64,000 nt of DNA, from positions 1 to 64,000 of the IMG/VR virus record IMGVR_UViG_3300000062_000001; one strand, written 5' to 3'. How positions within the stretch are numbered: position 1 is the stretch's first letter; each line of letters begins with the position of its first letter. Source of the DNA: a virus. This document shows positions 1-64,000 of the stretch, one piece after another. The notes under the pieces were generated by a model. It was not told the DNA's origin. It did not search any database and was given only the letters and a program-made list of their open reading frames with translations. The position numbers and the translations under genes were made by a program.

Positions 1-657
1 AAGGATGATATGACTGCTTTTCAAAGAACTGTAATAGGTAGGACAATGATGACTTTTAGGAAATATTTAGTACCCACCATGATTAACAGGAGATGGCAGA
101 AATCTCAATACAACCAGAATCTCGAAGCTATGACTGAAGGATTTTATCGTACCTTTTTCAGGAAATTTACAAGTCTTGGTAATGTATTATCCAATAGGCA
201 AGCATTTAAAAAAGAATGGGATGGGTTTACAACTACAGAAAGGGCTAATATTCTCAGAACTATAGCTGATATAGGATTGTTTGGAATAACAGCAATACTG
301 TCAAGTATCTTACTCGGGGCTTGAGGAGATGATGATGATTGGGAAAAGAAAATGACAATGTTTGTGTTGTTAAGATTACAGCAAGAACAGGGAGCATTAA
401 TTCCTAGTCCTACAGCTATAAAAGATAACTGGAAGCTATTACAATCTCCTGCTGCTGCTATAACATGGTTTGAGAATGTGAGTACAGTAATATATAGATT
501 TGCTAGACCTTGAACTTGAGGAGAAGAGTATGAAACTGGGAAGTACAAAGGTCAAAATAAGGCGTGGAGAGAAACAAAGAGGGCTCTTCCAGCTGTTAGG
601 ATGGTAGATGTAATAGAAGATCCCAGTACTCAAATACAGTTTTTACAGCAGTGGTAA
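1..657 (+). CDS. 3' end of a large late protein, 5'-truncated by the window edge; readable only with TGA as sense
   Basis: Frame 1 is open from nt 1 to TAA 655-657 if TGA at 322, 511 and 517 are read through. Track ORF 10..324 is only its first piece. Hydrophobic segment IADIGLFGITAILSSILLGA. Confidence 0.6.
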
Positions 658-693
658 ATTGGTTTAGAAGCTAAAAAAAAGGAAGTGAAAAGT

Positions 694-1926
694 ATGAATA
701 ATTGAAATACACTAGGGCCATTAAAACAGGCTGAATTGTATAAAATATATTTTAAAGCTGGTTATAGGGACTTGAGTAAAATTAAGTCCCATTATAACTC
801 TTTTGCTACAGGTGGGGATCTTGATGATGAGACTCAAAAAAGGTATAATTCTCAACCTGCTGATAATACAAGAATGGTTGCCAAACCATTACCAAGTCTT
901 GAGGACAGGGAGGCTATTGAGAAGAGAAAATACTTTGACAGGTTTATGGAATCTTATAATAGAAGCTACATTAGACCTAACAAGAAGGGGGCTATTGAAC
1001 AAGGAATGTCTCCCAGTGAAGCTATGAGGGTATATGGAGCTGATAATTTTATTAACAGGGCTATGGCTAACCCAAAAGTTGATCAGGCTGTGGGGAATAT
1101 TAGTGAAGCAGCAGATGTCAGTATGATGGTTACTGGTGTAGGAGAATTGGGATATTTAGGTTTAAAAGGATTACAACAAGTAGGTAGACAAGGGATTAAA
1201 AGAGTTGCTCAGAAATCTCCAAGATTTATATCTTTAGCTCCTGAAAATAGACCTTTAACAAGGGGAGAGTTTAATAGATTATTACCAGAATATCAGGGAG
1301 GTTCAAGGGGGAGATTATCTGAAGTGTATTATCCAGATTATCCAGAAAGAAGATTTACTGGAGATCCATTTTTAAGGAGTCCCGAATATATAGAGTATAA
1401 AAATCTTCCTCTTCAACAAAATTATTTACCAGAAAAGGACTTTAAGACAGTGCAAGATCTTGTTGGCACAAGTGCTTACACTAATCCCAGTAGTTCTTAT
1501 TATCGTCCACAGGCAGCTGACAGGCTTCAAAGTATAGTTGTTGGTAATCAAGGTGGAAAAGGACAAATGGTAAGGCGTTTTGAGTTAGTAAAAGACCATA
1601 ATAAAGTTGGAGCAGATACATGAAATGGATTAGAGTCTTCATTAGCTTCTGGTCAACCATGAGAACCCAACAGGCATATGTCCTTTTCTTTAGGAAGCAA
1701 AGGAGATTCTAGGTTTGGTCCTCATAGAATATTGACCAATTTTAATGAAAATACATCTATATTTCCTACGTTTAGATATATTGGTTGACGTAGTGAAATG
1801 GAATTAATACCAAGCAGAAATCTTAAATATAAGGTAAATAAGAAAGTGAAAAATACTGAAGGTGGGTTTGATTGATTAGTTGATATAATAAATCCACACA
1901 AGTATGGGGGGGTATTAAGAAGGTAA
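694..1926 (+). CDS. hypothetical late protein, 410 aa with 5 in-frame TGA
   Basis: ATG 694, TAA 1924-1926. Track ORF 736..1623 is the central piece in the same frame. In-frame TGA at 703, 1621, 1660 and two more downstream. No TAA or TAG in frame. Confidence 0.6.
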
Positions 1927-2163
1927 TTAGGAATTATAATAAGCGAAATCCTTTTTCTTATATTCTGCTACTTCATAAAAATCATTGTCTTCTGGCACTC
2001 TACTTCGATTATAATTAGCTTGACGCATAAATAGTCTTGTAAACATTTCTACATGATCGGGATTGTTCATATCTATTCCTGCCTTTAATAAGGCTTCTTT
2101 TACGCTTGGTAGGGTTATTGCTTCTTCATAAGTAAGCAATTTATAGGGCATATTGTTGTTCAT
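1927..2163 (-). CDS. hypothetical protein
   Basis: Uninterrupted 78-aa ORF, last gene of the minus-strand train, converging on the plus-strand gene ending at 1926. Confidence 0.5.
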   Translation of the reverse strand: MNNNMPYKLLTYEEAITLPSVKEALLKAGIDMNNPDHVEMFTRLFMRQANYNRSRVPEDNDFYEVAEYKKKDFAYYNS

Positions 2164-2196
2164 GTTACAAAGTTTTAAATTATTAAATTAAAAATT

Positions 2197-2385
2197 ATGA
2201 AAGATAAAATTAAGGAAAATAAAATTACACAAAAGGAATTATATGAAAAAGCTCTGGCTACAATAAGTGAGGCAAGAAAAGAGGAATTAAGAAGTATGAA
2301 ATTTGCTACAAAGGATCTTCCAAAGACTTATGATGAGTATAAAAAGCGTCTTGTATCAAAAGGGTATCTTCCTGAAGATTTCTAA
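2197..2385 (+). CDS. hypothetical protein, conflicts with 2306..2572
   Basis: 62-aa ORF with natural-looking charged composition. It is a lone plus-strand ORF overlapping the 3' end of 2306..2572 by 80 nt, so only one of the two may be real. Confidence 0.3.
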   Translation: MKDKIKENKITQKELYEKALATISEARKEELRSMKFATKDLPKTYDEYKKRLVSKGYLPEDF

Positions 2386-2572
2386 CACAACATTCTTCTT
2401 TATATCCTTTTATAAAATCTTCTATTCCTTCATCTAGAGCAGTGTTTATAAATAATGCCCTCTCTTTATTATCAAGATTTGCACACATCTTTGAAGCATT
2501 AGCCTTTATTTCTCTTGCTTCCTCATAGGCTTTACATCTTAATTCTTCAGGAGTTAATACTGGCCTATTCAT
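2306..2572 (-). CDS. hypothetical protein
   Basis: 88-aa ORF co-oriented with its neighbours. Its C-terminal 26 aa overlap the plus-strand ORF 2197..2385. Confidence 0.4.
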   Translation of the reverse strand: MNRPVLTPEELRCKAYEEAREIKANASKMCANLDNKERALFINTALDEGIEDFIKGYKEECCVRNLQEDTLLIQDAFYTHHKSLEDPL

Positions 2573-2700
2573 ATACCTATATCTTTAATAATTAACAAAG
2601 ATAAGTATATTATTATTTATGTTATTAATTATCAAATTAAAAAAATTATGAAATTATTAAACAAAGATAGAAGACCATAATATAAAAGAAATTTAAGCAT

Positions 2701-2740
2701 GGGGGAAGATTAAATAATGGGAAGGGGCATTAATCTCCCC
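2701..2740 (-). terminator. stem-loop spanning the stop codon of 2730..3026
   Basis: gggggaagattaa (2701-2713) pairs with ttaatctcccc (2730-2740), with one bulged A. Confidence 0.35.
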
Positions 2741-3026
2741 TCCCAAAATCTTTATCAATAGTATTAAGACATATATTCTGCATATATTTTTCATTCCAGT
2801 CAGACAATTGTTGCCTTTTTACAGGATCAGTTTCAGTTTGAAGGGCTTTTGTATTTCTAATATGTTGAGCCCAATTTTCTAAGGTATCAGGTATAATATC
2901 TTCATCTTCAGAAACAGGTTTATCTGTAAGATGTTTATATCGCATTTCTTCTTTTGAAATATTACCCCATACAATAAGAAGAATAATACTAAGGAGTAGA
3001 ACTGATATTATTAATGCTGCTATCAT
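2730..3026 (-). CDS. small membrane-anchored protein
   Basis: 98-aa ORF with an N-terminal hydrophobic helix, MIAALIISVLLLSIILLIVW. Confidence 0.55.
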   Translation of the reverse strand: MIAALIISVLLLSIILLIVWGNISKEEMRYKHLTDKPVSEDEDIIPDTLENWAQHIRNTKALQTETDPVKRQQLSDWNEKYMQNICLNTIDKDFGRGD

Positions 3027-3064
3027 GTTATTAAATTTTTTAAAGTTATAATTTTTTTTAAAGT

Positions 3065-3097
3065 AAGGGCAGGGGGTTTAATTAACCTTCTGCCCTT
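3065..3097 (-). terminator. GC-rich stem-loop downstream of 3104..3433
   Basis: aagggcag (3065-3072) pairs with ctgccctt (3090-3097). The U/A runs flanking it allow bidirectional function. Confidence 0.4.
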
Positions 3098-3103
3098 TTT
3101 TCA

Positions 3104-3433
3104 TTAATCTTTTTTATCAGGTCCCATATAAAATTCTACAACAGTGTACTCTAATTCTTCAGCTCTATAAGGACAATTAGTTATTATATATCCTAATGCT
3201 GAACTATCACTTCTAAGACCAGGCACTACTATAGTACTTTCTTCTTCACTAATTATAGTGAAAAATTGTTTTGGTCTTATATATTCTGCTATAAGAGCAT
3301 ATTCATCTCTTTGAAAAGCATATTTTGATAATATACTATTATTTAATAATTGTGTAGGAAATCTTTCATTGCAAATAGGGGAATATTTCTCAACAAAATC
3401 TTGATTACTTATTTCATTCATTCCTGTTGTCAT
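3104..3433 (-). CDS. hypothetical protein
   Basis: 109-aa ORF whose ATG overlaps the TGA stop of the upstream gene (ATGA). Confidence 0.55.
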   Translation of the reverse strand: MTTGMNEISNQDFVEKYSPICNERFPTQLLNNSILSKYAFQRDEYALIAEYIRPKQFFTIISEEESTIVVPGLRSDSSALGYIITNCPYRAEELEYTVVEFYMGPDKKD

Positions 3434-3855
3434 TGCTTTGCTATATTTAAATATTGATTATAAATACCTTTTATTACATCATCTCCTACAGGTTTAGGTC
3501 TAATAGCATCTCTTAAAATACATGTTTCCAAAGTACAATGCATATATTTTATTTCAAACTTATGCCCAAGTTTTTCAGCAGTTTCTTTCCACTTATTAAT
3601 AGTAGTTTGAGAAAAATTGATACCATCAATGATTACAGAATATCCAACTTCTAATGCTATAATAGCATCTTCATATTCCATTTCTCTAATCATTTCTTCA
3701 TGATGATGGCTATAATTACCTATCATTTCTCTCAGGTCATCCCTATTAATTCTTACAAAGTCTTTATTATTTTTACAATACTCCTTAGCCCAAGTAGTTT
3801 TACCCGATGCTGGAAGTCCTTGCATTACTAAAATTTTCTGATTATTCCTGTCCAT
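3430..3855 (-). CDS. polynucleotide 5'-kinase-like P-loop kinase (T4 Pnk kinase-domain type)
   Basis: GLPASGKTTWAKEY Walker A followed by FVRINRDDLRE, the same layout as the T4 Pnk kinase domain (GSGKSTWA...INRDDYR). Ends with TGA. Confidence 0.7.
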   Translation of the reverse strand: MDRNNQKILVMQGLPASGKTTWAKEYCKNNKDFVRINRDDLREMIGNYSHHHEEMIREMEYEDAIIALEVGYSVIIDGINFSQTTINKWKETAEKLGHKFEIKYMHCTLETCILRDAIRPKPVGDDVIKGIYNQYLNIAKQ

Positions 3856-4426
3856 GTAGCCCCTTTATTCTTAACAAAGTAGGATCAATTCCTTTACCCA
3901 GTCCTTTGCTTATGTCTTCCAGAGACAACCACACTAACATTTTCTTAGGGATCTTTTTGAACTTCTTGTATAGTACAAAATCATGAGTTTTTACATCCTC
4001 TTTTTCCTGCAACTCTTTCCATTTACTTTTAGTTACAGTAATAATTCTATTTTTTACTGCAGCAATATAAACTCTTTCAGTAGTTTTACCTTCTTTAATT
4101 GTGCATTTAACAAGGTCTCCTATAGATAGTTCATCCCCCTTTTTTTCTGTGGGTTCTATAGATTTAACTACCTTGGGGTATTTTTTAAAGAATTCAGAAA
4201 AGAATCTTTTATTAATTATTATATTCCAAAAAGGAGTGCCCTCCCCATATTTATTTGTAGCCGACCATGTAAATCCTTTATTACTTTGTGAAGCATCAAT
4301 TTCATTTTGAAATATAGTTACATCTCTTGTATTACCCTGATCTACCTGGTGCCAAAGCATTCTTTCTGCTATTTCTATAGGGAATTCTTGTAGTCCTCCT
4401 ATTAAATCTTTTTCTGTTATATTCAT
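3842..4426 (-). CDS. hypothetical protein
   Basis: 194-aa uninterrupted ORF in the minus-strand gene train. Confidence 0.55.
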   Translation of the reverse strand: MNITEKDLIGGLQEFPIEIAERMLWHQVDQGNTRDVTIFQNEIDASQSNKGFTWSATNKYGEGTPFWNIIINKRFFSEFFKKYPKVVKSIEPTEKKGDELSIGDLVKCTIKEGKTTERVYIAAVKNRIITVTKSKWKELQEKEDVKTHDFVLYKKFKKIPKKMLVWLSLEDISKGLGKGIDPTLLRIKGLHGQE

Positions 4427-4574
4427 TTATTTTATATTAATATTTACATTTTCACATATCATCCAATGAATTTCACTAAGATTATAGTCGTGTGTTCTAA
4501 AGAACCAGTCTTCTATATCTTCATAATCTGTATTATTTTCTTCAGGAATTGTATAGATATCTATATTACCTGTG

Positions 4575-5333
4575 TTATAATTTAATATTATTATCTTCAT
4601 TCATTTTTTTTATTTTTCTTAGTGTTAATTTTTTGCCAAATAAGGTAGCATTTACTTCATAACCTAACTTATGTGCTACTTCTCTAAGTTTCTGTTCATT
4701 TGTAACTTCAGGTTTAGTAAGTTCTTCTTTTAATTTCTCATACTCTTTTAATAAATCTGATTTCAGTTTTAGATATTCAGTTTCAAGTTCAAGTTTATGT
4801 TCATTATAAGCTGTATGAAGATTTTCTTCAATACTGTTCTTATTAGCAATAATTCTTATATATTCATCATAAACACTTTTATATTTCTTTTCAAAATACT
4901 CCTTAACTTTTGATTCAACAGCCCCAAAATTTTCAACAGTTTCAATTTCTTCAGAACTTAATAATACTTTGGGGTAAAAACAACAATTAATATTTGAAGA
5001 CTCTTTTAAATAACTATGAAGATAGCTCTGTATAACACTAATAGAAACAGTCCTATTATGTCTATAGCATTCTGTTATAAACTTAATTATATCTGTAGCT
5101 GTACTACGTAATTTTTGGTCATCAAATACAATAGGTGAGAAGTTATTTATCTTTTGCTTTACTATTACAGGGCTTTTTTCACGTATTTGTGTATTAAGTT
5201 CATAAATAATATCATTCAATTTGTTTTCTATCTTCTTTTTTTCTGTCGCCATACTTTCCTGGCCTTCTTTAAGATTTTTTATAGTATCTCTCATAGAATC
5301 AAGTTCACTTAAACTCATTTTTACATCTGCCAT
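4575..5333 (-). CDS. hypothetical coiled-coil protein
   Basis: 252-aa ORF, rich in K/E heptad-like stretches. Confidence 0.55.
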   Translation of the reverse strand: MADVKMSLSELDSMRDTIKNLKEGQESMATEKKKIENKLNDIIYELNTQIREKSPVIVKQKINNFSPIVFDDQKLRSTATDIIKFITECYRHNRTVSISVIQSYLHSYLKESSNINCCFYPKVLLSSEEIETVENFGAVESKVKEYFEKKYKSVYDEYIRIIANKNSIEENLHTAYNEHKLELETEYLKLKSDLLKEYEKLKEELTKPEVTNEQKLREVAHKLGYEVNATLFGKKLTLRKIKKMNEDNNIKL

Positions 5334-5345
5334 AATATATGTTTT

Positions 5346-5930
5346 TTAAATATACTCTCTCTTAATAAATTCTTCCTGTAAAGGTATAGCTAATTCTCTA
5401 GCACTTGAATGAGCATTACTTGCACATCTTAATTTAAAGAAATGGTTCCAGTCACTACTATAACAAGTCATTACTAATTCTGTTTTAAGAGCATTAGATA
5501 ATACCTGTCTTGCTTGTTGAGGTTGCCAGCCTTTTTCAAGTAATTCAAAATAATATTTTTCAGAATCATAAAGAGAATCATAAAATGCTTTAGTTGCATT
5601 GTAAGGTTTTTGTAAATCCTCTCTTAATTGGGTTTCTGTTATCCATCCTGGTAAAATAAAAGTAATTTCATTACCAAATTTATCTTTATTGTATGAACAG
5701 TACCTCGTACTCTCTTGTGCAAAAGCATTACCTTTACTACCTCTATTCCTTACAAATTCGTGTGATATGTCTCTTGAAGTAATAAACAATACACTATGTC
5801 TTTTCTCATGATATTCAGTTGGTTCACACCAATATTGTAAATCATCTTCCCAACCATTTTCTATAATTTGTCTGTAATTCAAGATAAGATATACGAAATC
5901 TTCCTGAACATTTTCATTTCCTCTAATCAT
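5346..5930 (-). CDS. thyX: FAD-dependent thymidylate synthase ThyX, C-terminal fragment
   Basis: SVLFITSRDISHEFVRNRGSKGNAFAQESTRY matches the ThyX signature (RHR...S.RY). The ATG overlaps the stop of the HNH ORF. Confidence 0.7.
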   Translation of the reverse strand: MIRGNENVQEDFVYLILNYRQIIENGWEDDLQYWCEPTEYHEKRHSVLFITSRDISHEFVRNRGSKGNAFAQESTRYCSYNKDKFGNEITFILPGWITETQLREDLQKPYNATKAFYDSLYDSEKYYFELLEKGWQPQQARQVLSNALKTELVMTCYSSDWNHFFKLRCASNAHSSARELAIPLQEEFIKREYI

Positions 5931-6555
5931 ATTCTTCTGTTAATTTTTTAACAGTCCATTTACAAGTGGACAATCTATACCTTACAATGTTATAAGGTAT
6001 TTTCAAGTATTCTGAAAGTGTAGCTAATGTATAGTTTATACCTTCGTGTACAATGTAGTGATTCTTTCTTGTATTGTTATTTTGAATTGTTCTATTAACC
6101 CATCTACAATTTTCTGGACAATAATTACCATCATTATCTATCCTATCTATGGTTAATCCTTTACTATATGAATTAGTAATAGACCACAGATAAAATTCCT
6201 TGAAATCACTTAACCACTGATTACACATTAAAATACCTCTACCACCATAGTTAGAATAACTAATTTCATTTGGATTCAAACACCTCTTCTTCATGTTTTT
6301 CCATATAGAATATAAGGGGTGTTTTTCTAAACCATGTTTCAGTTGAGTTTCTTTAGCTCTTTGTCTTTGGTAACAACCACAAGATTGTGTTTTACCTAAT
6401 AATAAAAGTGATAGTTGAGTTTCAACAATATTACCACATTCACACATACAGGAAAACATTCTTCTTGGTTTATTACTACTTATAATCGGACTTATTTCTT
6501 TAATTATTTCTAATCTTCCAAATTTATCCCCTTTGTTAATTTCTTTTCTTTTCAT
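5923..6555 (-). CDS. HNH homing endonuclease inserted within thyX
   Basis: LTIDRIDNDGNYCPENCRWVNRTIQNNN HNH-type motif plus an N-terminal Cys cluster. Lies exactly between the two thyX fragments. Confidence 0.75.
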   Translation of the reverse strand: MKRKEINKGDKFGRLEIIKEISPIISSNKPRRMFSCMCECGNIVETQLSLLLLGKTQSCGCYQRQRAKETQLKHGLEKHPLYSIWKNMKKRCLNPNEISYSNYGGRGILMCNQWLSDFKEFYLWSITNSYSKGLTIDRIDNDGNYCPENCRWVNRTIQNNNTRKNHYIVHEGINYTLATLSEYLKIPYNIVRYRLSTCKWTVKKLTEEYD

Positions 6556-6609
6556 TGTTTCTAAATTTTAATTTCTACAAAGGTACAACAAATTATCGGA
6601 TTTTCCAAA

Positions 6610-6864
6610 TTAAATTGTTAATAATTTTTGTTTGAACTCTTTTTCATACACATCTCTTGGAACTTTCAAATAAACTGTACCATGTTCTAACATAGCACCA
6701 TGCTTATTATCTTTAAGCATTTCAATCATCTTAATATAACTATCATTAGTTATTTTATCCTCTGATTTGTAACATACTCTAGCTATTCTTTCAATATGTT
6801 TATACATACCTACTACTTCAGGTTCTTGAGTTAAAATTTCATATTTTGGTTTAATCAATTTCAT
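6610..6864 (-). CDS. thyX: ThyX, N-terminal fragment
   Basis: IARVCYKS...KHGAMLEH corresponds to the N-terminal ThyX helices (H.S.LEH region). The ORF stops after 84 aa. Confidence 0.65.
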   Translation of the reverse strand: MKLIKPKYEILTQEPEVVGMYKHIERIARVCYKSEDKITNDSYIKMIEMLKDNKHGAMLEHGTVYLKVPRDVYEKEFKQKLLTI

Positions 6865-6865
6865 T

Positions 6866-7132
6866 TTAATATTGTTTAAAATTTAACTCCTTATTACTAC
6901 TAAAAGGATGTACACACATCATTGTAAGTAATCTAGGAAGATTATGTATAATTTCTAAATCGTCTTTATCCCACCATGCATTTTTTTCATCTTCTTTTAC
7001 TTGATATATATATTCTATCGATGCCCTATAAACTGGTTCTTTTTCTGTTGATATATAAGAAGTAATTTCTGATACAATAGCAATACTACCATTGAGTGTT
7101 TTTACAAAATCTAAAGGTTTAATTAATTGCAT
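6866..7132 (-). CDS. hypothetical protein
   Basis: 88-aa ORF, 1 nt from the next gene. Confidence 0.5.
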   Translation of the reverse strand: MQLIKPLDFVKTLNGSIAIVSEITSYISTEKEPVYRASIEYIYQVKEDEKNAWWDKDDLEIIHNLPRLLTMMCVHPFSSNKELNFKQY

Positions 7133-7167
7133 ATTTTAAGTATTTTGCTTGTTTATATTTAATCATT

Positions 7168-7557
7168 TTATATATCAAAATCTAGTTCTCTTATTTCTAA
7201 TCTTCCTGATTTTATCAGTTCATCTCTTACATTCTCAAAAGCGTTTCTGTATTCCTGCATACGATATATACTATAGGAATCTATATTATGGGAATCTATA
7301 TTTGCTTTATTATAATTATCTTTTACAATATATTTTGCTAAATATTCTACTGAATTTCTAAAAGCTGCTGAAACATGATTCTTTTGTTTCCAAACTGCTC
7401 TCCCCTTTTCTGTAGTAAATCTTTTCCCATCTATAAATATAGAATAAGCCTTGTTGTTTTTATTACTATTATTAATACTAGAAAGGGAAAAAACTTTCTT
7501 TACAAAAGTATCTATATTATCAGAGGTCCATTCAAATTCAAAATTAGTTGTGTTCAT
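7168..7557 (-). CDS. hypothetical protein
   Basis: 129-aa ORF in the gene train. Confidence 0.5.
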   Translation of the reverse strand: MNTTNFEFEWTSDNIDTFVKKVFSLSSINNSNKNNKAYSIFIDGKRFTTEKGRAVWKQKNHVSAAFRNSVEYLAKYIVKDNYNKANIDSHNIDSYSIYRMQEYRNAFENVRDELIKSGRLEIRELDFDI

Positions 7558-7558
7558 T

Positions 7559-7948
7559 TTATAATATTTTTCTTAAATAATCATCATTCCAAGTGGACTC
7601 TTTAGTATGTCCATCAATCCAATCCCATGTTTGTTGTGCTTTTATAATATTACAGTCTGAATAATATATGGTCCATAATAACATTTCCCAATAAGTGTCA
7701 TCAGCATCTAACCAAAACATTATTTGCCATTTACCAAACAATGTTAAATTCCACTGGGGGGCAAATTCAAATCTTGGGGTGTTATATTTATCCTTCCACA
7801 TTATGTCCCTATAACATAAATGAATCCATTTTTTAGGTCTAAAAATAGGAAGTCCCATAGCACACCCACCAATATAAGACCTTAATTTAGGTCTTATAAA
7901 AAGTTTCCTTACTTTATTATAAGTTTTATATAATTTAATATTCATCAT
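7559..7948 (-). CDS. hypothetical protein
   Basis: 129-aa Trp-rich ORF in which all Trp are TGG. Confidence 0.5.
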   Translation of the reverse strand: MMNIKLYKTYNKVRKLFIRPKLRSYIGGCAMGLPIFRPKKWIHLCYRDIMWKDKYNTPRFEFAPQWNLTLFGKWQIMFWLDADDTYWEMLLWTIYYSDCNIIKAQQTWDWIDGHTKESTWNDDYLRKIL

Positions 7949-8198
7949 TCATATATTGCCAAAAAGATCCTTTTGTAATAGCTTCTCCTATGTTACTTTC
8001 AGTAAATAATTGTTCTTCATTTAATTCTTGTTCACTATCATCTATATTATTAATAATATAAAAAAGTTTTTCATTAGAATTATATGAAATTTCTTTGTTA
8101 CTTCTGAATCCCCCATTAAGTTCTATAAAACATTCTATAGAATTATCCATAGATATTTCTTTTAACATATCTACAGATGTAATTTTTTTATAATCCAT
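7935..8198 (-). CDS. hypothetical protein
   Basis: 87-aa acidic ORF. Confidence 0.5.
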   Translation of the reverse strand: MDYKKITSVDMLKEISMDNSIECFIELNGGFRSNKEISYNSNEKLFYIINNIDDSEQELNEEQLFTESNIGEAITKGSFWQYMNDEY

Positions 8199-8206
8199 AC
8201 TTTATA

Positions 8207-8875
8207 TTATATTTCTAAATAAAGTGGAGGATATGCTATATTGTAACTTTCATTAAGTATACTTACATTAGCTCCTATAGTATATCCATAATCTATTAAT
8301 TCATGGTCTCCTGAGTGTATATGACCACAAAATGTATATTTAGGTCTAACTTCTTCAATTCTGTTTGTTAATACAGGATTACCAACATTCTCTTTAGAAG
8401 CTATCTCAAGTATCTTCCCCATACCTCCTAAATAAGGAGCATCATGTGTTAATAGTATATCTAAATTCTCAGGAATTTCATTATACTTTGTTTTTAATTC
8501 ATCATTATTTCTCATGAACGCCCAATTTCCAAATTGTTTGCAATATGGGGTTCCAAAAATATGATATTCATTATTATTCCTTGCAGTATAAATTGTACTG
8601 TGATGATGTAGATATTCAACATGATTGGAGAATTTCATTTGACTTCTTACAAATGAATATTCGAGTATAAAATCATGATTTCCTGCTATAAATATAACAT
8701 GATTAATAGGTTGGTCTTCTATCCAAGACATAAAATCATTTTCTAACCATTCTATACCTTTGTTTATATTTGTTTGTATATTTAAAGGAAATATATCCCC
8801 ACAAATTAACATTAATTCTGCTTCTTCTACAGGTATGAATTTACCATGTAAATCACTAAGTACTGCTATTTTCAT
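8207..8875 (-). CDS. calcineurin-like metallophosphoesterase
   Basis: Ordered motifs DLHG, GDIFP, GNHD, HDAP and GHIH. Confidence 0.75.
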   Translation of the reverse strand: MKIAVLSDLHGKFIPVEEAELMLICGDIFPLNIQTNINKGIEWLENDFMSWIEDQPINHVIFIAGNHDFILEYSFVRSQMKFSNHVEYLHHHSTIYTARNNNEYHIFGTPYCKQFGNWAFMRNNDELKTKYNEIPENLDILLTHDAPYLGGMGKILEIASKENVGNPVLTNRIEEVRPKYTFCGHIHSGDHELIDYGYTIGANVSILNESYNIAYPPLYLEI

Positions 8876-9920
8876 TTATAATTTTTTCTTTTATCATTAT
8901 ATTTTTAATTTCTTGTATTAAATAAGATATATCTGAATTATTATTAATAATATAATCAGGAACAATTTGTTCTAATTCAGTTTCAGATTGATGATTAGAT
9001 TGATTTTCTTTTAAATACTTATTATACTCTAATTCCCAATCTTCTCTAAATCTTCTCTTCAAAACTTCAACACCATCTTCTATTTCATATAATTCTTCAG
9101 TAGGATTATCATTAATCAACATGTCATCAGCATATTTACAAGCTTCTTGAATAATATTTCTATCATATCTACTAATCTTAATAATCTTACCACCTCTATC
9201 TTTAATAGCTTTAGTTTCATTTAAAAATCTCACATCAGATATAAGCCATTTAGGATATGAATTACATATTTCACATGCATTATCTGAATCTATAGCACAG
9301 GCAACATCACCACAATCTCCTAATTTATAATCCTGCATTAACATATTAATATGGATGTCAAGATGTATTTTATCTCTAAATAAATCAGTTCCTATGTATT
9401 GAAGTAATTCTCTATAAGTAGGTAAGTAATAATATTTTTCTATTGGATAAAAATTAGCATCCTCCCAAACCATTTTAGTTGAATATTCATCTAAATCTGT
9501 TTTTGTTCTAAATATATTTGTATAAGTATTATATTTATCATTCCATATTAATTTCCAACATCCTAACCATTCAGGTACTTTACTATTTTTAAAATTTATA
9601 TCTTCAAATTGTTTCATTGTACAACCTGTTATAATACAAACTATTTGTTTAAGTTTAGTAGCAAATGCTTTTTGTTGCCATTGAGAATTATCTTTTATAT
9701 ATCCAACCCCATTAACACCCAATTCACAACATTCTGAATAAATATTGTAAAGAAATGAAGAGTCTTTTCTTTTTAAAGAATCTGATACAAATTGGATATC
9801 CCTCTTTTTATCTTTATGTGTAGAATAATATGAAGTATTATAGTAAATATCTAATAACTGCCATATTTTTACACAGGTGTCTTTTCCACTCTGTGCTTGT
9901 CCGACCATTCCGTAAATCAT
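8856..9920 (-). CDS. dNMP kinase-like protein (T4 gp1 type) with large insertions
   Basis: GQAQSGKDT P-loop, LLQYIGTDLFR and ISDVRFLNE...GGKIIKISR, arranged as in phage dNMP kinases. Confidence 0.55.
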   Translation of the reverse strand: MIYGMVGQAQSGKDTCVKIWQLLDIYYNTSYYSTHKDKKRDIQFVSDSLKRKDSSFLYNIYSECCELGVNGVGYIKDNSQWQQKAFATKLKQIVCIITGCTMKQFEDINFKNSKVPEWLGCWKLIWNDKYNTYTNIFRTKTDLDEYSTKMVWEDANFYPIEKYYYLPTYRELLQYIGTDLFRDKIHLDIHINMLMQDYKLGDCGDVACAIDSDNACEICNSYPKWLISDVRFLNETKAIKDRGGKIIKISRYDRNIIQEACKYADDMLINDNPTEELYEIEDGVEVLKRRFREDWELEYNKYLKENQSNHQSETELEQIVPDYIINNNSDISYLIQEIKNIMIKEKIINENSST

Positions 9921-9937
9921 ATTTTTAACTGTTTAAT

Positions 9938-10001
9938 AACTATGTAAAATAACCATATTAATACTTCATTAATAGTATAGATATGGTTATTTTACATAGT
10001 T
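9938..10001 (-). terminator. 21-bp perfect inverted repeat (strong hairpin) between two genes
   Basis: aactatgtaaaataaccatat (9938-9958) is the exact reverse complement of 9981-10001, with a 22-nt loop. Confidence 0.5.
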
Positions 10002-10008
10002 AATATTA

Positions 10009-10326
10009 TTATTTTGTTCCTGTTAATTTTTTATATTCTTCGTATTGTTCTAATTGTTCTGCATCTAGTTCTTCTTCTTTAGCAGGAAAAAATCTAAAGT
10101 ACACAAAACCTATTAAACTACATATAATAAAATATATAAAGAGTGCTAGAAATATCCAGTGTTCTTTAGGAAAATAAAATATTATGTGTAGTAAAAATAC
10201 TGTAAAAAACGGCCAAGTCATCATTCTGGCCATTCTTGGTAAGTATATATAGTATCCTGTAAAGGGTATTGGAACATTTCTGTTCAATGCAAAATTTCTA
10301 ACTAAAAATTGTCTTATTTTCTTCAT
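10009..10326 (-). CDS. membrane protein
   Basis: 105-aa ORF with two hydrophobic helices. Confidence 0.5.
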   Translation of the reverse strand: MKKIRQFLVRNFALNRNVPIPFTGYYIYLPRMARMMTWPFFTVFLLHIIFYFPKEHWIFLALFIYFIICSLIGFVYFRFFPAKEEELDAEQLEQYEEYKKLTGTK

Positions 10327-10554
10327 TTATAATAATTCTATATTTTCTATTTCAACTATAGTAAAATTAGGACCTATATTTCTAATAACTTCTCCTATAA
10401 TAGGTCCTTCTAATTTATCTTCTAGAAATTCTAAATCATTTTCTGTACAATTTGATATATCAAAAATAATTTCCCCTTTTACATCTAGTATTACTTGGCA
10501 TCTATATTCTTTAGTTACTAAATTTTCATTATAAGGTGCTTTTGATTCTATCAT
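10327..10554 (-). CDS. hypothetical protein
   Basis: 75-aa acidic ORF abutting its neighbours. Confidence 0.5.
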   Translation of the reverse strand: MIESKAPYNENLVTKEYRCQVILDVKGEIIFDISNCTENDLEFLEDKLEGPIIGEVIRNIGPNFTIVEIENIELL

Positions 10555-11222
10555 TATGACAAACTATTTCTATATTTAACAAAATCCATTGTTTTTAATT
10601 TAGTAATTAATCTTTCCCCATTTCTCATTAGTAGTCCTTGAGGAGTTTTAAGAACTAATCCTTCTGAATTGTTTGATAATTCTGAGATAACAGACTTAAA
10701 TCCTTTTTCAGTGAAAGCAATTGCTTCTGGAATGGTCATGTACCCCATTAATGGAACTACAGGAATTTGAAAATCTATAGCCACGTCTTCTACATTTCTT
10801 CTATCTAACCACCATTTTCCTACAGCTACATCAAAGAGTATAAACTCTATCTTATCTTTCTGTTGATAATAATAATTATTGCTAAACTGTATTTTAAAAC
10901 CATGCCCTTCCCCAAATAAAATTGTACTTGGACAATCAGCACCAAAATGAGTTTTAAATTTTTCTACAGTAAAAGTATTAACTAAATATGTTAACAAATG
11001 CTTTGGAATAATGGCTTGGTTTGTTCTTCCTTTAAACTCAACAGCCTCATTATTTTTATCATAAATGATTCTAATATTAGTACCATCTATTTTCTCTGTA
11101 CATTCCCATTCATTTTTATTTAGATATTTAAACTCTTCTGTGGTATATTTTGAAGGTATTATAATACCTTTATCATCCCTCATAAAAAGAGTTTGTATCT
11201 TGGGGTACTTTTCTATGTTCAT
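10554..11222 (-). CDS. ATP-dependent RNA ligase-like nucleotidyltransferase
   Basis: Motif I EKIDGTN, motif III ILFGEGHG, FILFDV, motif IV EGLVLK and motif V ITKLK, in canonical order. Confidence 0.65.
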   Translation of the reverse strand: MNIEKYPKIQTLFMRDDKGIIIPSKYTTEEFKYLNKNEWECTEKIDGTNIRIIYDKNNEAVEFKGRTNQAIIPKHLLTYLVNTFTVEKFKTHFGADCPSTILFGEGHGFKIQFSNNYYYQQKDKIEFILFDVAVGKWWLDRRNVEDVAIDFQIPVVPLMGYMTIPEAIAFTEKGFKSVISELSNNSEGLVLKTPQGLLMRNGERLITKLKTMDFVKYRNSLS

Positions 11223-11519
11223 TTACTTAATATTTAAATTTTCATTTATATATTTCACACCATACCTTCCACAACATAACTCAGGGCTTGATATGTGCCC
11301 TCTAACATGTTTAGCTGGTCTTGACCAACAAGCTGGCATATAGATATTACCTTCAAAATCTAAGAAAGCATATACTACTCTTTGACCATTACTATAATGT
11401 CGAATAATTTTAATATACTTTTTGCCTATACTAAATGTATATGATACTTTAAAAGGGACTTCATAAAAATTATCTGTTAACCAACTTATAAATTGATTTA
11501 TTTCTGTTTCTGTTATCAT
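11223..11519 (-). CDS. hypothetical protein
   Basis: 98-aa ORF. Confidence 0.5.
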   Translation of the reverse strand: MITETEINQFISWLTDNFYEVPFKVSYTFSIGKKYIKIIRHYSNGQRVVYAFLDFEGNIYMPACWSRPAKHVRGHISSPELCCGRYGVKYINENLNIK

Positions 11520-11528
11520 AATAAATAT

Positions 11529-13496
11529 TTAATGTGCCCAGATAGGTGTTATCACAGGCACTGCTTTTAATTCAATTGTTTTACAATAATAATTTCCTGC
11601 GTTTTCCATACATCTTTTTAAATTTTCTGCAACCATTTTAGAGAGTTCTTTTGGACACTCAAGTAAAATCTCATCGTGGACAGCATTAACTAATAGTACT
11701 TCATTAAAATAATTATTTTCTACTATCCATTTAAATAAATGAACCTGAGCTATTTTGGTCACTTCTGCACTGCATCCCTGGACTGGATAATTCTGAGCTT
11801 TTCGCTGCATTTCTCCTTTATATGTATAAAACTTTTTTACTATTTCCTTTTTAACAGGAGAATCCTTATAATCATCCCAAAACCCCTCCTCATGTATAGC
11901 AAAATTTGCTTCATTATACTCATCCATAAAGCTAAAATAATATCTCCTTCCAGTTTTACCAGAAATGAGTATATAACCCCTTTTTATAGCTTCTGAACCA
12001 ACCCTATCAAAATATTTTTTAAGTTCAGGAAAGGCTTTAAAATAGGCTTTATACGCACTGTCTCCAACTGCTTTAGAAACATTAGCATTTTTAGCTATAG
12101 TATCTCCATTACCTCCGTAATTTATCGAAAACCCAGCAGTTTTAGCCAGGTATCTTAAATCAGGTCTTGATTTTTTAACCTCTTTCTCTTCTAAATCATT
12201 TAATTCTCCAGGAAAGCAAAGCTTTGCTACAAAACTATGCATATCAGTTCTACCTGAGTTATAAAATTCAAGTAAATTAGGTTCTAAACAAGTATTAGCT
12301 AGAATTATTTGTTCTTGACCACTGTAATCAGCATTAACTAAAATGTTATTTTTAGATTGTGCAGTGAAACAGGCTCTAAATATTTGTTCCTCATCGTCTT
12401 CTGTTGTGGGTAGATTTTGTAAATTTGGGTTCTTAGAAGACATTCTTGAAGTATCCTGTAATTGAATATATTCACTATGTACTCTTCCTGTAATTTTATT
12501 AATGTGATTTAAGAAATCAATTCCATATGTAGTAATTGCTTTTTCTGTAGCTTTATATTCTAAATATAACTTTACAAATGGATAATCTTTCTCATATTTC
12601 TTTATTACAGGCGCCTCTATAGATTTTTTCATAAGACCTGTTTCTTTATCAGCAACTAGTATATCTAGTCCCAATGTTTCAAAAATTGGTATAACCTGTT
12701 TAGATGATGCCCAATTAATATTTATAGATCTTTTTTCAGGTTCAAATAAATCCATTTGAGGATTTATATATTGAGGTAAATTATTAATTATCCACTCATT
12801 TAATTTATCAAGACTTACTTTAGCTTTTTTAAGATTCTTTTTATAAACTTTAGTCCATTTATCAGCATCTAAATAGATACCACAATTCTCCATGTAGGAC
12901 AATGCTATAACATATTTATTCTCTATATCAATAGCTATAGTACATCTATCTTTTAATGCTTCCTCAAGTTGATAAAGATAAACATCTTCTAAATATTCTA
13001 CGTCTTCTGCACAATATATAAGAACCCTATTAGTTAATCCTTCTTTATGAATGTATTGTCTATTAGTTTTATCTAATTCATAATTACAGTATTTTTTAAC
13101 AAGATTATATAAACTTTGCCAAGGATGATCACTATAATTATATAGAACTAAATCAGCCAAAAACACATCCCACACATTATTAATAATAATACCTCTTTTT
13201 AATAAGAATCTAATATCAAATTTAGCATTACAGAGAATTTTTAATCTTAGATTATCTTCAAGAATTTCTTTGTAATTATTAATGTCTATAGTAGTACAAT
13301 CTACAATAACTTGAAATTCTTTACAACCTAACTGTAATGTTAGAATAGTATCTGTTAAAGGACTTAATCCTGTAGTTTCTGTATCTACTCCTATTATATC
13401 TAATGATTTCAATAAGTGAATAGACTCTTTTACAGATATTATTGTATAACAATTCTCTTTATACAGTTTCTTCTGATTTGTTACTAGATATATCAT
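11529..13496 (-). CDS. polA: family A DNA polymerase with 3'-5' exonuclease domain
   Basis: Exo I GVDTETTGL, motif A DYSGQEQI, motif B RYLAKTAGFSINYG, motif C VHDEILLE. 655 aa with no in-frame TGA. Confidence 0.9.
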   Translation of the reverse strand: MIYLVTNQKKLYKENCYTIISVKESIHLLKSLDIIGVDTETTGLSPLTDTILTLQLGCKEFQVIVDCTTIDINNYKEILEDNLRLKILCNAKFDIRFLLKRGIIINNVWDVFLADLVLYNYSDHPWQSLYNLVKKYCNYELDKTNRQYIHKEGLTNRVLIYCAEDVEYLEDVYLYQLEEALKDRCTIAIDIENKYVIALSYMENCGIYLDADKWTKVYKKNLKKAKVSLDKLNEWIINNLPQYINPQMDLFEPEKRSININWASSKQVIPIFETLGLDILVADKETGLMKKSIEAPVIKKYEKDYPFVKLYLEYKATEKAITTYGIDFLNHINKITGRVHSEYIQLQDTSRMSSKNPNLQNLPTTEDDEEQIFRACFTAQSKNNILVNADYSGQEQIILANTCLEPNLLEFYNSGRTDMHSFVAKLCFPGELNDLEEKEVKKSRPDLRYLAKTAGFSINYGGNGDTIAKNANVSKAVGDSAYKAYFKAFPELKKYFDRVGSEAIKRGYILISGKTGRRYYFSFMDEYNEANFAIHEEGFWDDYKDSPVKKEIVKKFYTYKGEMQRKAQNYPVQGCSAEVTKIAQVHLFKWIVENNYFNEVLLVNAVHDEILLECPKELSKMVAENLKRCMENAGNYYCKTIELKAVPVITPIWAH

Positions 13497-13752
13497 TATT
13501 TTTAAATTCTATAATATGATTACCTCTATAAAAATGAATCTTCTTTATCTTTCTTCTTTTAGGATCAATAGTTAATATTTCCCCTTGAGTAATTTTACCC
13601 CCACTTTCAGGTAACAATTGCAACCTTACATCCTCAATCATCTTACTTCTTAGATACCCGACATCAAAATCTAACTTGGCTATATCATCCTTGAAATACT
13701 TAATACCCCAACCATGTCTTGACATAGCTATAGTGCCTGGTTTTATTTCCAT
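13459..13752 (-). CDS. hypothetical protein
   Basis: 97-aa ORF overlapping the polA start by 38 nt. Confidence 0.45.
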   Translation of the reverse strand: MEIKPGTIAMSRHGWGIKYFKDDIAKLDFDVGYLRSKMIEDVRLQLLPESGGKITQGEILTIDPKRRKIKKIHFYRGNHIIEFKNNDISSNKSEETV

Positions 13753-14174
13753 AATATTCCATTTTTAAAATCTAGTTTCCATCCAAGATATTTAAACACG
13801 TGTGTAGCTAATATTCCTTTAATATTCTTATTAATATCTTCAAAATGATTTAGGAGTCTTTTAATATTTGTTACACTCGCCTGTAATTCAAAATCATCTG
13901 TTCCTATTGTAACAGGTATTATTACAGATTTTCCTTCCATACTTCCTCCTACACTTTCTAATTCATATACTTCAGGTACAGATTCAATTGAATATGTAGA
14001 AGAGATCTCTTTAAAAAATTCTTCATCAATTATTGAAAGGTTGGCCCCACTGTCTAATATAAAACTATAACTTGTATTAAAAATATTTATATCTATAACT
14101 GGTATAGTATAATTATTAAATATTTCCTTATTAAAGTCTATTTTATATTCATAATTTACATTTATATTCTCCAT
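13743..14174 (-). CDS. retropepsin-like aspartic protease domain protein
   Basis: FILDSGANLSIID (the D-S-G-A catalytic motif), plus a C-terminal GILATHVF...LDFKNGIL flap-like region. Confidence 0.5.
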   Translation of the reverse strand: MENINVNYEYKIDFNKEIFNNYTIPVIDINIFNTSYSFILDSGANLSIIDEEFFKEISSTYSIESVPEVYELESVGGSMEGKSVIIPVTIGTDDFELQASVTNIKRLLNHFEDINKNIKGILATHVFKYLGWKLDFKNGILWK

Positions 14175-14359
14175 TCGCTACCTATTTATTTGTTGAGAAA
14201 ATCCTATAGCTTTATAATCTGAAGGAGTTTCTTCTATAACAGATTGATAGTGCCTTAAAAGTATTCCAAATAGATAATACTTCTTTTCTTCTATACAAAA
14301 CCTATTTTTTTCTACCTCAAAATCTCTCGTTGTTATTACTTTCCACATTTATTTGTAAT

Positions 14360-15017
14360 TTATTGACACATAGAATAGCCACAAGCAATACACTTAGCAC
14401 AACCATTCTCTTTTATTAGTTTTTCTCCACAATCAGGGCAAACTTCTATACTTACCTCTTTGTTATATTTATTCAGAACTCTACTTATTACAGACACAAA
14501 AGATACTATACTGTCATTAATTTTCTTTGCTACTTTAATAATAAACTTAATATCTGCTCCATGTCTTAATAACATAGATGTATATAATGCACAGGCTTTC
14601 TCTAAATCACTGTTCCCCTGGTTATTTAAATTATTAATAGTAAATTCTTCACTCTTAAACTGATAATGATTCTTTTTAATTTTAATAATTTCCCCTGAAC
14701 ATTCTTTAGGTAAATCTGTATTAACATCAAGTATATATGCAAAAATTTCATAGGGTTTTCCTTCTAATAATCCTATTATAACTGCATATTTTACACCATT
14801 ATATTTACTAATATGTAAATTGGCTTCTAATTTTCTTGGTCTTTTGGGAGCATTATAAGATTTAAAAGTAGCAGTATTTGTATTATTTACTAATATACCA
14901 CTTCTACAGTTATCTCTGTATACTGTTACCCCCTTAATTCCTAATTTATTAGCTTTAGTATAAATATCAGCTACTACATCTTTACTTATGGTTTCAGGAA
15001 GATTAATTGTTGAACTT
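14360..15017 (-). CDS. nrdJ: class II ribonucleotide reductase, exon 2
   Basis: The frame is open from 15017 and encodes SSTINLPETISKDVVADIYTKANKLGIKGVTVYRD... ending CPDCGEKLIKENGCAKCIACGYSMCQ. Track ORF 14360..14575 is only its tail. Confidence 0.8.
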
Positions 15018-16082
15018 CAATTTCATCTATATTTTCATATAGTTTGGACTATATCATCACCCTTAACTTAATAGTAGGGCGTTGGACGCTAATTCTGGTT
15101 ATTAAGAGGACTTTACCTCTCCAGTAGTCTCTGAACCTTTTCATAGTGTACTATGAACTTGGCTGCTGATTAGCATGATTACTAATTAATTTACAAATAT
15201 TAATAAAATATTCTTGAGTAAAGTGCATTTTCATAAGATTTATGTCTTTATAAAGCCATTGTATATTACCTTCAATATAACCTTTAGATGAATCAATTCT
15301 ATCTAAAGATGCTATATGTTTATTTACATTGTTTTTATCTCTTTGGCTTCTATTAATATAAATATCTAATCCTGTTAAATTACACTTACACTTTTGATTA
15401 ATGAAAATAGTTTCCAGATATTCTGGAGAAACAGTAAACTCTATACCTCTATTTTGCGCATTTTTAAAAAGTCTATTATATTCTCCTTTAGATATGTGAT
15501 ATGTAATCATATTATGTCTTTTAGGTTTTTTATCACTTTGTAAAAAACAATTGTTACATTTAGGTAATCTGTTCTTTCTACTAAAGGTACTATGACCTGT
15601 ATGATAAATATGTCCACAATCACATTGAACTTTATAAAAAGTATTTCCTTTATATTGGTAATGCTCTCCTATAATAGTCAAATTTAATACCTTATATCCT
15701 ATTTTATATTTTCCAGACTCAATTCTTCTTTTCTTTTGAGAACAACTTCTACAAGATTTAGAAAAATTAGCTCTATTTATATAATCTTTGTGATATACCT
15801 GCGTTTTACCACAAGAACATTTTAGGGTATAACACTCTTTTCCATTAATACTAAATGGCTCTGATACTACAGACCATTCATTTACGGTACTTCCTATTGA
15901 TAAATCTCTATTCATACTTTTGTATTTTAATTGTTAAAAACATAAAGGTAAGTAAAATATTTGACATATACAATAGATTTACAAAATATTTTATATTATA
16001 CTTTATAATTAATAATTTTAGCTTTCCAGCAATTCATCCAATTTTCATTAATAGATTACTCTATTATGCCACAAGTTCTTTT
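15018..16082 (-). mobile_element. group I intron in nrdJ
   Basis: Core elements, given as minus-strand sense: P gaattgctggaaag (16022-16035), Q aatcagcagcc (15161-15171), R ggttcagagactac (15124-15137), S gatgatatagtcc (15046-15058). P1 pairs exon gccaU with intron GUGGC, P10 pairs aacuu with exon 2 aaguu, and a G precedes the 3' splice site. The spliced frame is continuous at 897 codons. Confidence 0.85.
15151..15915 (-). CDS. intron-encoded HNH homing endonuclease
   Basis: SLDRIDSSKGYIEGNIQWLYKDINLMK HNH motif and repeated CxxC zinc knuckles. Lies between the P and Q elements, and its 3' end overlaps Q. Confidence 0.75.
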   Translation of the reverse strand: MNRDLSIGSTVNEWSVVSEPFSINGKECYTLKCSCGKTQVYHKDYINRANFSKSCRSCSQKKRRIESGKYKIGYKVLNLTIIGEHYQYKGNTFYKVQCDCGHIYHTGHSTFSRKNRLPKCNNCFLQSDKKPKRHNMITYHISKGEYNRLFKNAQNRGIEFTVSPEYLETIFINQKCKCNLTGLDIYINRSQRDKNNVNKHIASLDRIDSSKGYIEGNIQWLYKDINLMKMHFTQEYFINICKLISNHANQQPSS

Positions 16083-18115
16083 ATGGCTGAAGTTATATAT
16101 TTCTGAATTAATGCTTGCGTTTCAAGTCTTACATTATAATCCAAATCAGCTGATGATTGTTTATAATAAGGTGATTGCTCATAGGCTAATTGCACATTCT
16201 CTTTAGATATGTGATTACTCATTACTTCATTGTAATCCCAAGTCTTATTCATCCACTCTTTTAATCCAGGATGAATTACTAAATATTCTTTAAACCCTAC
16301 TCCATTTTGGTCAATAAAATCAGGTTTTTCATCAGTGTTACACTTCTTTCTTCTAGTGTAATGTGGTTGAAACATTGGTTCAATTCCTGAAGTACAATTT
16401 CCTGCCAGAATACTTAGGCTTCCTGTGGGTCCTAAAGTTGAAATTCCTGCATTTCTCCTACCATATTTAACCATTCTATTAACCTGATTAGGGTATTCAT
16501 TTAGTATAAATTTATACCACTTATTAACTGGTTGGGCATTAGTACTCCCGTCTATATAAGAATATTCTTTCATTCTGTTCCATAAAGGAAAAGCCCCCCT
16601 AAGAATAGCCATATCAATAGAAGCATCAAGTTCAGCTTCTAATTTGAGCCTAAACAATTGATCAGTAATTTCTTTATCACCATAAGGTAATCCTAACATA
16701 GCTAACATATCAGCATAACCTGTTATCTCATTACCTATTCTTCTACCTTTTAAACCTATTTCTCTGATCTTCCACCAAAGTTTAAACTCATCAGAAGAAT
16801 TAATTATTCTTTGTAAATCATCACAATCCATTAATCCTGAAAATCCTTGAGAACAAGGTTTATTTATATAGTCTTGATATTTAGGATTAATCTTAATGAG
16901 TATTCTATCAACAGCTTCTATTTCTAGATCTACTAAATTATCTGCTAATACAGTACATTCATAGAATATTTTATAAGCTAATTCTAAATCTAATCCAGCC
17001 TCTTTAGTATAAGGGTTTTTTATTAATGATTTAAGATTCACACACATTAATTTACAAGCCTCGCTTGCTGCAAGGGGTAATTCACTGCAAGGATTTGTGC
17101 AACAGGGAGTTAACTCTTTGTATACACTCGTAGGATCATAATTTAATACATTATTCCAAAACAAAATTCCAGGTTCTGCATAACCCCAAGCACTATTAAT
17201 GATCTTATTCCAAAGTTCCTTAGCTTTAATTCTTTTATAATATTTTATAGTACTTTTATCAGAAAGTTTATATGTATACAACTTATTATATTCAATAAGC
17301 TCGAAAAATTCTTTTACACTTGTACCTTCTAATTTAGCTAAATCTATTGGTAAAACCCCATTATCCTTGCAAGGAAATGTTAAATAATAATCTTTATCTT
17401 CCTCTACAGCATCTAAAAAATCTTTATTTAACTTAATAGATAAATTAGCTCCTGTTATTTTAGTTAAATCATTTTTAATAGTAATGAATTCTTCTATGTC
17501 TGGGTGATTAATATCCATTGTAATCATTAAAGCTGCTCTCCTTCCTCCCTGACCTATCACATCAGTTATTTTAGAGTATAAATCAAGAAAGCTTACTGCT
17601 CCAGTACTACTATTAGCAGCATTATTTACACTAGCTCCACCAGGTCTTAAATTACTAATATCAAAGCCTACACCTCCCCTTCTCTTGCTTATTTGAGCTA
17701 TACTTTTAGTAGTATTAAATATACTTTCTATATTATCTTCAGGAGGATCAATTACAAAACAATTACTTAATGAAACTGGTTTATTGGCTCCTAGTCCTGC
17801 TAGTACTGAACCTCCTGGTATAATATATTTAAAATCTTTAAATAATTTATATATATAATCATACACACCGTCTTCATGCTCAAATGTTAAATATCTATCT
17901 TGACCATACTGAGAAAGCCTTGAATAATCTCCATCACACTCCTCTATATAGTTTTTTTCTATTCTTGTAAATTCCTTGGCCAATCTTTGCCAAAGATCTT
18001 TTGGAGTTTCTGTAGGGTTATTGTTTTTATCTTTATGAGAGTACTTTTTTAGAAATACATCTGTTGCTAGAGTATCTCCTTTAAAATATTCTAATACTTG
18101 TTCTTCTACATTCAT
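16083..18115 (-). CDS. nrdJ: class II (B12-dependent type) ribonucleotide reductase, exon 1
   Basis: VSLSNCFVID and CCTNPCSELPL active-site motifs. The track ORF runs 19 nt into the intron before its stop. Confidence 0.85.
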
Positions 18116-18348
18116 ATATTATTTAAAATTGTTTCTAATATTTTTTTAAATTCACTATGATTTATTCTCTCTTTCTTTTCACAAAGCATATTTAAATGTT
18201 TTCCTGTAGTTCTAGACCATATATTTTCAGAAACATAAAATTTTTGATATACAGCAAACGCTACTATTGTTTTATATGAAAAATAAAAAGAAGCATAATT
18301 TACAGTAACTTTATTAAAATTATTGCAAAGATTATCTAAAGAAATCAT
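18112..18348 (-). CDS. hypothetical protein
   Basis: 78-aa ORF ending in TGA, in an ATGA overlap with the nrdJ start. Confidence 0.5.
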   Translation of the reverse strand: MISLDNLCNNFNKVTVNYASFYFSYKTIVAFAVYQKFYVSENIWSRTTGKHLNMLCEKKERINHSEFKKILETILNNI

Positions 18349-19508
18349 ACTTGGACAACACGTTTATTAATTACATTCTTAGCAGTATTTAAAATAGTAC
18401 CTATACTCTTTATACTGCAAGAATCTATGACATTATATATTCTTCTGTCTGATATACTAAGATCTTTAATATACTCTTCATTCTCTTTAATTAATTCCTT
18501 TAAATTTTCTACAGAAGATTTAAAATAATCTACATCATAATTTAGTAATAAATCGGGTTTATAATCTGTTTCAGTGCACATAATAAACATTTCTGAAACT
18601 CTCATTTTTGCAGTATCTGATGTTGGTACTGACCTCACTTTGGATGGATTTACTAAAACTACAACCTTAGTATCCCCAAATGATCCATAATTATATTTTT
18701 TGCTGGCTGCATGAAGGCCCTTACTACAATCTATTTGGTTGTTAAGATCTACCTCACTTTCTTCTATTTTGTATACTGAACCAATTCTAATGTCCATAGA
18801 ACGTGTGTGGGCATCAGTGTATTTATTTGACTCATGTTTATCTAGACTTTTATATGCCTCTTCTAAAGTAGATATATACATCCACTCTTTTCTTCTACAT
18901 ATATCTTTATGTTTTATAATGGGTTCATAGTTCTGCTTAGGGGATCCATAATCTTTATAATCTTTATAAATCACATAATTTGCTGGAGATTTTTTCCATA
19001 ATTTTACTTTAACATAAAAGTCTGAAACAGTTTTAATATAACTATCTTCATTACTTTTCTTAACAATGCTTCTGTAAAGAACTAAATTACCAGACGGTGT
19101 GAGTTGTATACCATTATTTTTTATAAATTTATATAGATCCTCTCTACTTTGTGGAATAGGATTTAATGCACACCAATACCAAAAATTAATTAAAGCTTTT
19201 AATTCCTTACCTTTAAGATATAAAAATTTATGTGCTAATTCTTTTGGGATAGCTAAATTTATTCCTTTCAGATATAAACAACCATTTTTTGTATCAAATA
19301 ACTTTGAGTCTAGTTTATCTAAACTCTTATTTACATCTATTTTTTGTTGAGTATCTGTATCTAAAGTTTTTATTATAGCATCTTCTAATTCGTTTCTATT
19401 AGATTTTATGAGGTCCATAAATTTTTCCTTAGTAACCTCTGTGAAAACAAAAATTTTGCCATTATTTATAATGGTGGCAGAACCATTACTGAAAAATCCT
19501 TTATTCAT
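18345..19508 (-). CDS. hypothetical protein
   Basis: 387-aa ORF ending in TGA, in an ATGA overlap. Confidence 0.55.
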   Translation of the reverse strand: MNKGFFSNGSATIINNGKIFVFTEVTKEKFMDLIKSNRNELEDAIIKTLDTDTQQKIDVNKSLDKLDSKLFDTKNGCLYLKGINLAIPKELAHKFLYLKGKELKALINFWYWCALNPIPQSREDLYKFIKNNGIQLTPSGNLVLYRSIVKKSNEDSYIKTVSDFYVKVKLWKKSPANYVIYKDYKDYGSPKQNYEPIIKHKDICRRKEWMYISTLEEAYKSLDKHESNKYTDAHTRSMDIRIGSVYKIEESEVDLNNQIDCSKGLHAASKKYNYGSFGDTKVVVLVNPSKVRSVPTSDTAKMRVSEMFIMCTETDYKPDLLLNYDVDYFKSSVENLKELIKENEEYIKDLSISDRRIYNVIDSCSIKSIGTILNTAKNVINKRVVQV

Positions 19509-21723
19509 CTTGTTTTATATTATAATATTCATTATTTAACCTTACTTTTTTAAGTTTACAATATTCTACTATTAGATCTTTTGCTCCAGGAATTATTTCT
19601 GAAGAATATGAATATAATTTATAATTAAAGTGTTTCAAAACATCCCAAAATTTTAATATATCTAATACTTTCTCTATTTCAAAATAATCACTATTATATA
19701 GATGATATTCCTCCGCTAATTTTAAAAGCTCTTCCTCTAAATCAGATGGGAAATCTGTTCTTATTGTACAATTTTTACACAGTGTATCAAATTTCTCCAA
19801 CATTGTAAAATGATTCTTACTAAATATATTAATAGCATTTTTGCTTATTAATGCATGGGGGGTAGTTGTATTAAAAATTTCCATACATCTTTTCCTAAAT
19901 TGTAAAACTGTTATTAAATTCTTTATATGGTGACTTTTCTCGAATTTATCCATATGAATGAAATATTTGTTATCTTTTATAAGAGTTAAATCTTTTTGTT
20001 TAATAATAATAGGTTTGTAGTGTTTGCGTTGTATGGGAAACCACAATTTAAAAAATCTATATTTTTTTTGTTCATATTCATCTGGTAAAATATAAATATA
20101 ACATCTCTTAATTGTTTTTAAATCTATTACATTAGATTCAAAAACTAATTTATCATTGGGGCCAACCGTAGGAGGTCTTCCTATTTTACATGATAAAAAT
20201 CCATCAGTCTTTATAGTAAGCTTTTGTGCTTTCTTCTTTTTATTATTCTCCTTTATTACAGCTTCAAATGTTGCAGGAATTACCACATCTTCCCAAGACT
20301 CAGTATATGTATTTAAAAACTCTTTTTCGTACTCTTCATAAATTGATATATATTCATCAAGATCTGAATGGGGAGGGGATTGAAACATAGATTCATAACT
20401 TACATCATTAAAAGCAGTTAAATCTTTTTGTTTACCAAGGTTATAGCCTTTGTATATAAATAGAATAGAACTATATGTATTTGTTAAGTATCTATATTTC
20501 TTAGTTTTCTTTATATGTTGTTTACTATTTTTTAAAATTATTACTTTATCATATTTAAGAAAATTTAATATATGGGGGTGTGGAACACAAGAGGAAGGAG
20601 CCATTGCCACCGCATAATTATGTAAAAATCCAAGTCTATTAGGGCTATAAAATAATGGTAGAGAAAACATTTTCTTTCTAAATATTTCTGGCATATGATT
20701 TACTACAGAAATACCTGAATGTGGTTCTAAATATGAAATATTTATAGTTATAGAAGGTGTTATTTCATAAGCAGTCTTAATAAAAGAAGATTGCTTAAAG
20801 TATACTTTAATGTCTTTACATTCTGTTATACGTTTATTTTGTTCAACTACTAATAAGTTAGCTACTTCCTCAATTTTCTTTTTAAGTATTTCTATGGACT
20901 CTTTTGTGTAAATAATATCTTCTCTCGATTGTATAGGTTCTACTCCTTCATCTAATCCTATTTTTATTGCTATTGGACAGTTTATTATTGACATTCCTAG
21001 TTTACTATAATCTAATGGATAATAAACTTTACCCAGCAAAATATGTAACCGTGAGTCTTCATTTAAAGTTGAATATGCCCACTTTTCATGATCAAATATT
21101 TGATAATCTCCTTCTGCATCATAGTACACATTATGTAGATATGCTATTTGACTTTTAATTTTATCTTGAAAACAATTTAAATCTCCATTGTTTATATATA
21201 CTTTAATTAATGTTCCTGAAGGTTCTAATGTTGACTCAGAATTTAATAAAGTTATTTGACTACCTTTTTCATGTTTATATATCATATATTTATATAATAT
21301 ACCATCATGAACAGTGTCTATAAAGAAACTAGATACATCATAGGCTAGTGCAGTTTTTGCCCCTAGACCAAAACATCCTATAAAATCATTAGATTTTCTT
21401 TTAGTGGATGCCCCGTAAAGAGCTACTACATTATTCATTCTATGTGGAGATATCCCAACACCCGAGTCTTTCACATAAAAATATTGTTTATGATTTTCGT
21501 CTGAACTAATACCTGTTAAGACAGGGTCTTTACTCCCACTCTCTTCATTTGCATCTATAGCATTAGATATATATTCTCTAATTAAAGAACCGATGGGATC
21601 TTTATATAATCCTGATGTAACCATTCTGATTAATGTGCTGGAATCTGATGTATCTATTGACATCAATATAGCTTTTTGATCTAACAAATCTACTACATCA
21701 TTCAATTTTTCATTAAGTATCAT
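19501..21723 (-). CDS. GHKL-superfamily (Hsp90-like) ATPase domain protein
   Basis: N-terminal Bergerat-fold motifs REYISNAIDA, VKDSGVGIS and GCFGLGAKTA. 740 aa. Confidence 0.6.
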   Translation of the reverse strand: MILNEKLNDVVDLLDQKAILMSIDTSDSSTLIRMVTSGLYKDPIGSLIREYISNAIDANEESGSKDPVLTGISSDENHKQYFYVKDSGVGISPHRMNNVVALYGASTKRKSNDFIGCFGLGAKTALAYDVSSFFIDTVHDGILYKYMIYKHEKGSQITLLNSESTLEPSGTLIKVYINNGDLNCFQDKIKSQIAYLHNVYYDAEGDYQIFDHEKWAYSTLNEDSRLHILLGKVYYPLDYSKLGMSIINCPIAIKIGLDEGVEPIQSREDIIYTKESIEILKKKIEEVANLLVVEQNKRITECKDIKVYFKQSSFIKTAYEITPSITINISYLEPHSGISVVNHMPEIFRKKMFSLPLFYSPNRLGFLHNYAVAMAPSSCVPHPHILNFLKYDKVIILKNSKQHIKKTKKYRYLTNTYSSILFIYKGYNLGKQKDLTAFNDVSYESMFQSPPHSDLDEYISIYEEYEKEFLNTYTESWEDVVIPATFEAVIKENNKKKKAQKLTIKTDGFLSCKIGRPPTVGPNDKLVFESNVIDLKTIKRCYIYILPDEYEQKKYRFFKLWFPIQRKHYKPIIIKQKDLTLIKDNKYFIHMDKFEKSHHIKNLITVLQFRKRCMEIFNTTTPHALISKNAINIFSKNHFTMLEKFDTLCKNCTIRTDFPSDLEEELLKLAEEYHLYNSDYFEIEKVLDILKFWDVLKHFNYKLYSYSSEIIPGAKDLIVEYCKLKKVRLNNEYYNIKQDE

Positions 21724-21748
21724 TTAATTTTGTTTATAATTTATAGAT

Positions 21749-22780
21749 TTATGAATATAATAATTTTAAACCATTGTTTTGGTATACTTGATATTCATAG
21801 TCATATTTTTTACAGTAATCGTGCCAGTACATTTCTTGTAAATATATCTTCCAATTTTCATATGTATAAGGTATAATAGTATTAGCAGCTACATGATAAT
21901 CCTGGAATCTTTGAACTTTTCTTTCATACCTACTTGCTACTATAAATTCTAGCATTTCCACTTTAAAATCTTTAAAATATTCATCAGAGGAAATTACTTC
22001 TTTTACCAGCCAATGATAAAGATATTGTTGAATTTGATATTTCCATTTATAAAAACTATCCTGAAATTCATGCAGAATTGAAGAGGTTGTTTTAATATCA
22101 TACAATTTTATTACTTTAGTAGAATGGTTAACTATTATCAAATCTAACATTGCCTTTACAATAGTTTGAAAATCTGATGTGGAACCATCTATAGTATGTT
22201 TGTACGGAGCAACTAGTTTTTGTTGATATAAAAACTCTACATCAGGTAAATCTCTTAATTTAAATATATCTTTTGTCCATTCTCCGTGAATTATTTCGCT
22301 ACATAAATTAGTGGCCTCTTCATACAGTTTTTTAGATATAACAATCTTATTGGGGTTCTTTATACAATAACTATAATATGTTTCCCCCCCCTCTATAACT
22401 TTATTTAGCTTAGTTTCATCTTTCCAGTTACCACCAAAACCAAATAATTTTATAACACTTAGTAAAGAATCTATTTTAGCCAAAGGTGTGTTACCTGAGC
22501 TATTAGATTTAACTATATAATCTATAATAGGTCTTATACCATCAGTTATATCCCCATTTGTCATGATAACATAGTTCTTATTAAAATTTGCTTTATCTGT
22601 AATTAAACTATCTACAATAGAACCAAATAGTAAAGATGGACTATCCTCCTTTTCTTTATCTATAAGACTTTTAGGTCCTTTTCTTGCATATTTGGCTATT
22701 TTGGAATAAGAGTAATAAGGCAAACTCCTGTATTCTGGCTCTGATATGTCTAAAGATAATTTTTCAAAACTCTTCCTCAT
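21749..22780 (-). CDS. PD-(D/E)XK (RecB/Cas4-like) nuclease
   Basis: MLDLIIVNH...IKLYDIKTT core (D...D.K) and an N-terminal YSYSKIAKY motif. Confidence 0.5.
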   Translation of the reverse strand: MRKSFEKLSLDISEPEYRSLPYYSYSKIAKYARKGPKSLIDKEKEDSPSLLFGSIVDSLITDKANFNKNYVIMTNGDITDGIRPIIDYIVKSNSSGNTPLAKIDSLLSVIKLFGFGGNWKDETKLNKVIEGGETYYSYCIKNPNKIVISKKLYEEATNLCSEIIHGEWTKDIFKLRDLPDVEFLYQQKLVAPYKHTIDGSTSDFQTIVKAMLDLIIVNHSTKVIKLYDIKTTSSILHEFQDSFYKWKYQIQQYLYHWLVKEVISSDEYFKDFKVEMLEFIVASRYERKVQRFQDYHVAANTIIPYTYENWKIYLQEMYWHDYCKKYDYEYQVYQNNGLKLLYS

Positions 22781-23099
22781 CTTCTCTTATATAACCATTA
22801 TCAATATCCTCATAATCCGTATCTTCAAAATCATTTTCTAGTAAAGAGTCATAATTTGAGGTATATCTATAATCAAAATTATCCACAAGATTCATCATAT
22901 CAAATGCTTCATCTTTGAGTTCTATTAATTTGAAGAAATCATTATCTGATAATCTATGTTGAATATCTTCTTTCTGATAAATACTAAATAGTAATTCATA
23001 TAATGATTGGTAATCATTTTCATTGTGAAATCTATGGGCTATAATGTGATCTTTAGGATAACATTCTTTTATACAGATGTACTTATCTAATTGTTGCAT
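22764..23099 (-). CDS. acidic hypothetical protein
   Basis: 111-aa ORF ending in TGA. Confidence 0.5.
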   Translation of the reverse strand: MQQLDKYICIKECYPKDHIIAHRFHNENDYQSLYELLFSIYQKEDIQHRLSDNDFFKLIELKDEAFDMMNLVDNFDYRYTSNYDSLLENDFEDTDYEDIDNGYIREDEEEF

Positions 23100-23569
23100 A
23101 AAATATTTTTTATTATATTAATACTTTCTTTTATATTCTTAATGTTTCTTGGCTCAAAAAAGTATATTTCTCTATCAGACTCTTCTCCTATACCAGTTAA
23201 TTTATTTCTTGTCATATAATGAAAAAATAGTTTTCTTTTATAAGGATATACATCATTTTGAAATCCTTTTGTTTCCATAATAATAATTACTTTATTGTCT
23301 ATATAAGAGAAATCTGGAGTATAGGACATACTTTTCATAGCTACAGGATCCCCATCTTTTTTTATTTGAAGAGCCATCCCCTTTGGAGTAGATTGATAAT
23401 AATGTAAAGCAGGAATAAATGTGGGTACTAAATACAATTTATATTCTTCATACTTAAATTTTAAGCCAGCTTCTTTTAATAAAACTGCACATTTACCTTC
23501 AAGTTGACTTTTATATTTAATTCCATCTATTATTGTTTCTTTAGCATTTCTAACCTTTTTATTTTCCAT
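23087..23569 (-). CDS. T7 endonuclease I-like Holliday junction resolvase
   Basis: SQLEGKCAVLLKEAGLKFKYEEYK and YTPDFSY...IIMETKGF parallel the T7 gp3 motifs (SKQLES..GIKFEYEE and YTPDF...VETKG). Confidence 0.7.
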   Translation of the reverse strand: MENKKVRNAKETIIDGIKYKSQLEGKCAVLLKEAGLKFKYEEYKLYLVPTFIPALHYYQSTPKGMALQIKKDGDPVAMKSMSYTPDFSYIDNKVIIIMETKGFQNDVYPYKRKLFFHYMTRNKLTGIGEESDREIYFFEPRNIKNIKESINIIKNILCNN

Positions 23570-23915
23570 TCTTTTTCTTCTTCTTTCTAAAAGCTGCCCT
23601 TCTTATATCTCTTAATACCGTTGCAACTTTAATTATGTCTTCTTTGGTTCTAAAGAAGGCATATGCTTGGTATTCATTCTTTGAAATAAGCTTCATATTT
23701 TCGTCTGGTACTTTACATATTTTACCAGATAATATATCAAAATACCAAAGTTCTTTAGCTTTGGAAATATGGTCTTTATATAAACTATCATAATGAAAGG
23801 CCAACATTCTAGCTAATATATTGTGTGACCATAAAGGAGTATTTTTTATGTGTGATCCTACAGTACTTGATTCTGCAAGTTTTTTTAAATCATTAAGTGG
23901 TTTTTTCTGTTCCAT
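23559..23915 (-). CDS. hypothetical protein with basic tail
   Basis: 118-aa ORF. Confidence 0.5.
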   Translation of the reverse strand: MEQKKPLNDLKKLAESSTVGSHIKNTPLWSHNILARMLAFHYDSLYKDHISKAKELWYFDILSGKICKVPDENMKLISKNEYQAYAFFRTKEDIIKVATVLRDIRRAAFRKKKKKNGK

Positions 23916-23929
23916 AATTTATTTATTAA

Positions 23930-23961
23930 AAAGTAAGGTATTAAATTAATAATACCTTACT
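23930..23961 (-). terminator. 12-bp perfect hairpin
   Basis: aagtaaggtatt (23930-23941) pairs with aataccttactt (23950-23961). Confidence 0.45.
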
Positions 23962-23976
23962 TATGTTATTAAAATA

Positions 23977-24285
23977 TTATTTTAAATAACCCCTTAAAAT
24001 GTCAGAACCTCTCAAAAAGTAATCAATAGCTTGTTGGATAGGATCTGTTGTCCTATAACTTCCAACTTTTTGTGTTATTGTTCTTTTGATAGGCCCTCTA
24101 TTTAATTTAGTATTAGCTTTACCAGTACATTTACAAGGGCTTACTTTACAGATAGTTTCATTAAGTTTACTAGTTGTAAAATGTGTCCAGTTTCCCTCAG
24201 CTCTTACTTGGGCCTTAATTGCTGGATCTTTCATTAAGGACTGTAATGTTTCTTTAGCTTCTTTGTAACCTAATTGTTTGTTCAT
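23977..24285 (-). CDS. hypothetical protein
   Basis: 102-aa ORF. Confidence 0.5.
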   Translation of the reverse strand: MNKQLGYKEAKETLQSLMKDPAIKAQVRAEGNWTHFTTSKLNETICKVSPCKCTGKANTKLNRGPIKRTITQKVGSYRTTDPIQQAIDYFLRGSDILRGYLK

Positions 24286-24287
24286 TT

Positions 24288-25292
24288 TTATTTATTAATT
24301 AATTGATTTATTACTATTTTAAATACTTCTACTCCATGATTTTTACATGTATCTGAAGGATCTTTTGATTCATATTCCCAAGGAATCTCTATAAAGTTAA
24401 AATTATATTTTTCACATAACTGTTCACTATATGTTTGACCAACAAGATCATTATCATACAATACATAAATATTTTTAAATCTGTTTATTAATTGTCTTAC
24501 AACATGGGGTTTTGGTAAATGCGATTCACTTTGTAAAGCTACACTTGGAATTCCTGTATTAGCCCATAAACATACAGCATCTTTTCTGGAAGAGGTAATA
24601 ATTAATTTATCTCCCTGTTTGGGTAATTTATCCCATAGATCCCATACACTACTGTTATGATTGTTTAACCATTTATAATGTATAGAGTATGGTTGATAAA
24701 TTTTAAAACTTTCTTTATCATCTTTAAATTCAACAAAACTATAGGCTAATTTATCAGGCCTAACTATATGTTTTGTTAAATTTCCTTTCCCATCTGTTTT
24801 GAATATAAAAAGAGTCTGTATGGGGTATATATTAGCCCATTTAAGCCACTTTTCTGAAATTCCATAGGAAGCCCAATATTCAATATCATATGGCTTAAAA
24901 TCCCTTATTTTAACCTTTAAATCAATAAAAGTTTTTGTAGCTCTTTTATCTACTTTTAAAGGTTCAGAAATTTTAGTTATGGGTTTGTATGTAATATTGT
25001 ATCCTTTAAAATCATGGATTAACATATCTATAATATCATTATAGGGTATACGAAAATATTCCTGTAATAGTTTTATTATACTGCCTTTATTCCCTGTAAC
25101 AAAATCCTTATAAAATATATTTCCATCTTTTCCGTAAAAGAATCCAAAACTAGGATTTTTTTCTCTCCTTAAAGGACTTAGTATCATATAAGGAACTTTC
25201 TCTACTCCAAAGTATTTCTGTACAATATCTTCATCTGATATTTTACTATAAAGGTCTTTTAAAGTAATACTTGAAGATCCTTTAGCAAACAT
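24288..25292 (-). CDS. DnaG-like primase (degenerate zinc-finger region plus Toprim)
   Basis: SPLRREKNPSFGFF...YKDFVTGNKGS resembles the CHC2 primase finger without its Cys residues. Toprim-like IITSSRKDAVCL and VLYDNDLVG (DxD). Confidence 0.65.
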   Translation of the reverse strand: MFAKGSSSITLKDLYSKISDEDIVQKYFGVEKVPYMILSPLRREKNPSFGFFYGKDGNIFYKDFVTGNKGSIIKLLQEYFRIPYNDIIDMLIHDFKGYNITYKPITKISEPLKVDKRATKTFIDLKVKIRDFKPYDIEYWASYGISEKWLKWANIYPIQTLFIFKTDGKGNLTKHIVRPDKLAYSFVEFKDDKESFKIYQPYSIHYKWLNNHNSSVWDLWDKLPKQGDKLIITSSRKDAVCLWANTGIPSVALQSESHLPKPHVVRQLINRFKNIYVLYDNDLVGQTYSEQLCEKYNFNFIEIPWEYESKDPSDTCKNHGVEVFKIVINQLINK

Positions 25293-25302
25293 AAATGTTT
25301 AA

Positions 25303-26187
25303 TTAGCCCCAGGGTAATTCGTCTTCTGATCCTCCTTGATTGAAAGAGACTGTAGGAGTTTCTACAAATTCTTTGAAATCTATAGAATATTCTACATTAC
25401 TGAGCCTATCTTTTTGTCCATTCATATGAGTCTCAAATCTACTTTGACATCCAAAATCTTTACCTTTAGCAAAGAAAGAGTTTAGAATATTTTGATATTT
25501 TTTATTATCATTATTAGTAGTTACTGTAAACATAACTTTAACAAAGTTCCCAGGCCTTAATCCAAGAATATCTTTCAATGGAGCTACATTCCCTTTAGTA
25601 ATCTTTTTAATTTCATCCGCTGAAAATCCTGCTAAACATTCTTTTAGTTCGTCTCCAGTTTTATTAACCATTACATTATCTTGCATCTTTCTCATATTAT
25701 TAATACTGAGGTATGCAATTACAAATTTAACAAGTTCTTCTTCGCCCACCATAGATGGTCTATAAGGCATAAGGAAGCCTGTTAATTCTGTACCATCATT
25801 AGCCTGGGGAACTCCTTTTTCTTCAAGAATTTCCTTTGTAACCCATGATGTTTGCCCATAATCATTAATAACTTTTACTTTAGTTCCAGCAGCATTCTTT
25901 TGTGGTGTTGGCCTCATAAAGAAGCTGAGCTTACTAATAGGAGCATCATTATTAAATTCTTTAGACACTTGGACTATAATATCAACTCTTGCATAGTCTA
26001 AACCATTCTTATCTTTTCCAGTATAGTCTGCTACTTTCTCTACAGTCCTTCCGTATATTTTACTTAATTCACTAGCTGTAGGGTTTACAGCTAAAACAGT
26101 AACAGGAGCGATTCCTGTGTACAATTTTACTTTTCCACCTTCTCCACCATTTACAGTTACACTGTCATTACCTTTTGCAAATGCCAT
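25303..26187 (-). CDS. possible single-stranded DNA-binding protein
   Basis: Position between primase and recombination ATPase, plus an acidic-aromatic C-terminal tip GGSEDELPWG. Support is weak. Confidence 0.35.
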   Translation of the reverse strand: MAFAKGNDSVTVNGGEGGKVKLYTGIAPVTVLAVNPTASELSKIYGRTVEKVADYTGKDKNGLDYARVDIIVQVSKEFNNDAPISKLSFFMRPTPQKNAAGTKVKVINDYGQTSWVTKEILEEKGVPQANDGTELTGFLMPYRPSMVGEEELVKFVIAYLSINNMRKMQDNVMVNKTGDELKECLAGFSADEIKKITKGNVAPLKDILGLRPGNFVKVMFTVTTNNDNKKYQNILNSFFAKGKDFGCQSRFETHMNGQKDRLSNVEYSIDFKEFVETPTVSFNQGGSEDELPWG

Positions 26188-26192
26188 AATTT

Positions 26193-26417
26193 TTAATTAA
26201 ATTTAAATGTGTTATCTTCTTGTTCTTTACCTTTCTCTGTTTTTGTGTAGACACTATTAATGTCTTCATACATTTTCTTTGTTGTTTTGAGAGTTTCTAT
26301 TTCTTTTAGGTGCTCTTCAATTTTAAATTGTAACATTTGAATCTTATTTTCTATATTAGAAATAAGCTTCTGATTACTTTTAATTGTTGATAATTGAAAA
26401 TTATTCAATTGTGTCAT
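26193..26417 (-). CDS. hypothetical coiled-coil protein
   Basis: 74-aa ORF. Confidence 0.45.
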   Translation of the reverse strand: MTQLNNFQLSTIKSNQKLISNIENKIQMLQFKIEEHLKEIETLKTTKKMYEDINSVYTKTEKGKEQEDNTFKFN

Positions 26418-26418
26418 T

Positions 26419-26703
26419 TTAAAAAACTTTTATTAAATTGTTATCTTTATCATGTAAATATACTATATTATATTTTCTTACCAAATGTTCAATTGCTGCA
26501 CTATAAACATTGTAGAACACATTTGATTGTACTCCATTAATTATCATAGTGGGTTGTTTTATTGCTTCAGCTAAATAAGTATCTATATCTGGATCTTTAT
26601 CCGTTTTGATATCTGTAAGAAACTCTTTAGCTAATTGCATAGCTTGGTTTATATGTATATTAGTATTATTCTTTATGATATTAATTATTTCTTCTCTTGT
26701 CAT
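26419..26703 (-). CDS. hypothetical protein
   Basis: 94-aa ORF. Confidence 0.5.
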   Translation of the reverse strand: MTREEIINIIKNNTNIHINQAMQLAKEFLTDIKTDKDPDIDTYLAEAIKQPTMIINGVQSNVFYNVYSAAIEHLVRKYNIVYLHDKDNNLIKVF

Positions 26704-27401
26704 TAAATTTTGTAATAACTTCTAATAGTTTTATCTACTAAAGCTAAACTATTAGGTATTCTAAAATCCTTAAACATTCCTATTGGCGTTTTAGCGCTAC
26801 TCCTATTCTTTCTTGTTTCAAAGGTAAATTCACATGTGCCATCCCCATCATCTTCTACATGTGTAAATAGACATATAGGAAAGAATCCTTCAGGAGGGAC
26901 TCTTTTAGACTTTTTACCTATAACTGATAAAGCCTTTGTTTCTTTACCATCTATATCTGTTATCAATTCAGTATGACCAAATATATACGCAATTTGATCA
27001 TTTCTTAATTCTTGATTACACAGAATAGTTAATTCAAGTACATCATTGGCTACATCTCTCCAATTATCGAAACTCAATTTCTTTCTATCATTAAATTCCT
27101 TATATGATAAATAACAATTTAATGTATCAAAAGCTATTGATTTAATTTCAGGATTTTTAGCTGCAAATAATACTAAATTTTTAATATCTTTAAATTCATC
27201 TATTTCTATGTAGTTCTTATTTTCTTTACACCACATTCCTGCTGGAAAGGGCAATTCCTTTTTATCTAGATTAACTATAATATGTGCTTTAGGATTCATA
27301 CCTGAGTAATTATCCATATCATATTTACCATCTAGATTAATTATAGTTGAGGTAGATTTACCATCTCCAGATGGTCCAAATATACCACACAATTTGCTCA
27401 T
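26703..27401 (-). CDS. RecA-fold P-loop ATPase (AAA_24/Sak4-like)
   Basis: GIFGPSGDGKST Walker A at the N-terminus, with size and context typical of phage recombination ATPases. Confidence 0.5.
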   Translation of the reverse strand: MSKLCGIFGPSGDGKSTSTIINLDGKYDMDNYSGMNPKAHIIVNLDKKELPFPAGMWCKENKNYIEIDEFKDIKNLVLFAAKNPEIKSIAFDTLNCYLSYKEFNDRKKLSFDNWRDVANDVLELTILCNQELRNDQIAYIFGHTELITDIDGKETKALSVIGKKSKRVPPEGFFPICLFTHVEDDGDGTCEFTFETRKNRSSAKTPIGMFKDFRIPNSLALVDKTIRSYYKI

Positions 27402-27422
27402 ATATTTAATTATTTTATTAAT

Positions 27423-27878
27423 TTACCATGAAGATTCATAATATATATCAAATGGACATTGCTCATAGTCCTCTATTACTTGTTTTAATATTTTTATAGT
27501 GTTATCAATTTCTTTAAAATACCACTCATCATACTCTGTATTACCAAAGAAAAATCCTTCTCGAGTGGGCAGTAATTCTTTTGCAAGAGAATGGTTTTCT
27601 TTAATTGATATACATATTGCTAACAAATCTTTTATATGTTTAACATTTACCAAATGTCTTTCACAATTATCAACCCCGTTTTGTACATTGTCTACAAACC
27701 ATTTATGTAAGGCATTAAACTTTCTCCAATCATGTAAAGACTCTTCTATAGCATTTATTTTATTTGTATTAATATTAAATTTTTTACCTTTAATTTTTAA
27801 AGAGAACTTAATATCTTTAGGGTCTATGTATTCAGCCCCAATATAAGTACTTTTTATTAACCAATGATCCAATCCCAT
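27423..27878 (-). CDS. hypothetical protein
   Basis: 151-aa ORF. Confidence 0.5.
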   Translation of the reverse strand: MGLDHWLIKSTYIGAEYIDPKDIKFSLKIKGKKFNINTNKINAIEESLHDWRKFNALHKWFVDNVQNGVDNCERHLVNVKHIKDLLAICISIKENHSLAKELLPTREGFFFGNTEYDEWYFKEIDNTIKILKQVIEDYEQCPFDIYYESSW

Positions 27879-27879
27879 T

Positions 27880-28113
27880 TTAATTTAATTTATTATAGTA
27901 ATCATTTATTTTATTATCTTTAGGTAAAGGCAACTCTTCAAAATAATTAACATCCCCATAAAATAATAATGGACAAGTTTCATTACCTCTTCCTTCTCTA
28001 TTCTCTATTATTTGAATAAATCTTACATTATCTTTTAATTTAGTTATATCATATCCTTTATAAGATTTAACCTCATGTTTTGAAGGATTATATATACCTA
28101 TTAAAGTATTAAA
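27880..28113 (-). CDS. DnaB-like replicative helicase, exon 2
   Basis: Encodes FNTLIGIYNPSKHE... after the proposed 3' splice site. The ATG of track ORF 27880..28116 is assigned to the intron, and its G is the terminal intron G. Confidence 0.7.
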   Translation of the reverse strand, partial: FNTLIGIYNPSKHEVKSYKGYDITKLKDNVRFIQIIENREGRGNETCPLLFYGDVNYFEELPLPKDNKINDYYNKLN

Positions 28114-29317
28114 CATTTTGTTATCTTAGAGGCTCTTTATCCCCTAATTCTACATTTTCATTTTGTTATATATGTAGTTCAGACTATATCATCACTATAA
28201 AATATAGTGTCTCACGCTCGTGTTTTTTCATCTTATATTTCTACTTAGATTACTAAATTAGTCGTTGAACCTTTTTATTGTTTCCAATAAACTTGGCTGC
28301 TGATTATCTTCTTCAAGACTTTCCAGCAATTCATGAGATTTTACAAGGACTTTAACACTTGTAAATTAATTTTATAATACATAGATTCTAATAATTCTGG
28401 AAAAATAATTGAAACAAATTTTTTAAAATCTTTTATTGATAAATAAATAGAATTATTATTAAATTTAGTAAAAGTAAGATTGAATCTTTCTTTCATAAAA
28501 TTTATAAGTAATTTTATTTCTAAATCATTAAAACAGCATGTAGCTATTGATACTGAATTAGATTGTTTTGAACCATCATCCATAAAAAAATATGTTAATG
28601 ATACTTCATCAAAATTATCTAAATATTCTTTAGTTATACATTTCTTGTTATTAAGATATAATTGATTATAAATTTTTAAATAATATGGATTTGCAGAACA
28701 ATTTATCCAATATCCTTCATAATATATTCCATTTCTTGAATCTGGTGTATTCCTTTTTCTATATTTAAATTTTGCACCCAATGATTTTAAAATTTCATAT
28801 TTATGATAAGCATATTCTTGTTGTTTTATTCCATGTCCACAAACAAAATCTGGATTTATACAGTTTTTACCTATTCTAAGAGAACTATCTCCTAATAAAG
28901 TTCCATATAACATACTTTTTTGATAAGGAGTAGCCTCTATCATTTTAGCAATATTATAATTTTCTCTATAAAAAGAGTTCTTTATTCTCGCTGCATATAT
29001 CCCACTTTCTTTAACATTAAACTTTTCTGCTATTTCTTTATCCGTTAAACCTTTTTCAACTAACTGTTTCAATTCTGTAATTGGGATTTTTCTCCCTAAA
29101 CCTTGTTTATAATTGGATGGAAAATTATTTTTCTTTCTCCAAGTTCTTATAGATTCATGGTGTTTACCAATTTCTTTTCCTATACGAGCATCACTATACC
29201 CTTTTTGATATAACTCGTTAATTATTAATTCTTTTTCTATTGTATTCATTTTACTTTTATTTAAGTATTTTTACAAATATAAGTAAAATATTTTTAATTT
29301 ACAAATTTTTTTACCCT
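28114..29317 (-). mobile_element. group I intron in the helicase gene
   Basis: Core elements, sense strand: P gaattgctggaaag (28319-28332), Q aatcagcagcc (28295-28305), R ggttcaacgactaa (28258-28271), S gatgatatagtct (28181-28193). P1 pairs exon aaggaU with GUCCUU (28345-28350), and P10 pairs uuaaa with exon 2 uuuaa. The spliced frame is continuous (292 + 77 codons). Confidence 0.8.
28341..29249 (-). CDS. intron-encoded LAGLIDADG homing endonuclease with N-terminal HTH repeats
   Basis: LLGDSSLRIG and FFMDDGSKQ dodecapeptide motifs, plus two HTH-like repeats (YSDARIGKEIG and LTDKEIAEKFN). Confidence 0.8.
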   Translation of the reverse strand: MNTIEKELIINELYQKGYSDARIGKEIGKHHESIRTWRKKNNFPSNYKQGLGRKIPITELKQLVEKGLTDKEIAEKFNVKESGIYAARIKNSFYRENYNIAKMIEATPYQKSMLYGTLLGDSSLRIGKNCINPDFVCGHGIKQQEYAYHKYEILKSLGAKFKYRKRNTPDSRNGIYYEGYWINCSANPYYLKIYNQLYLNNKKCITKEYLDNFDEVSLTYFFMDDGSKQSNSVSIATCCFNDLEIKLLINFMKERFNLTFTKFNNNSIYLSIKDFKKFVSIIFPELLESMYYKINLQVLKSL

Positions 29318-30193
29318 ATCCTTACAAGTTCCTTTATTATCAGCTAATCCATCTGAAGTAGGAGCTAATCTTCCCAATTTAAAAGAATCATTACTTTCTT
29401 TATCAAGACTTTGTTGTTGAATATTACATATAGTCCACTTATAAACATTCCTAAGATATACACAATCATAACTACTGAATCTTCCAATAGTGTTGTATAA
29501 AGTACTTTTTTCTCCCCCCATACTTTTTTCTGGGGTAAGAAGTGATATATGATCTACTATAAGAATATTGTATTGATTAGGACTATTAAAAGAATACTTA
29601 TCAATAACTCTTTTCTTGGTTATTTCCCCTGTAGTGTTATCTACCCAATTCATGTCCTTATAAGAAACTGTGCCCGTTTGATTTGAAACGTTAATACACT
29701 CTTTATAAATTCCTGTAGGGTGCCTTATATGTTCATAAACTGTAAGATGTCTATCTATATAGTCTAAAAATCCTGTAAAATTAGAATTTGACATCTTATC
29801 TAGTACTTCAGTTCTTAGGGGATTGTTTACATTCAAACTATTCAATTCAATATCTGGTACTCTAGTACCAAAGGTTATATATAACCACCATCCTATTATT
29901 CTATCCCATAATTGATTTATTCCCATCTCTAAACTAAAATATAAGATTCTAGGTTCAATTTTCCCAGGATTAAGGTAGGAATATAATAGTGGTTGTAAAC
30001 AGAACATGTATAATGCAAGCTGACTTTTGCCAGCCTTTTGACTACCTGTTATACCATAATACTTGGCTTGTTGAATGCCTGGAAATACACTTGTATATCT
30101 TTCAAATGGGCAGGGAATACAGTTTATTTCTCCCCTCTCTACTCTTTCTTTATTCTCCTTATAATTACTGATTCTATCTCTCCATATACTCAT
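29318..30193 (-). CDS. DnaB-like replicative helicase, exon 1
   Basis: Walker A GSQKAGKSQLAL and Walker B ILIVDHISLL. The track ORF continues 8 codons into the intron. Confidence 0.7.
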
Positions 30194-30738
30194 TATACAA
30201 GTGTGTTTTCATAATCATTTTCACTCTCTTCTTTGGACCTAAGCATACATATTTCAGTATATAGATCACTTTCTTTATCTCTATCAGAATTATTCTTTAG
30301 AATGAAGTATTTTAATAATCTCATTAAAGTATTATACTCCATTCTATTTAAATAATTTTTAGTAGCCTGGATTACTTCTTCTTTGGTAATATTATTATCC
30401 CCAAATAACATGAAGAATCTTGATAATTTATCTTTTACTTCCTTTGGGTTACATTTCCATCTATAAGGAGTACCTGGTTTCAACCCTTTAGGGTATAATG
30501 CGGTTATTTCTTTAGTTAATTCATCAAGATCTATACCTGTAGAGGTATAAGTAAAGATATCCTTTAATAACTCTCTTCCTCCCTCAGTTACTTTATTATC
30601 ATCATTAATCAAATCACTGTCTTTTAGGAATTGTATATCTCTGATAATTGACCCTCCTACAGATTCACAATAACATAACAAGAAGAATTGATAAAGGGTT
30701 AATCCTTGTAATTCTTTTGTATCAAATTTAAATAACAT
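30193..30738 (-). CDS. hypothetical protein
   Basis: 181-aa ORF abutting the helicase start. Confidence 0.5.
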   Translation of the reverse strand: MLFKFDTKELQGLTLYQFFLLCYCESVGGSIIRDIQFLKDSDLINDDNKVTEGGRELLKDIFTYTSTGIDLDELTKEITALYPKGLKPGTPYRWKCNPKEVKDKLSRFFMLFGDNNITKEEVIQATKNYLNRMEYNTLMRLLKYFILKNNSDRDKESDLYTEICMLRSKEESENDYENTLV

Positions 30739-31216
30739 TTTTTTGTTGTCGTTTAAGGGTTTTTATAGTGTTTAAAGATATTCCTAACTTTTTAATTAAC
30801 CTCTTATATTTGTATATTTCTGTAGCTGTAAAGATTTTTCCAGTAAATATAATAGTATCACTAACTATTAAATTTGTACGTCCATACCATATTTTAGACC
30901 CCCTAGGAATTATGAATTGACCTGTTACAGTGGGGGTGTATGTATATAATCTATCCATAGTTAGACAAGAGTGAAATCCTTCTTCTATAAATAAAATGTT
31001 TTTGTCTACATTCAACCAGGCCATTCTCTCTACACCATCTAAATACCCAGCAGAATCTTGTCTAAAGCTAATTTCTGAATGATATCTTTTATTAGGAATA
31101 TATTTAAAACATTCATAATAACTATAGAAATTCTCTCCCCATTTTTTACATGCTTTATATACAATAATATCTTCTTTAGCAATTGTATATTTTCTATTTT
31201 CTATTCTTATACACAT
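30728..31216 (-). CDS. hypothetical protein
   Basis: 162-aa ORF. Confidence 0.5.
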   Translation of the reverse strand: MCIRIENRKYTIAKEDIIVYKACKKWGENFYSYYECFKYIPNKRYHSEISFRQDSAGYLDGVERMAWLNVDKNILFIEEGFHSCLTMDRLYTYTPTVTGQFIIPRGSKIWYGRTNLIVSDTIIFTGKIFTATEIYKYKRLIKKLGISLNTIKTLKRQQKNVI

Positions 31217-31218
31217 AA

Positions 31219-32469
31219 CTAATTTTTTATATATTTAATATAGTTTTTGTCCATATGTTCTAAAATATTGTTCAAAAATTCTTCATCCCTGGTTCCTTTA
31301 TAATAAAATATATGTATTTCAGGATTTTCTGCTCTTAATACTCTTCCAAATTTCTGAATAAATGGCAGTTCAGTCCCATCTAATTGAACTATTATACCCA
31401 TTTCAATATTACTAAGATTCATACCTTCTTTTAACATACCTACACAAAAAAGTGAATTCCTTTTTCCAGATTGAAATTTTTCAATTCTTTCTTCCACATC
31501 TTTTATTTTACTATGTACAACAGTATCATTATTACATCCTAATTTATTACATTGATCAATAGATGTACAAAAACATATAAATCTTTTATACACCGAAATA
31601 CTATTTAATAACACAGCAACGTCCATAGTCTTAGATTCTCCTAAAAATATTTTTCTTTCCGAAGCAGTTCTTAACCACTTGTTCAAAATAAGTTGTTTTC
31701 CTATTAAACGGTACTTTCTTTTCCAATAATCTACTTGTTCATTAATATATAAATACTTTTCATATTGTGTACATTTTATATATAATGATTTGTAAGTATT
31801 TTTTTGTGTAAAGTATTTATACCTATCATTATAATCACAATATACTATTTTAGTACCCTTACCATTAATTACTATTACCTGGTTGTGTTTAGTATTATCT
31901 AAAGTTAATTCGTGTATAAATATTTTAGGTTCAGGCAGTATTTCTGATTCAATAGCTTCTTTAGTTGTTATTTTAAAAGAATCAAATTTATAATTTTTAA
32001 ATATTGTTTCTAAAGATATTTTAATAGAATTTTTTAATGTAGCTGATAGGAATAACATTTTCTGAGATTCTATAGCAGATAAACTTGTTAATCTATTAGG
32101 ACTTAAATGATGTGCTTCATCACAAATAACTAGATCCCATTCGGTTTCAACAAGTTTATGTACTGAAGCATAACAATAGAAATAAGTATTTCCGAGTAAA
32201 TGTTCATAATCATGCTTTTTATACTCTTCTATCCAATTATTCCTATGTGCCCTTTCTGCTATTAATACTAAGGTTCTAGGAGGAAGTAATTGAATTTCTC
32301 TAGTTAATTCTCCGTTATCATATTTTAAAGGTATGTCCTCACACATACTCTCCTGGACCTTTATAGCCATTAAGGATTTACCTACTCCTGTAGCTGCTTC
32401 TATAATAATAGCATCTGCTTTAGAATCTAATACCTCTTGACTAATATTTTCTCTTGTTATCTTTTTCAT
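31219..32469 (-). CDS. superfamily 2 DEAH-type helicase
   Basis: Motif I AATGVGKS, motif II ICDEAHHL, motif III LSATL, motif VI QKFGRVLR. Confidence 0.8.
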   Translation of the reverse strand: MKKITRENISQEVLDSKADAIIIEAATGVGKSLMAIKVQESMCEDIPLKYDNGELTREIQLLPPRTLVLIAERAHRNNWIEEYKKHDYEHLLGNTYFYCYASVHKLVETEWDLVICDEAHHLSPNRLTSLSAIESQKMLFLSATLKNSIKISLETIFKNYKFDSFKITTKEAIESEILPEPKIFIHELTLDNTKHNQVIVINGKGTKIVYCDYNDRYKYFTQKNTYKSLYIKCTQYEKYLYINEQVDYWKRKYRLIGKQLILNKWLRTASERKIFLGESKTMDVAVLLNSISVYKRFICFCTSIDQCNKLGCNNDTVVHSKIKDVEERIEKFQSGKRNSLFCVGMLKEGMNLSNIEMGIIVQLDGTELPFIQKFGRVLRAENPEIHIFYYKGTRDEEFLNNILEHMDKNYIKYIKN

Positions 32470-32476
32470 TATTTAT

Positions 32477-32782
32477 TTATTCAAATTCCTCATATTTTGG
32501 ACAAGGAAAATATATTTTCCAATAAGTCGATCCTGAATCCCAATCTTCATAATGCATTAACCATTTACCATTAGTAAATACAACTAAACCTCTTATTGTA
32601 GAGGGGTATTTATCAGAATTATACTTAATACCTTTTAATGTGTTTATGAAAGATTTATAGACTTCTTCTGATGAATGGGGTAATAATTTTGCAATTAATA
32701 CATCATTTCTGTAAATTTTTGAATAATGTATTATATTATTTCCACCAATATATGATCTTATTTCTCTAAAAATTGTAGTCAT
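32477..32782 (-). CDS. hypothetical protein
   Basis: 101-aa ORF. Confidence 0.5.
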   Translation of the reverse strand: MTTIFREIRSYIGGNNIIHYSKIYRNDVLIAKLLPHSSEEVYKSFINTLKGIKYNSDKYPSTIRGLVVFTNGKWLMHYEDWDSGSTYWKIYFPCPKYEEFE

Positions 32783-32784
32783 TA

Positions 32785-33336
32785 TTAATCTATTTGGTAT
32801 GATATAGCTTTCAAATAATTATATTCTTTAAGAATTTTTTCTTTATAATCAGACCCTGCTTTAGAATTATGAATAAATATTGCTCTGTCTATAGATTTGG
32901 TAGGATTATCCTTTTTATTAACTACTTCAAACATTTCTGTAGCTTTATCTATATCAAATCTATGTTCATCTTTGTATTTATCATATCCTATCACTTCGTT
33001 CGCTCTATCCATAAATCCATTCTTAGGCATTATTTGATATAAACCACCTGCTTTAGATTTAGGATTAATAGCGTTAGGATTATGATTACTTTCAACTCTT
33101 ATAATAGCTAATTTTAATAGAAACCAATCTCTATCGAATCTTATAGAATCAATAGTCATTAAATCTAACTGTAAATTACAATAATCTATTTCTTCTTGAA
33201 GTATTTTACAATTTGTTTTCAAAATACTAATTTGTTTATGAAAATAGAATAAATTTACTAATAAAAATGTAACTATGAAGGTTACATTTATTGTTAAAAT
33301 AAGATTATTTTTAATTATATTTAATATTTCTTTCAT
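32785..33336 (-). CDS. membrane-anchored lytic transglycosylase (SLT domain)
   Basis: N-terminal TM helix, then RVESNHNPNAINPKSKAGGLYQIMP (the ES...GL.QI motif). Confidence 0.6.
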   Translation of the reverse strand: MKEILNIIKNNLILTINVTFIVTFLLVNLFYFHKQISILKTNCKILQEEIDYCNLQLDLMTIDSIRFDRDWFLLKLAIIRVESNHNPNAINPKSKAGGLYQIMPKNGFMDRANEVIGYDKYKDEHRFDIDKATEMFEVVNKKDNPTKSIDRAIFIHNSKAGSDYKEKILKEYNYLKAISYQID

Positions 33337-33344
33337 TGTAAAAA

Positions 33345-33788
33345 TTATTTTATTAGTTTTAATGCTTCATATAATCCTGCTTCAAGAGCATCTTCATAAG
33401 TCTCATAATCTGTTACTAAAAAAAGTACCATACCTCCTAAAAGTTCATCATATTCCTCACAAAAATATTCATTATGACTTTCTTTAATAACAGTTATAAA
33501 ATGATTATGTGTTGTTCTTAACCATTTTTGTAATAGGAATTGAGTAGGAGCTTGGTATTCCCAAATATTGAGAAATTCATGTAAACGTATTTCAGGTTCT
33601 CCTGGGGCATAAGAAGCATGCGTAAAATATTCTTGAATTAATCCTTTAGAATTATATCCATAAAAAGTAGCAATATTAAATCCTTTTTCTTTTGCTAATT
33701 TGGCAGTTTCAAATGATATTAACTGTTCTTCCATATTCTCTTTTTCCCTATTAAATATATTGGAAAAATTATAACTGCAAGAGGCCAT
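33345..33788 (-). CDS. hypothetical protein
   Basis: 147-aa ORF. The internal Met (MEEQLISF) at 33734 would remove most of the 70-nt overlap with 33719..33964. Confidence 0.5.
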   Translation of the reverse strand: MASCSYNFSNIFNREKENMEEQLISFETAKLAKEKGFNIATFYGYNSKGLIQEYFTHASYAPGEPEIRLHEFLNIWEYQAPTQFLLQKWLRTTHNHFITVIKESHNEYFCEEYDELLGGMVLFLVTDYETYEDALEAGLYEALKLIK

Positions 33789-33964
33789 ACCATTACTACT
33801 AGTGTTGTTACTATTGCTTGTGCCACCCCGTAAATGAAGTAATCATTAACAGTATTTAAACTCATTGAAAATAAGTTCTCTTCTGTTGTAAAAGTATTAT
33901 ATAATATATAGATATAATATATAATTCCTATAATAAATCCTATGATAAAATATAAAAGTACCAT
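33719..33964 (-). CDS. small membrane protein
   Basis: 81-aa ORF with two or three hydrophobic helices. Confidence 0.4.
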   Translation of the reverse strand: MVLLYFIIGFIIGIIYYIYILYNTFTTEENLFSMSLNTVNDYFIYGVAQAIVTTLVVMVWPLAVIIFPIYLIGKKRIWKNS

Positions 33965-33987
33965 TTTAGTTTAATTTAATTAAATTT

Positions 33988-34025
33988 AAAAAGGGGTGGG
34001 CGTATATAATAATACACCCCCCCCC
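33988..34025 (-). terminator. intrinsic terminator
   Basis: On the minus strand, GGGGTG...CACCCC-type GC stem (33993-34003 and 34014-34025) followed by a U run (plus-strand aaaaa at 33988-33992). Confidence 0.6.
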
Positions 34026-34046
34026 ATCCAAAACACACATCACACT

Positions 34047-34394
34047 CTAACTCTTTTTTTCAGCCTCGTTTTCAGAGAAGAATTCTTTATATAAATCTAA
34101 ATATAGATCTAATTCTTCTTTTAATATATAAATTTCTCTTTTAAATTCAGCCATTTTAATGAAACTTTGAGATATTTCTTCTCTAGTCATTTCTTTCTTA
34201 CCTGCATTTACATCTGTATCAAGTGTTAATGAGAATTTAATGTCTTCTATAGCATTATTTTTCTTATTAATACTTAATGCAAGGGCCTCAATTTTTTGTA
34301 ATTGAAAATTTCTTTCAGCTGTTTTAATATAACTTTCAGCCTTTTCGTTCATTTCTGAACTATTTGTTAATAATTGGTATGCAAAACTTTTCAT
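34047..34394 (-). CDS. hypothetical coiled-coil protein
   Basis: 115-aa ORF. Confidence 0.5.
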   Translation of the reverse strand: MKSFAYQLLTNSSEMNEKAESYIKTAERNFQLQKIEALALSINKKNNAIEDIKFSLTLDTDVNAGKKEMTREEISQSFIKMAEFKREIYILKEELDLYLDLYKEFFSENEAEKKS

Positions 34395-34395
34395 T

Positions 34396-34971
34396 TTAAT
34401 ATTCTATTAAGTTATTAATTAATTTTAATTTTTCTTTTATTATCTTTTCAAAATCATCAGGAGTTTCTTTTGAGATAAATGGTGTTGGGACTGTCTCAAT
34501 TAAGGCTAATGTATTATCGTCTTCACATAAAAGATCTTGTGTAGGACTACAACAACAGTTGTTAGATACATTTTCTATTACTAATAAATTTTCTTCATTA
34601 TCAAATGTATATGTTTGATTATAATTAAGTGTTTGTACCTTTTCATAAAGTAGAGTACAAAGATTATACTCCCTGCTGTCATAGCTAGGCGTTATAAATT
34701 TACCATCACTTGAGTTCCAGTGAGAATAAAGTTGATTATATACCCAAAAAACTATATAATAAGATGTATTATTGTTATAATATATATCCCCTATTTGTAC
34801 ATCATCCCTTTCTATATTACATATATATTTATTCGATTTTTGTAACCACTTAAGATCAGTATTAAAATGCTCTTTGCTTTTAAAAGAGAATAACTCTTTT
34901 ATTTTTTCTTTATCATCAAGGAAATTTAATATACTCCCTCTAGTAACTATAATTGTATAAACTGTTTTCAT
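34396..34971 (-). CDS. hypothetical protein
   Basis: 191-aa ORF. Confidence 0.5.
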   Translation of the reverse strand: MKTVYTIIVTRGSILNFLDDKEKIKELFSFKSKEHFNTDLKWLQKSNKYICNIERDDVQIGDIYYNNNTSYYIVFWVYNQLYSHWNSSDGKFITPSYDSREYNLCTLLYEKVQTLNYNQTYTFDNEENLLVIENVSNNCCCSPTQDLLCEDDNTLALIETVPTPFISKETPDDFEKIIKEKLKLINNLIEY

Positions 34972-34980
34972 GTTGTTGTG

Positions 34981-35286
34981 TTAATCATTAGTACTTATTA
35001 TTAACACTATTCCTATCCCTATCCCGAATAAAAGACAAAGAACACTAGCACCTACTAATTCAGAGGATAACTCTCTAATTCGTATTTCAACTAAATTAGT
35101 GTTAGTATTAATAGCGTATATTACATGGTCTTTAATGACTACATTATATGTTGTAGTATCTTTTTTAGCCAAAGTTAATAATTCTATTGTGGTTATTTTC
35201 TCTGGGTCTGTAACTTTAATAGGTTCTCCACAAGAGAATAATCCTAATAAAATTATTCCTAATATCAATGTTATTAATTTTTTCAT
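34981..35286 (-). CDS. putative lipoprotein with C-terminal hydrophobic segment
   Basis: Signal peptide with lipobox, LLGLFSCGEP. Confidence 0.5.
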   Translation of the reverse strand: MKKLITLILGIILLGLFSCGEPIKVTDPEKITTIELLTLAKKDTTTYNVVIKDHVIYAINTNTNLVEIRIRELSSELVGASVLCLLFGIGIGIVLIISTND

Positions 35287-35320
35287 AATATGATGTTTTT
35301 AATTATTTAATTATTTAAAG

Positions 35321-35688
35321 TGGAGGTGCAGAGATTCGAACTCTGGTCTTACAATATTTCTTTATTAAAACTTTTACATGTTTATTCAGTTTATTAACTG
35401 ACAAAATAGGGCTGAATGGTTTTAACATTCAACTTCCACCAATTAGTTTTTATTTAGAGATAAACTAACAAACTGTCTCCTGCTCCAATTTTTATATCTT
35501 AGGTATGATATTACTATTTCCTGTTTCTAAGCATAGATGCTCAACTACTATGCAGCTAATCTATAAGCTGTCTGAGTAGAAGGAGTTAAATTAATAACCT
35601 TGCCTTTTATAGTTTACTATTTTAAGGTATAGTTACCTTTACATGATTTTAATACTTACTCTATTATAATCTAACCCATACCACCCCC
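35321..35688 (-). ncRNA. ssrA: tmRNA (ssrA-like transfer-messenger RNA)
   Basis: The 5' GGGGGUG pairs with the 3' CACCUCC, including a G3:U70 wobble (the alanine identity pair). T-arm CAGAG-UUCGAAU-CUCUG preceded by GAC. P2 pairing UUAUAAUA/UAUUGUAA. Candidate resume codon GGC at RNA position 85 (35604). Tag frame GKVINLTPSTQTAYRLAA followed by TAG TAG (35545-35550), which sits inside hairpin GCATAG...CTATGC. 368 nt, CCA not encoded. Confidence 0.8.
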
Positions 35689-36070
35689 ATGAAATTTAAA
35701 AATAAAGTAAATGCTCTAACTAACTGAGCTATGCAGATTAGTATATCCATAGGTGTTATCGTTTAATCACTATGCTTCTACATCTCGACCATTATTACTA
35801 ATCCCCACAAAGATTTGCACTTCGGACCTTTTACTTTATAAAAAACTATCTAACCCACATTTGTTAGAGTGGAATATTAATACTATTATTCACATATTGT
35901 CTAATATGTAAAATCAATGACTACTTAATTCATCCATAGGGATATTAATACATTACAATAAACAACATCTGCTAACTACAGATTAATACAAACAATTATC
36001 GTTTCCTGTCTCACAGCTCAATTAAAGTTTATAATATGTTTATCTTCATTTAGATAGTTTAAATGATTAA

Positions 36071-36098
36071 GGGATATAATACAGTGTACTATATCCCC
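36071..36098 (-). terminator. hairpin directly after the stop of 36105..36383
   Basis: gggatata (36071-36078) pairs with tatatccc (36090-36097). Confidence 0.4.
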
Positions 36099-36104
36099 AT
36101 TATT

Positions 36105-36383
36105 TTAAACCCAACCAAATTCCTTTTTTAATACTTTCAATTCTTTTGCTCCATCTTCAAGGTTTAAAAGAGTATTCTTTGCATTAACTATAGCTAATGA
36201 ATCTAATGGATAAGTTGTTTTAAGATCTTCATATGTAGCTCTAGCTTTCACTACTGATTGTTCTGTAGCTAAGAGATCCGATTGTAACTGTAATTTTGCT
36301 TCTGCTACTTTGAAGGTTATGTCCTGTTGGTTTATCACATCCTGTGATAACACTTCTCCTGTTTTGTAATTGATTTTCAACAT
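36105..36383 (-). CDS. hypothetical protein
   Basis: 92-aa ORF with natural composition. Overlaps the 3' end of 36241..37242 by 143 nt. Confidence 0.5.
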   Translation of the reverse strand: MLKINYKTGEVLSQDVINQQDITFKVAEAKLQLQSDLLATEQSVVKARATYEDLKTTYPLDSLAIVNAKNTLLNLEDGAKELKVLKKEFGWV

Positions 36384-37242
36384 TTCTTTCTTGTTTTAAA
36401 TTATTATTTTCAATTGGTTCTTTTATTTTTTGACAAAGTACTTTATTTAATTCAGTAACTGAATCTTTCTTTTTAAAAGTATACTTACTTTTAAAATCTT
36501 CAACATTACAATATTGTAATGCCTTGTGTTCAGTTCTACTAAAAGTTAAATAGAATCCATTTTTCTCATCTTTTTGAGTAATTATTAAATATATATTATG
36601 ATCTAGATTAATAAAATTATCTTCAGAAACATCTGTTCCATCAATCCATTTTATATTATTAAAATAAGTATTGAAATAATTTGCGAATTCTTTCCATTCT
36701 TCTTTTAAAATTTTTATTGAATGTAATTTTCTATTTTGATCTATATCTTCATTTACTACAGCACATAGTTTCTTTTCAAATAGTAATTTATGTACTTTCC
36801 ATCCAAAAAATGAATTAAAACTACATTCTATAGTATTAATCTCTAAATCTTTAACATAATAATTTTTATTACTATTTATTGATTCATATAGACCTTCCCA
36901 AAATTGTTCTCTAGCCATATATTTAATCATTAATAAGTCTATATCTCTATTAAATATTATAATATCTCCTCGGTTAAATGTAAATTTCTCTATAAATTTT
37001 TTAGAAGTAATAAAATTTTTTTGAGAACGACTATAAGTATCTGTAAATAGATAATGGTAACTAAATTTAAGATCATCAATATCTATATATATTATTACTT
37101 TAGAACAAATTTTACTTTCAAAAAGATTATGAGTTAATTTTATAGCATTATTTTTACATTTGAAATCAAAATTTTTTACCCAGAAGTCATAAAACTCTGA
37201 ATAATCTTCTCTCTTAACTACTATTTTATATAAACTAGTCAT
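36241..37242 (-). CDS. hypothetical protein (3' end uncertain)
   Basis: 333-aa ORF whose last ~47 aa lie in the overlap and look low-complexity. Confidence 0.5.
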   Translation of the reverse strand: MTSLYKIVVKREDYSEFYDFWVKNFDFKCKNNAIKLTHNLFESKICSKVIIYIDIDDLKFSYHYLFTDTYSRSQKNFITSKKFIEKFTFNRGDIIIFNRDIDLLMIKYMAREQFWEGLYESINSNKNYYVKDLEINTIECSFNSFFGWKVHKLLFEKKLCAVVNEDIDQNRKLHSIKILKEEWKEFANYFNTYFNNIKWIDGTDVSEDNFINLDHNIYLIITQKDEKNGFYLTFSRTEHKALQYCNVEDFKSKYTFKKKDSVTELNKVLCQKIKEPIENNNLKQERNVENQLQNRRSVITGCDKPTGHNLQSSRSKITVTIGSLSYRTISSES

Positions 37243-37257
37243 TGTAATTAATATTTA

Positions 37258-37899
37258 TTAAAAGTTATTATAAAACCATTCTTCAAAATGCTCTCCTTTA
37301 GTTTTAAGCACAGCTTTTTCTTGAAATAAAGCAGTTCCAAAGCCATTAATATAAGCACTTTTTAACTCATCTTTACTAAAACTATCTTTAATAGCTTTAA
37401 TAGTGATTTCATTGTTTTTATCAACTTTAATTTTGTTAATTTTAAATTGTTTGAAATTGCCGCATTCATTTCTATTGCTACAATTACAAGTTGTATCACT
37501 ACAAATTTCTTCAAACTCAATCATTACTTCATCAATACCACCTTGCTCACAATACTTTTTAACAAATGATTGTGATGGTGTTGGTAAATTTAATGCTTGG
37601 TTTGTTAATGCCACAACCTTTTTACAATAACCATTTTTGTAATTTTCAATGCATCTATCTAAATCGTCTATAGTTACCTCGAAAATACATTTATCATAAT
37701 GAAATAATGTGAGATCTTCAAGAATAATATCTCCTACTTTTATTTCTTCATCAGTAATGAAGCAAAGATGCTGTGATATATCTGGTTCAGTCCTTATTAT
37801 ATTAAATCCAATTTGTAATTTACCATTTGAATCAATATAAATTGTACTTCTCCCTTTAGTAGGTAGACTAACTACTTCTGCACTTTTAAATGTATTCAT
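37258..37899 (-). CDS. hypothetical protein
   Basis: 213-aa ORF. Confidence 0.5.
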   Translation of the reverse strand: MNTFKSAEVVSLPTKGRSTIYIDSNGKLQIGFNIIRTEPDISQHLCFITDEEIKVGDIILEDLTLFHYDKCIFEVTIDDLDRCIENYKNGYCKKVVALTNQALNLPTPSQSFVKKYCEQGGIDEVMIEFEEICSDTTCNCSNRNECGNFKQFKINKIKVDKNNEITIKAIKDSFSKDELKSAYINGFGTALFQEKAVLKTKGEHFEEWFYNNF

Positions 37900-37929
37900 C
37901 TGAATTTTATTTTTAAGATTAATACTTAT

Positions 37930-38127
37930 TTATAATTTAATTCCACACAAAGGACAATAATTTATACATGCTAAAACTTCATCATTTATTGAACTATCGC
38001 AAAAAAATGCGTCATAATTTAATATTAAATCTTTGTTTTTCATATATAATGTTATTCTACAACGGTCTTTAGATTCATCAACAGGTATATCATTAATAGC
38101 TGAATATCCTTCACAAAATTTACACAT
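37930..38127 (-). CDS. small zinc-ribbon protein
   Basis: CKFC...CPLC pairs at both ends of a 65-aa ORF. Confidence 0.5.
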   Translation of the reverse strand: MCKFCEGYSAINDIPVDESKDRCRITLYMKNKDLILNYDAFFCDSSINDEVLACINYCPLCGIKL

Positions 38128-38148
38128 ATCTTTAATATTTAATGTTAA

Positions 38149-38385
38149 TTATAATAAACGGCGTAACCTATGCCTTATGGCATTTTCACTCTTAATATTT
38201 GTCATCAAATAATTTTCAAATGCTATACTCAATTCAGCATTTACAACTTTATTATTGATGTCATTATTACTACAATATTCATCAACTTTAGCAATGAATC
38301 TTCCATCATTCCATATATTAACTTCTATAAATATAGAAACAATATCTTCGATGTTTTGTTCTGTTAATTTTACTGATGTATCCAA
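38149..38385 (-). CDS. hypothetical protein
   Basis: 78-aa ORF. Confidence 0.45.
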   Translation of the reverse strand: MDTSVKLTEQNIEDIVSIFIEVNIWNDGRFIAKVDEYCSNNDINNKVVNAELSIAFENYLMTNIKSENAIRHRLRRLL

Positions 38386-38396
38386 TACATTTAGTT

Positions 38397-38786
38397 TTAA
38401 TTTAATGATTTTATTATAATAATATCCTCTTCTATAGATTCATCATATACTGGACTAGTATTCATAATATCAAATAGTAAAAAAGTTGGAAATATTCCTT
38501 TACCTCTATTTTTGTAATTGTCCTTATAAGAAGCTTTGAGAATATTCTCAATTTTATCCCAGGATTTAGGATTAATAAATATTTGAGATACAGATAGCAT
38601 AATGTTGTTATTAAAAGTCTCTGCTAGATTTTTAAAATCAATATCTAAACATTTGTATACATCAGCCATACATTTCACACCCCTCTTTGTGTATCCCCTT
38701 TTAATATGAAATAAGTTATGAGTTCTCTTACTAATAGGGTAATTAATTAGTTTATCATAGTCAATACTATATAATAATTCTTTCAT
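38397..38786 (-). CDS. hypothetical protein
   Basis: 129-aa ORF. Confidence 0.5.
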   Translation of the reverse strand: MKELLYSIDYDKLINYPISKRTHNLFHIKRGYTKRGVKCMADVYKCLDIDFKNLAETFNNNIMLSVSQIFINPKSWDKIENILKASYKDNYKNRGKGIFPTFLLFDIMNTSPVYDESIEEDIIIIKSLN

Positions 38787-38800
38787 GATATATATTTATT

Positions 38801-38983
38801 TTAATGAAGTATATTAATACCAATTAACATATATATTCCTAATATTACAGGAATAATCAATATACTAGCAATTATTATTATTTTATATAATGATTCTTGT
38901 TTCTTAGACCAACTTGTTTTTAATCTTGCTACAAAGTAACAAAATAATAAAGTTAATATACAAAAAAATAAATAGGTTTTCAT
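38801..38983 (-). CDS. small two-helix membrane protein
   Basis: 60-aa ORF with two hydrophobic segments. Confidence 0.4.
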   Translation of the reverse strand: MKTYLFFCILTLLFCYFVARLKTSWSKKQESLYKIIIIASILIIPVILGIYMLIGINILH

Positions 38984-39952
38984 AATTTTAATTATTAATA
39001 ATGAATATTTTTAATTTTAATTTAATAAATAAAACTATTATCACATCTTCTGTGGTATGCAGTGGATGTAAATCCTCTGTTATCATATTCATCTTGTATT
39101 CTCAAGACTATAATAGTTTTAATATTGTATTTTACAGCAAAAACTATAAATGAGTCAATTTATATAATGTTATTATTTATATAAAATGACTCTATATTAT
39201 TTTCATTTAGAAGTCTTGCATCTTCTCCTTATCATATCTAATAAGTCTAATGTAAATTACTAATAATATATTTTAGATATAGAACCATGTTTTCCCCAAG
39301 AACTAGGGAAGTTATTTAAGTTTTTATTTGTAGAGCTCTCGCTTTAAAGAAGCTCTCTATAATAACCTTGTTAAGATAATGCACCAGTCATTATACCAGT
39401 CTTTCCATTTCTTAACTCATAACGATTTTCTCATTATGAAACTTATATTGACAATTGTATTATTTGATAAAATAATACCTTACAAAGATAAGTAAGATTT
39501 CAACTTTTATTTTAAGTGGTTTAAGTCAAACAATAGCCTACTTTGACTCAACAAGTTGGTTCTTTCAAATCTATTGTTTAATCATCAGATTATTTTCCAC
39601 TAAAAAGACCTATAAGCAGTTCAGAAATTTAATTTATGGGATGCTTATAGATACATTTATTTTAGAGGTTGGCGATGGTGTTATAATTCAACCAGAACTC
39701 CTGTTACAGTATCTCCTGTAATCCACCAACCTTGTATTTTATTCATCATACAAAACTATCTTGTACGATATAGTTAAATCTTATTAATTAGCTAAATTAA
39801 CAATACTTATTCAATACCTTTCTCAAGGGTATTTACTTTTTACATAAAGTTGGATAGTTCAACTAATCATTTTCTTTACCATCATTAACAGGAGCCTGAA
39901 TAACCTATTAACTAGGACTTGTTTTTTAGGTAATGAGAATTCACAAGTAACC

Positions 39953-40306
39953 TTATTCTACATATTTTCCACACGGGAGACCATCATCAAATTGATAGTC
40001 TTCCATTAATTGTTTATAATTTATAAAAGCAAGATCTGTTAAAATTCCATGCTTGTCGTAAGAAGTTATTTGATAATAATCATCTTGTTTGTTTGTTATC
40101 CACCTATCTCTAAATGATGAAGCATCATCTATTGTAAAGGGAACAAGTTTTCTTTCTGGTTTTAATCTGTAATTTTTAGGGGATGCTTCGAAATTTAAGT
40201 TGTGGCAATCGTACCAAACTCCAGTATTATCTCTATATTGTACCCTTTTACCTCCTGCAAAAGCAATAATAATTGGTAATAGTGCAAGAGCACGTTTTGG
40301 TGTCAT
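39953..40306 (-). CDS. hypothetical protein
   Basis: 117-aa ORF. Confidence 0.5.
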   Translation of the reverse strand: MTPKRALALLPIIIAFAGGKRVQYRDNTGVWYDCHNLNFEASPKNYRLKPERKLVPFTIDDASSFRDRWITNKQDDYYQITSYDKHGILTDLAFINYKQLMEDYQFDDGLPCGKYVE

Positions 40307-40317
40307 AATAATTATAT

Positions 40318-40503
40318 TTAATTAGTTAATAATTTAAGTACTATACAAATTAATATTATAACTGCTAAAGATATAATATTAAATTTAAATGATTCTTCAT
40401 CCTTTGTTACATTAACAGTCAATTGTGGTTTGAATATTTGAAGAGTAGTATAACAAAGTAAGAAGATAAAAGTAACTCCTAATATTATAAATTTAGTTTC
40501 CAT
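40318..40503 (-). CDS. small membrane protein
   Basis: 61-aa ORF with two hydrophobic helices. Confidence 0.4.
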   Translation of the reverse strand: METKFIILGVTFIFLLCYTTLQIFKPQLTVNVTKDEESFKFNIISLAVIILICIVLKLLTN

Positions 40504-40510
40504 AATAATA

Positions 40511-40687
40511 TTAATTAAACGGTAGTATAAAATAACTTTTATATCCAGCTTTAGGATTAAGTTTTTGCTTAGTTCTAAATAGTTCTGAAGCCTTATTTAA
40601 AGCTTTAGAATGAGTATCAGTTAATATCTGATTGATAGGATGAATTTTATTCTTGTCATCTCTAAAATATACATTATATTCTTTCAT
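40511..40687 (-). CDS. small hypothetical protein (below the track cutoff)
   Basis: Hand-translated 58-aa ORF, MKEYNVYFRDDKNKIHPINQ...YFILPFN, which fills the gap in the gene train. Confidence 0.35.
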   Translation of the reverse strand: MKEYNVYFRDDKNKIHPINQILTDTHSKALNKASELFRTKQKLNPKAGYKSYFILPFN

Positions 40688-40726
40688 TTTATGAGTGTTT
40701 TATTAACAATTAAAATTAAGATTAAA

Positions 40727-40766
40727 ATATACCCAAGAGTATATATAAGTATAAACTTGGGTATAT
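40727..40766 (-). terminator. 11-bp perfect hairpin followed by a U-rich tract
   Basis: atatacccaag (40727-40737) pairs with cttgggtatat (40756-40766), immediately after the stop of 40779..41135. Confidence 0.55.
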
Positions 40767-40778
40767 AATTAATTAAGA

Positions 40779-41135
40779 CTAACCTTCAAATACATTTTCA
40801 TTCCCTGCACCATTAGGGGCTGTGAAGAAAGCGCCTGTTTTTGCATTTTGGATTACTGGAGTATCCAGATTAGGCCTTTGACCTACCACTGCGGTTTCAT
40901 CTTTTGCTGATGACATGATTGACATTGGTATGTACTGACCACTTTTATTCTTGCCCTCAAAGTAGCATATTTTTCTACCTTCAGTGCTTTTAGAAGCCCT
41001 CCAATTTGAGAATTTAATTGCTTCATAGCCTTTGAGTACATCTCTCATTGTACCTGAGCCAGCTATATTGCTCATTGCATCTGGGTTAGACGATGTGACT
41101 GCTGCACCTTTTGATCCTAAATCGAAATTAAACAT
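40779..41135 (-). CDS. hypothetical Gly/Ala/Ser-rich protein, apparently its own transcription unit
   Basis: 118-aa ORF bracketed by a tRNA upstream and a strong hairpin downstream. Confidence 0.55.
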   Translation of the reverse strand: MFNFDLGSKGAAVTSSNPDAMSNIAGSGTMRDVLKGYEAIKFSNWRASKSTEGRKICYFEGKNKSGQYIPMSIMSSAKDETAVVGQRPNLDTPVIQNAKTGAFFTAPNGAGNENVFEG

Positions 41136-41193
41136 GATAAATAAAAATTAAATTGTTAATAAAATGATTCAATAATGTAGTAACTACTACATC

Positions 41194-41265
41194 GTAGCGG
41201 AGGTTAGAATCGAACTAACTACTTCAAGATTATGAGACTTGATTTCTACCATTGAATTACTCCGC
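41194..41265 (-). tRNA. tRNA with anticodon CAU (Met, or Ile2 if lysidine-modified)
   Basis: Hand-folded cloverleaf. T-arm GUUAG-UUCGAUU-CUAAC, anticodon loop CUCAUAA, D-loop with GG, six acceptor pairs plus a U:U at 1:72. Confidence 0.7.
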
Positions 41266-41472
41266 ATTATTAAAAAGGAACTAACATACTTAAGTAATGT
41301 TGCTCTTCTACCAAAAAATGAAATTTTTATGCTAGTTCCTTAATGTGTGTAAATTCAAAGGAGAGTTAAATCACATTCCTCCTCTTCATTTATATCATCT
41401 TCGTAATGACGATTTACCAATGCTGTTTCTCTAAAATAACTATCCATTGATAGAATTCTTTCGATAGTTTTT

Positions 41473-41754
41473 CTAGACATAATTTGCAGGTTTAGTATTA
41501 CTGTAAATAAATCTCATATTGTTCTCTTTAGCAAACTTTATTTCTGCTTTGGAGATAGGAAAAGTTATTAATTCCATCAAGCTTTTCTCTTGTATTAAAT
41601 CTCTTTTAGGATGATTTAATCTGAAGAACTTTCTATCCTGTTTCTTATGCAGGATATCACTCTTAATAGAGTCAGTTATTATTATTGAATTTCCTCTTTT
41701 GATTTGCCTTCTTGTACTTTGCATAGTTACTGAATTTAGTGCGTTTAACATCAA
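41473..41754 (-). CDS. hypothetical protein
   Basis: 93-aa ORF. Confidence 0.45.
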   Translation of the reverse strand: MMLNALNSVTMQSTRRQIKRGNSIIITDSIKSDILHKKQDRKFFRLNHPKRDLIQEKSLMELITFPISKAEIKFAKENNMRFIYSNTKPANYV

Positions 41755-41986
41755 ATATATCTAAAGCTAATGAAACTATAAAGCCCATAGCTAATAAGCA
41801 TGTAATTGCTGTTAGAATATCTAAGAATATCATTTTGTGGGCTTATTTAAGTTTTTAAGAAACCATTTCTGTATTGCATTAACAGAATACCATAGAACAA
41901 ATCCAAATGTTATTCCTATAAGAACAGACGCAAGTATAAAAAATATTGTTGCAATAGTAATCATAATTGTTTAAGTTATTAAAGAA

Positions 41987-42025
41987 ATATACCTACTATC
42001 ATTGTTTATAAAATAGTAGGTATAT
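41987..42025 (-). terminator. 12-bp perfect hairpin
   Basis: atatacctacta (41987-41998) pairs with tagtaggtatat (42014-42025), after the stop of 42046..42525. Confidence 0.5.
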
Positions 42026-42045
42026 TAATTAAGTTTTACATAAAT

Positions 42046-42525
42046 TCATTTGTAATATTGTATCTTAATATTAGTACCTTTGATACTGATATTATTTACA
42101 GTTAATTCTCCTGATTCTACAATTACTTGAACAATGTTTGTATTTTTAGATACATTAACCATTGTTTTAGTAGTGAGATCAATTTGATGAGCTTCTGGCA
42201 TGGTATTTTCATCCCAGCGTGGGCTGTTTTTTCTACCTGGTGCAATAGCAGTAGTCATACTATGATTGACAAATAACATTGATTTGTACTTGGTTATAAA
42301 TATTTTATTGTTATAGTAAACCATTTCTATACTTGCTGCACTTCTGGTTATTCCAGTTTGTTCCTGAATTTTAGCTGCTGCTATTTCAAAAGCATATCTT
42401 AAATTATTAGGACACCTTTTGATGGTCTCTGCTAATATTTCAAATTCGGCTGTAGAGTATTGTGGACCTCTTTTAGGTCTTTTTTCCTCTCGTTCCTGGG
42501 AGTAATCAAAATTAATTGTTTCCAT
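42046..42525 (-). CDS. hypothetical protein
   Basis: 159-aa ORF ending in TGA. Confidence 0.5.
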   Translation of the reverse strand: METINFDYSQEREEKRPKRGPQYSTAEFEILAETIKRCPNNLRYAFEIAAAKIQEQTGITRSAASIEMVYYNNKIFITKYKSMLFVNHSMTTAIAPGRKNSPRWDENTMPEAHQIDLTTKTMVNVSKNTNIVQVIVESGELTVNNISIKGTNIKIQYYK

Positions 42526-43006
42526 TGTATAAATATTTTAGTGTGTTAGTATGTGTGTATTTATTAGTATTCTCCTGGAGTATAATTCTTACGAATATAT
42601 TTCCATACAAATATTCCTATGATTATCCACAAGAATAAGGTGTAACCAAACTCATCATTTAGTTGTATTGATTGTAATGTTGTCATGTTGTGTAATGTTA
42701 ATGTTAATATACAAATTCAATGTTCATCCAATGAGGAATATATTCATTAGGATAAGTCCTAAAGAACCCTCTTAGAGCATGTTCAAGAGATAATCCTGAT
42801 ATTGTCAAAACTCTCTTTCTATTAGTAGTAATCCTGTATCTTTTAATCATGATGTATAAATATTTGATGTGTAATTGATAATTATGTAGGAATTAATCTT
42901 TGAATTTGATACTAATTAATAGTTAATAATAGTAATAATAGTGTATTGAATATATTTTAAGACTGTCCACATGTCTGATGATTGACACATGGACAGCTAT
43001 TCTGGT

Positions 43007-43363
43007 TTACTTTACGAGCTTTTTGAAGTCTGAGAAGCTGATGGATGGGGAGGAAGTGTAGAGGATATAATACACCTCATTATCTTCATCTTGCATCTCT
43101 TTAACAAACAATTCTGATGCAGACCAGACTTCATCTTCATCCAATAAATCAGCACCTTTCTCAATTGATTCACTGAGACTTTCACTGGTTATCATATATA
43201 CAGGCTCTTCATTAGCTATAAAACTAATATACCACCTGTCCCCAGTAGCACATTTTTTAAATCTGGTCTTGACCTCATCACAGGTCATTGATTCCATGAA
43301 AGCAACTAGGTTTAGGTCTTTACTCTTAGGAGCAGCTTGATTGTTATTCGGTAAATTTTTCAT
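43007..43363 (-). CDS. acidic hypothetical protein, first gene of the minus-strand block
   Basis: 118-aa ORF next to the divergent intergenic region. Confidence 0.5.
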   Translation of the reverse strand: MKNLPNNNQAAPKSKDLNLVAFMESMTCDEVKTRFKKCATGDRWYISFIANEEPVYMITSESLSESIEKGADLLDEDEVWSASELFVKEMQDEDNEVYYILYTSSPSISFSDFKKLVK

Positions 43364-43764
43364 TGGTAGAAAGTTTATTAATGAGACTTAAAAATTATGG
43401 TAGGGCCCTATGACCCCAACCCAAGAACTAGGAAGGGGGGGTTTAATGGACAATGTCATCCTTACACACCCCCAACTGTTTTTTTAAATTATTCTCTTCA
43501 TTACTCACTCCAATTTTTAAAAATTTATACATATCCCATCCCCCAAGTCCTTGAATATAAAAAGGTAGGGGGCTTGTTTTTAAATCCCAAAAAGAGAGGG
43601 GAGGAGAAGCAGAAAAAGTCTGGTTGCAAATTAATCCTGTAACTATACTTAGAGTATAGATTTAAGCTCCAAAATAAACTGTATTGAGGTCAAAAAAGGT
43701 CAGATTATGAGCCACAATCATAAGAATGAAATGTTAATAAAAGTTAAAGTTTTCATAGTATAAA

Positions 43765-43805
43765 ATAGTTAACCCACTATAGTAGTTATAGTTAACCTCT
43801 AGTAG
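43765..43805. repeat. tandem imperfect direct repeat ATAGTTAACC..CT.TAGTAG in the divergent intergenic region
   Basis: atagttaacccactatagtag (43765-43785) and atagttaacctctagtag (43788-43805). Related atagtt words recur at 43838-43855. Confidence 0.4.
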
Positions 43806-43851
43806 ATATAAAACTTTTTATAATATATATATATTAAAATAGTTTAAATAG

Positions 43852-43882
43852 TTGCATATTTCAATAATTATACATACCTTTG
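43852..43882 (+). promoter_or_regulatory. candidate Bacteroidota-type promoter (-33 TTG, -7 TAnnTTTG)
   Basis: TTG at 43852-43854, a 20-nt spacer, then TACCTTTG at 43875-43882. It lies about 520 nt upstream of the first plus-strand ORF. Confidence 0.3.
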
Positions 43883-44404
43883 CATTGTCTATATTTTGAT
43901 GGAGAAATATCTCCCCCTTTAATTAGATTTGCAAAAGGGGTAGAAGTTGGGTTGTAACTCCTGTATGATGATTACAGAAATAGGGAGTGAGTTGTCCCCA
44001 ATAAGACACAAATTGCTTAGATATAAACTGGTTCTCTCACCAATCCATTGAGAAAAGGTACAGGTAAAGAGAGCTAGGGGTATAAACAGGGGGTATGAAT
44101 ATGTATAGGGACCTGAACAAGACAAGAACTATACTGAGCTTCATATCTATATAAGACGGGCCAGGGAAATTCTAAGTTAAATTGGGCATAGAGAAATCTA
44201 TTTATATCTGGAAATCATCTAAAGATATAACACTATAGCAGTCATAATGCTATTAAATAGTGGCTTAGCTCCAAACTTTTTTAATTAAAGGCTTGGTCTT
44301 AGGAAAATCTATATCCTTTTGTGAAGGATTAAAACCCTAATATATGTATTGAGTATTAAAGAATTAAAAGAATATTTTGATTAAAATTAAATATAGAGAT
44401 TAAA

Positions 44405-44719
44405 ATGAGTAAAGAGAGATTAAAAAAGTCTAGGGAGAAGTTAACTTCTATAGATGAAAGTAGAAAAGATTTAAGAGTTATAGTAGAAATGAATATATCT
44501 TCTACAGAGATTAAAGGTATGTTAGTTGATGAAGAAGATAAGGGTAATATATTTGAGTTTGAGATTGGATATCACTATTATGAAAATTATGATGAAGATG
44601 GTAAGTTGATAGCTGCTGGTATAACTAATTCATATGGATCAAACTTGAATGAAATTAATCAAGCTGATCCAAGATTAAATGAAATTATATTAAGGACTTT
44701 AGAGGTTAAATATGAGTAA
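44405..44719 (+). CDS. hypothetical protein
   Basis: 104-aa ORF, first gene of the plus-strand block, with no TGA. Confidence 0.55.
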   Translation: MSKERLKKSREKLTSIDESRKDLRVIVEMNISSTEIKGMLVDEEDKGNIFEFEIGYHYYENYDEDGKLIAAGITNSYGSNLNEINQADPRLNEIILRTLEVKYE

Positions 44720-44966
44720 TACTAAAAAGGAATTTAGTAAAGGATTAACTGTATTCTTAATTGCTTTTGGTATAGCATGTATAGTTGCTAGTTATGTATT
44801 AGCTTTTATGAATAATACTTCAGTTAATGAGGGTGTAACTATAGCTGTAATCAGTCAGATATTAGTGACACAAGTGTCCTATTTTACTTATCAATATAAG
44901 TTAAAGGATTCAAGGAATAGGAATGGTGTAGATGAATATGGTGTACCATATGATACAGGTAGTTAA
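44712..44966 (+). CDS. small two-helix membrane protein
   Basis: 84-aa ORF with two hydrophobic helices. Confidence 0.5.
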   Translation: MSNTKKEFSKGLTVFLIAFGIACIVASYVLAFMNNTSVNEGVTIAVISQILVTQVSYFTYQYKLKDSRNRNGVDEYGVPYDTGS

Positions 44967-45057
44967 AATAATTTATAGTATTTAACATTATTTAACTAAA
45001 AATATTTGGTAGATATAAAAATTATATTTACTTTTGTATCAAATAAAAATTAAAAGT

Positions 45058-45258
45058 ATGAGTAGAATTAAGAATTGGTTTAAAGAAGAATTGGGGTTAA
45101 AGATTATAGTGGTGTTAAGTGCAATTGGTTTAGTAACTTTGATTACTTTGTTTGTTACTTCTGATACTAATGATAATACTAAGAAAACTAGTATAGAGGT
45201 TGTAGAGACAGTTGAGGTAACAGAAACAGTTGCTGTTGATAGTTTGATTGTGAATTAA
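45058..45258 (+). CDS. small membrane-anchored protein
   Basis: ATG at 45058, in frame with the track ORF that starts at TTG 45034. One TM helix. Confidence 0.45.
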   Translation: MSRIKNWFKEELGLKIIVVLSAIGLVTLITLFVTSDTNDNTKKTSIEVVETVEVTETVAVDSLIVN

Positions 45259-45304
45259 AATTATTTGTTATAAGGACTGGGGGATACCTGGTCCTTTAAA
45301 TTAT

Positions 45305-45375
45305 GGGTTTGTGTTGTAAGAGTAGCAAATTAGTCTTCAAAACTAAGAGTCAGGGAGCGTAGCCTTGCAAACCCG
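45305..45375 (+). tRNA. opal suppressor tRNA, anticodon UCA (reads UGA; Trp identity inferred)
   Basis: 71-nt cloverleaf. Acceptor GGGUUUG/CAAACCC, D-stem UUGU/GCAA, anticodon stem UUAGU/ACUAA, loop CU-UCA-AA (anticodon 45337-45339), 4-nt variable loop, T-stem CAGGG/CCUUG, discriminator G. The T-loop AGCGUAG is non-canonical. Confidence 0.75.
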
Positions 45376-45400
45376 CAGTAATTAATTAATAATTAATAAG

Positions 45401-46000
45401 TTGAAAAATAATGCTATTTGGAGAGAACAGATTTTAGAGTTAAGGAATCAAGGTAAATCCTATAGGATGATCACTAAGATTCTTAAATGTTCATCATCTA
45501 CAGTTGCTTATAACTGTAATAAAGAGGTTGAAGAGAAAGTCAAGAGTAGAATGGCTTATAGAAGGGGTGATAACAAATTGACTTGGAAACTAAAACTACA
45601 AAAGCAAGTAAGTAGTTTTAATTATAGAAAGGCTGGGAAAGGACACGGGGAATATAACAAGGATTGGAATAAAAAATTAAGGACATCATATTCTACATTT
45701 ATGAATAGGGGAAGTAAAAATACTAGTAAGGTTTCATACAAAGCAGTTATAGAAAAATTTGGTTTAAGGACCAGATGTTATTTAACAGGTAAGAAAATTG
45801 ATTTAACTAAGGATGATTATTCTTTTGATCATATAGTTCCTGTAGCTAAAGGTGGAGAAAATACATTGGATAACTTAGGTATTACTATACCTATAGTTAA
45901 TAGATCTAAGACAGATTTAACTAAAGATGAATATATAGAGTTGTGTAAAAAAATATTAAAGTATAATGGATATTCAGTTACAAAGAGAAAGAATAGTTAA
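45401..46000 (+). CDS. HNH endonuclease with N-terminal HTH
   Basis: FDHIVPVAKGGENTLDNLGITIPIVNRSK HNH core. TTG start, immediately downstream of the suppressor tRNA. Confidence 0.7.
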   Translation: MKNNAIWREQILELRNQGKSYRMITKILKCSSSTVAYNCNKEVEEKVKSRMAYRRGDNKLTWKLKLQKQVSSFNYRKAGKGHGEYNKDWNKKLRTSYSTFMNRGSKNTSKVSYKAVIEKFGLRTRCYLTGKKIDLTKDDYSFDHIVPVAKGGENTLDNLGITIPIVNRSKTDLTKDEYIELCKKILKYNGYSVTKRKNS

Positions 46001-46253
46001 TGCAGTTAAAGGAGGATACAACTTTAAGGCTATAAAGTTAAGATGTGGTAATCCTTCAGGAAAAGTTATAGCAGAAATTATTAAGGAAGTAGATCCTTAT
46101 ATGTATAGTATATTAAATGATACAGTTGCTCTTAAAAGGTATAGGGATAAATTATATGAGAAGTATTTAGAATCAGAATATAATATATCCACATATAAAA
46201 GTGAAACTACAGGATTAACCTATCGTGTTAAGAAAGACCCAATTTATGATTAA
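45966..46253 (+). CDS. hypothetical protein
   Basis: 95-aa ORF. Confidence 0.5.
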   Translation: MDIQLQRERIVNAVKGGYNFKAIKLRCGNPSGKVIAEIIKEVDPYMYSILNDTVALKRYRDKLYEKYLESEYNISTYKSETTGLTYRVKKDPIYD

Positions 46254-46255
46254 AA

Positions 46256-46585
46256 GTGGTAATGAAGGAGTATAAAATAAACTGGTATAAAGTAAGACAT
46301 ATAAACAATGAATATGGTTGTTATATCTTAGCTGAAGGAGTAAGGGACGCTAAAAGAAGATTTAAAGACAATGAATTGAACAATTTTCCTACAATAAGTG
46401 GATTAAAATATGATAGAATAGAGGAATATTGGAATAAGGAATATTTAGCAGCTTTTAATGAGTATTATAAAGAAGATAATATACTAGTAACAATTTGGGA
46501 TGAATTAACTCTTGAAGATGAAAGAAGGGCTATAAATATGTGGAAACAAGAACTTAGGTATAGATATATAAAAGAAAGAGAATAG
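46256..46585 (+). CDS. hypothetical protein
   Basis: 109-aa ORF. The likely ATG is at 46262. Confidence 0.5.
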   Translation: MVMKEYKINWYKVRHINNEYGCYILAEGVRDAKRRFKDNELNNFPTISGLKYDRIEEYWNKEYLAAFNEYYKEDNILVTIWDELTLEDERRAINMWKQELRYRYIKERE

Positions 46586-46587
46586 TT

Positions 46588-46869
46588 ATGAAGGAAAGAA
46601 TTTATGTTGTATGGCATATTAATAATGGAAAACATTACAATAAAACTTATAAAGAAGCTGAATGGAATGGTTGTGCTTACTGAGTTACAGCTTCTAATAG
46701 GGGAATAGCTAAAGATAGAGCAATACAACATTTCTTTATAGATAACTGTCCATTAGATTATATCAATACTTTTTCTAATATGACCGTGGAGGAATTTTTT
46801 GATAAGAAAAATTTAAAAGTGTCTTATATAAAAAAATATGATTATTTAAATTATGGATTAGATATTTAA
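46588..46869 (+). CDS. hypothetical protein, first gene containing an in-frame TGA
   Basis: ATG 46588, TGA 46681-46683 in frame, TAA 46867-46869. Reads ...EAEWNGCAY-W-VTASNRGIAKDR... Confidence 0.5.
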
Positions 46870-46881
46870 AAAAGTTGATAA

Positions 46882-46953
46882 GGTTGTTTAGTATAACGGA
46901 TAATATATTTCTCTTCTAAAGAAATGATGGTGGTTCGATTCCATCAACAACTA
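46882..46953 (+). tRNA. tRNA-Arg (anticodon UCU)
   Basis: 72-nt cloverleaf. Acceptor GGUUGUU/AACAACU, anticodon stem UUUCU/AGAAA, loop CU-UCU-AA, T-arm GGUGG-UUCGAUU-CCAUC. Confidence 0.8.
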
Positions 46954-46968
46954 CAAAATAAATTAATT

Positions 46969-47295
46969 ATGAGAATAATAGAAAGAAATGGGTTCCCAAT
47001 ACCTAAGGGGTATATAGGTATAACATTATGGCCATTTGGGATATATGTGATACCTAATATAAAGAATAGTTATACTGTGAATCATGAAAAGATTCACTGG
47101 GCACAGCAGAAGGAATTACCTGTGTTATTTTATGTACTGTATGGATTATTTTATATAGTTAACTTATGTAGATACAAGTTTGATACAAAGAAAGCTTATT
47201 ACGCAATTCCTTTTGAGATAGAAGCATATATTCAAGAAGATAATACAGAGTATTTACAAGAAAGATATGATTATGCATGGCTTAAATATATATAA
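46969..47295 (+). CDS. small HExxH motif protein (putative zinc metallopeptidase-like)
   Basis: NHEKIHWAQQKE contains HExxH. Start moved to ATG 46969 because the track start at 46924 lies inside the tRNA. Confidence 0.4.
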   Translation: MRIIERNGFPIPKGYIGITLWPFGIYVIPNIKNSYTVNHEKIHWAQQKELPVLFYVLYGLFYIVNLCRYKFDTKKAYYAIPFEIEAYIQEDNTEYLQERYDYAWLKYI

Positions 47296-47300
47296 TAAGT

Positions 47301-47585
47301 ATGGACAGAATAAATATTAGTGACTTAACTTCAGAAAGATATTTAACTTGGTGTAAGAAATATAAGAAGGAGTTGTTAAATGAAGATGGTTTTAAGAGGA
47401 AATTATTTCATAAGTTACACACTTCTGGTAATGGATATAAATTGATAGTATTTATTATAATAAAAGGTGTTCAAGTTCCTCTTCTAGAGATTATTGGTGG
47501 GGATGTAAATGTGTTAGAAGTATTTGATTATTTAGAAAATCATAGCTTAATAGAATTGTTTAAAAATTATAATAGGGAGAAATAA
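47301..47585 (+). CDS. hypothetical protein
   Basis: 94-aa ORF. Confidence 0.5.
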   Translation: MDRINISDLTSERYLTWCKKYKKELLNEDGFKRKLFHKLHTSGNGYKLIVFIIIKGVQVPLLEIIGGDVNVLEVFDYLENHSLIELFKNYNREK

Positions 47586-47586
47586 T

Positions 47587-47952
47587 ATGGATAAATATAA
47601 ATTGTGTGAAGAATATCAAGATGCTTCTATAGACAGTGAATATAATAATATACCTACTTACTGATGTAACTTTTGTAAGTCTTTAGCAATAGGATATTTT
47701 AGTAGTTCAATTGCTGGGGCCCCTACAAATTATTGTATGCACTGTGGGAGTACAGATGTTATTAAGGGGGATATATTTGAATGGGTTAAAATAACTAAAC
47801 CAAAGAAGAGAATATTTAAAAATTTAGTAGAGTACGAAGAATACAAAGCTAGAGTAACAAAGCAAAGAAATTACTTGGCTAAACGTCAGAGTGAAGCTAT
47901 AAGTAAAGAGATTAAAGAAGAGTTAGAATCTTTATATGTTTGAAAAGTATAA
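47587..47952 (+). CDS. zinc-ribbon protein, 121 aa with 2 in-frame TGA
   Basis: ATG 47587, with TGA at 47662 and 47941 in frame. W-CNFC...CMHCG cysteine pairs. Track ORF 47737..47943 is an internal piece. Confidence 0.5.
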
Positions 47953-47983
47953 TAAATAGAAGTTAAATTAAAATTAAATTAGA

Positions 47984-48322
47984 ATGGAAGAAAAAGAGAT
48001 GAAAGGAACAGAGGCTAAAATTAAACAGATGAATACTGTTCCACAAAGTCAACAGAAGTTAACTTATGAACAACTTACAGAGGTAGCTAATCAAGCACAT
48101 CAACAGGCAGAGATGTGGCAGAAAAGGGCTTATGAAGCTGCTTCAAAAAACAGTAGATTGGATATATTGTTTGGTGCATTGGACATGGCTCTTAAATATG
48201 AACAGGCAGGCCTGCATCCTTTTATTAGTATTAATAAGATGGCATCAGAATTAGAGGATATTTTATATCCTTCCAAAGAGATGGGAGAAGAGGAACCACA
48301 ACCTGAACAATCTGGAGAATAA
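47984..48322 (+). CDS. hypothetical protein
   Basis: 112-aa ORF. Confidence 0.5.
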   Translation: MEEKEMKGTEAKIKQMNTVPQSQQKLTYEQLTEVANQAHQQAEMWQKRAYEAASKNSRLDILFGALDMALKYEQAGLHPFISINKMASELEDILYPSKEMGEEEPQPEQSGE

Positions 48323-48327
48323 TAATT

Positions 48328-48714
48328 ATGGCAAAAGGTAATTCAGTTATTATTATTGATGCTAATAAACTGGACTTTTACAAAAACTTTCTTGATTTTC
48401 TCAGACCTATAAGTCCTATAAACAAGTTAAGGAATAAACAGTTATTAATATTAGCTGCTCTTCTTTATAAGAGGAATGATATCTCCAGTAAAGTGGTAGA
48501 TGCTGCTTTGATACCTAAGATATTATTCTCTACAGATGTAAGGGACTCTATAATTAAAACATGTAGCATATCTTTAATGAATTATTATGGGGTTATAGCA
48601 GTATTTAAAAAGCTTGGTATTATTGTTAATGGGGATATAAGTAAGAAAGTTATTCCAGAATTAGAGAATGATAAATTTACTTTAGTAATAGCTTTTAATA
48701 TTAAGGATGAATAA
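48328..48714 (+). CDS. hypothetical protein
   Basis: 128-aa ORF. Confidence 0.5.
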   Translation: MAKGNSVIIIDANKLDFYKNFLDFLRPISPINKLRNKQLLILAALLYKRNDISSKVVDAALIPKILFSTDVRDSIIKTCSISLMNYYGVIAVFKKLGIIVNGDISKKVIPELENDKFTLVIAFNIKDE

Positions 48715-48958
48715 TCTTGAAAAAGTATTTTCAGATGTGGCAGATAAACATAATACTTCTACAGATGTTGTTGAGGGGATTTATAATTCAATGTGAGCAT
48801 TTATGCGTAAAACTATAAAGGAATTACCTGATTTAAAAGGTGTATCAGAGGATGATATAAGTGACTTAAAAACGAATTTTTATATACCTAATTTGGGTAG
48901 GTTTTTTATAGACACTGAAAGAGTTAAGAAGAAAAGAAAATTTAAAAAATTACTATAA
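48707..48958 (+). CDS. hypothetical protein, 83 aa with 1 in-frame TGA
   Basis: ATG 48707, TGA 48794-48796 in frame, TAA 48956-48958 overlapping the next ATG. Confidence 0.45.
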
Positions 48959-49371
48959 TGATTATATTAAAAGATATTAAACCTTTAGGGGATAGTGTTA
49001 TCACTACAGGTAATAGATATAAGGAAGAGTTCACTTCAGGGGGCCTTTTGGATCCTTCAAAGTCGGGACAATTCAAACCCTACCAAACAGTGCTATATAT
49101 TTCAGAACAAGCTTCAATAAGAGGTATAAATGTTGGGGACATTGTAGCAGTAAACTTGTTTAATTACGCAAGACCTGTACAGAGGAAAGATTCATTGAAA
49201 AATGATGTAGATGAATATTATAATGCTTCTTATGCATATCATATTCCTACTATGGATATTAATAGTAAAGAATGTCTTGATTTGAGAATTTGTGATATTA
49301 AGTGTGTTATACTTGATATGACAGATACTGAGGACACTAAAACTAAAAAGAGTAAATTAATATTGAACTAA
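48958..49371 (+). CDS. possible GroES/gp31-like co-chaperonin
   Basis: DIKPLGDSVITT...TSGGLLDPSKSG...NVGDIVAV follows the Cpn10 pattern (KPLGDRV...GG...GD.V). Confidence 0.4.
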   Translation: MIILKDIKPLGDSVITTGNRYKEEFTSGGLLDPSKSGQFKPYQTVLYISEQASIRGINVGDIVAVNLFNYARPVQRKDSLKNDVDEYYNASYAYHIPTMDINSKECLDLRICDIKCVILDMTDTEDTKTKKSKLILN

Positions 49372-49420
49372 TTAATAGCCTTGCTTTAATTAATAGGGCA
49401 GGGCTTTTTACTTTAAAACT

Positions 49421-49663
49421 GTGGAAAACATAATAGAAGGAGTAGAAGATATATATTTGATGCCCCCTAAGTTTTATTTAGAGGTAGAAGATGTGATAGA
49501 TATTGAAAATATAATGCTTAGGGCTGCATTAAGACATGTAAAAGGTTTACCAGATACATTAGAGAGTGATAGAATAGAAGCAGAAATAGCAGAGTATAAA
49601 AAGGCTGTGATGCAAAATGAAACTTACATAAATGAATTTTTAGATGAAATTAATAGAATTTAA
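49421..49663 (+). CDS. hypothetical protein
   Basis: 80-aa acidic ORF with a GTG start. Confidence 0.45.
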   Translation: MENIIEGVEDIYLMPPKFYLEVEDVIDIENIMLRAALRHVKGLPDTLESDRIEAEIAEYKKAVMQNETYINEFLDEINRI

Positions 49664-50171
49664 AAACAATGAACTGACTATTGCAGATGAAGCTTATCAT
49701 ATCAGAGTATTCAAGACTCTTTGGGACAGAGATATTACCAAGGATAAGTCTAGAGCTTTGAGTACTTTTGGGTTTATGTACTTCTATCATCATCCCAATA
49801 GTGATTATAATTATATTATTGATGATGATGAAAAGATACAAGCCATACAAGAAGGGCTTGGAATTGATAACTTAAAATTTTTACAGGATAAAAATTATTT
49901 AAAAGCTGTAGAAGTTTACAAGAAAATGGTGGTTACTACTTCTAGTAAAATACTTGAAACTAACAGAAATAGGATGGAAAAACTTGGTAAATTTCTTGAC
50001 GATTTAGTAATAACAGATGAGAATATGAATAAATACACTAAAGCTATATCAGATATTAATAAATTAGGTGTAGAAATAGCTATGGCTGAGAAAGAGATAT
50101 TCAGGGATATAGAGGAACAGACTGCTAAGGTAAGAGGCAAAGTTGAATTAACAGTAGGAGATATGCTCTAA
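49644..50171 (+). CDS. hypothetical protein
   Basis: 175-aa ORF upstream of terL. A small-terminase role is possible by position only. Confidence 0.5.
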   Translation: MKLIEFKNNELTIADEAYHIRVFKTLWDRDITKDKSRALSTFGFMYFYHHPNSDYNYIIDDDEKIQAIQEGLGIDNLKFLQDKNYLKAVEVYKKMVVTTSSKILETNRNRMEKLGKFLDDLVITDENMNKYTKAISDINKLGVEIAMAEKEIFRDIEEQTAKVRGKVELTVGDML

Positions 50172-50428
50172 TGGAATTAGAACAATTAATAGATAGAATA
50201 AACTTAAAGATATCTGGATTGAATACATTACAGATTGAAAAATCTTTAGATGGTACCTGTATTTATTTGTGTAAAGTTAGATATCCCACAGAAGAAAGAA
50301 TATTACTAGGTGTATTTAGGTATGAAAATAAGGAAATATCTGTAGTAGATTATCTATTACAGATATTAATGACGCAGGTTTATAAACAATGGGAAAATTA
50401 TGACTTGGTTAAAGAGAATTATGAATAG
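50171..50428 (+). CDS. hypothetical protein
   Basis: 85-aa ORF. Confidence 0.5.
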   Translation: MELEQLIDRINLKISGLNTLQIEKSLDGTCIYLCKVRYPTEERILLGVFRYENKEISVVDYLLQILMTQVYKQWENYDLVKENYE

Positions 50429-50543
50429 TAACATGGGTATCTGAGGTTTAAGATGTCCTACATGTAATAGTACAGAAGTTACTGAATTAGAGCACAACAC
50501 TTATATATGTTTATGTTGTAATAAGATATGGAAGAAATTATAA
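50421..50543 (+). CDS. 40-aa zinc-ribbon peptide with 1 in-frame TGA
   Basis: MNSNMGI-W-GLRCPTCNSTEVTELEHNTYICLCCNKIWKKL, with two CxxC pairs. Confidence 0.35.
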
Positions 50544-52861
50544 AAACAAATAGTTATCAAACTAAGATAACTCAAGAATTGTTAGATAGTTTAGGAAAGG
50601 AGGTTCAAGAGGATCTCCTTTTTTATATTAATAATGTACCTTTTATACAGAGATTAATCTCTCCTTCTAGGAAGTATGCTAAAGACTTACAGAGAGATGA
50701 ACGGGGAAGAGTTTTTGTAGACATATCTAATCCTCACATATTAGAGAATATGGATTACTTTAGGGAATCTGCTATTCATTTTCAGAAATATGGGTGTTAT
50801 ACAAAACTTAAAATTAATACCAGTCCTAAATCTGAATATATGAAATGATTTAATAGAGAGTTAGACAGATGTTGAAATGGTATGATTAGAGAAAGTGATG
50901 GGGAATGAATACCTGGAGATTTATATTGGTATCTTAATTATACTATAATGAAACAAACTATAGATAAGAAATTAAAAGATGGTAGAATTATAGAGACTAG
51001 AACTGTGGATATTCCTAAAATGTGAGAAGGTGTTTATTGAAGATTTCATTATTTATATCAATGTAGATCTAGTAAAGCACATGGAGCAGAGGTGTCAAGT
51101 CGTGGAAAATCAAAAAGTTATGTTTTAGCTGCCATGTTATCAAAAATGATTTCTTTGGGTATAGATAATACTTTGTCTAAAAATAGAGCATCTTTAGCTG
51201 TAGCATCTAATAAGGATTATCTAACAAAAAGAGGTCAAGGAGTTCTTGAAAAATTTGAAGATAATATGGATTTTATTACTAAAAATACTCAATTTCCTTC
51301 TAATTTTTCTCAGGCCTCTTTATCTACTATGCAGTGAACTTGTGGTTGAGAGGATCAAGAAAAAATTAAAAGGGGCCCTCAAAATACATTAGCTGGTATA
51401 GCTATAGCTGATGATCCAGATAAATCTCGTGGGTCAAGGGTGGATTTACTTGTAGGGGATGAATTTGGGTGCTTTCCAAACTTTAGTGATTGGTGGGGGG
51501 CATCTATGCCTTCTGTACAAGACGGGGAAAAAATATTTGGATTATTATATGTTACGGGTACAGGAGGAACTGAGGGCACAGATTTTAGTGGTGCATTATC
51601 AATGATTTATTCTCCAGCTTCAAGAAATGTTTTGGGGGTTCCAAATGTGTATGATAGTGGTAGTAAGGGATTAAAAAACACAGTATTCTTTTTTCCTGCT
51701 TATGTTAACTACAATCCTTATTATGATGAAAACGGTGTGTCAGATGTAATAGGGGCTATGGTCAGTGAATTAAAACAACGCTATATTATTAAATATGAAT
51801 CTAATGATCCACTAGAACTTACTAAAAGGAAGGCTGAATTTGCATTTACTTTAACAGATGCAATAATGCGTAGAGATGGGACTATCTATCCAGTTGCTGA
51901 TTTAAATGATAGAATATTTGAACTTGATAATAATCCTGATATACTTAATAGAATGTATCAGGGTAGGCTTAATATGAATGATGGTGCAGTTTCATTTGTG
52001 CCAGATTTAGATTGTAAAGCTATACAAGAATTTCCACACACTAATAATAAAATGGAAGGTTCTGTATATATTAAAAATATGCCCGAAAAGAATAGTGATG
52101 GTAAAGTTCCTTGAGGTAGATATATTGCTGGGTTAGATCCTATAGAAATTGATGGAGAAGCACAAAGTCTATCTTTATTATCCGTATATGTGTTAGATTT
52201 ATGAACAGATGACATTGTAGCAGAATATACAGGAAGATATTTACATACAGAAGATGCCTTTGAAATAGCTAGAAGATTGCTTTTATTTTATAATGCAGAG
52301 TGTTTATATGAAAATAATAAGAAGGGATTTTATTCATATATGTTAAAATATAATTCATTAATGTTGTTGTCTACTACTCTGGATTATTTAAAAGATAAGA
52401 ATTTAGCTAAAGAAAGTTATGGAAACTCTTCATATGGATTTACTGCTACCGCTCCTATAAAGAGTTTAATCAGAAGACATGTTAGGGATTATTTACTAAA
52501 ACCCCATGAATTGTTTGTACAGACTACTGAGGGTGAAGAGACACAAGTTACTGTAAGTAACATTAAAAGAATTTGTTTTAGAGCGTTATTAAAGGAATTG
52601 AGTATGTGAAATGCTGATGGCAACTTTGATAGACATGATGCTTTGGGTGCTTTAATGTTGCTAAGAGAAGCTAAATTAATTTATTACCAAGGCGGAACAG
52701 GGCAGGATAGAACCAATGACAGGGAGTATTTAGGTAATGATAATTTCTTTACAGTTAACTATGATGAAAGAATTAAAAGAGAAACTGATGTTGTAAGGAT
52801 AATGAGGGAGATTGATAAGAAAAACGGTTGAAATACTTATTTAAATACTTCTGAAGTATAA
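50528..52861 (+). CDS. terL: terminase large subunit, 777 aa with 11 in-frame TGA
   Basis: Five track ORFs (50528, 51092, 51440, 52277, 52643) share one frame and are separated only by TGA. Walker A SSRGKSKS, Walker B VDLLVGDEFG, nuclease motif YIAGLDPIE. Confidence 0.8.
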
Positions 52862-52941
52862 ATGTTTCAATTTCTTTAATAGATATACAAGTAATTAAAT
52901 TTATAATTAAATTTGTATTTTAAAATAGTAATAGATAAATT

Positions 52942-55338
52942 ATGGAATATTTTAATGGTTTACCACCTCAAAAACTCTCCTATAGGAAAAAGAATAGGGA
53001 GTGGAGGGTTAAATGTGTGGATTGAGCAGACAGGAATTATCTGTTACATAATTCATACACTAGAAAGTCTTATAAGAATAAGGTTATAAATTATAATCTT
53101 ATAAATGGCATCCTTGACATGGAAGATGTTATGGCTGTCCTTAACCCTAATAATATAGTATCTTCATTATCTCCTGAAAGAATTCAGCATTACCCTATTA
53201 TGAACTCTAAACTAAATATTCTTAGGGGAGAAGAGTGGAATAGAAGATTTGATTACAGAGTAACTGTAACAAATCCTAATGCTATTACAGAGATACAAAG
53301 GGAAAAAATGGATTCTTTAATACAGGATTTACAATCTTGAATTACAGCAGATGCTCAAACTGAGGAAGATGCTCAGAGAGAGCTTGAGAAAATATCAGAT
53401 TATTATAAATTTACTTGAAAAGATATAAGGGAAGTAAGAGCTAGTTACTTCTTAAGACATTACAGCCGTGAATTAGATTTTGATTTAAAGTTTAATCATG
53501 GTTTTATGGATGCTATGATTTGTGGAGAAGAGATATATCAATGTGATATACAGGGTGGAGAACCTACTTTTGAAAAGATAAATCCTAAAAAGATTAAAGT
53601 TATTAGAAGTGGATTCAGTAATAAGATAGAAGATGCAGATATGGTTCTTTTGTGGGACTATTGATCTCCTGGTAAAATACAAGATGCGTTTTATGATGTG
53701 CTATCTCCTAAAGATGTGAAAGAGATAGAAGAAATGGCTGCTAATTTTGTATCTGATTCCATGGAAAACTTTGATGAAACAAGGAATTTTACTCTTATAG
53801 ATCCAGCAGGTGAATCTTATGGTGAGGGGGCTATTTTAGAGGGGAGATTAGCAATGTTTGGCGCCCCAATGTATGGTTTTAGTAACTATGTGGATAATCT
53901 TGGCAACATTAGAATTTTAAGATTATATTGAAAATCCTATAGAAGAATAAAGAAGGTTAAATCCTATCATCCTGAAACTGGGGAAGAAGAGTATAATTTC
54001 TACCCTGAAGATTATATTTTGAATAAAGATATGGGTGAAGAGGAGACTATATTATATATTAATGAAGCTTGGGAAGGTACTAAAATTGGTAAGGATAAGT
54101 ATGTAAATATGAGGCCCAGAATAGTTCAGTATAATAGATTGTCAAGTCCTTCGAGATGTCATTTTGGTATTGTAGGATCAGTTTATAATTTAAATGAATC
54201 TACCCCATACTCTTTAGTTGATACAATGAAATGGTTTAATTATTTATATGATGTTATTAGTGATAACTTACTGAAGTTAATCTCTACTAACTGAGGTAAA
54301 ATAATTAAGATGGATTTAGCAACTGTACCACAAGGTTGAGAAGTTGATAAATGAATGTATTATGCCAAGATAAATCATTTAATGGTTACTGACAGTTTCA
54401 AGGAAGGTAATAAAGGGGCTGCTATGGGAAAATTGGCAGGACTTATGAATAACCAATCCTCTGGAGTAGTAGATGCTGACCAAGGTAATTCTATTCAATA
54501 TTATATGAATCTTCTGGAATGAATTAAGCAGTCCATGTCTGAGATGGTTGGTATAACCAGACAAAGAGAGGGGGCTATATCTAACAGAGAAACTGTTGGA
54601 GGAGTTGAAAGGTCTGTATTACAATCCAGTCATATTACTGAGTATTTGTTCATGACTCATGAAAATGTTAAGAAGAGAGCTCTTGAATGTTTCATAGAAA
54701 CGGCTAAAGCTGCCATGAAAGGTAAGTCTTTAAAGTTTCAATATATTCTATCAGATGGTACTGCAAAAATTGTAGATATAGACGGGGATGAATTTTGTGA
54801 GAATGATTATGGTATTACAGTAGAAAATTCTAAATTTACTCAGGACCTTATAACAAAATTGGAAGGCCTTGCTCAAGCAATGGTACAAAATCAAATGATG
54901 AGTGCCAGTAGTTTAATCAAGATCTTTTCTGATTCTTCTACAGCTGAAATTATGAGAACTATTCAAGAGGATGAAAGGAATTTACAAGAAAGACAATCTG
55001 AACAACAAGAAGCTCAGAACCAGTTAATGCAACAAGAAATGGAAATGAAATCTGCTGTTGAAAATAGAAGACTTGATGTTCAGGAACAAGCTAATATAAG
55101 AGATAATGAAACTAAATTAATTATAGCTGGTTTATCTCAACAAAGTAATGAAGAGGGTTTAACAGAAGAACAACCCTTTGATTTACAAAAGAAGCAAGAC
55201 TTAGAAGAGAAAATTAGACAATTTGATGCTAAATTAAGTTTAGATAGGGAGAAATTTAATTTTGATAAAGACACAACTAAAGAAGAGTTGAAGTTAAAAA
55301 ATAAACAGATTAATAAACAATCTAACATGAAAAAATAA
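52942..55338 (+). CDS. portal protein, 798 aa with 9 in-frame TGA
   Basis: ATG 52942. Track ORFs 53119, 53698, 54019 and 54535 are in the same frame, joined through TGA only. The size, the position after terL and the C-terminal Q/E-rich coiled coil fit a portal. Confidence 0.7.
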
Positions 55339-56423
55339 TGGCAAGTAATAAATTAGAATTTGTACGTTCACATACAGCCCCTCCTACAGTTGAGGGCGCT
55401 GGCTGGGTGGATTTAAATTTCACTCCTCCAGTTGTGAAACAATGGACAGCCCAGGGCTGGGTTCCTCTAGGAAGTGGTGGTGTTCCAGAGCCCTGTCGTG
55501 TTCCTCCTGGAACTGCTGATGGGCAAGTACCTGTTTGGGATCAAACAACGCAAAAATATGTACCTGAAATTCTTTCAATACCAGGTAGTGAAATCTTTCC
55601 TCCTGGAAGTATATATAATTATTCTTCAAATTTAGCTTGATTACCTTCTAATATGGATGTGTCGGGAATGTCAGCTATGGATGTACTTACCCAAATTCTT
55701 TTTGGTTTTAATAATCCTGCTTTCACTTCTTTTAGTCTCTCTGGTAATACTACTTTAGAAGTAGGAGCAAGTATCCCAGCAACTAAAACTTTTACTTGGG
55801 CTGCTACTTATATGGCTAATATTAAACCTAACAGTACAATAATTAGAAATATAACTGATGCTGTCACTTTATTTTCAAATATTACTATAGGTAATCCTTC
55901 TGGTACAGGAACCTCAGGATCTTATTCTGGATCTTCTGCTGTACTTACAAAAAACAGTCCTACATCTGTAGTATTTAGAATAAGCCAAGAAAACACAAGA
56001 GATGTGGTATTTACAAGGGATTATTCAGTAAATTGGTTGTGGCCTATTTATTGAGGCGCTTGAGAGCAATATAATAATGCATGAAGCGCTGGTGGTGGTA
56101 CAGCGTCAAGTATTGTACCTACTTCTTCTGATATTATAGATGATAATAAGGTTTTATCAAATGTTGTCAATGGTCAAGTTTTTAATATGCCTGATGTTAC
56201 AGGTGGGGCTATACGATTTGTAGCTATTCCAGAGGAGCTCCCACAACTTAGAATGATGGTAGATAATAATAACACTATGCCTATAGTATTGAATGGGGGC
56301 TATGACCCAACTTCCCCCATGACTGTACCAATAACTAATAGTTTTGGACTTTCTCATAATTACAAAATTTATTGGACAGCAAATGTTTTAAATGGGTCTG
56401 TTCCTATGAGATTGGTAGTTTAA
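55338..56423 (+). CDS. tail/structural protein, 361 aa with 4 in-frame TGA
   Basis: Track ORFs 55338, 55653 and 56187 share one frame. GC-richer Pro/Gly-rich N-terminus. Shares the DVLT.IL.G...FTW domain with the next gene. Confidence 0.6.
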
Positions 56424-56458
56424 TTTATAATATTTCTTTAACTTTTAATTAAATTTTT

Positions 56459-57865
56459 ATGGCAATTGATTTTAATCAAACAGTAAAATTAACTGGGGGT
56501 ATTTCCCCCACAAGTCCACTTGATACTTATGCTTCACACTTTGAAGATTTTGGTTATGGTGGTTACAGAACAGTAGCAGATATAGCTGAAAGAGACGCTA
56601 TAACTCCAGCTAGAAGAAAAGGTGGCATGTTAGTTAATGTGCTTAGTGATGGTAAAAAATATGAACTTGATGGGGATTTAACTACTTGAACTGAGTTAAT
56701 TCTAAGTGGAAATACAGATTTTAAAACTGAATTAGATTTAACATATGCAAACGCCGCTGCTGGGGTTTATAATATAAGTCAACTTCTTCTTAATGGGGTC
56801 GTTTATTACCCTGCAACGTTCACTACAGCAGAATGGACTGAGGTAAGAAATAAATTAAGAGGTCAAATGATCTCAATGCGCTTTCTTGATTCTGATCCGA
56901 CAGCAGAGAACCCTATTCGTATTAGTCTTGGGTCCTCGGATGTAGCTGTGACACTTCTTAATAATATTCCACTATTGACTAGTGATATTCTTGTTAGTCC
57001 AGTTGTATTTTATAGTTGTCATATTCAGACATCTTATGCTAGTTTTATAATGTTAAAAACAGCTCCTATTACAGGTGGTGGGGATATATTTCCATCAACA
57101 CCTGCAACTACTAATTTTACAGTAGGAGATTTTCCAGCTGGTAGTACAATAGGAGATAGGTCTTTAATAGATGTGTTAACAGACATATTAGTTGGTTATC
57201 CTCAACCCACCCTGACAAGTCTTAACTTCACAGGTAGAGTTGCTACTATTGAAGTAGGTTCAGTTATTGCTGCTAATAGAAACTTTACATGGTCTATGGC
57301 CAATGCAGATAATATGGATTCTGCGAGCATAAGTATTTCTGGTCCTGGTGGAGTAGTTCAGGGAACGGGTATTACTGGAGTAAATGGAGCTAACACTTAC
57401 CTCTCCACAACTCCTGCAATCAATACTACAGATACTCCTGCAACTTATTCATTTGGTATCTCAGGTACAAATACCAAAGGTGCCACTATAACAGGTTCGG
57501 GCGTAAATGTAGCAACACAATATAGATTTGGATATGCAGCTTTGGCTACTGATGGTGGTTTAGTTACAGCAACTGATATTAATGATTTATTATCTGCAAC
57601 AGGAACTCTTAGAGCTACTCCTGTAACTAATATAAGTTTCCCAGCAAATCCAGTCAGTCCTTATAAATACTTTGTGGCTCCTGCATCTTTTCCATTGACC
57701 ACAGATAACTTTAAAGAGGGCAGTGCTTCAGGCTTCCCATATGCTATGGTTAAAGTAGCTGATAATGTCCCTGTAGTTAGAAATGCAAACGCTACAGTGA
57801 ATTACCAAGTTTGAAGATCTGCTAATGCAGTGAATGGGGCGACAGTGCTCTATGTAGTAGCTTAA
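56459..57865 (+). CDS. tail fibre protein, 468 aa with 2 in-frame TGA
   Basis: Track ORFs 56459 and 56867 share one frame. The N-terminal module VKLTGGISPT...GYGGYRTVADIAERDAITPARRKGGML is paralogous to the N-terminus of 57922. Confidence 0.6.
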
Positions 57866-57921
57866 TAATAATCTATAATAAAGGGGATTAATTTCCCCTT
57901 TATTTCAATTAAAATAATAAT

Positions 57922-58578
57922 ATGGCAGATATAATAGGAACAGTAAAATTAACAGCTCAAATATCTCCTACTGACACTTTAGACAGTTTTCCTACCCATT
58001 CAGAAATTTGAGGGCAGGGTGGATATGGTTCTGTTACTGATATAGCTGAATTACATAATATAACTCCTCAACGTAGGAAAGAGGGGATGTTACGATATGT
58101 CCTTACTGAAGATACAACCTATCAGTTAAAGGGGGGCATAGACAACATAAACTGGGTGGAAGCCTCTTCTACAGGAGGTGGTGGTGTAGATCCTGTACCA
58201 ATAGGAACATTTATGTTCGGTATATTGGATATAAGTATGGCTCTGCCAGCTGGACTAATTAGGTGTGATGATGGTACAGTTTATAATAAAATAGATTTTC
58301 CTGAATTAGTTACTTTAATAGAGAATGAATCTTTCTTTCATAGTATAGATGCAAACACATTTGAATTTGTGAATATTCTAGATGAAGAGACTTGAATTAA
58401 GGCTAAAAGAATAAAAATTGGTGGTTCTGGTAGTGATATTGATGTAGTACAATCTACAGGACAATCCACAGAAGATGTGATGTCTCAAAAGGCTGTTACT
58501 GATGAATTAGATAAAGTAGAGCAATTAATAGGTGATATAAATACTGTGTTGGATTATGTTAATGGTTTAATAATATAG
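57922..58578 (+). CDS. tail fibre protein paralogue, 218 aa with 2 in-frame TGA
   Basis: ATG 57922. N-terminal module VKLTAQISPT...W-GQGGYGSVTDIAELHNITPQRRKEGML, with a C-terminal coiled-coil-like end. Confidence 0.6.
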
Positions 58579-58580
58579 AT

Positions 58581-59339
58581 ATGGCAACAGCGGATAAATT
58601 AGAATACTTAATAGTTGGTGTTGAGGATGCATGATTAGCTTGTCAGGAATTAGGAGCCACTTTACCTCCAATTAATCCTTTAACTGGTGGCAGAGATATA
58701 GACCTCTTGGGGGCTACTATAAGAAGCACTAATACAAGACCAGATTGATTACCCCCTGGCTATATGCAATTATTGTATTTAGAAAGTACAAGATCACAAC
58801 ATGTGGACACTGATATATTAAGTACTAATGGAGTGCATCAAATAGTATTAGATGTATTAATACCTTCTACAGTAACATCGAATACATCGATAGTTGGTTC
58901 AAGGGGTGATTCTCCTACAAGAAGATTTGGTAATTTATATATGACAGGAAGTCCAATACATATAGGTGCTTACGTTGGTCAATCAAGTAATATTATGGGT
59001 TATACTCCAACTATAGATGAAAGATTTACACTTGATTATATAGTAGATGAGCCTAATCAACATTTTGAAATGTCTATAAATGGTATATCAATTGGTAACG
59101 ATACATATAATGGTAGTGCTATTACAGGTTATCCACTGTTTATATTTGGCGCGAATTTAAATGGTAATGTTACTGAAAGAAGTGCTACCAGATTATATAG
59201 TTGTAAAATGTATATAGATGGTATATTGGTAAGAGATTTATGACCAGTATTAAATGATCAGAATGAGCCTTGTTTGTATGATAAAATAAGTTTAAGGACA
59301 TTTCTTCCCATTGGATCTGGTATAAAATTTGGATTTTAA
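58581..59339 (+). CDS. structural (tail-associated) protein, 252 aa with 3 in-frame TGA
   Basis: ATG 58581, with track ORF 58764..59243 as the internal piece. Confidence 0.55.
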
Positions 59340-59359
59340 CTATAATACAATAATATAAT

Positions 59360-61819
59360 ATGGCAAATAAAATAACATATAAAAGTAGAGTAGAGGACTA
59401 TCTTACATTCTCAGGTTTTCCATTAGTTGGGACCAAGGGAATTATATACATAGACAAAGAGCATACTAAAAGTTATTTGTGAAATGGAACAGAATATGTA
59501 AGTGATAGTGGATCAGGAGAAGACCTTGCAGACAGAGTAGAGGCTCTTGAGGAAGTAACTAAGATCCCTATGAGACAGGGAATAGAATATTCAGGGACTT
59601 ATAGTATATATGTACAACTTTATGATGAAGTCAATCCAGATGATCCAGGGGATATTTGAACCCCTGAAGGAAATGATAGCAACCCCGACCCAACACAATA
59701 TGATACTGCATTAAGAACTCTTTATGGAGTAGTTGAATTTTTAAGAAAAAGGGATTTCTTTGGTGCTGCTGTACGAGTAAATTTTTCTGAAGGAGATTAT
59801 ACTAATACTTTTGTAACAGGTACTTCACCTACTTGGTCTTTTGATACAAGTGCGCTTGCTGGCTCTAATATAACGACATTAAATCTACTACCACAGGTTA
59901 TATCTTGAACTAGTGCTGAAAGTACTATTATACAAGGGGCTAGGTCTACATTACAGTCTTTAACCTTGTCTTACAGATACTTGACTGTAAAAAGAGCAAC
60001 TACTACAGGAAATGTGGATGTGTCAAATGGAAGTAGGCTAACATTATCAAATTGTATTATATTATCTGGACCAAACCTTAATATAAGTGGAAGTAGTTCA
60101 TCAATAGAAGTAAATGGATGTAGGTTTTATAGTACTAACCCAATTGTGGTTAATGGTGGAACACTTCTTTTTGTAGGTGCGGCTTCTCAACTTTTAGCTA
60201 CCCCTTATACTCTAGCATCTGGAAGGGCTTTTATAGAATTAACAGATGGCGTCTTGGATATAGGTAATATTGGTTTTAATCCTACTAGTATTTCAAGAGT
60301 TACAGGAAATAAAGTAAACGCACTTGGTAATTCTAGTATTTATGCAACAGGGGATCCTACAGATTTGAATTTACTTCTTAGTAAAATACCTGGAAGTACA
60401 TTAGGTAATTTAGGTTTTGGAAGTTCATTTTTTAATCCCACTGTTATTAATGGATTTTCACAAGATGATACAGACCCTGCGAATCCTTTATTGTTATGAA
60501 ACGGATTACCTGTTACTGGAAATATAGGCTCAGCAGAAATAGCAACAACAACAACAACAGGAATAGTTAAAATAGGAAATGGTTTAGATATAAATATAGA
60601 AGGAAATCTTAGTTCTAAATGATGTCAAGATGAAGAACTTTTATTCATTTCGCAGGATTCAAGAACTCGTAATACATCTGCTTTATATAATAAAAATATA
60701 TACATTCCAATATCTAATACTACTACTCTTGAGATATTTGATACTGTTACAAATACTACAAGAGAGAAAGTGTTATTACAAAACCCTTCTTCTTTAGAAA
60801 CTTGTGTTATTGGGAATGGTAATTTATATATACCAAATCAAATTTCTTCCCCTAGGTCAATTGAGATATTCAATTTAACACAAGAAACATCTCGGGTAGT
60901 TAATGTTCCCACAATGCCTATTAATTTAAAGTGTTCATTAATATATGATGATAATTTATATCTTTTAGGAGATCGAACTCATTTAACAATATTTAATCTT
61001 ACTTCTGAAACTAGTAGAGATGTAACTTATTCAGCTGGTGGACATCGCTCTTTCTGTAAAATTATTGGAACTAAATTATATGCATTTGAAACAGTTAACC
61101 CAAGTGTGGATATTTTTGATCTTGTAACAGAGACAACAGAAACTGTAGCATTGCAGGGATCGGGCACTATTAAAACAGGAGATGCTTATGAGGATAAGTT
61201 TTATATTGTTCGGAACAATAGTACTCAAATAGAAATATTTGATATAAATACTAAAACTTCTAGACTTTTACCAATACTAGTAAGTAGTCAATATAATTCT
61301 GTAGTAGTATACAAAGGTAAATTATATGTGTACCCTGTATTTGTAGTAAATGGGTTACAAATAATTGATTTACATTCTGAGACTAAGAAGACAATACCAA
61401 TAACAGGAACTTTAACAGCTAATACAGTACAAGCATTAAATAATAAGATATACTCTTTTGGGACAAATGTGAATGTGTACACATTAGAAGGAGCCTTTTT
61501 TACAGAGGACACTAATTCAGTTAAATCTACAGGAAATGGAATGCCTGGTAGTCCTTTAAAGATTGAGTTGGCCCCTCATGTATTTAAGCCTATGATTGTT
61601 GATTTGACAAGTCAATTAGATGGTGTGTTGGAAACTTTTGTAATACCTTCTTTTATTACTTCTGATATGTATAAAGCTTTGTGATATCATGGTAGTAGAT
61701 TAAAAGAGAATGGTCAGTATACTATAAATTATATTAATCATGAATTAACTACTTTAATGCCTAATGCACCCGTGGCATCTGCTGGTGCAGGGCTTGAACT
61801 AGAAGTTTGAACATGGTAA
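59360..61819 (+). CDS. large tail fibre/receptor-binding protein, 819 aa with 7 in-frame TGA
   Basis: Track ORFs 59966 and 60770 share the frame of ATG 59360. Beta-helix-like region, a TTTTTGIVKIGNGL motif, then six ~47-aa repeats of the type IEIFD..T.TSR.V. Confidence 0.65.
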
Positions 61820-61837
61820 TCTACTAAATCATATAAT

Positions 61838-62200
61838 ATGTTAGAATCATTATTAACATCCTTGGTTCCTGCTGTAATATTATCTGTAGTCACTTTTATG
61901 ACCACTAAAAGAAAATATCAAGCTGAATCTAAGGGACTAGAAAAAGTAAATGATGATCTATCTCAGGAAATATACAGAAAGCTTCTTGATGACGTAAATA
62001 ATAGAATTGAGAAGCTTACTACTGAGATGAGATTAAATGAACAACATTATTTGGCCAGAGAGGTTGAATATAAAAACACTATTAAAGCAGCGAATGAAAA
62101 AATCAATGCTTTAGAGAGTAAAATAAACAGACTTACAAGACACGTATGTTTAGTATCCACATGTGCAGATAGAGTATATTTTGATGAAATGTCTGATTAG
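61838..62200 (+). CDS. membrane-anchored coiled-coil protein (spanin- or holin-like, by position)
   Basis: N-terminal TM helix LVPAVILSVVTFM followed by a coiled coil. First gene of the putative lysis cassette. Confidence 0.45.
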   Translation: MLESLLTSLVPAVILSVVTFMTTKRKYQAESKGLEKVNDDLSQEIYRKLLDDVNNRIEKLTTEMRLNEQHYLAREVEYKNTIKAANEKINALESKINRLTRHVCLVSTCADRVYFDEMSD

Positions 62201-62202
62201 TT

Positions 62203-62823
62203 ATGAAAAGTATAGGAACATATATCATTCTATTTGCTACAGTGTGAGCAATAGGATGTACAGCTTACTTTAGAAATAAAGTTAAAAAGAACACTGCTCA
62301 AATAGAAATTTTAGTAAATAATAATAAGGCTTATGAGCTGGAAAATTTGAATTTATCATCAGAAAAAGGGATTTACAAAATGACTATTGATGAACTTAGT
62401 CAGAGTAGAGATAGTATTGTTAATCTCCTTGACCAAACAAGAAAAGAACTTGGTATCAAAAACAATGAACTTAACTTAGCTCTATCTTTTAAAACTGTTA
62501 TAAAAGAAACTAGAGTTGATACTGTGACTTTTATGGTAAGAGACTCTATTTCTACATGTGATTTTGATCAATTAATAGTATTTAATGATTACACAAGATT
62601 AAATATATCTTTAAGAAATAATATAGTTAAAGCTGATTTGGACTTGTCTGACAGATATCAATTGTTTGACTACTCTACTAGAGAGTGAAAGGAGCCTAAA
62701 TTTATGAAAAGACTTATTAAATTTAAATGGGGTAAATATACTATAGATAAAGTTGAGCTTGTTAATGACAACGATCTAAATAAGATATTAGATTTAAAAG
62801 TAATTAAAATAATAGATAAATAG
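62203..62823 (+). CDS. putative lipoprotein (outer spanin-like, by position), 206 aa with 2 in-frame TGA
   Basis: Signal peptide IILFATV-W-AIGC has a lipobox, and one TGA lies inside the signal peptide. Track ORF 62347..62688 is internal. Confidence 0.45.
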
Positions 62824-62824
62824 T

Positions 62825-63238
62825 ATGCAACTTAGTAAGAATTTTTCTTTATCTGAAATGGTTTATTCAGAAGTGGCAAAAAAGAAAGGTATAGATAATA
62901 CTCCTTCTCCACAAATAATTGATAATTTAAAAAAACTTTGTGAAGAATGTTTACAACCAGTAAGAGATAAACTAAAGAAACCTATTACTATTAATAGTGG
63001 TTATAGGTGCTCTGCCCTTAATAAAGCTGTTGGGGGGGCTAGTAGTAGTCAACATGTTTTGGGAGAAGCTGTAGACATTACTGTGGGTACTAAAACTGCG
63101 AATGAAGACTTGTTTACTTTAATAGTAAAAGATAAATCTATAACATTTGATCAACTTATAGATGAGAGTAATTATAGTTGATTGCATTTATCATACAAAA
63201 ACAAGAATAATAGACGACAAGTATTACATTTAAAATAA
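62825..63238 (+). CDS. peptidase M15 family endolysin, 137 aa with 1 in-frame TGA
   Basis: SGYRCSALNKAVGGASSSQHVLGEAVDI (the SGYR...GG..SQH..G.A.D zinc-peptidase signature). Continues through TGA 63179 to W-LHLSYKNKNNRRQVLHLK. Confidence 0.8.
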
Positions 63239-63350
63239 TAAACAGCTATAATATAAAAGTAAACTACATTATACTTTTATTAATACATATTGTATTATAG
63301 AATATTTTAAGTTACTTTGTAATAATTTTTAATTAAAGGGAGAAATAATT

Positions 63351-64000
63351 ATGGATGGAATAACACTAGATAATATTACAGAGGAATCTGCGGATTCCCT
63401 GGATTTATTTTCTGGTAAATTAGGTGATTTGAAATTACTGAGTTTATCAGAAGAAGATGATGACCTTATAGAAGGTACAATACACACAAATACACAAGAT
63501 AAAGACGAGAGTCAAAAAGATAGCTCTGTTGATGTTGCTAATAAGTCTAAAGATTTGGATGATAAGCAGCAGGAGAAAGTAGATGGAGGAGAAAATCAAG
63601 TAGGGGGTGCTGATTCAAATAATCAAAGCGTTTCTCCCAATCTCTATTCTTCCATTGCTAAAGATTTAATAGAAGAAGGCATCCTTACGCTTGATGATGT
63701 AGAAGTAGATAAAATTGATAGTCCTGATAAGTTAGCTGCTGTGTTTAAACAACAAGTAGAAAACTTATTAGATGATAGGCAAAAGAGAGTTTTAGAGGCT
63801 TTAGATAATAAAGTTCCTGTAGATTTAGTTAAACAATATGAAAATATTATTAGTAATCTTTCTAATATTACAGATGAACAACTTACAGAAGAATCTAATA
63901 TAGCTCTCAGAAAAGATGTTATATACAATGATTTGATTACAAGAGGTTTTTCAGAAGAAAGGGCTAAAAGAGAGATTAAAAAATCTATAGATAGTGGTTC
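63351..64000 (+). CDS. acidic late protein, 3'-truncated by the window edge
   Basis: ATG 63351, open to the window end (216 codons). It is absent from the track because it has no stop. The antisense track ORF 63644..63928 is its shadow. Confidence 0.55.
   Translation, partial: MDGITLDNITEESADSLDLFSGKLGDLKLLSLSEEDDDLIEGTIHTNTQDKDESQKDSSVDVANKSKDLDDKQQEKVDGGENQVGGADSNNQSVSPNLYSSIAKDLIEEGILTLDDVEVDKIDSPDKLAAVFKQQVENLLDDRQKRVLEALDNKVPVDLVKQYENIISNLSNITDEQLTEESNIALRKDVIYNDLITRGFSEERAKREIKKSIDSG

Follow-up and report, generated by a model that had tools for sequence, protein, structure and literature searches.

Probable reading of TGA as tryptophan in the late genes of a crAss-like phage, with a non-canonical candidate suppressor tRNA

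Recoded phages and the genome analyzed

TGA-to-Trp recoding in late genes of crAss-like phages was described by Yutin et al. (2021, PMC7886860), and stop-codon recoding of late and lysis genes was generalised to gut phages (Lak, crAss-like, Jade, Sapphire, Agate, Topaz, Garnet and Amethyst clades) by Borges et al. (bioRxiv 10.1101/2021.08.26.457843). The principle is known, as the earlier sequence-only reading of this DNA had already granted, and was published in 2021-2022, before this analysis. Mycoplasma and Spiroplasma (code 4) likewise use a tRNA-Trp(UCA) to insert Trp at UGA, but throughout the genome and in the absence of RF2, whereas here the reassignment concerns one viral block and the other genes avoid TGA or stop at it.

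The phage analyzed here shares with those of Yutin et al. (PMC7886860) the order, the reassignment, its restriction to the late block and a suppressor tRNA, here a candidate, and in both cases the inference comes from TGA codons inside the frames of TerL, portal and MCP. It differs in having a non-canonical tRNA subfamily, a tmRNA gene and a TerL at most 62% identical to the sequences retrieved. As in the phages of Borges et al., replication genes are in the standard code, structural and lysis genes are recoded, and the candidate suppressor tRNA precedes the recoded genes, within a stretch that is still in the standard code. Again, the endolysin encodes Trp solely by the recoded codon (one TGA, no TGG), and sense TGA also occurs in a lipoprotein-like ORF of the lysis cassette (two TGA, one TGG). 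The crAss-like examples detailed by Borges et al. were recoded at TAG instead of TGA, and the TrpRS/RF1 "code-change module" of their Jade phages was not seen here, neither TrpRS nor RF1 being found among phage ORFs of 290 aa or more.

The window, 64 kb of DNA, is part of a phage genome that was rebuilt whole as a circle of 106,308 bp from a MEGAHIT metagenome contig (ENA ERZ27245258 k141_1692681), the circle being closed by a clean 141-bp overlap of the contig ends. The G+C content was low (29%). Its TerL, portal and virion proteins assign the phage to the gut-type crAss-like phages (order Crassvirales), with matches to the Pfam families Crass_capsid, crAss_AuxCP, CrAss_Ring and crAss_MUZ, which are specific to crAss phages. 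By TerL, the nearest classified relative was the Steigviridae phage cr108_1 (49% identity). The closest relatives in the database (TerL identity 55-62%) were likewise TGA-recoded, and their proteins had already been entered in the collection with TGA translated as Trp; for the TerL of ERZ27245258 k141_1692681, the closest identity among the sequences retrieved was 62%. The features of the window were as follows.

1 to 657, plus strand: C-terminal end of a 3,591-aa ORF (genome 96190 to 657; 18 sense TGA in the whole ORF)
694 to 1926, plus strand: last late ORF, 410 aa (5 sense TGA, no TGG)
2306 to 43363, minus strand: replication and nucleotide-metabolism block in the standard code (ORF calls, protein matches)
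35318 to 35688, minus strand: tmRNA gene
41194 to 41266, minus strand: canonical tRNA-Met(CAT) (tRNA searches)
43397 to 46585, plus strand: head of the plus-strand block, small ORFs without in-frame TGA around the candidate suppressor tRNA (codon count)
45005 to 45036, plus strand: putative promoter, a weak motif-scan match to the Bacteroidota-type consensus TTTG-N-TAnnTTTG
45305 to 45375, plus strand: candidate opal-suppressor tRNA(UCA) (relaxed ARAGORN)
46588 to 50428, plus strand: small ORFs before TerL, sparsely recoded (4 TGA, in 46588-46869, 47587-47952 and 48707-48958)
46882 to 46954, plus strand: canonical tRNA-Arg(TCT) (tRNA searches)
50528 to 52861, plus strand: large terminase subunit (TerL), 777 aa, by crAss-like TerL match (11 sense TGA, 3 TGG)
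52942 to 55338, plus strand: portal protein, 798 aa, by homologue alignment (9 sense TGA)
55338 to 61819, plus strand: five virion, tail or fibre-like ORFs, by paralogue alignment (55338-56423, 56459-57865, 57922-58578, 58581-59339 and 59360-61819; 18 sense TGA combined)
61838 to 63238, plus strand: lysis cassette of three ORFs, the first two with roles suggested by sequence features
61838 to 62200, plus strand: putative membrane/coiled-coil protein (no TGA)
62203 to 62823, plus strand: lipoprotein-like protein (one of its TGA inside the signal peptide)
62825 to 63238, plus strand: Peptidase_M15_3 endolysin, by domain match
63351 to 64000, plus strand: first part of an acidic ORF of 391 aa that continues beyond the window (no TGA, no TGG)

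The assignment of genes as late follows from gene function and gene order, and is to that extent presumptive. The ORF at 59360-61819 (819 aa, 7 TGA) had a faint Kelch-type match. The 3,591-aa ORF carries one DFDID motif and, judged by this motif alone, is probably the crAss-type virion RNA polymerase, for which a DFDxD signature has been described (bioRxiv 10.1101/2020.03.07.982082). Homologues of the ORFs in 46588-50428 are also found upstream of TerL in relatives.

Distribution of TGA and the residue read there

On the plus strand, ORFs across 46588-63238 and 1-1926 were interrupted by TGA alone. TAA and TAG did not occur in frame, but each was present hundreds of times in the other two frames of the late ORFs. 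With TAA and TAG as the only stops, 53 in-frame TGA were counted in the window (45 in 46588-63238 and 8 in 1-1926), close to the 54 or so of an earlier hand count, and the earlier figures for TerL, portal, the 819-aa ORF and the M15 endolysin (11, 9, 7 and 1) were obtained again. All TGA-containing late ORFs close with TAA or TAG, as had been claimed. Across the late block of the complete genome there were 147 sense TGA. Reading TGA as sense raised the coding coverage of 46588-63238 from 0.63 (code 11) to 0.967; with TAG as sense, as a control, it reached only 0.667, and that of the minus-strand block was unchanged by the code (0.862 vs 0.863).

The minus-strand block (41 kb) encodes PolA, RNA ligase, Thy1, ribonucleotide reductase, primase, a DnaB-like protein and a SNF2-type helicase. 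It contained no in-frame TGA and 149 TGG in 11,257 codons, its longest ORF had 740 aa, and 5 of its 66 ORFs terminated at TGA (42046, 22764, 18345, 18112 and 3430), all in agreement with the sequence-only reading. In the absence of in-frame TGA, these replication genes would be translated correctly under the standard code of the host, which the early genes and the known Bacteroidota hosts of Crassvirales suggest. That reading had spoken of two codes in one genome. The division between standard-code replication genes and recoded late genes holds, but the term code-neutral fits the early genes better than a second code does: TGA is avoided in frame, and read-through of the five TGA stops would add just 1-30 residues before TAA or TAG.

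The head of the plus-strand block lacked TGA as well (none in the 648 codons of 43397-46585, about 5 being expected at the late-block rate), and the ORFs in 46588-50428 held just four. Therefore, the onset of recoding is downstream of the tRNA gene rather than at the strand switch.

Alignment with standard-code crAss loci gave 215 cells at TGA columns, of which 84 were Trp, 31 Tyr and 23 Phe; Gly (4 cells) was at background level. Invariant Trp columns included portal 330 and 466 (14 of 14 standard-code homologues) and TerL 166, the TGA columns of TerL being Trp or aromatic, and the endolysin TGA corresponded to the Trp of a W-I/V-H motif in 4 of 4 homologues. Several TGA columns faced Tyr/Phe or variable residues. 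In the fibre paralogues, the TGA of ...SEI-X-GQGGY faced the Phe of ...FEDFGYGGY as proposed earlier; the proposed pairing of the TGA at 56687 with a TGG fell outside the BLAST alignment and belongs to the hand alignment only. If TGA is counted as Trp, late proteins contain 1.50% Trp (window) or 1.30% (whole block), similar to the early block (1.32%), as opposed to 0.63% from TGG alone. This agreement supports the reading of TGA as Trp. Together with a tRNA(UCA) carrying G73, these comparisons strongly favour Trp as the inserted residue, as the sequence-only reading had suggested, though not as a settled assignment for every site.

A candidate suppressor tRNA(UCA) and the alternatives

The candidate tRNA(UCA) lies at the head of the plus-strand block; the first recoded gene, with its in-frame TGA, follows 1.2 kb downstream. 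The promoter-like match precedes it and a 66-aa ORF (45058-45257); the window held 9 matches to this consensus vs 3.1 expected. The predicted acceptor stem has 7 bp (GGGTTTG/CAAACCC), the D stem 4 bp, the anticodon and T stems 5 bp each and the variable region 4 nt, with anticodon loop CTTCAAA and discriminator G73. Both the D loop (AAGAGTA), which lacks GG, and the T loop (AGCGTAG), which lacks TTC, are non-canonical; G18G19 and T54-Psi55 are missing, and G1:C72 takes the place of the Trp-like A1:U72 of canonical relatives.

Only relaxed-threshold ARAGORN detected this gene. It was absent from default ARAGORN and Rfam output, and the Rfam tRNA model was blind to it even at E<=10; surveys would accordingly list the phage as "recoded without a suppressor". 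An oddly shaped candidate suppressor tRNA overlooked by standard tools is the new detail of this phage. Chance (tca) calls occurred at 0.02 per simulated 64-kb sequence, and no other tRNA(UCA) candidate was found in the 106-kb genome. Homologues with compensatory changes were present in other phages (L004/L040, L039 and L041/42), that of L004 scoring 46.6 bits with the Rfam tRNA model. In the cloverleaf comparison, 98.4% of cells were paired and 17 of 21 pairs showed double changes (slid controls 35-51%). RNAalifold recovered the acceptor, anticodon and T arms from the four non-canonical copies alone; folded singly, the sequence had a minimum-energy structure other than the cloverleaf (z = -1.58). 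The subfamily is marked by the T loop AGCRTAG and the lack of a D-loop GG, and a tRNA(TCA) occurs 2.9-5.4 kb upstream of TerL in all TGA-recoded relatives with enough flank.

We consider it highly probable, from these comparisons, that TGA is recoded to Trp in the late genes by the phage tRNA(UCA), with replication genes in the standard code. Once transcribed, the tRNA would be charged with Trp by the host TrpRS, as G73 and C35 A36 suggest, and would compete with host RF2 to place Trp at UGA, so that full-length terminase, portal, tail, endolysin and virion RNA polymerase would be made only after the suppressor had built up. This requirement would time late and lysis functions, as hypothesised by Borges et al. 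(bioRxiv 10.1101/2021.08.26.457843), and host translation may suffer from read-through of host UGA stops, as hypothesised by Yutin et al. (PMC7886860).

Decoding of UGA without this tRNA is improbable. A host suppressor, or near-cognate tRNA-Trp(CCA) with a phage factor weakening RF2, would leave the odd tRNA a decaying relic, as its non-canonical form and its escape from default tools might suggest, and many recoded phages lack a detectable suppressor, host suppressors having been mentioned (PMC7886860; bioRxiv 10.1101/2021.08.26.457843). But the form is retained in at least four diverged lineages with all stems intact through compensatory changes and no difference in the anticodon loop or T arm, a conservation not expected of a relic, the gene stands at the syntenic site of relatives' canonical tRNA(UCA) genes, and 147 UGA in essential genes require efficient decoding.

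Decoding by the phage tRNA(UCA) is also preferred to a code-4 host whose code the whole phage would share, with no switch. Low G+C and the UGA = Trp assignment of that code fit such a host, which is nevertheless very unlikely, since TGA would encode Trp throughout a genome in code 4 and would never be a stop, contrary to the replication block; the hosts of cultured Crassvirales are standard-code Bacteroidota, and possession of a phage tRNA(UCA) also argues against it.

We give almost no weight to glycine, as in code-25 phages of Absconditabacteria/Gracilibacteria, given the 4 Gly cells against 84 Trp and 54 Tyr/Phe, or to selenocysteine, since "tRNA-SeC" is the ARAGORN label for any tca anticodon and it is not possible for all 147 Trp-aligned sites to specify Sec. 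Bacterial tRNA-Sec has 8/5 geometry, a 6-bp D stem and a long extra arm, unlike the 7/5 acceptor/T-stem geometry, 4-bp D stem and 4-nt variable region found here. Pseudogenes or assembly and sequencing errors, conceivable in a MEGAHIT metagenome contig, are scarcely credible when one stop codon of three interrupts, in one block only and at Trp columns, the same pattern recurs in independent assemblies of related phages, and the contig circularises cleanly.

A tmRNA gene

The tmRNA gene on the minus strand matched Rfam RF00023 over its full length (57.3 bits, gathering score 47), and is an unexplained extra in this phage. Full-length, phage-encoded RF00023 tmRNAs are known from huge phages (Al-Shayeb et al., 2020, PMC7162821), whereas this one lies in a 106-kb crAss-like genome. 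A literature search in a limited library, which is no proof of novelty, found no paper on tmRNA in Crassvirales, and no SmpB gene adjoins the tmRNA. A link to recoding is speculative. The tRNA-like domain has G3:U70, and the tag is probably read as GKVINLTPSTQTAYRLAA, with UAG UAG after it.

TGA codons in the late and early genes

Exact-protein matches traced the window to contig k141_1692681 of ENA ERZ27245258 (106,449 bp). Two coordinate mappings differed by 106,308, which makes the contig a circle whose ends overlap by 141 bp, as is typical of k=141 assembly, and means that the window spans these ends. The complete genome assembled from the exact-protein matches was 106,308 bp and its circle closed perfectly; an exact-pattern search of IMG/VR with the window end gave no match. 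The joined TerL matched crAss-like phages only, the best being uncultured phage cr108_1 (Steigviridae) with 49% identity over 97%. Pfam gave no match for the joined TerL, the portal and two other late proteins, and their identity therefore rests on tblastn and the annotation of cr108_1. Virion proteins of the late block recognized by Pfam were Crass_capsid, crAss_AuxCP, CrAss_Ring_1 to 4, crAss_MUZ and cargo proteins. The homology of TerL and portal, these crAss families and a DFDID motif place the genome within the Crassvirales. The motif occurs once, in the following ORF with 18 sense TGA:

96190-657 of the genome, +, 3,591-aa ORF, its C-terminus lying at window 1-657

In crAss-like phages, a DFDxD motif marks the RNA polymerase that is packaged in the virion (bioRxiv 10.1101/2020.03.07.982082), and the ORF, for which this motif alone was checked, is probably a polymerase of that type.

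The window has a G+C content of 29% and switches coding strand at about 43.4 kb. Its minus-strand block (2306-43363) encodes PolA, RNA ligase, Thy1, ribonucleotide reductase, primase, a DnaB-like protein and an SNF2-type helicase. When TAA and TAG were taken as the sole stops, 46588-63238 (+) resolved into contiguous, closely packed ORFs. The TGA counts claimed for four of them in the sequence-only reading were reproduced by ORF calling:

50528-52861, +, TerL, 11 in-frame TGA
52942-55338, +, portal, 9 in-frame TGA
59360-61819, +, 819-aa fibre-like ORF, 7 in-frame TGA
62825-63238, +, M15 endolysin, 1 in-frame TGA

The window total, put at about 54 by hand, was 53, with 45 in 46588-63238 (+) and 8 in two plus-strand ORFs at 1-1926; the whole late block, which extends on the plus strand from genome position 46588 round to 1926, contained 147 sense TGA and 108 TGG. 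No in-frame TAA or TAG was present in the recoded ORFs, compared with hundreds of each in the other two frames, and every such ORF ended in TAA or TAG, as had been claimed. Coding density, which the same reading had proposed to compare with TGA as stop and as sense, behaved accordingly: ORF coverage of 46588-63238 rose from 0.63 under code 11 to 0.967 with TGA as sense, while a control with TAG as sense instead gave 0.667, and the minus block was unaffected (0.862 vs 0.863). The TGA pattern of the late block is thus real and far above chance. Pseudogenes were considered as the cause of the broken late ORFs and rejected.

The minus block, already described as free of in-frame TGA and containing five genes that end in TGA, had none among 11,257 codons (149 TGG), and TGA terminated 5 of its 66 ORFs. 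In three of these five cases the stop overlaps the start codon of the following gene as ATGA (18345-18348, 18112-18115 and 3430-3433, all on the minus strand), and reading through the five would add 6, 30, 2, 1 and 6 residues. The early/replication module is therefore readable in the standard code. A native code-4 host was rejected as an explanation, since the replication block has no in-frame TGA and uses TGA as a stop.

The base following a sense TGA in the late block was A in 69 of 147 cases (47%) vs 28 of 108 (26%) after TGG (chi-square p = 0.005). A context effect on RF2 competition is a possible cause of this bias.

The amino acid at TGA

Counting Trp at the TGA columns is partly circular when homologues are taken from the database without selecting those in the standard code. 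An initial alignment to 92 TerLs of the database gave Trp at 7 of 8 conserved-Trp columns, a partly circular figure because some database TerLs are already code-4 translations; those checked (P0001, P0003 and P0006, from the related-phage loci L035-L038) had been translated with W at TGA. That alignment was therefore replaced by tblastn searches in which the X-masked proteins were compared with crAss loci having no in-frame TGA in TerL. In these standard-code loci the TGA columns contained W 84, Y 31, F 23, L 12, V 12 and G 4 (n=215 cells). Trp was invariant at portal columns 330 and 466 (14/14) and at TerL column 166 (5/5). A PDB search with the endolysin gave a match that did not reach the TGA position, and phage homologues were used instead; in all four, from four unrelated phages, the TGA aligned with the Trp of a W-(I/V)-H motif. 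Inspection of the residues aligned to TGA in TerL, portal and endolysin, a check put forward with the original claim, thus showed Trp as the commonest residue and as invariant at some columns.

Trp frequency provided a check independent of the column alignment. Late proteins would contain 0.63% Trp from TGG alone, vs 1.32% in the early block; with TGA counted, the window value becomes 1.50% and that of the whole late block 1.30%. Column residues and Trp frequency agree, supporting the predicted translation of late-gene TGA as Trp, and we judge the sequence-only reading, with Trp as the probable residue, to be correct. Of its two paralogue arguments, the pairing of a TGA with Phe was confirmed by BLAST, while the pairing of a TGA with TGG fell outside the BLAST alignment.

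Two other assignments of TGA were rejected. With selenocysteine, UGA should fall at Cys/Sec columns, and tRNA-Sec has an 8/5 (13-bp) acceptor-plus-T helix, a 6-bp D stem and a long variable arm; the columns here were Trp or aromatic, and the candidate tRNA described below has 7/5 geometry, a 4-bp D stem and a 4-nt variable region. Reading as Gly (code 25), found in phages of Absconditabacteria/Gracilibacteria, is opposed by the occurrence of Gly in only 4 of the 215 cells.

A non-canonical tRNA(UCA) upstream of the late block

In the window as in the whole genome, default ARAGORN and Rfam identified no tRNA other than tRNA-Met(CAT) and tRNA-Arg(TCT), and no suppressor; outside the window they gave no additional tRNA or Rfam match. 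At a 90% threshold, ARAGORN called one extra gene, with anticodon TCA, at 45305-45376 (+), the only tRNA(UCA) found in the whole genome. Simulated 64-kb sequences gave 0.83 calls each at the same threshold and 0.02 with anticodon tca. With dozens of obvious false positives, ARAGORN intron mode (-ps85) was set aside. Rfam did not report the gene at the gathering score or at E<=5 or E<=10, even on 281 nt, and single-sequence folding gave no cloverleaf.

The gene is flanked by a 66-aa ORF and the ORF at 45467-46000 and precedes the first ORF with in-frame TGA by 1.2 kb and TerL by 5.2 kb. The plus-strand ORFs around it (43397-46585) contained no in-frame TGA, which fits a code-change gene that would itself need expression in the standard code. 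The tRNA has the predicted cloverleaf of an elongator: its acceptor stem pairs perfectly over 7 bp, the D stem has 4 bp, and the anticodon and T stems have 5 bp each, the latter with G53:C61, together with U33, a 7-nt anticodon loop CUUCAAA and discriminator G73. The D loop AAGAGUA is without G18 G19 and the T loop AGCGUAG is without UUC (T54 Psi55), so that only C56 and R57 are retained among the conserved tertiary bases.

A tRNA(TCA) was present 2.9-5.4 kb upstream of TerL in every TGA-recoded relative with enough upstream sequence (loci L004, L005, L006, L014, L019, L035/36, L037 and L038). These copies were canonical except that of L004, whose T loop matches the unusual one of the window, and 4 of the 6 canonical copies (not L006 and L038) combined G73 with A1:U72, as tRNA-Trp does. 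The unusual T arm was also located by pattern search in three further lineages, represented by loci L039, L040 (same contig as L004) and L041/42. The members of this non-canonical tRNA(UCA) subfamily are:

45305-45375 of the window, +
4604-4676 of locus L004
2364-2436 of locus L039, -
390-462 of locus L042

Their hallmarks are a T loop AGCRTAG and a D loop without GG, and the signature GTCTTCAAAAC-N6-9-CAGGGAGCRTAGCCTTG retrieved the subfamily in four low-GC phage contigs. Default ARAGORN found the gene in one of these contigs and Rfam only in L004, whose copy passed the tRNA model at 46.6 bits; those of the window, L039 and L042 did not reach the RF00005 gathering threshold of 29 bits.

The acceptor stems of the four non-canonical copies (GGGTTTG, GGGCATG, GGGTTTA and ACCCGCT) differed by compensatory changes, and pair 27:43 switched from U:A to C:G among them. 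In a nine-sequence alignment of tRNA(UCA) genes, 98.4% of cells were paired, vs 35-51% in slid controls, and 17 of 21 pairs had double changes. RNAalifold on the four non-canonical copies alone predicted the acceptor, anticodon and T arms. We take the window gene to be a conserved, non-canonical tRNA with a conserved predicted fold and a putative opal suppressor.

The TrpRS identity set comprises G73, C35 A36 and, in many bacteria, A1:U72, by rules that come from E. coli and B. subtilis, not Bacteroidota. G73 and C35 A36 were present in all nine aligned genes, and because of this the tRNA would be expected to be charged by the host TrpRS. A1:U72 occurred in 5 of the 9, including L041/L042; the window, L039 and L040/L004 had G1:C72 and L038 had G1:U72. 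Neither a phage TrpRS nor RF1 was found among ORFs of at least 290 aa, which is consistent with charging by the host enzyme.

Known systems, tmRNA and other features

Recoding of stop codons in late phage genes was regarded as already known in the sequence-only reading, and the phenomenon is indeed published. Yutin et al. (2021; PMC7886860) described 243 crAss-like phages with TAG-to-Gln or TGA-to-Trp recoding, in which recoding and detectable suppressor tRNAs agree imperfectly. Borges et al. (bioRxiv 10.1101/2021.08.26.457843) could detect a suppressor in just 35% of code-4 phages; in their proposal, recoding sets the timing of late and lysis gene expression. Both studies predicted undetected non-canonical suppressor tRNAs. 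At the sequence level, the present genome has every feature of the code-4, late-recoded crAss-like phages, and it is fairly divergent from the retrieved relatives (TerL identity <=62%). It would be one more clean case in which early genes are readable by a naive host and virion and lysis genes are locked behind a suppressor tRNA, and it leaves the published picture unchanged. The recoding weighs heavily on annotation, which under code 11 would lose a third of the late block and fragment TerL, portal, MCP, endolysin and the putative virion RNA polymerase. In the TAG-recoded crAss phage cr4_1 (Suoliviridae; NC_055893.1 11594-12183, our locus L043) the endolysin has three in-frame TAG, at positions of Pro, Lys and Gln in the window protein, one of them being the Q of the SxH zinc-ligand motif.

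As far as we found, the only undocumented elements here are the non-canonical tRNA(UCA) subfamily and a tmRNA gene within the replication block:

35318-35688, -, tmRNA, Rfam RF00023, 57.3 bits vs a gathering score of 47, model positions 1-374

The match is full-length, the tRNA-like domain has G3:U70, and the likely tag GKVINLTPSTQTAYRLAA ends in ...TQTAYRLAA, with a hydrophobic ...LAA terminus, and is closed by UAG UAG. Default ARAGORN missed the gene, and at a relaxed threshold it showed tRNA-like domains only, with the tag not identified; the "permuted tmRNA" calls that ARAGORN -m made on the relatives at a relaxed threshold were all spurious. None of the ten ORFs neighbouring the tmRNA was found to encode SmpB. 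An exact-pattern search of IMG/VR with its 3' end gave no match, the flanking 333-aa ORF retrieved no related locus, and the SNF2 helicase as query retrieved one distant locus, without a tmRNA. tmRNAs are known in huge phages (PMC7162821); our literature search found no report of one in Crassvirales.

It is speculative that this tmRNA rescues ribosomes which have passed UGA stops and reached the end of the mRNA. From the early block it could act on ribosomes running off host and early phage mRNAs under UGA suppression, with its own tag frame kept safe by the UAG UAG closure. The altered tRNA elbow might escape host or rival tRNA nucleases that target the anticodon or elbow, might evade host modification or quality-control enzymes, or might suit a phage factor. 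That this lineage switches code by means of a structurally aberrant suppressor tRNA (T loop AGCRUAG, G18G19 absent), with an elbow that is perhaps adaptive and a tmRNA that perhaps belongs to the same toolkit, seems to us a rather unlikely proposal. If it were true, surveys in which roughly two thirds of code-4 phages are listed as lacking a suppressor would systematically miss a non-canonical tRNA class. The added value is modest: a concrete, covariation-supported case of a putative non-canonical suppressor tRNA escaping detection, a short signature (GTCTTCAAAAC...CAGGGAGCRTAGCCTTG) by which further subfamily members may be retrieved, and, in the co-occurrence of the tmRNA, a way to test whether stop-codon suppression and ribosome rescue are connected.

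A sigma-70 promoter scan of the window was at background level (34 vs 32.7). The Bacteroidota-type pattern TTTG-N18-22-TAnnTTTG was mildly enriched on both strands (9 vs 3.1 expected), with intergenic sites at:

45005-45036, +
6578-6609, -
29274-29305, -

Some genes may be interrupted by more than TGA. The major capsid gene (Crass_capsid; genome 64560-69053, L002 4564-9009), beyond the window end, was called in four pieces separated by ORFs matching HTH_28 and LAGLIDADG_2, which suggests intron or homing-endonuclease insertions besides TGA recoding. In the replication block, the DnaB-like ORF at 29294-30193 (-) matched the start of the DnaB_C profile only, and the ORF directly downstream of it (28341-29249, -) encodes a LAGLIDADG_2 homing endonuclease and has an HTH at its N-terminus; a mobile intron or intein possibly splits the helicase gene. 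The ORF at 62203-62823 (+), between a membrane/coiled-coil ORF and the endolysin, is lipoprotein-like, with a signal peptide ending ...AIGC that contains one of its two TGA codons, and it is probably a spanin-type lysis protein.
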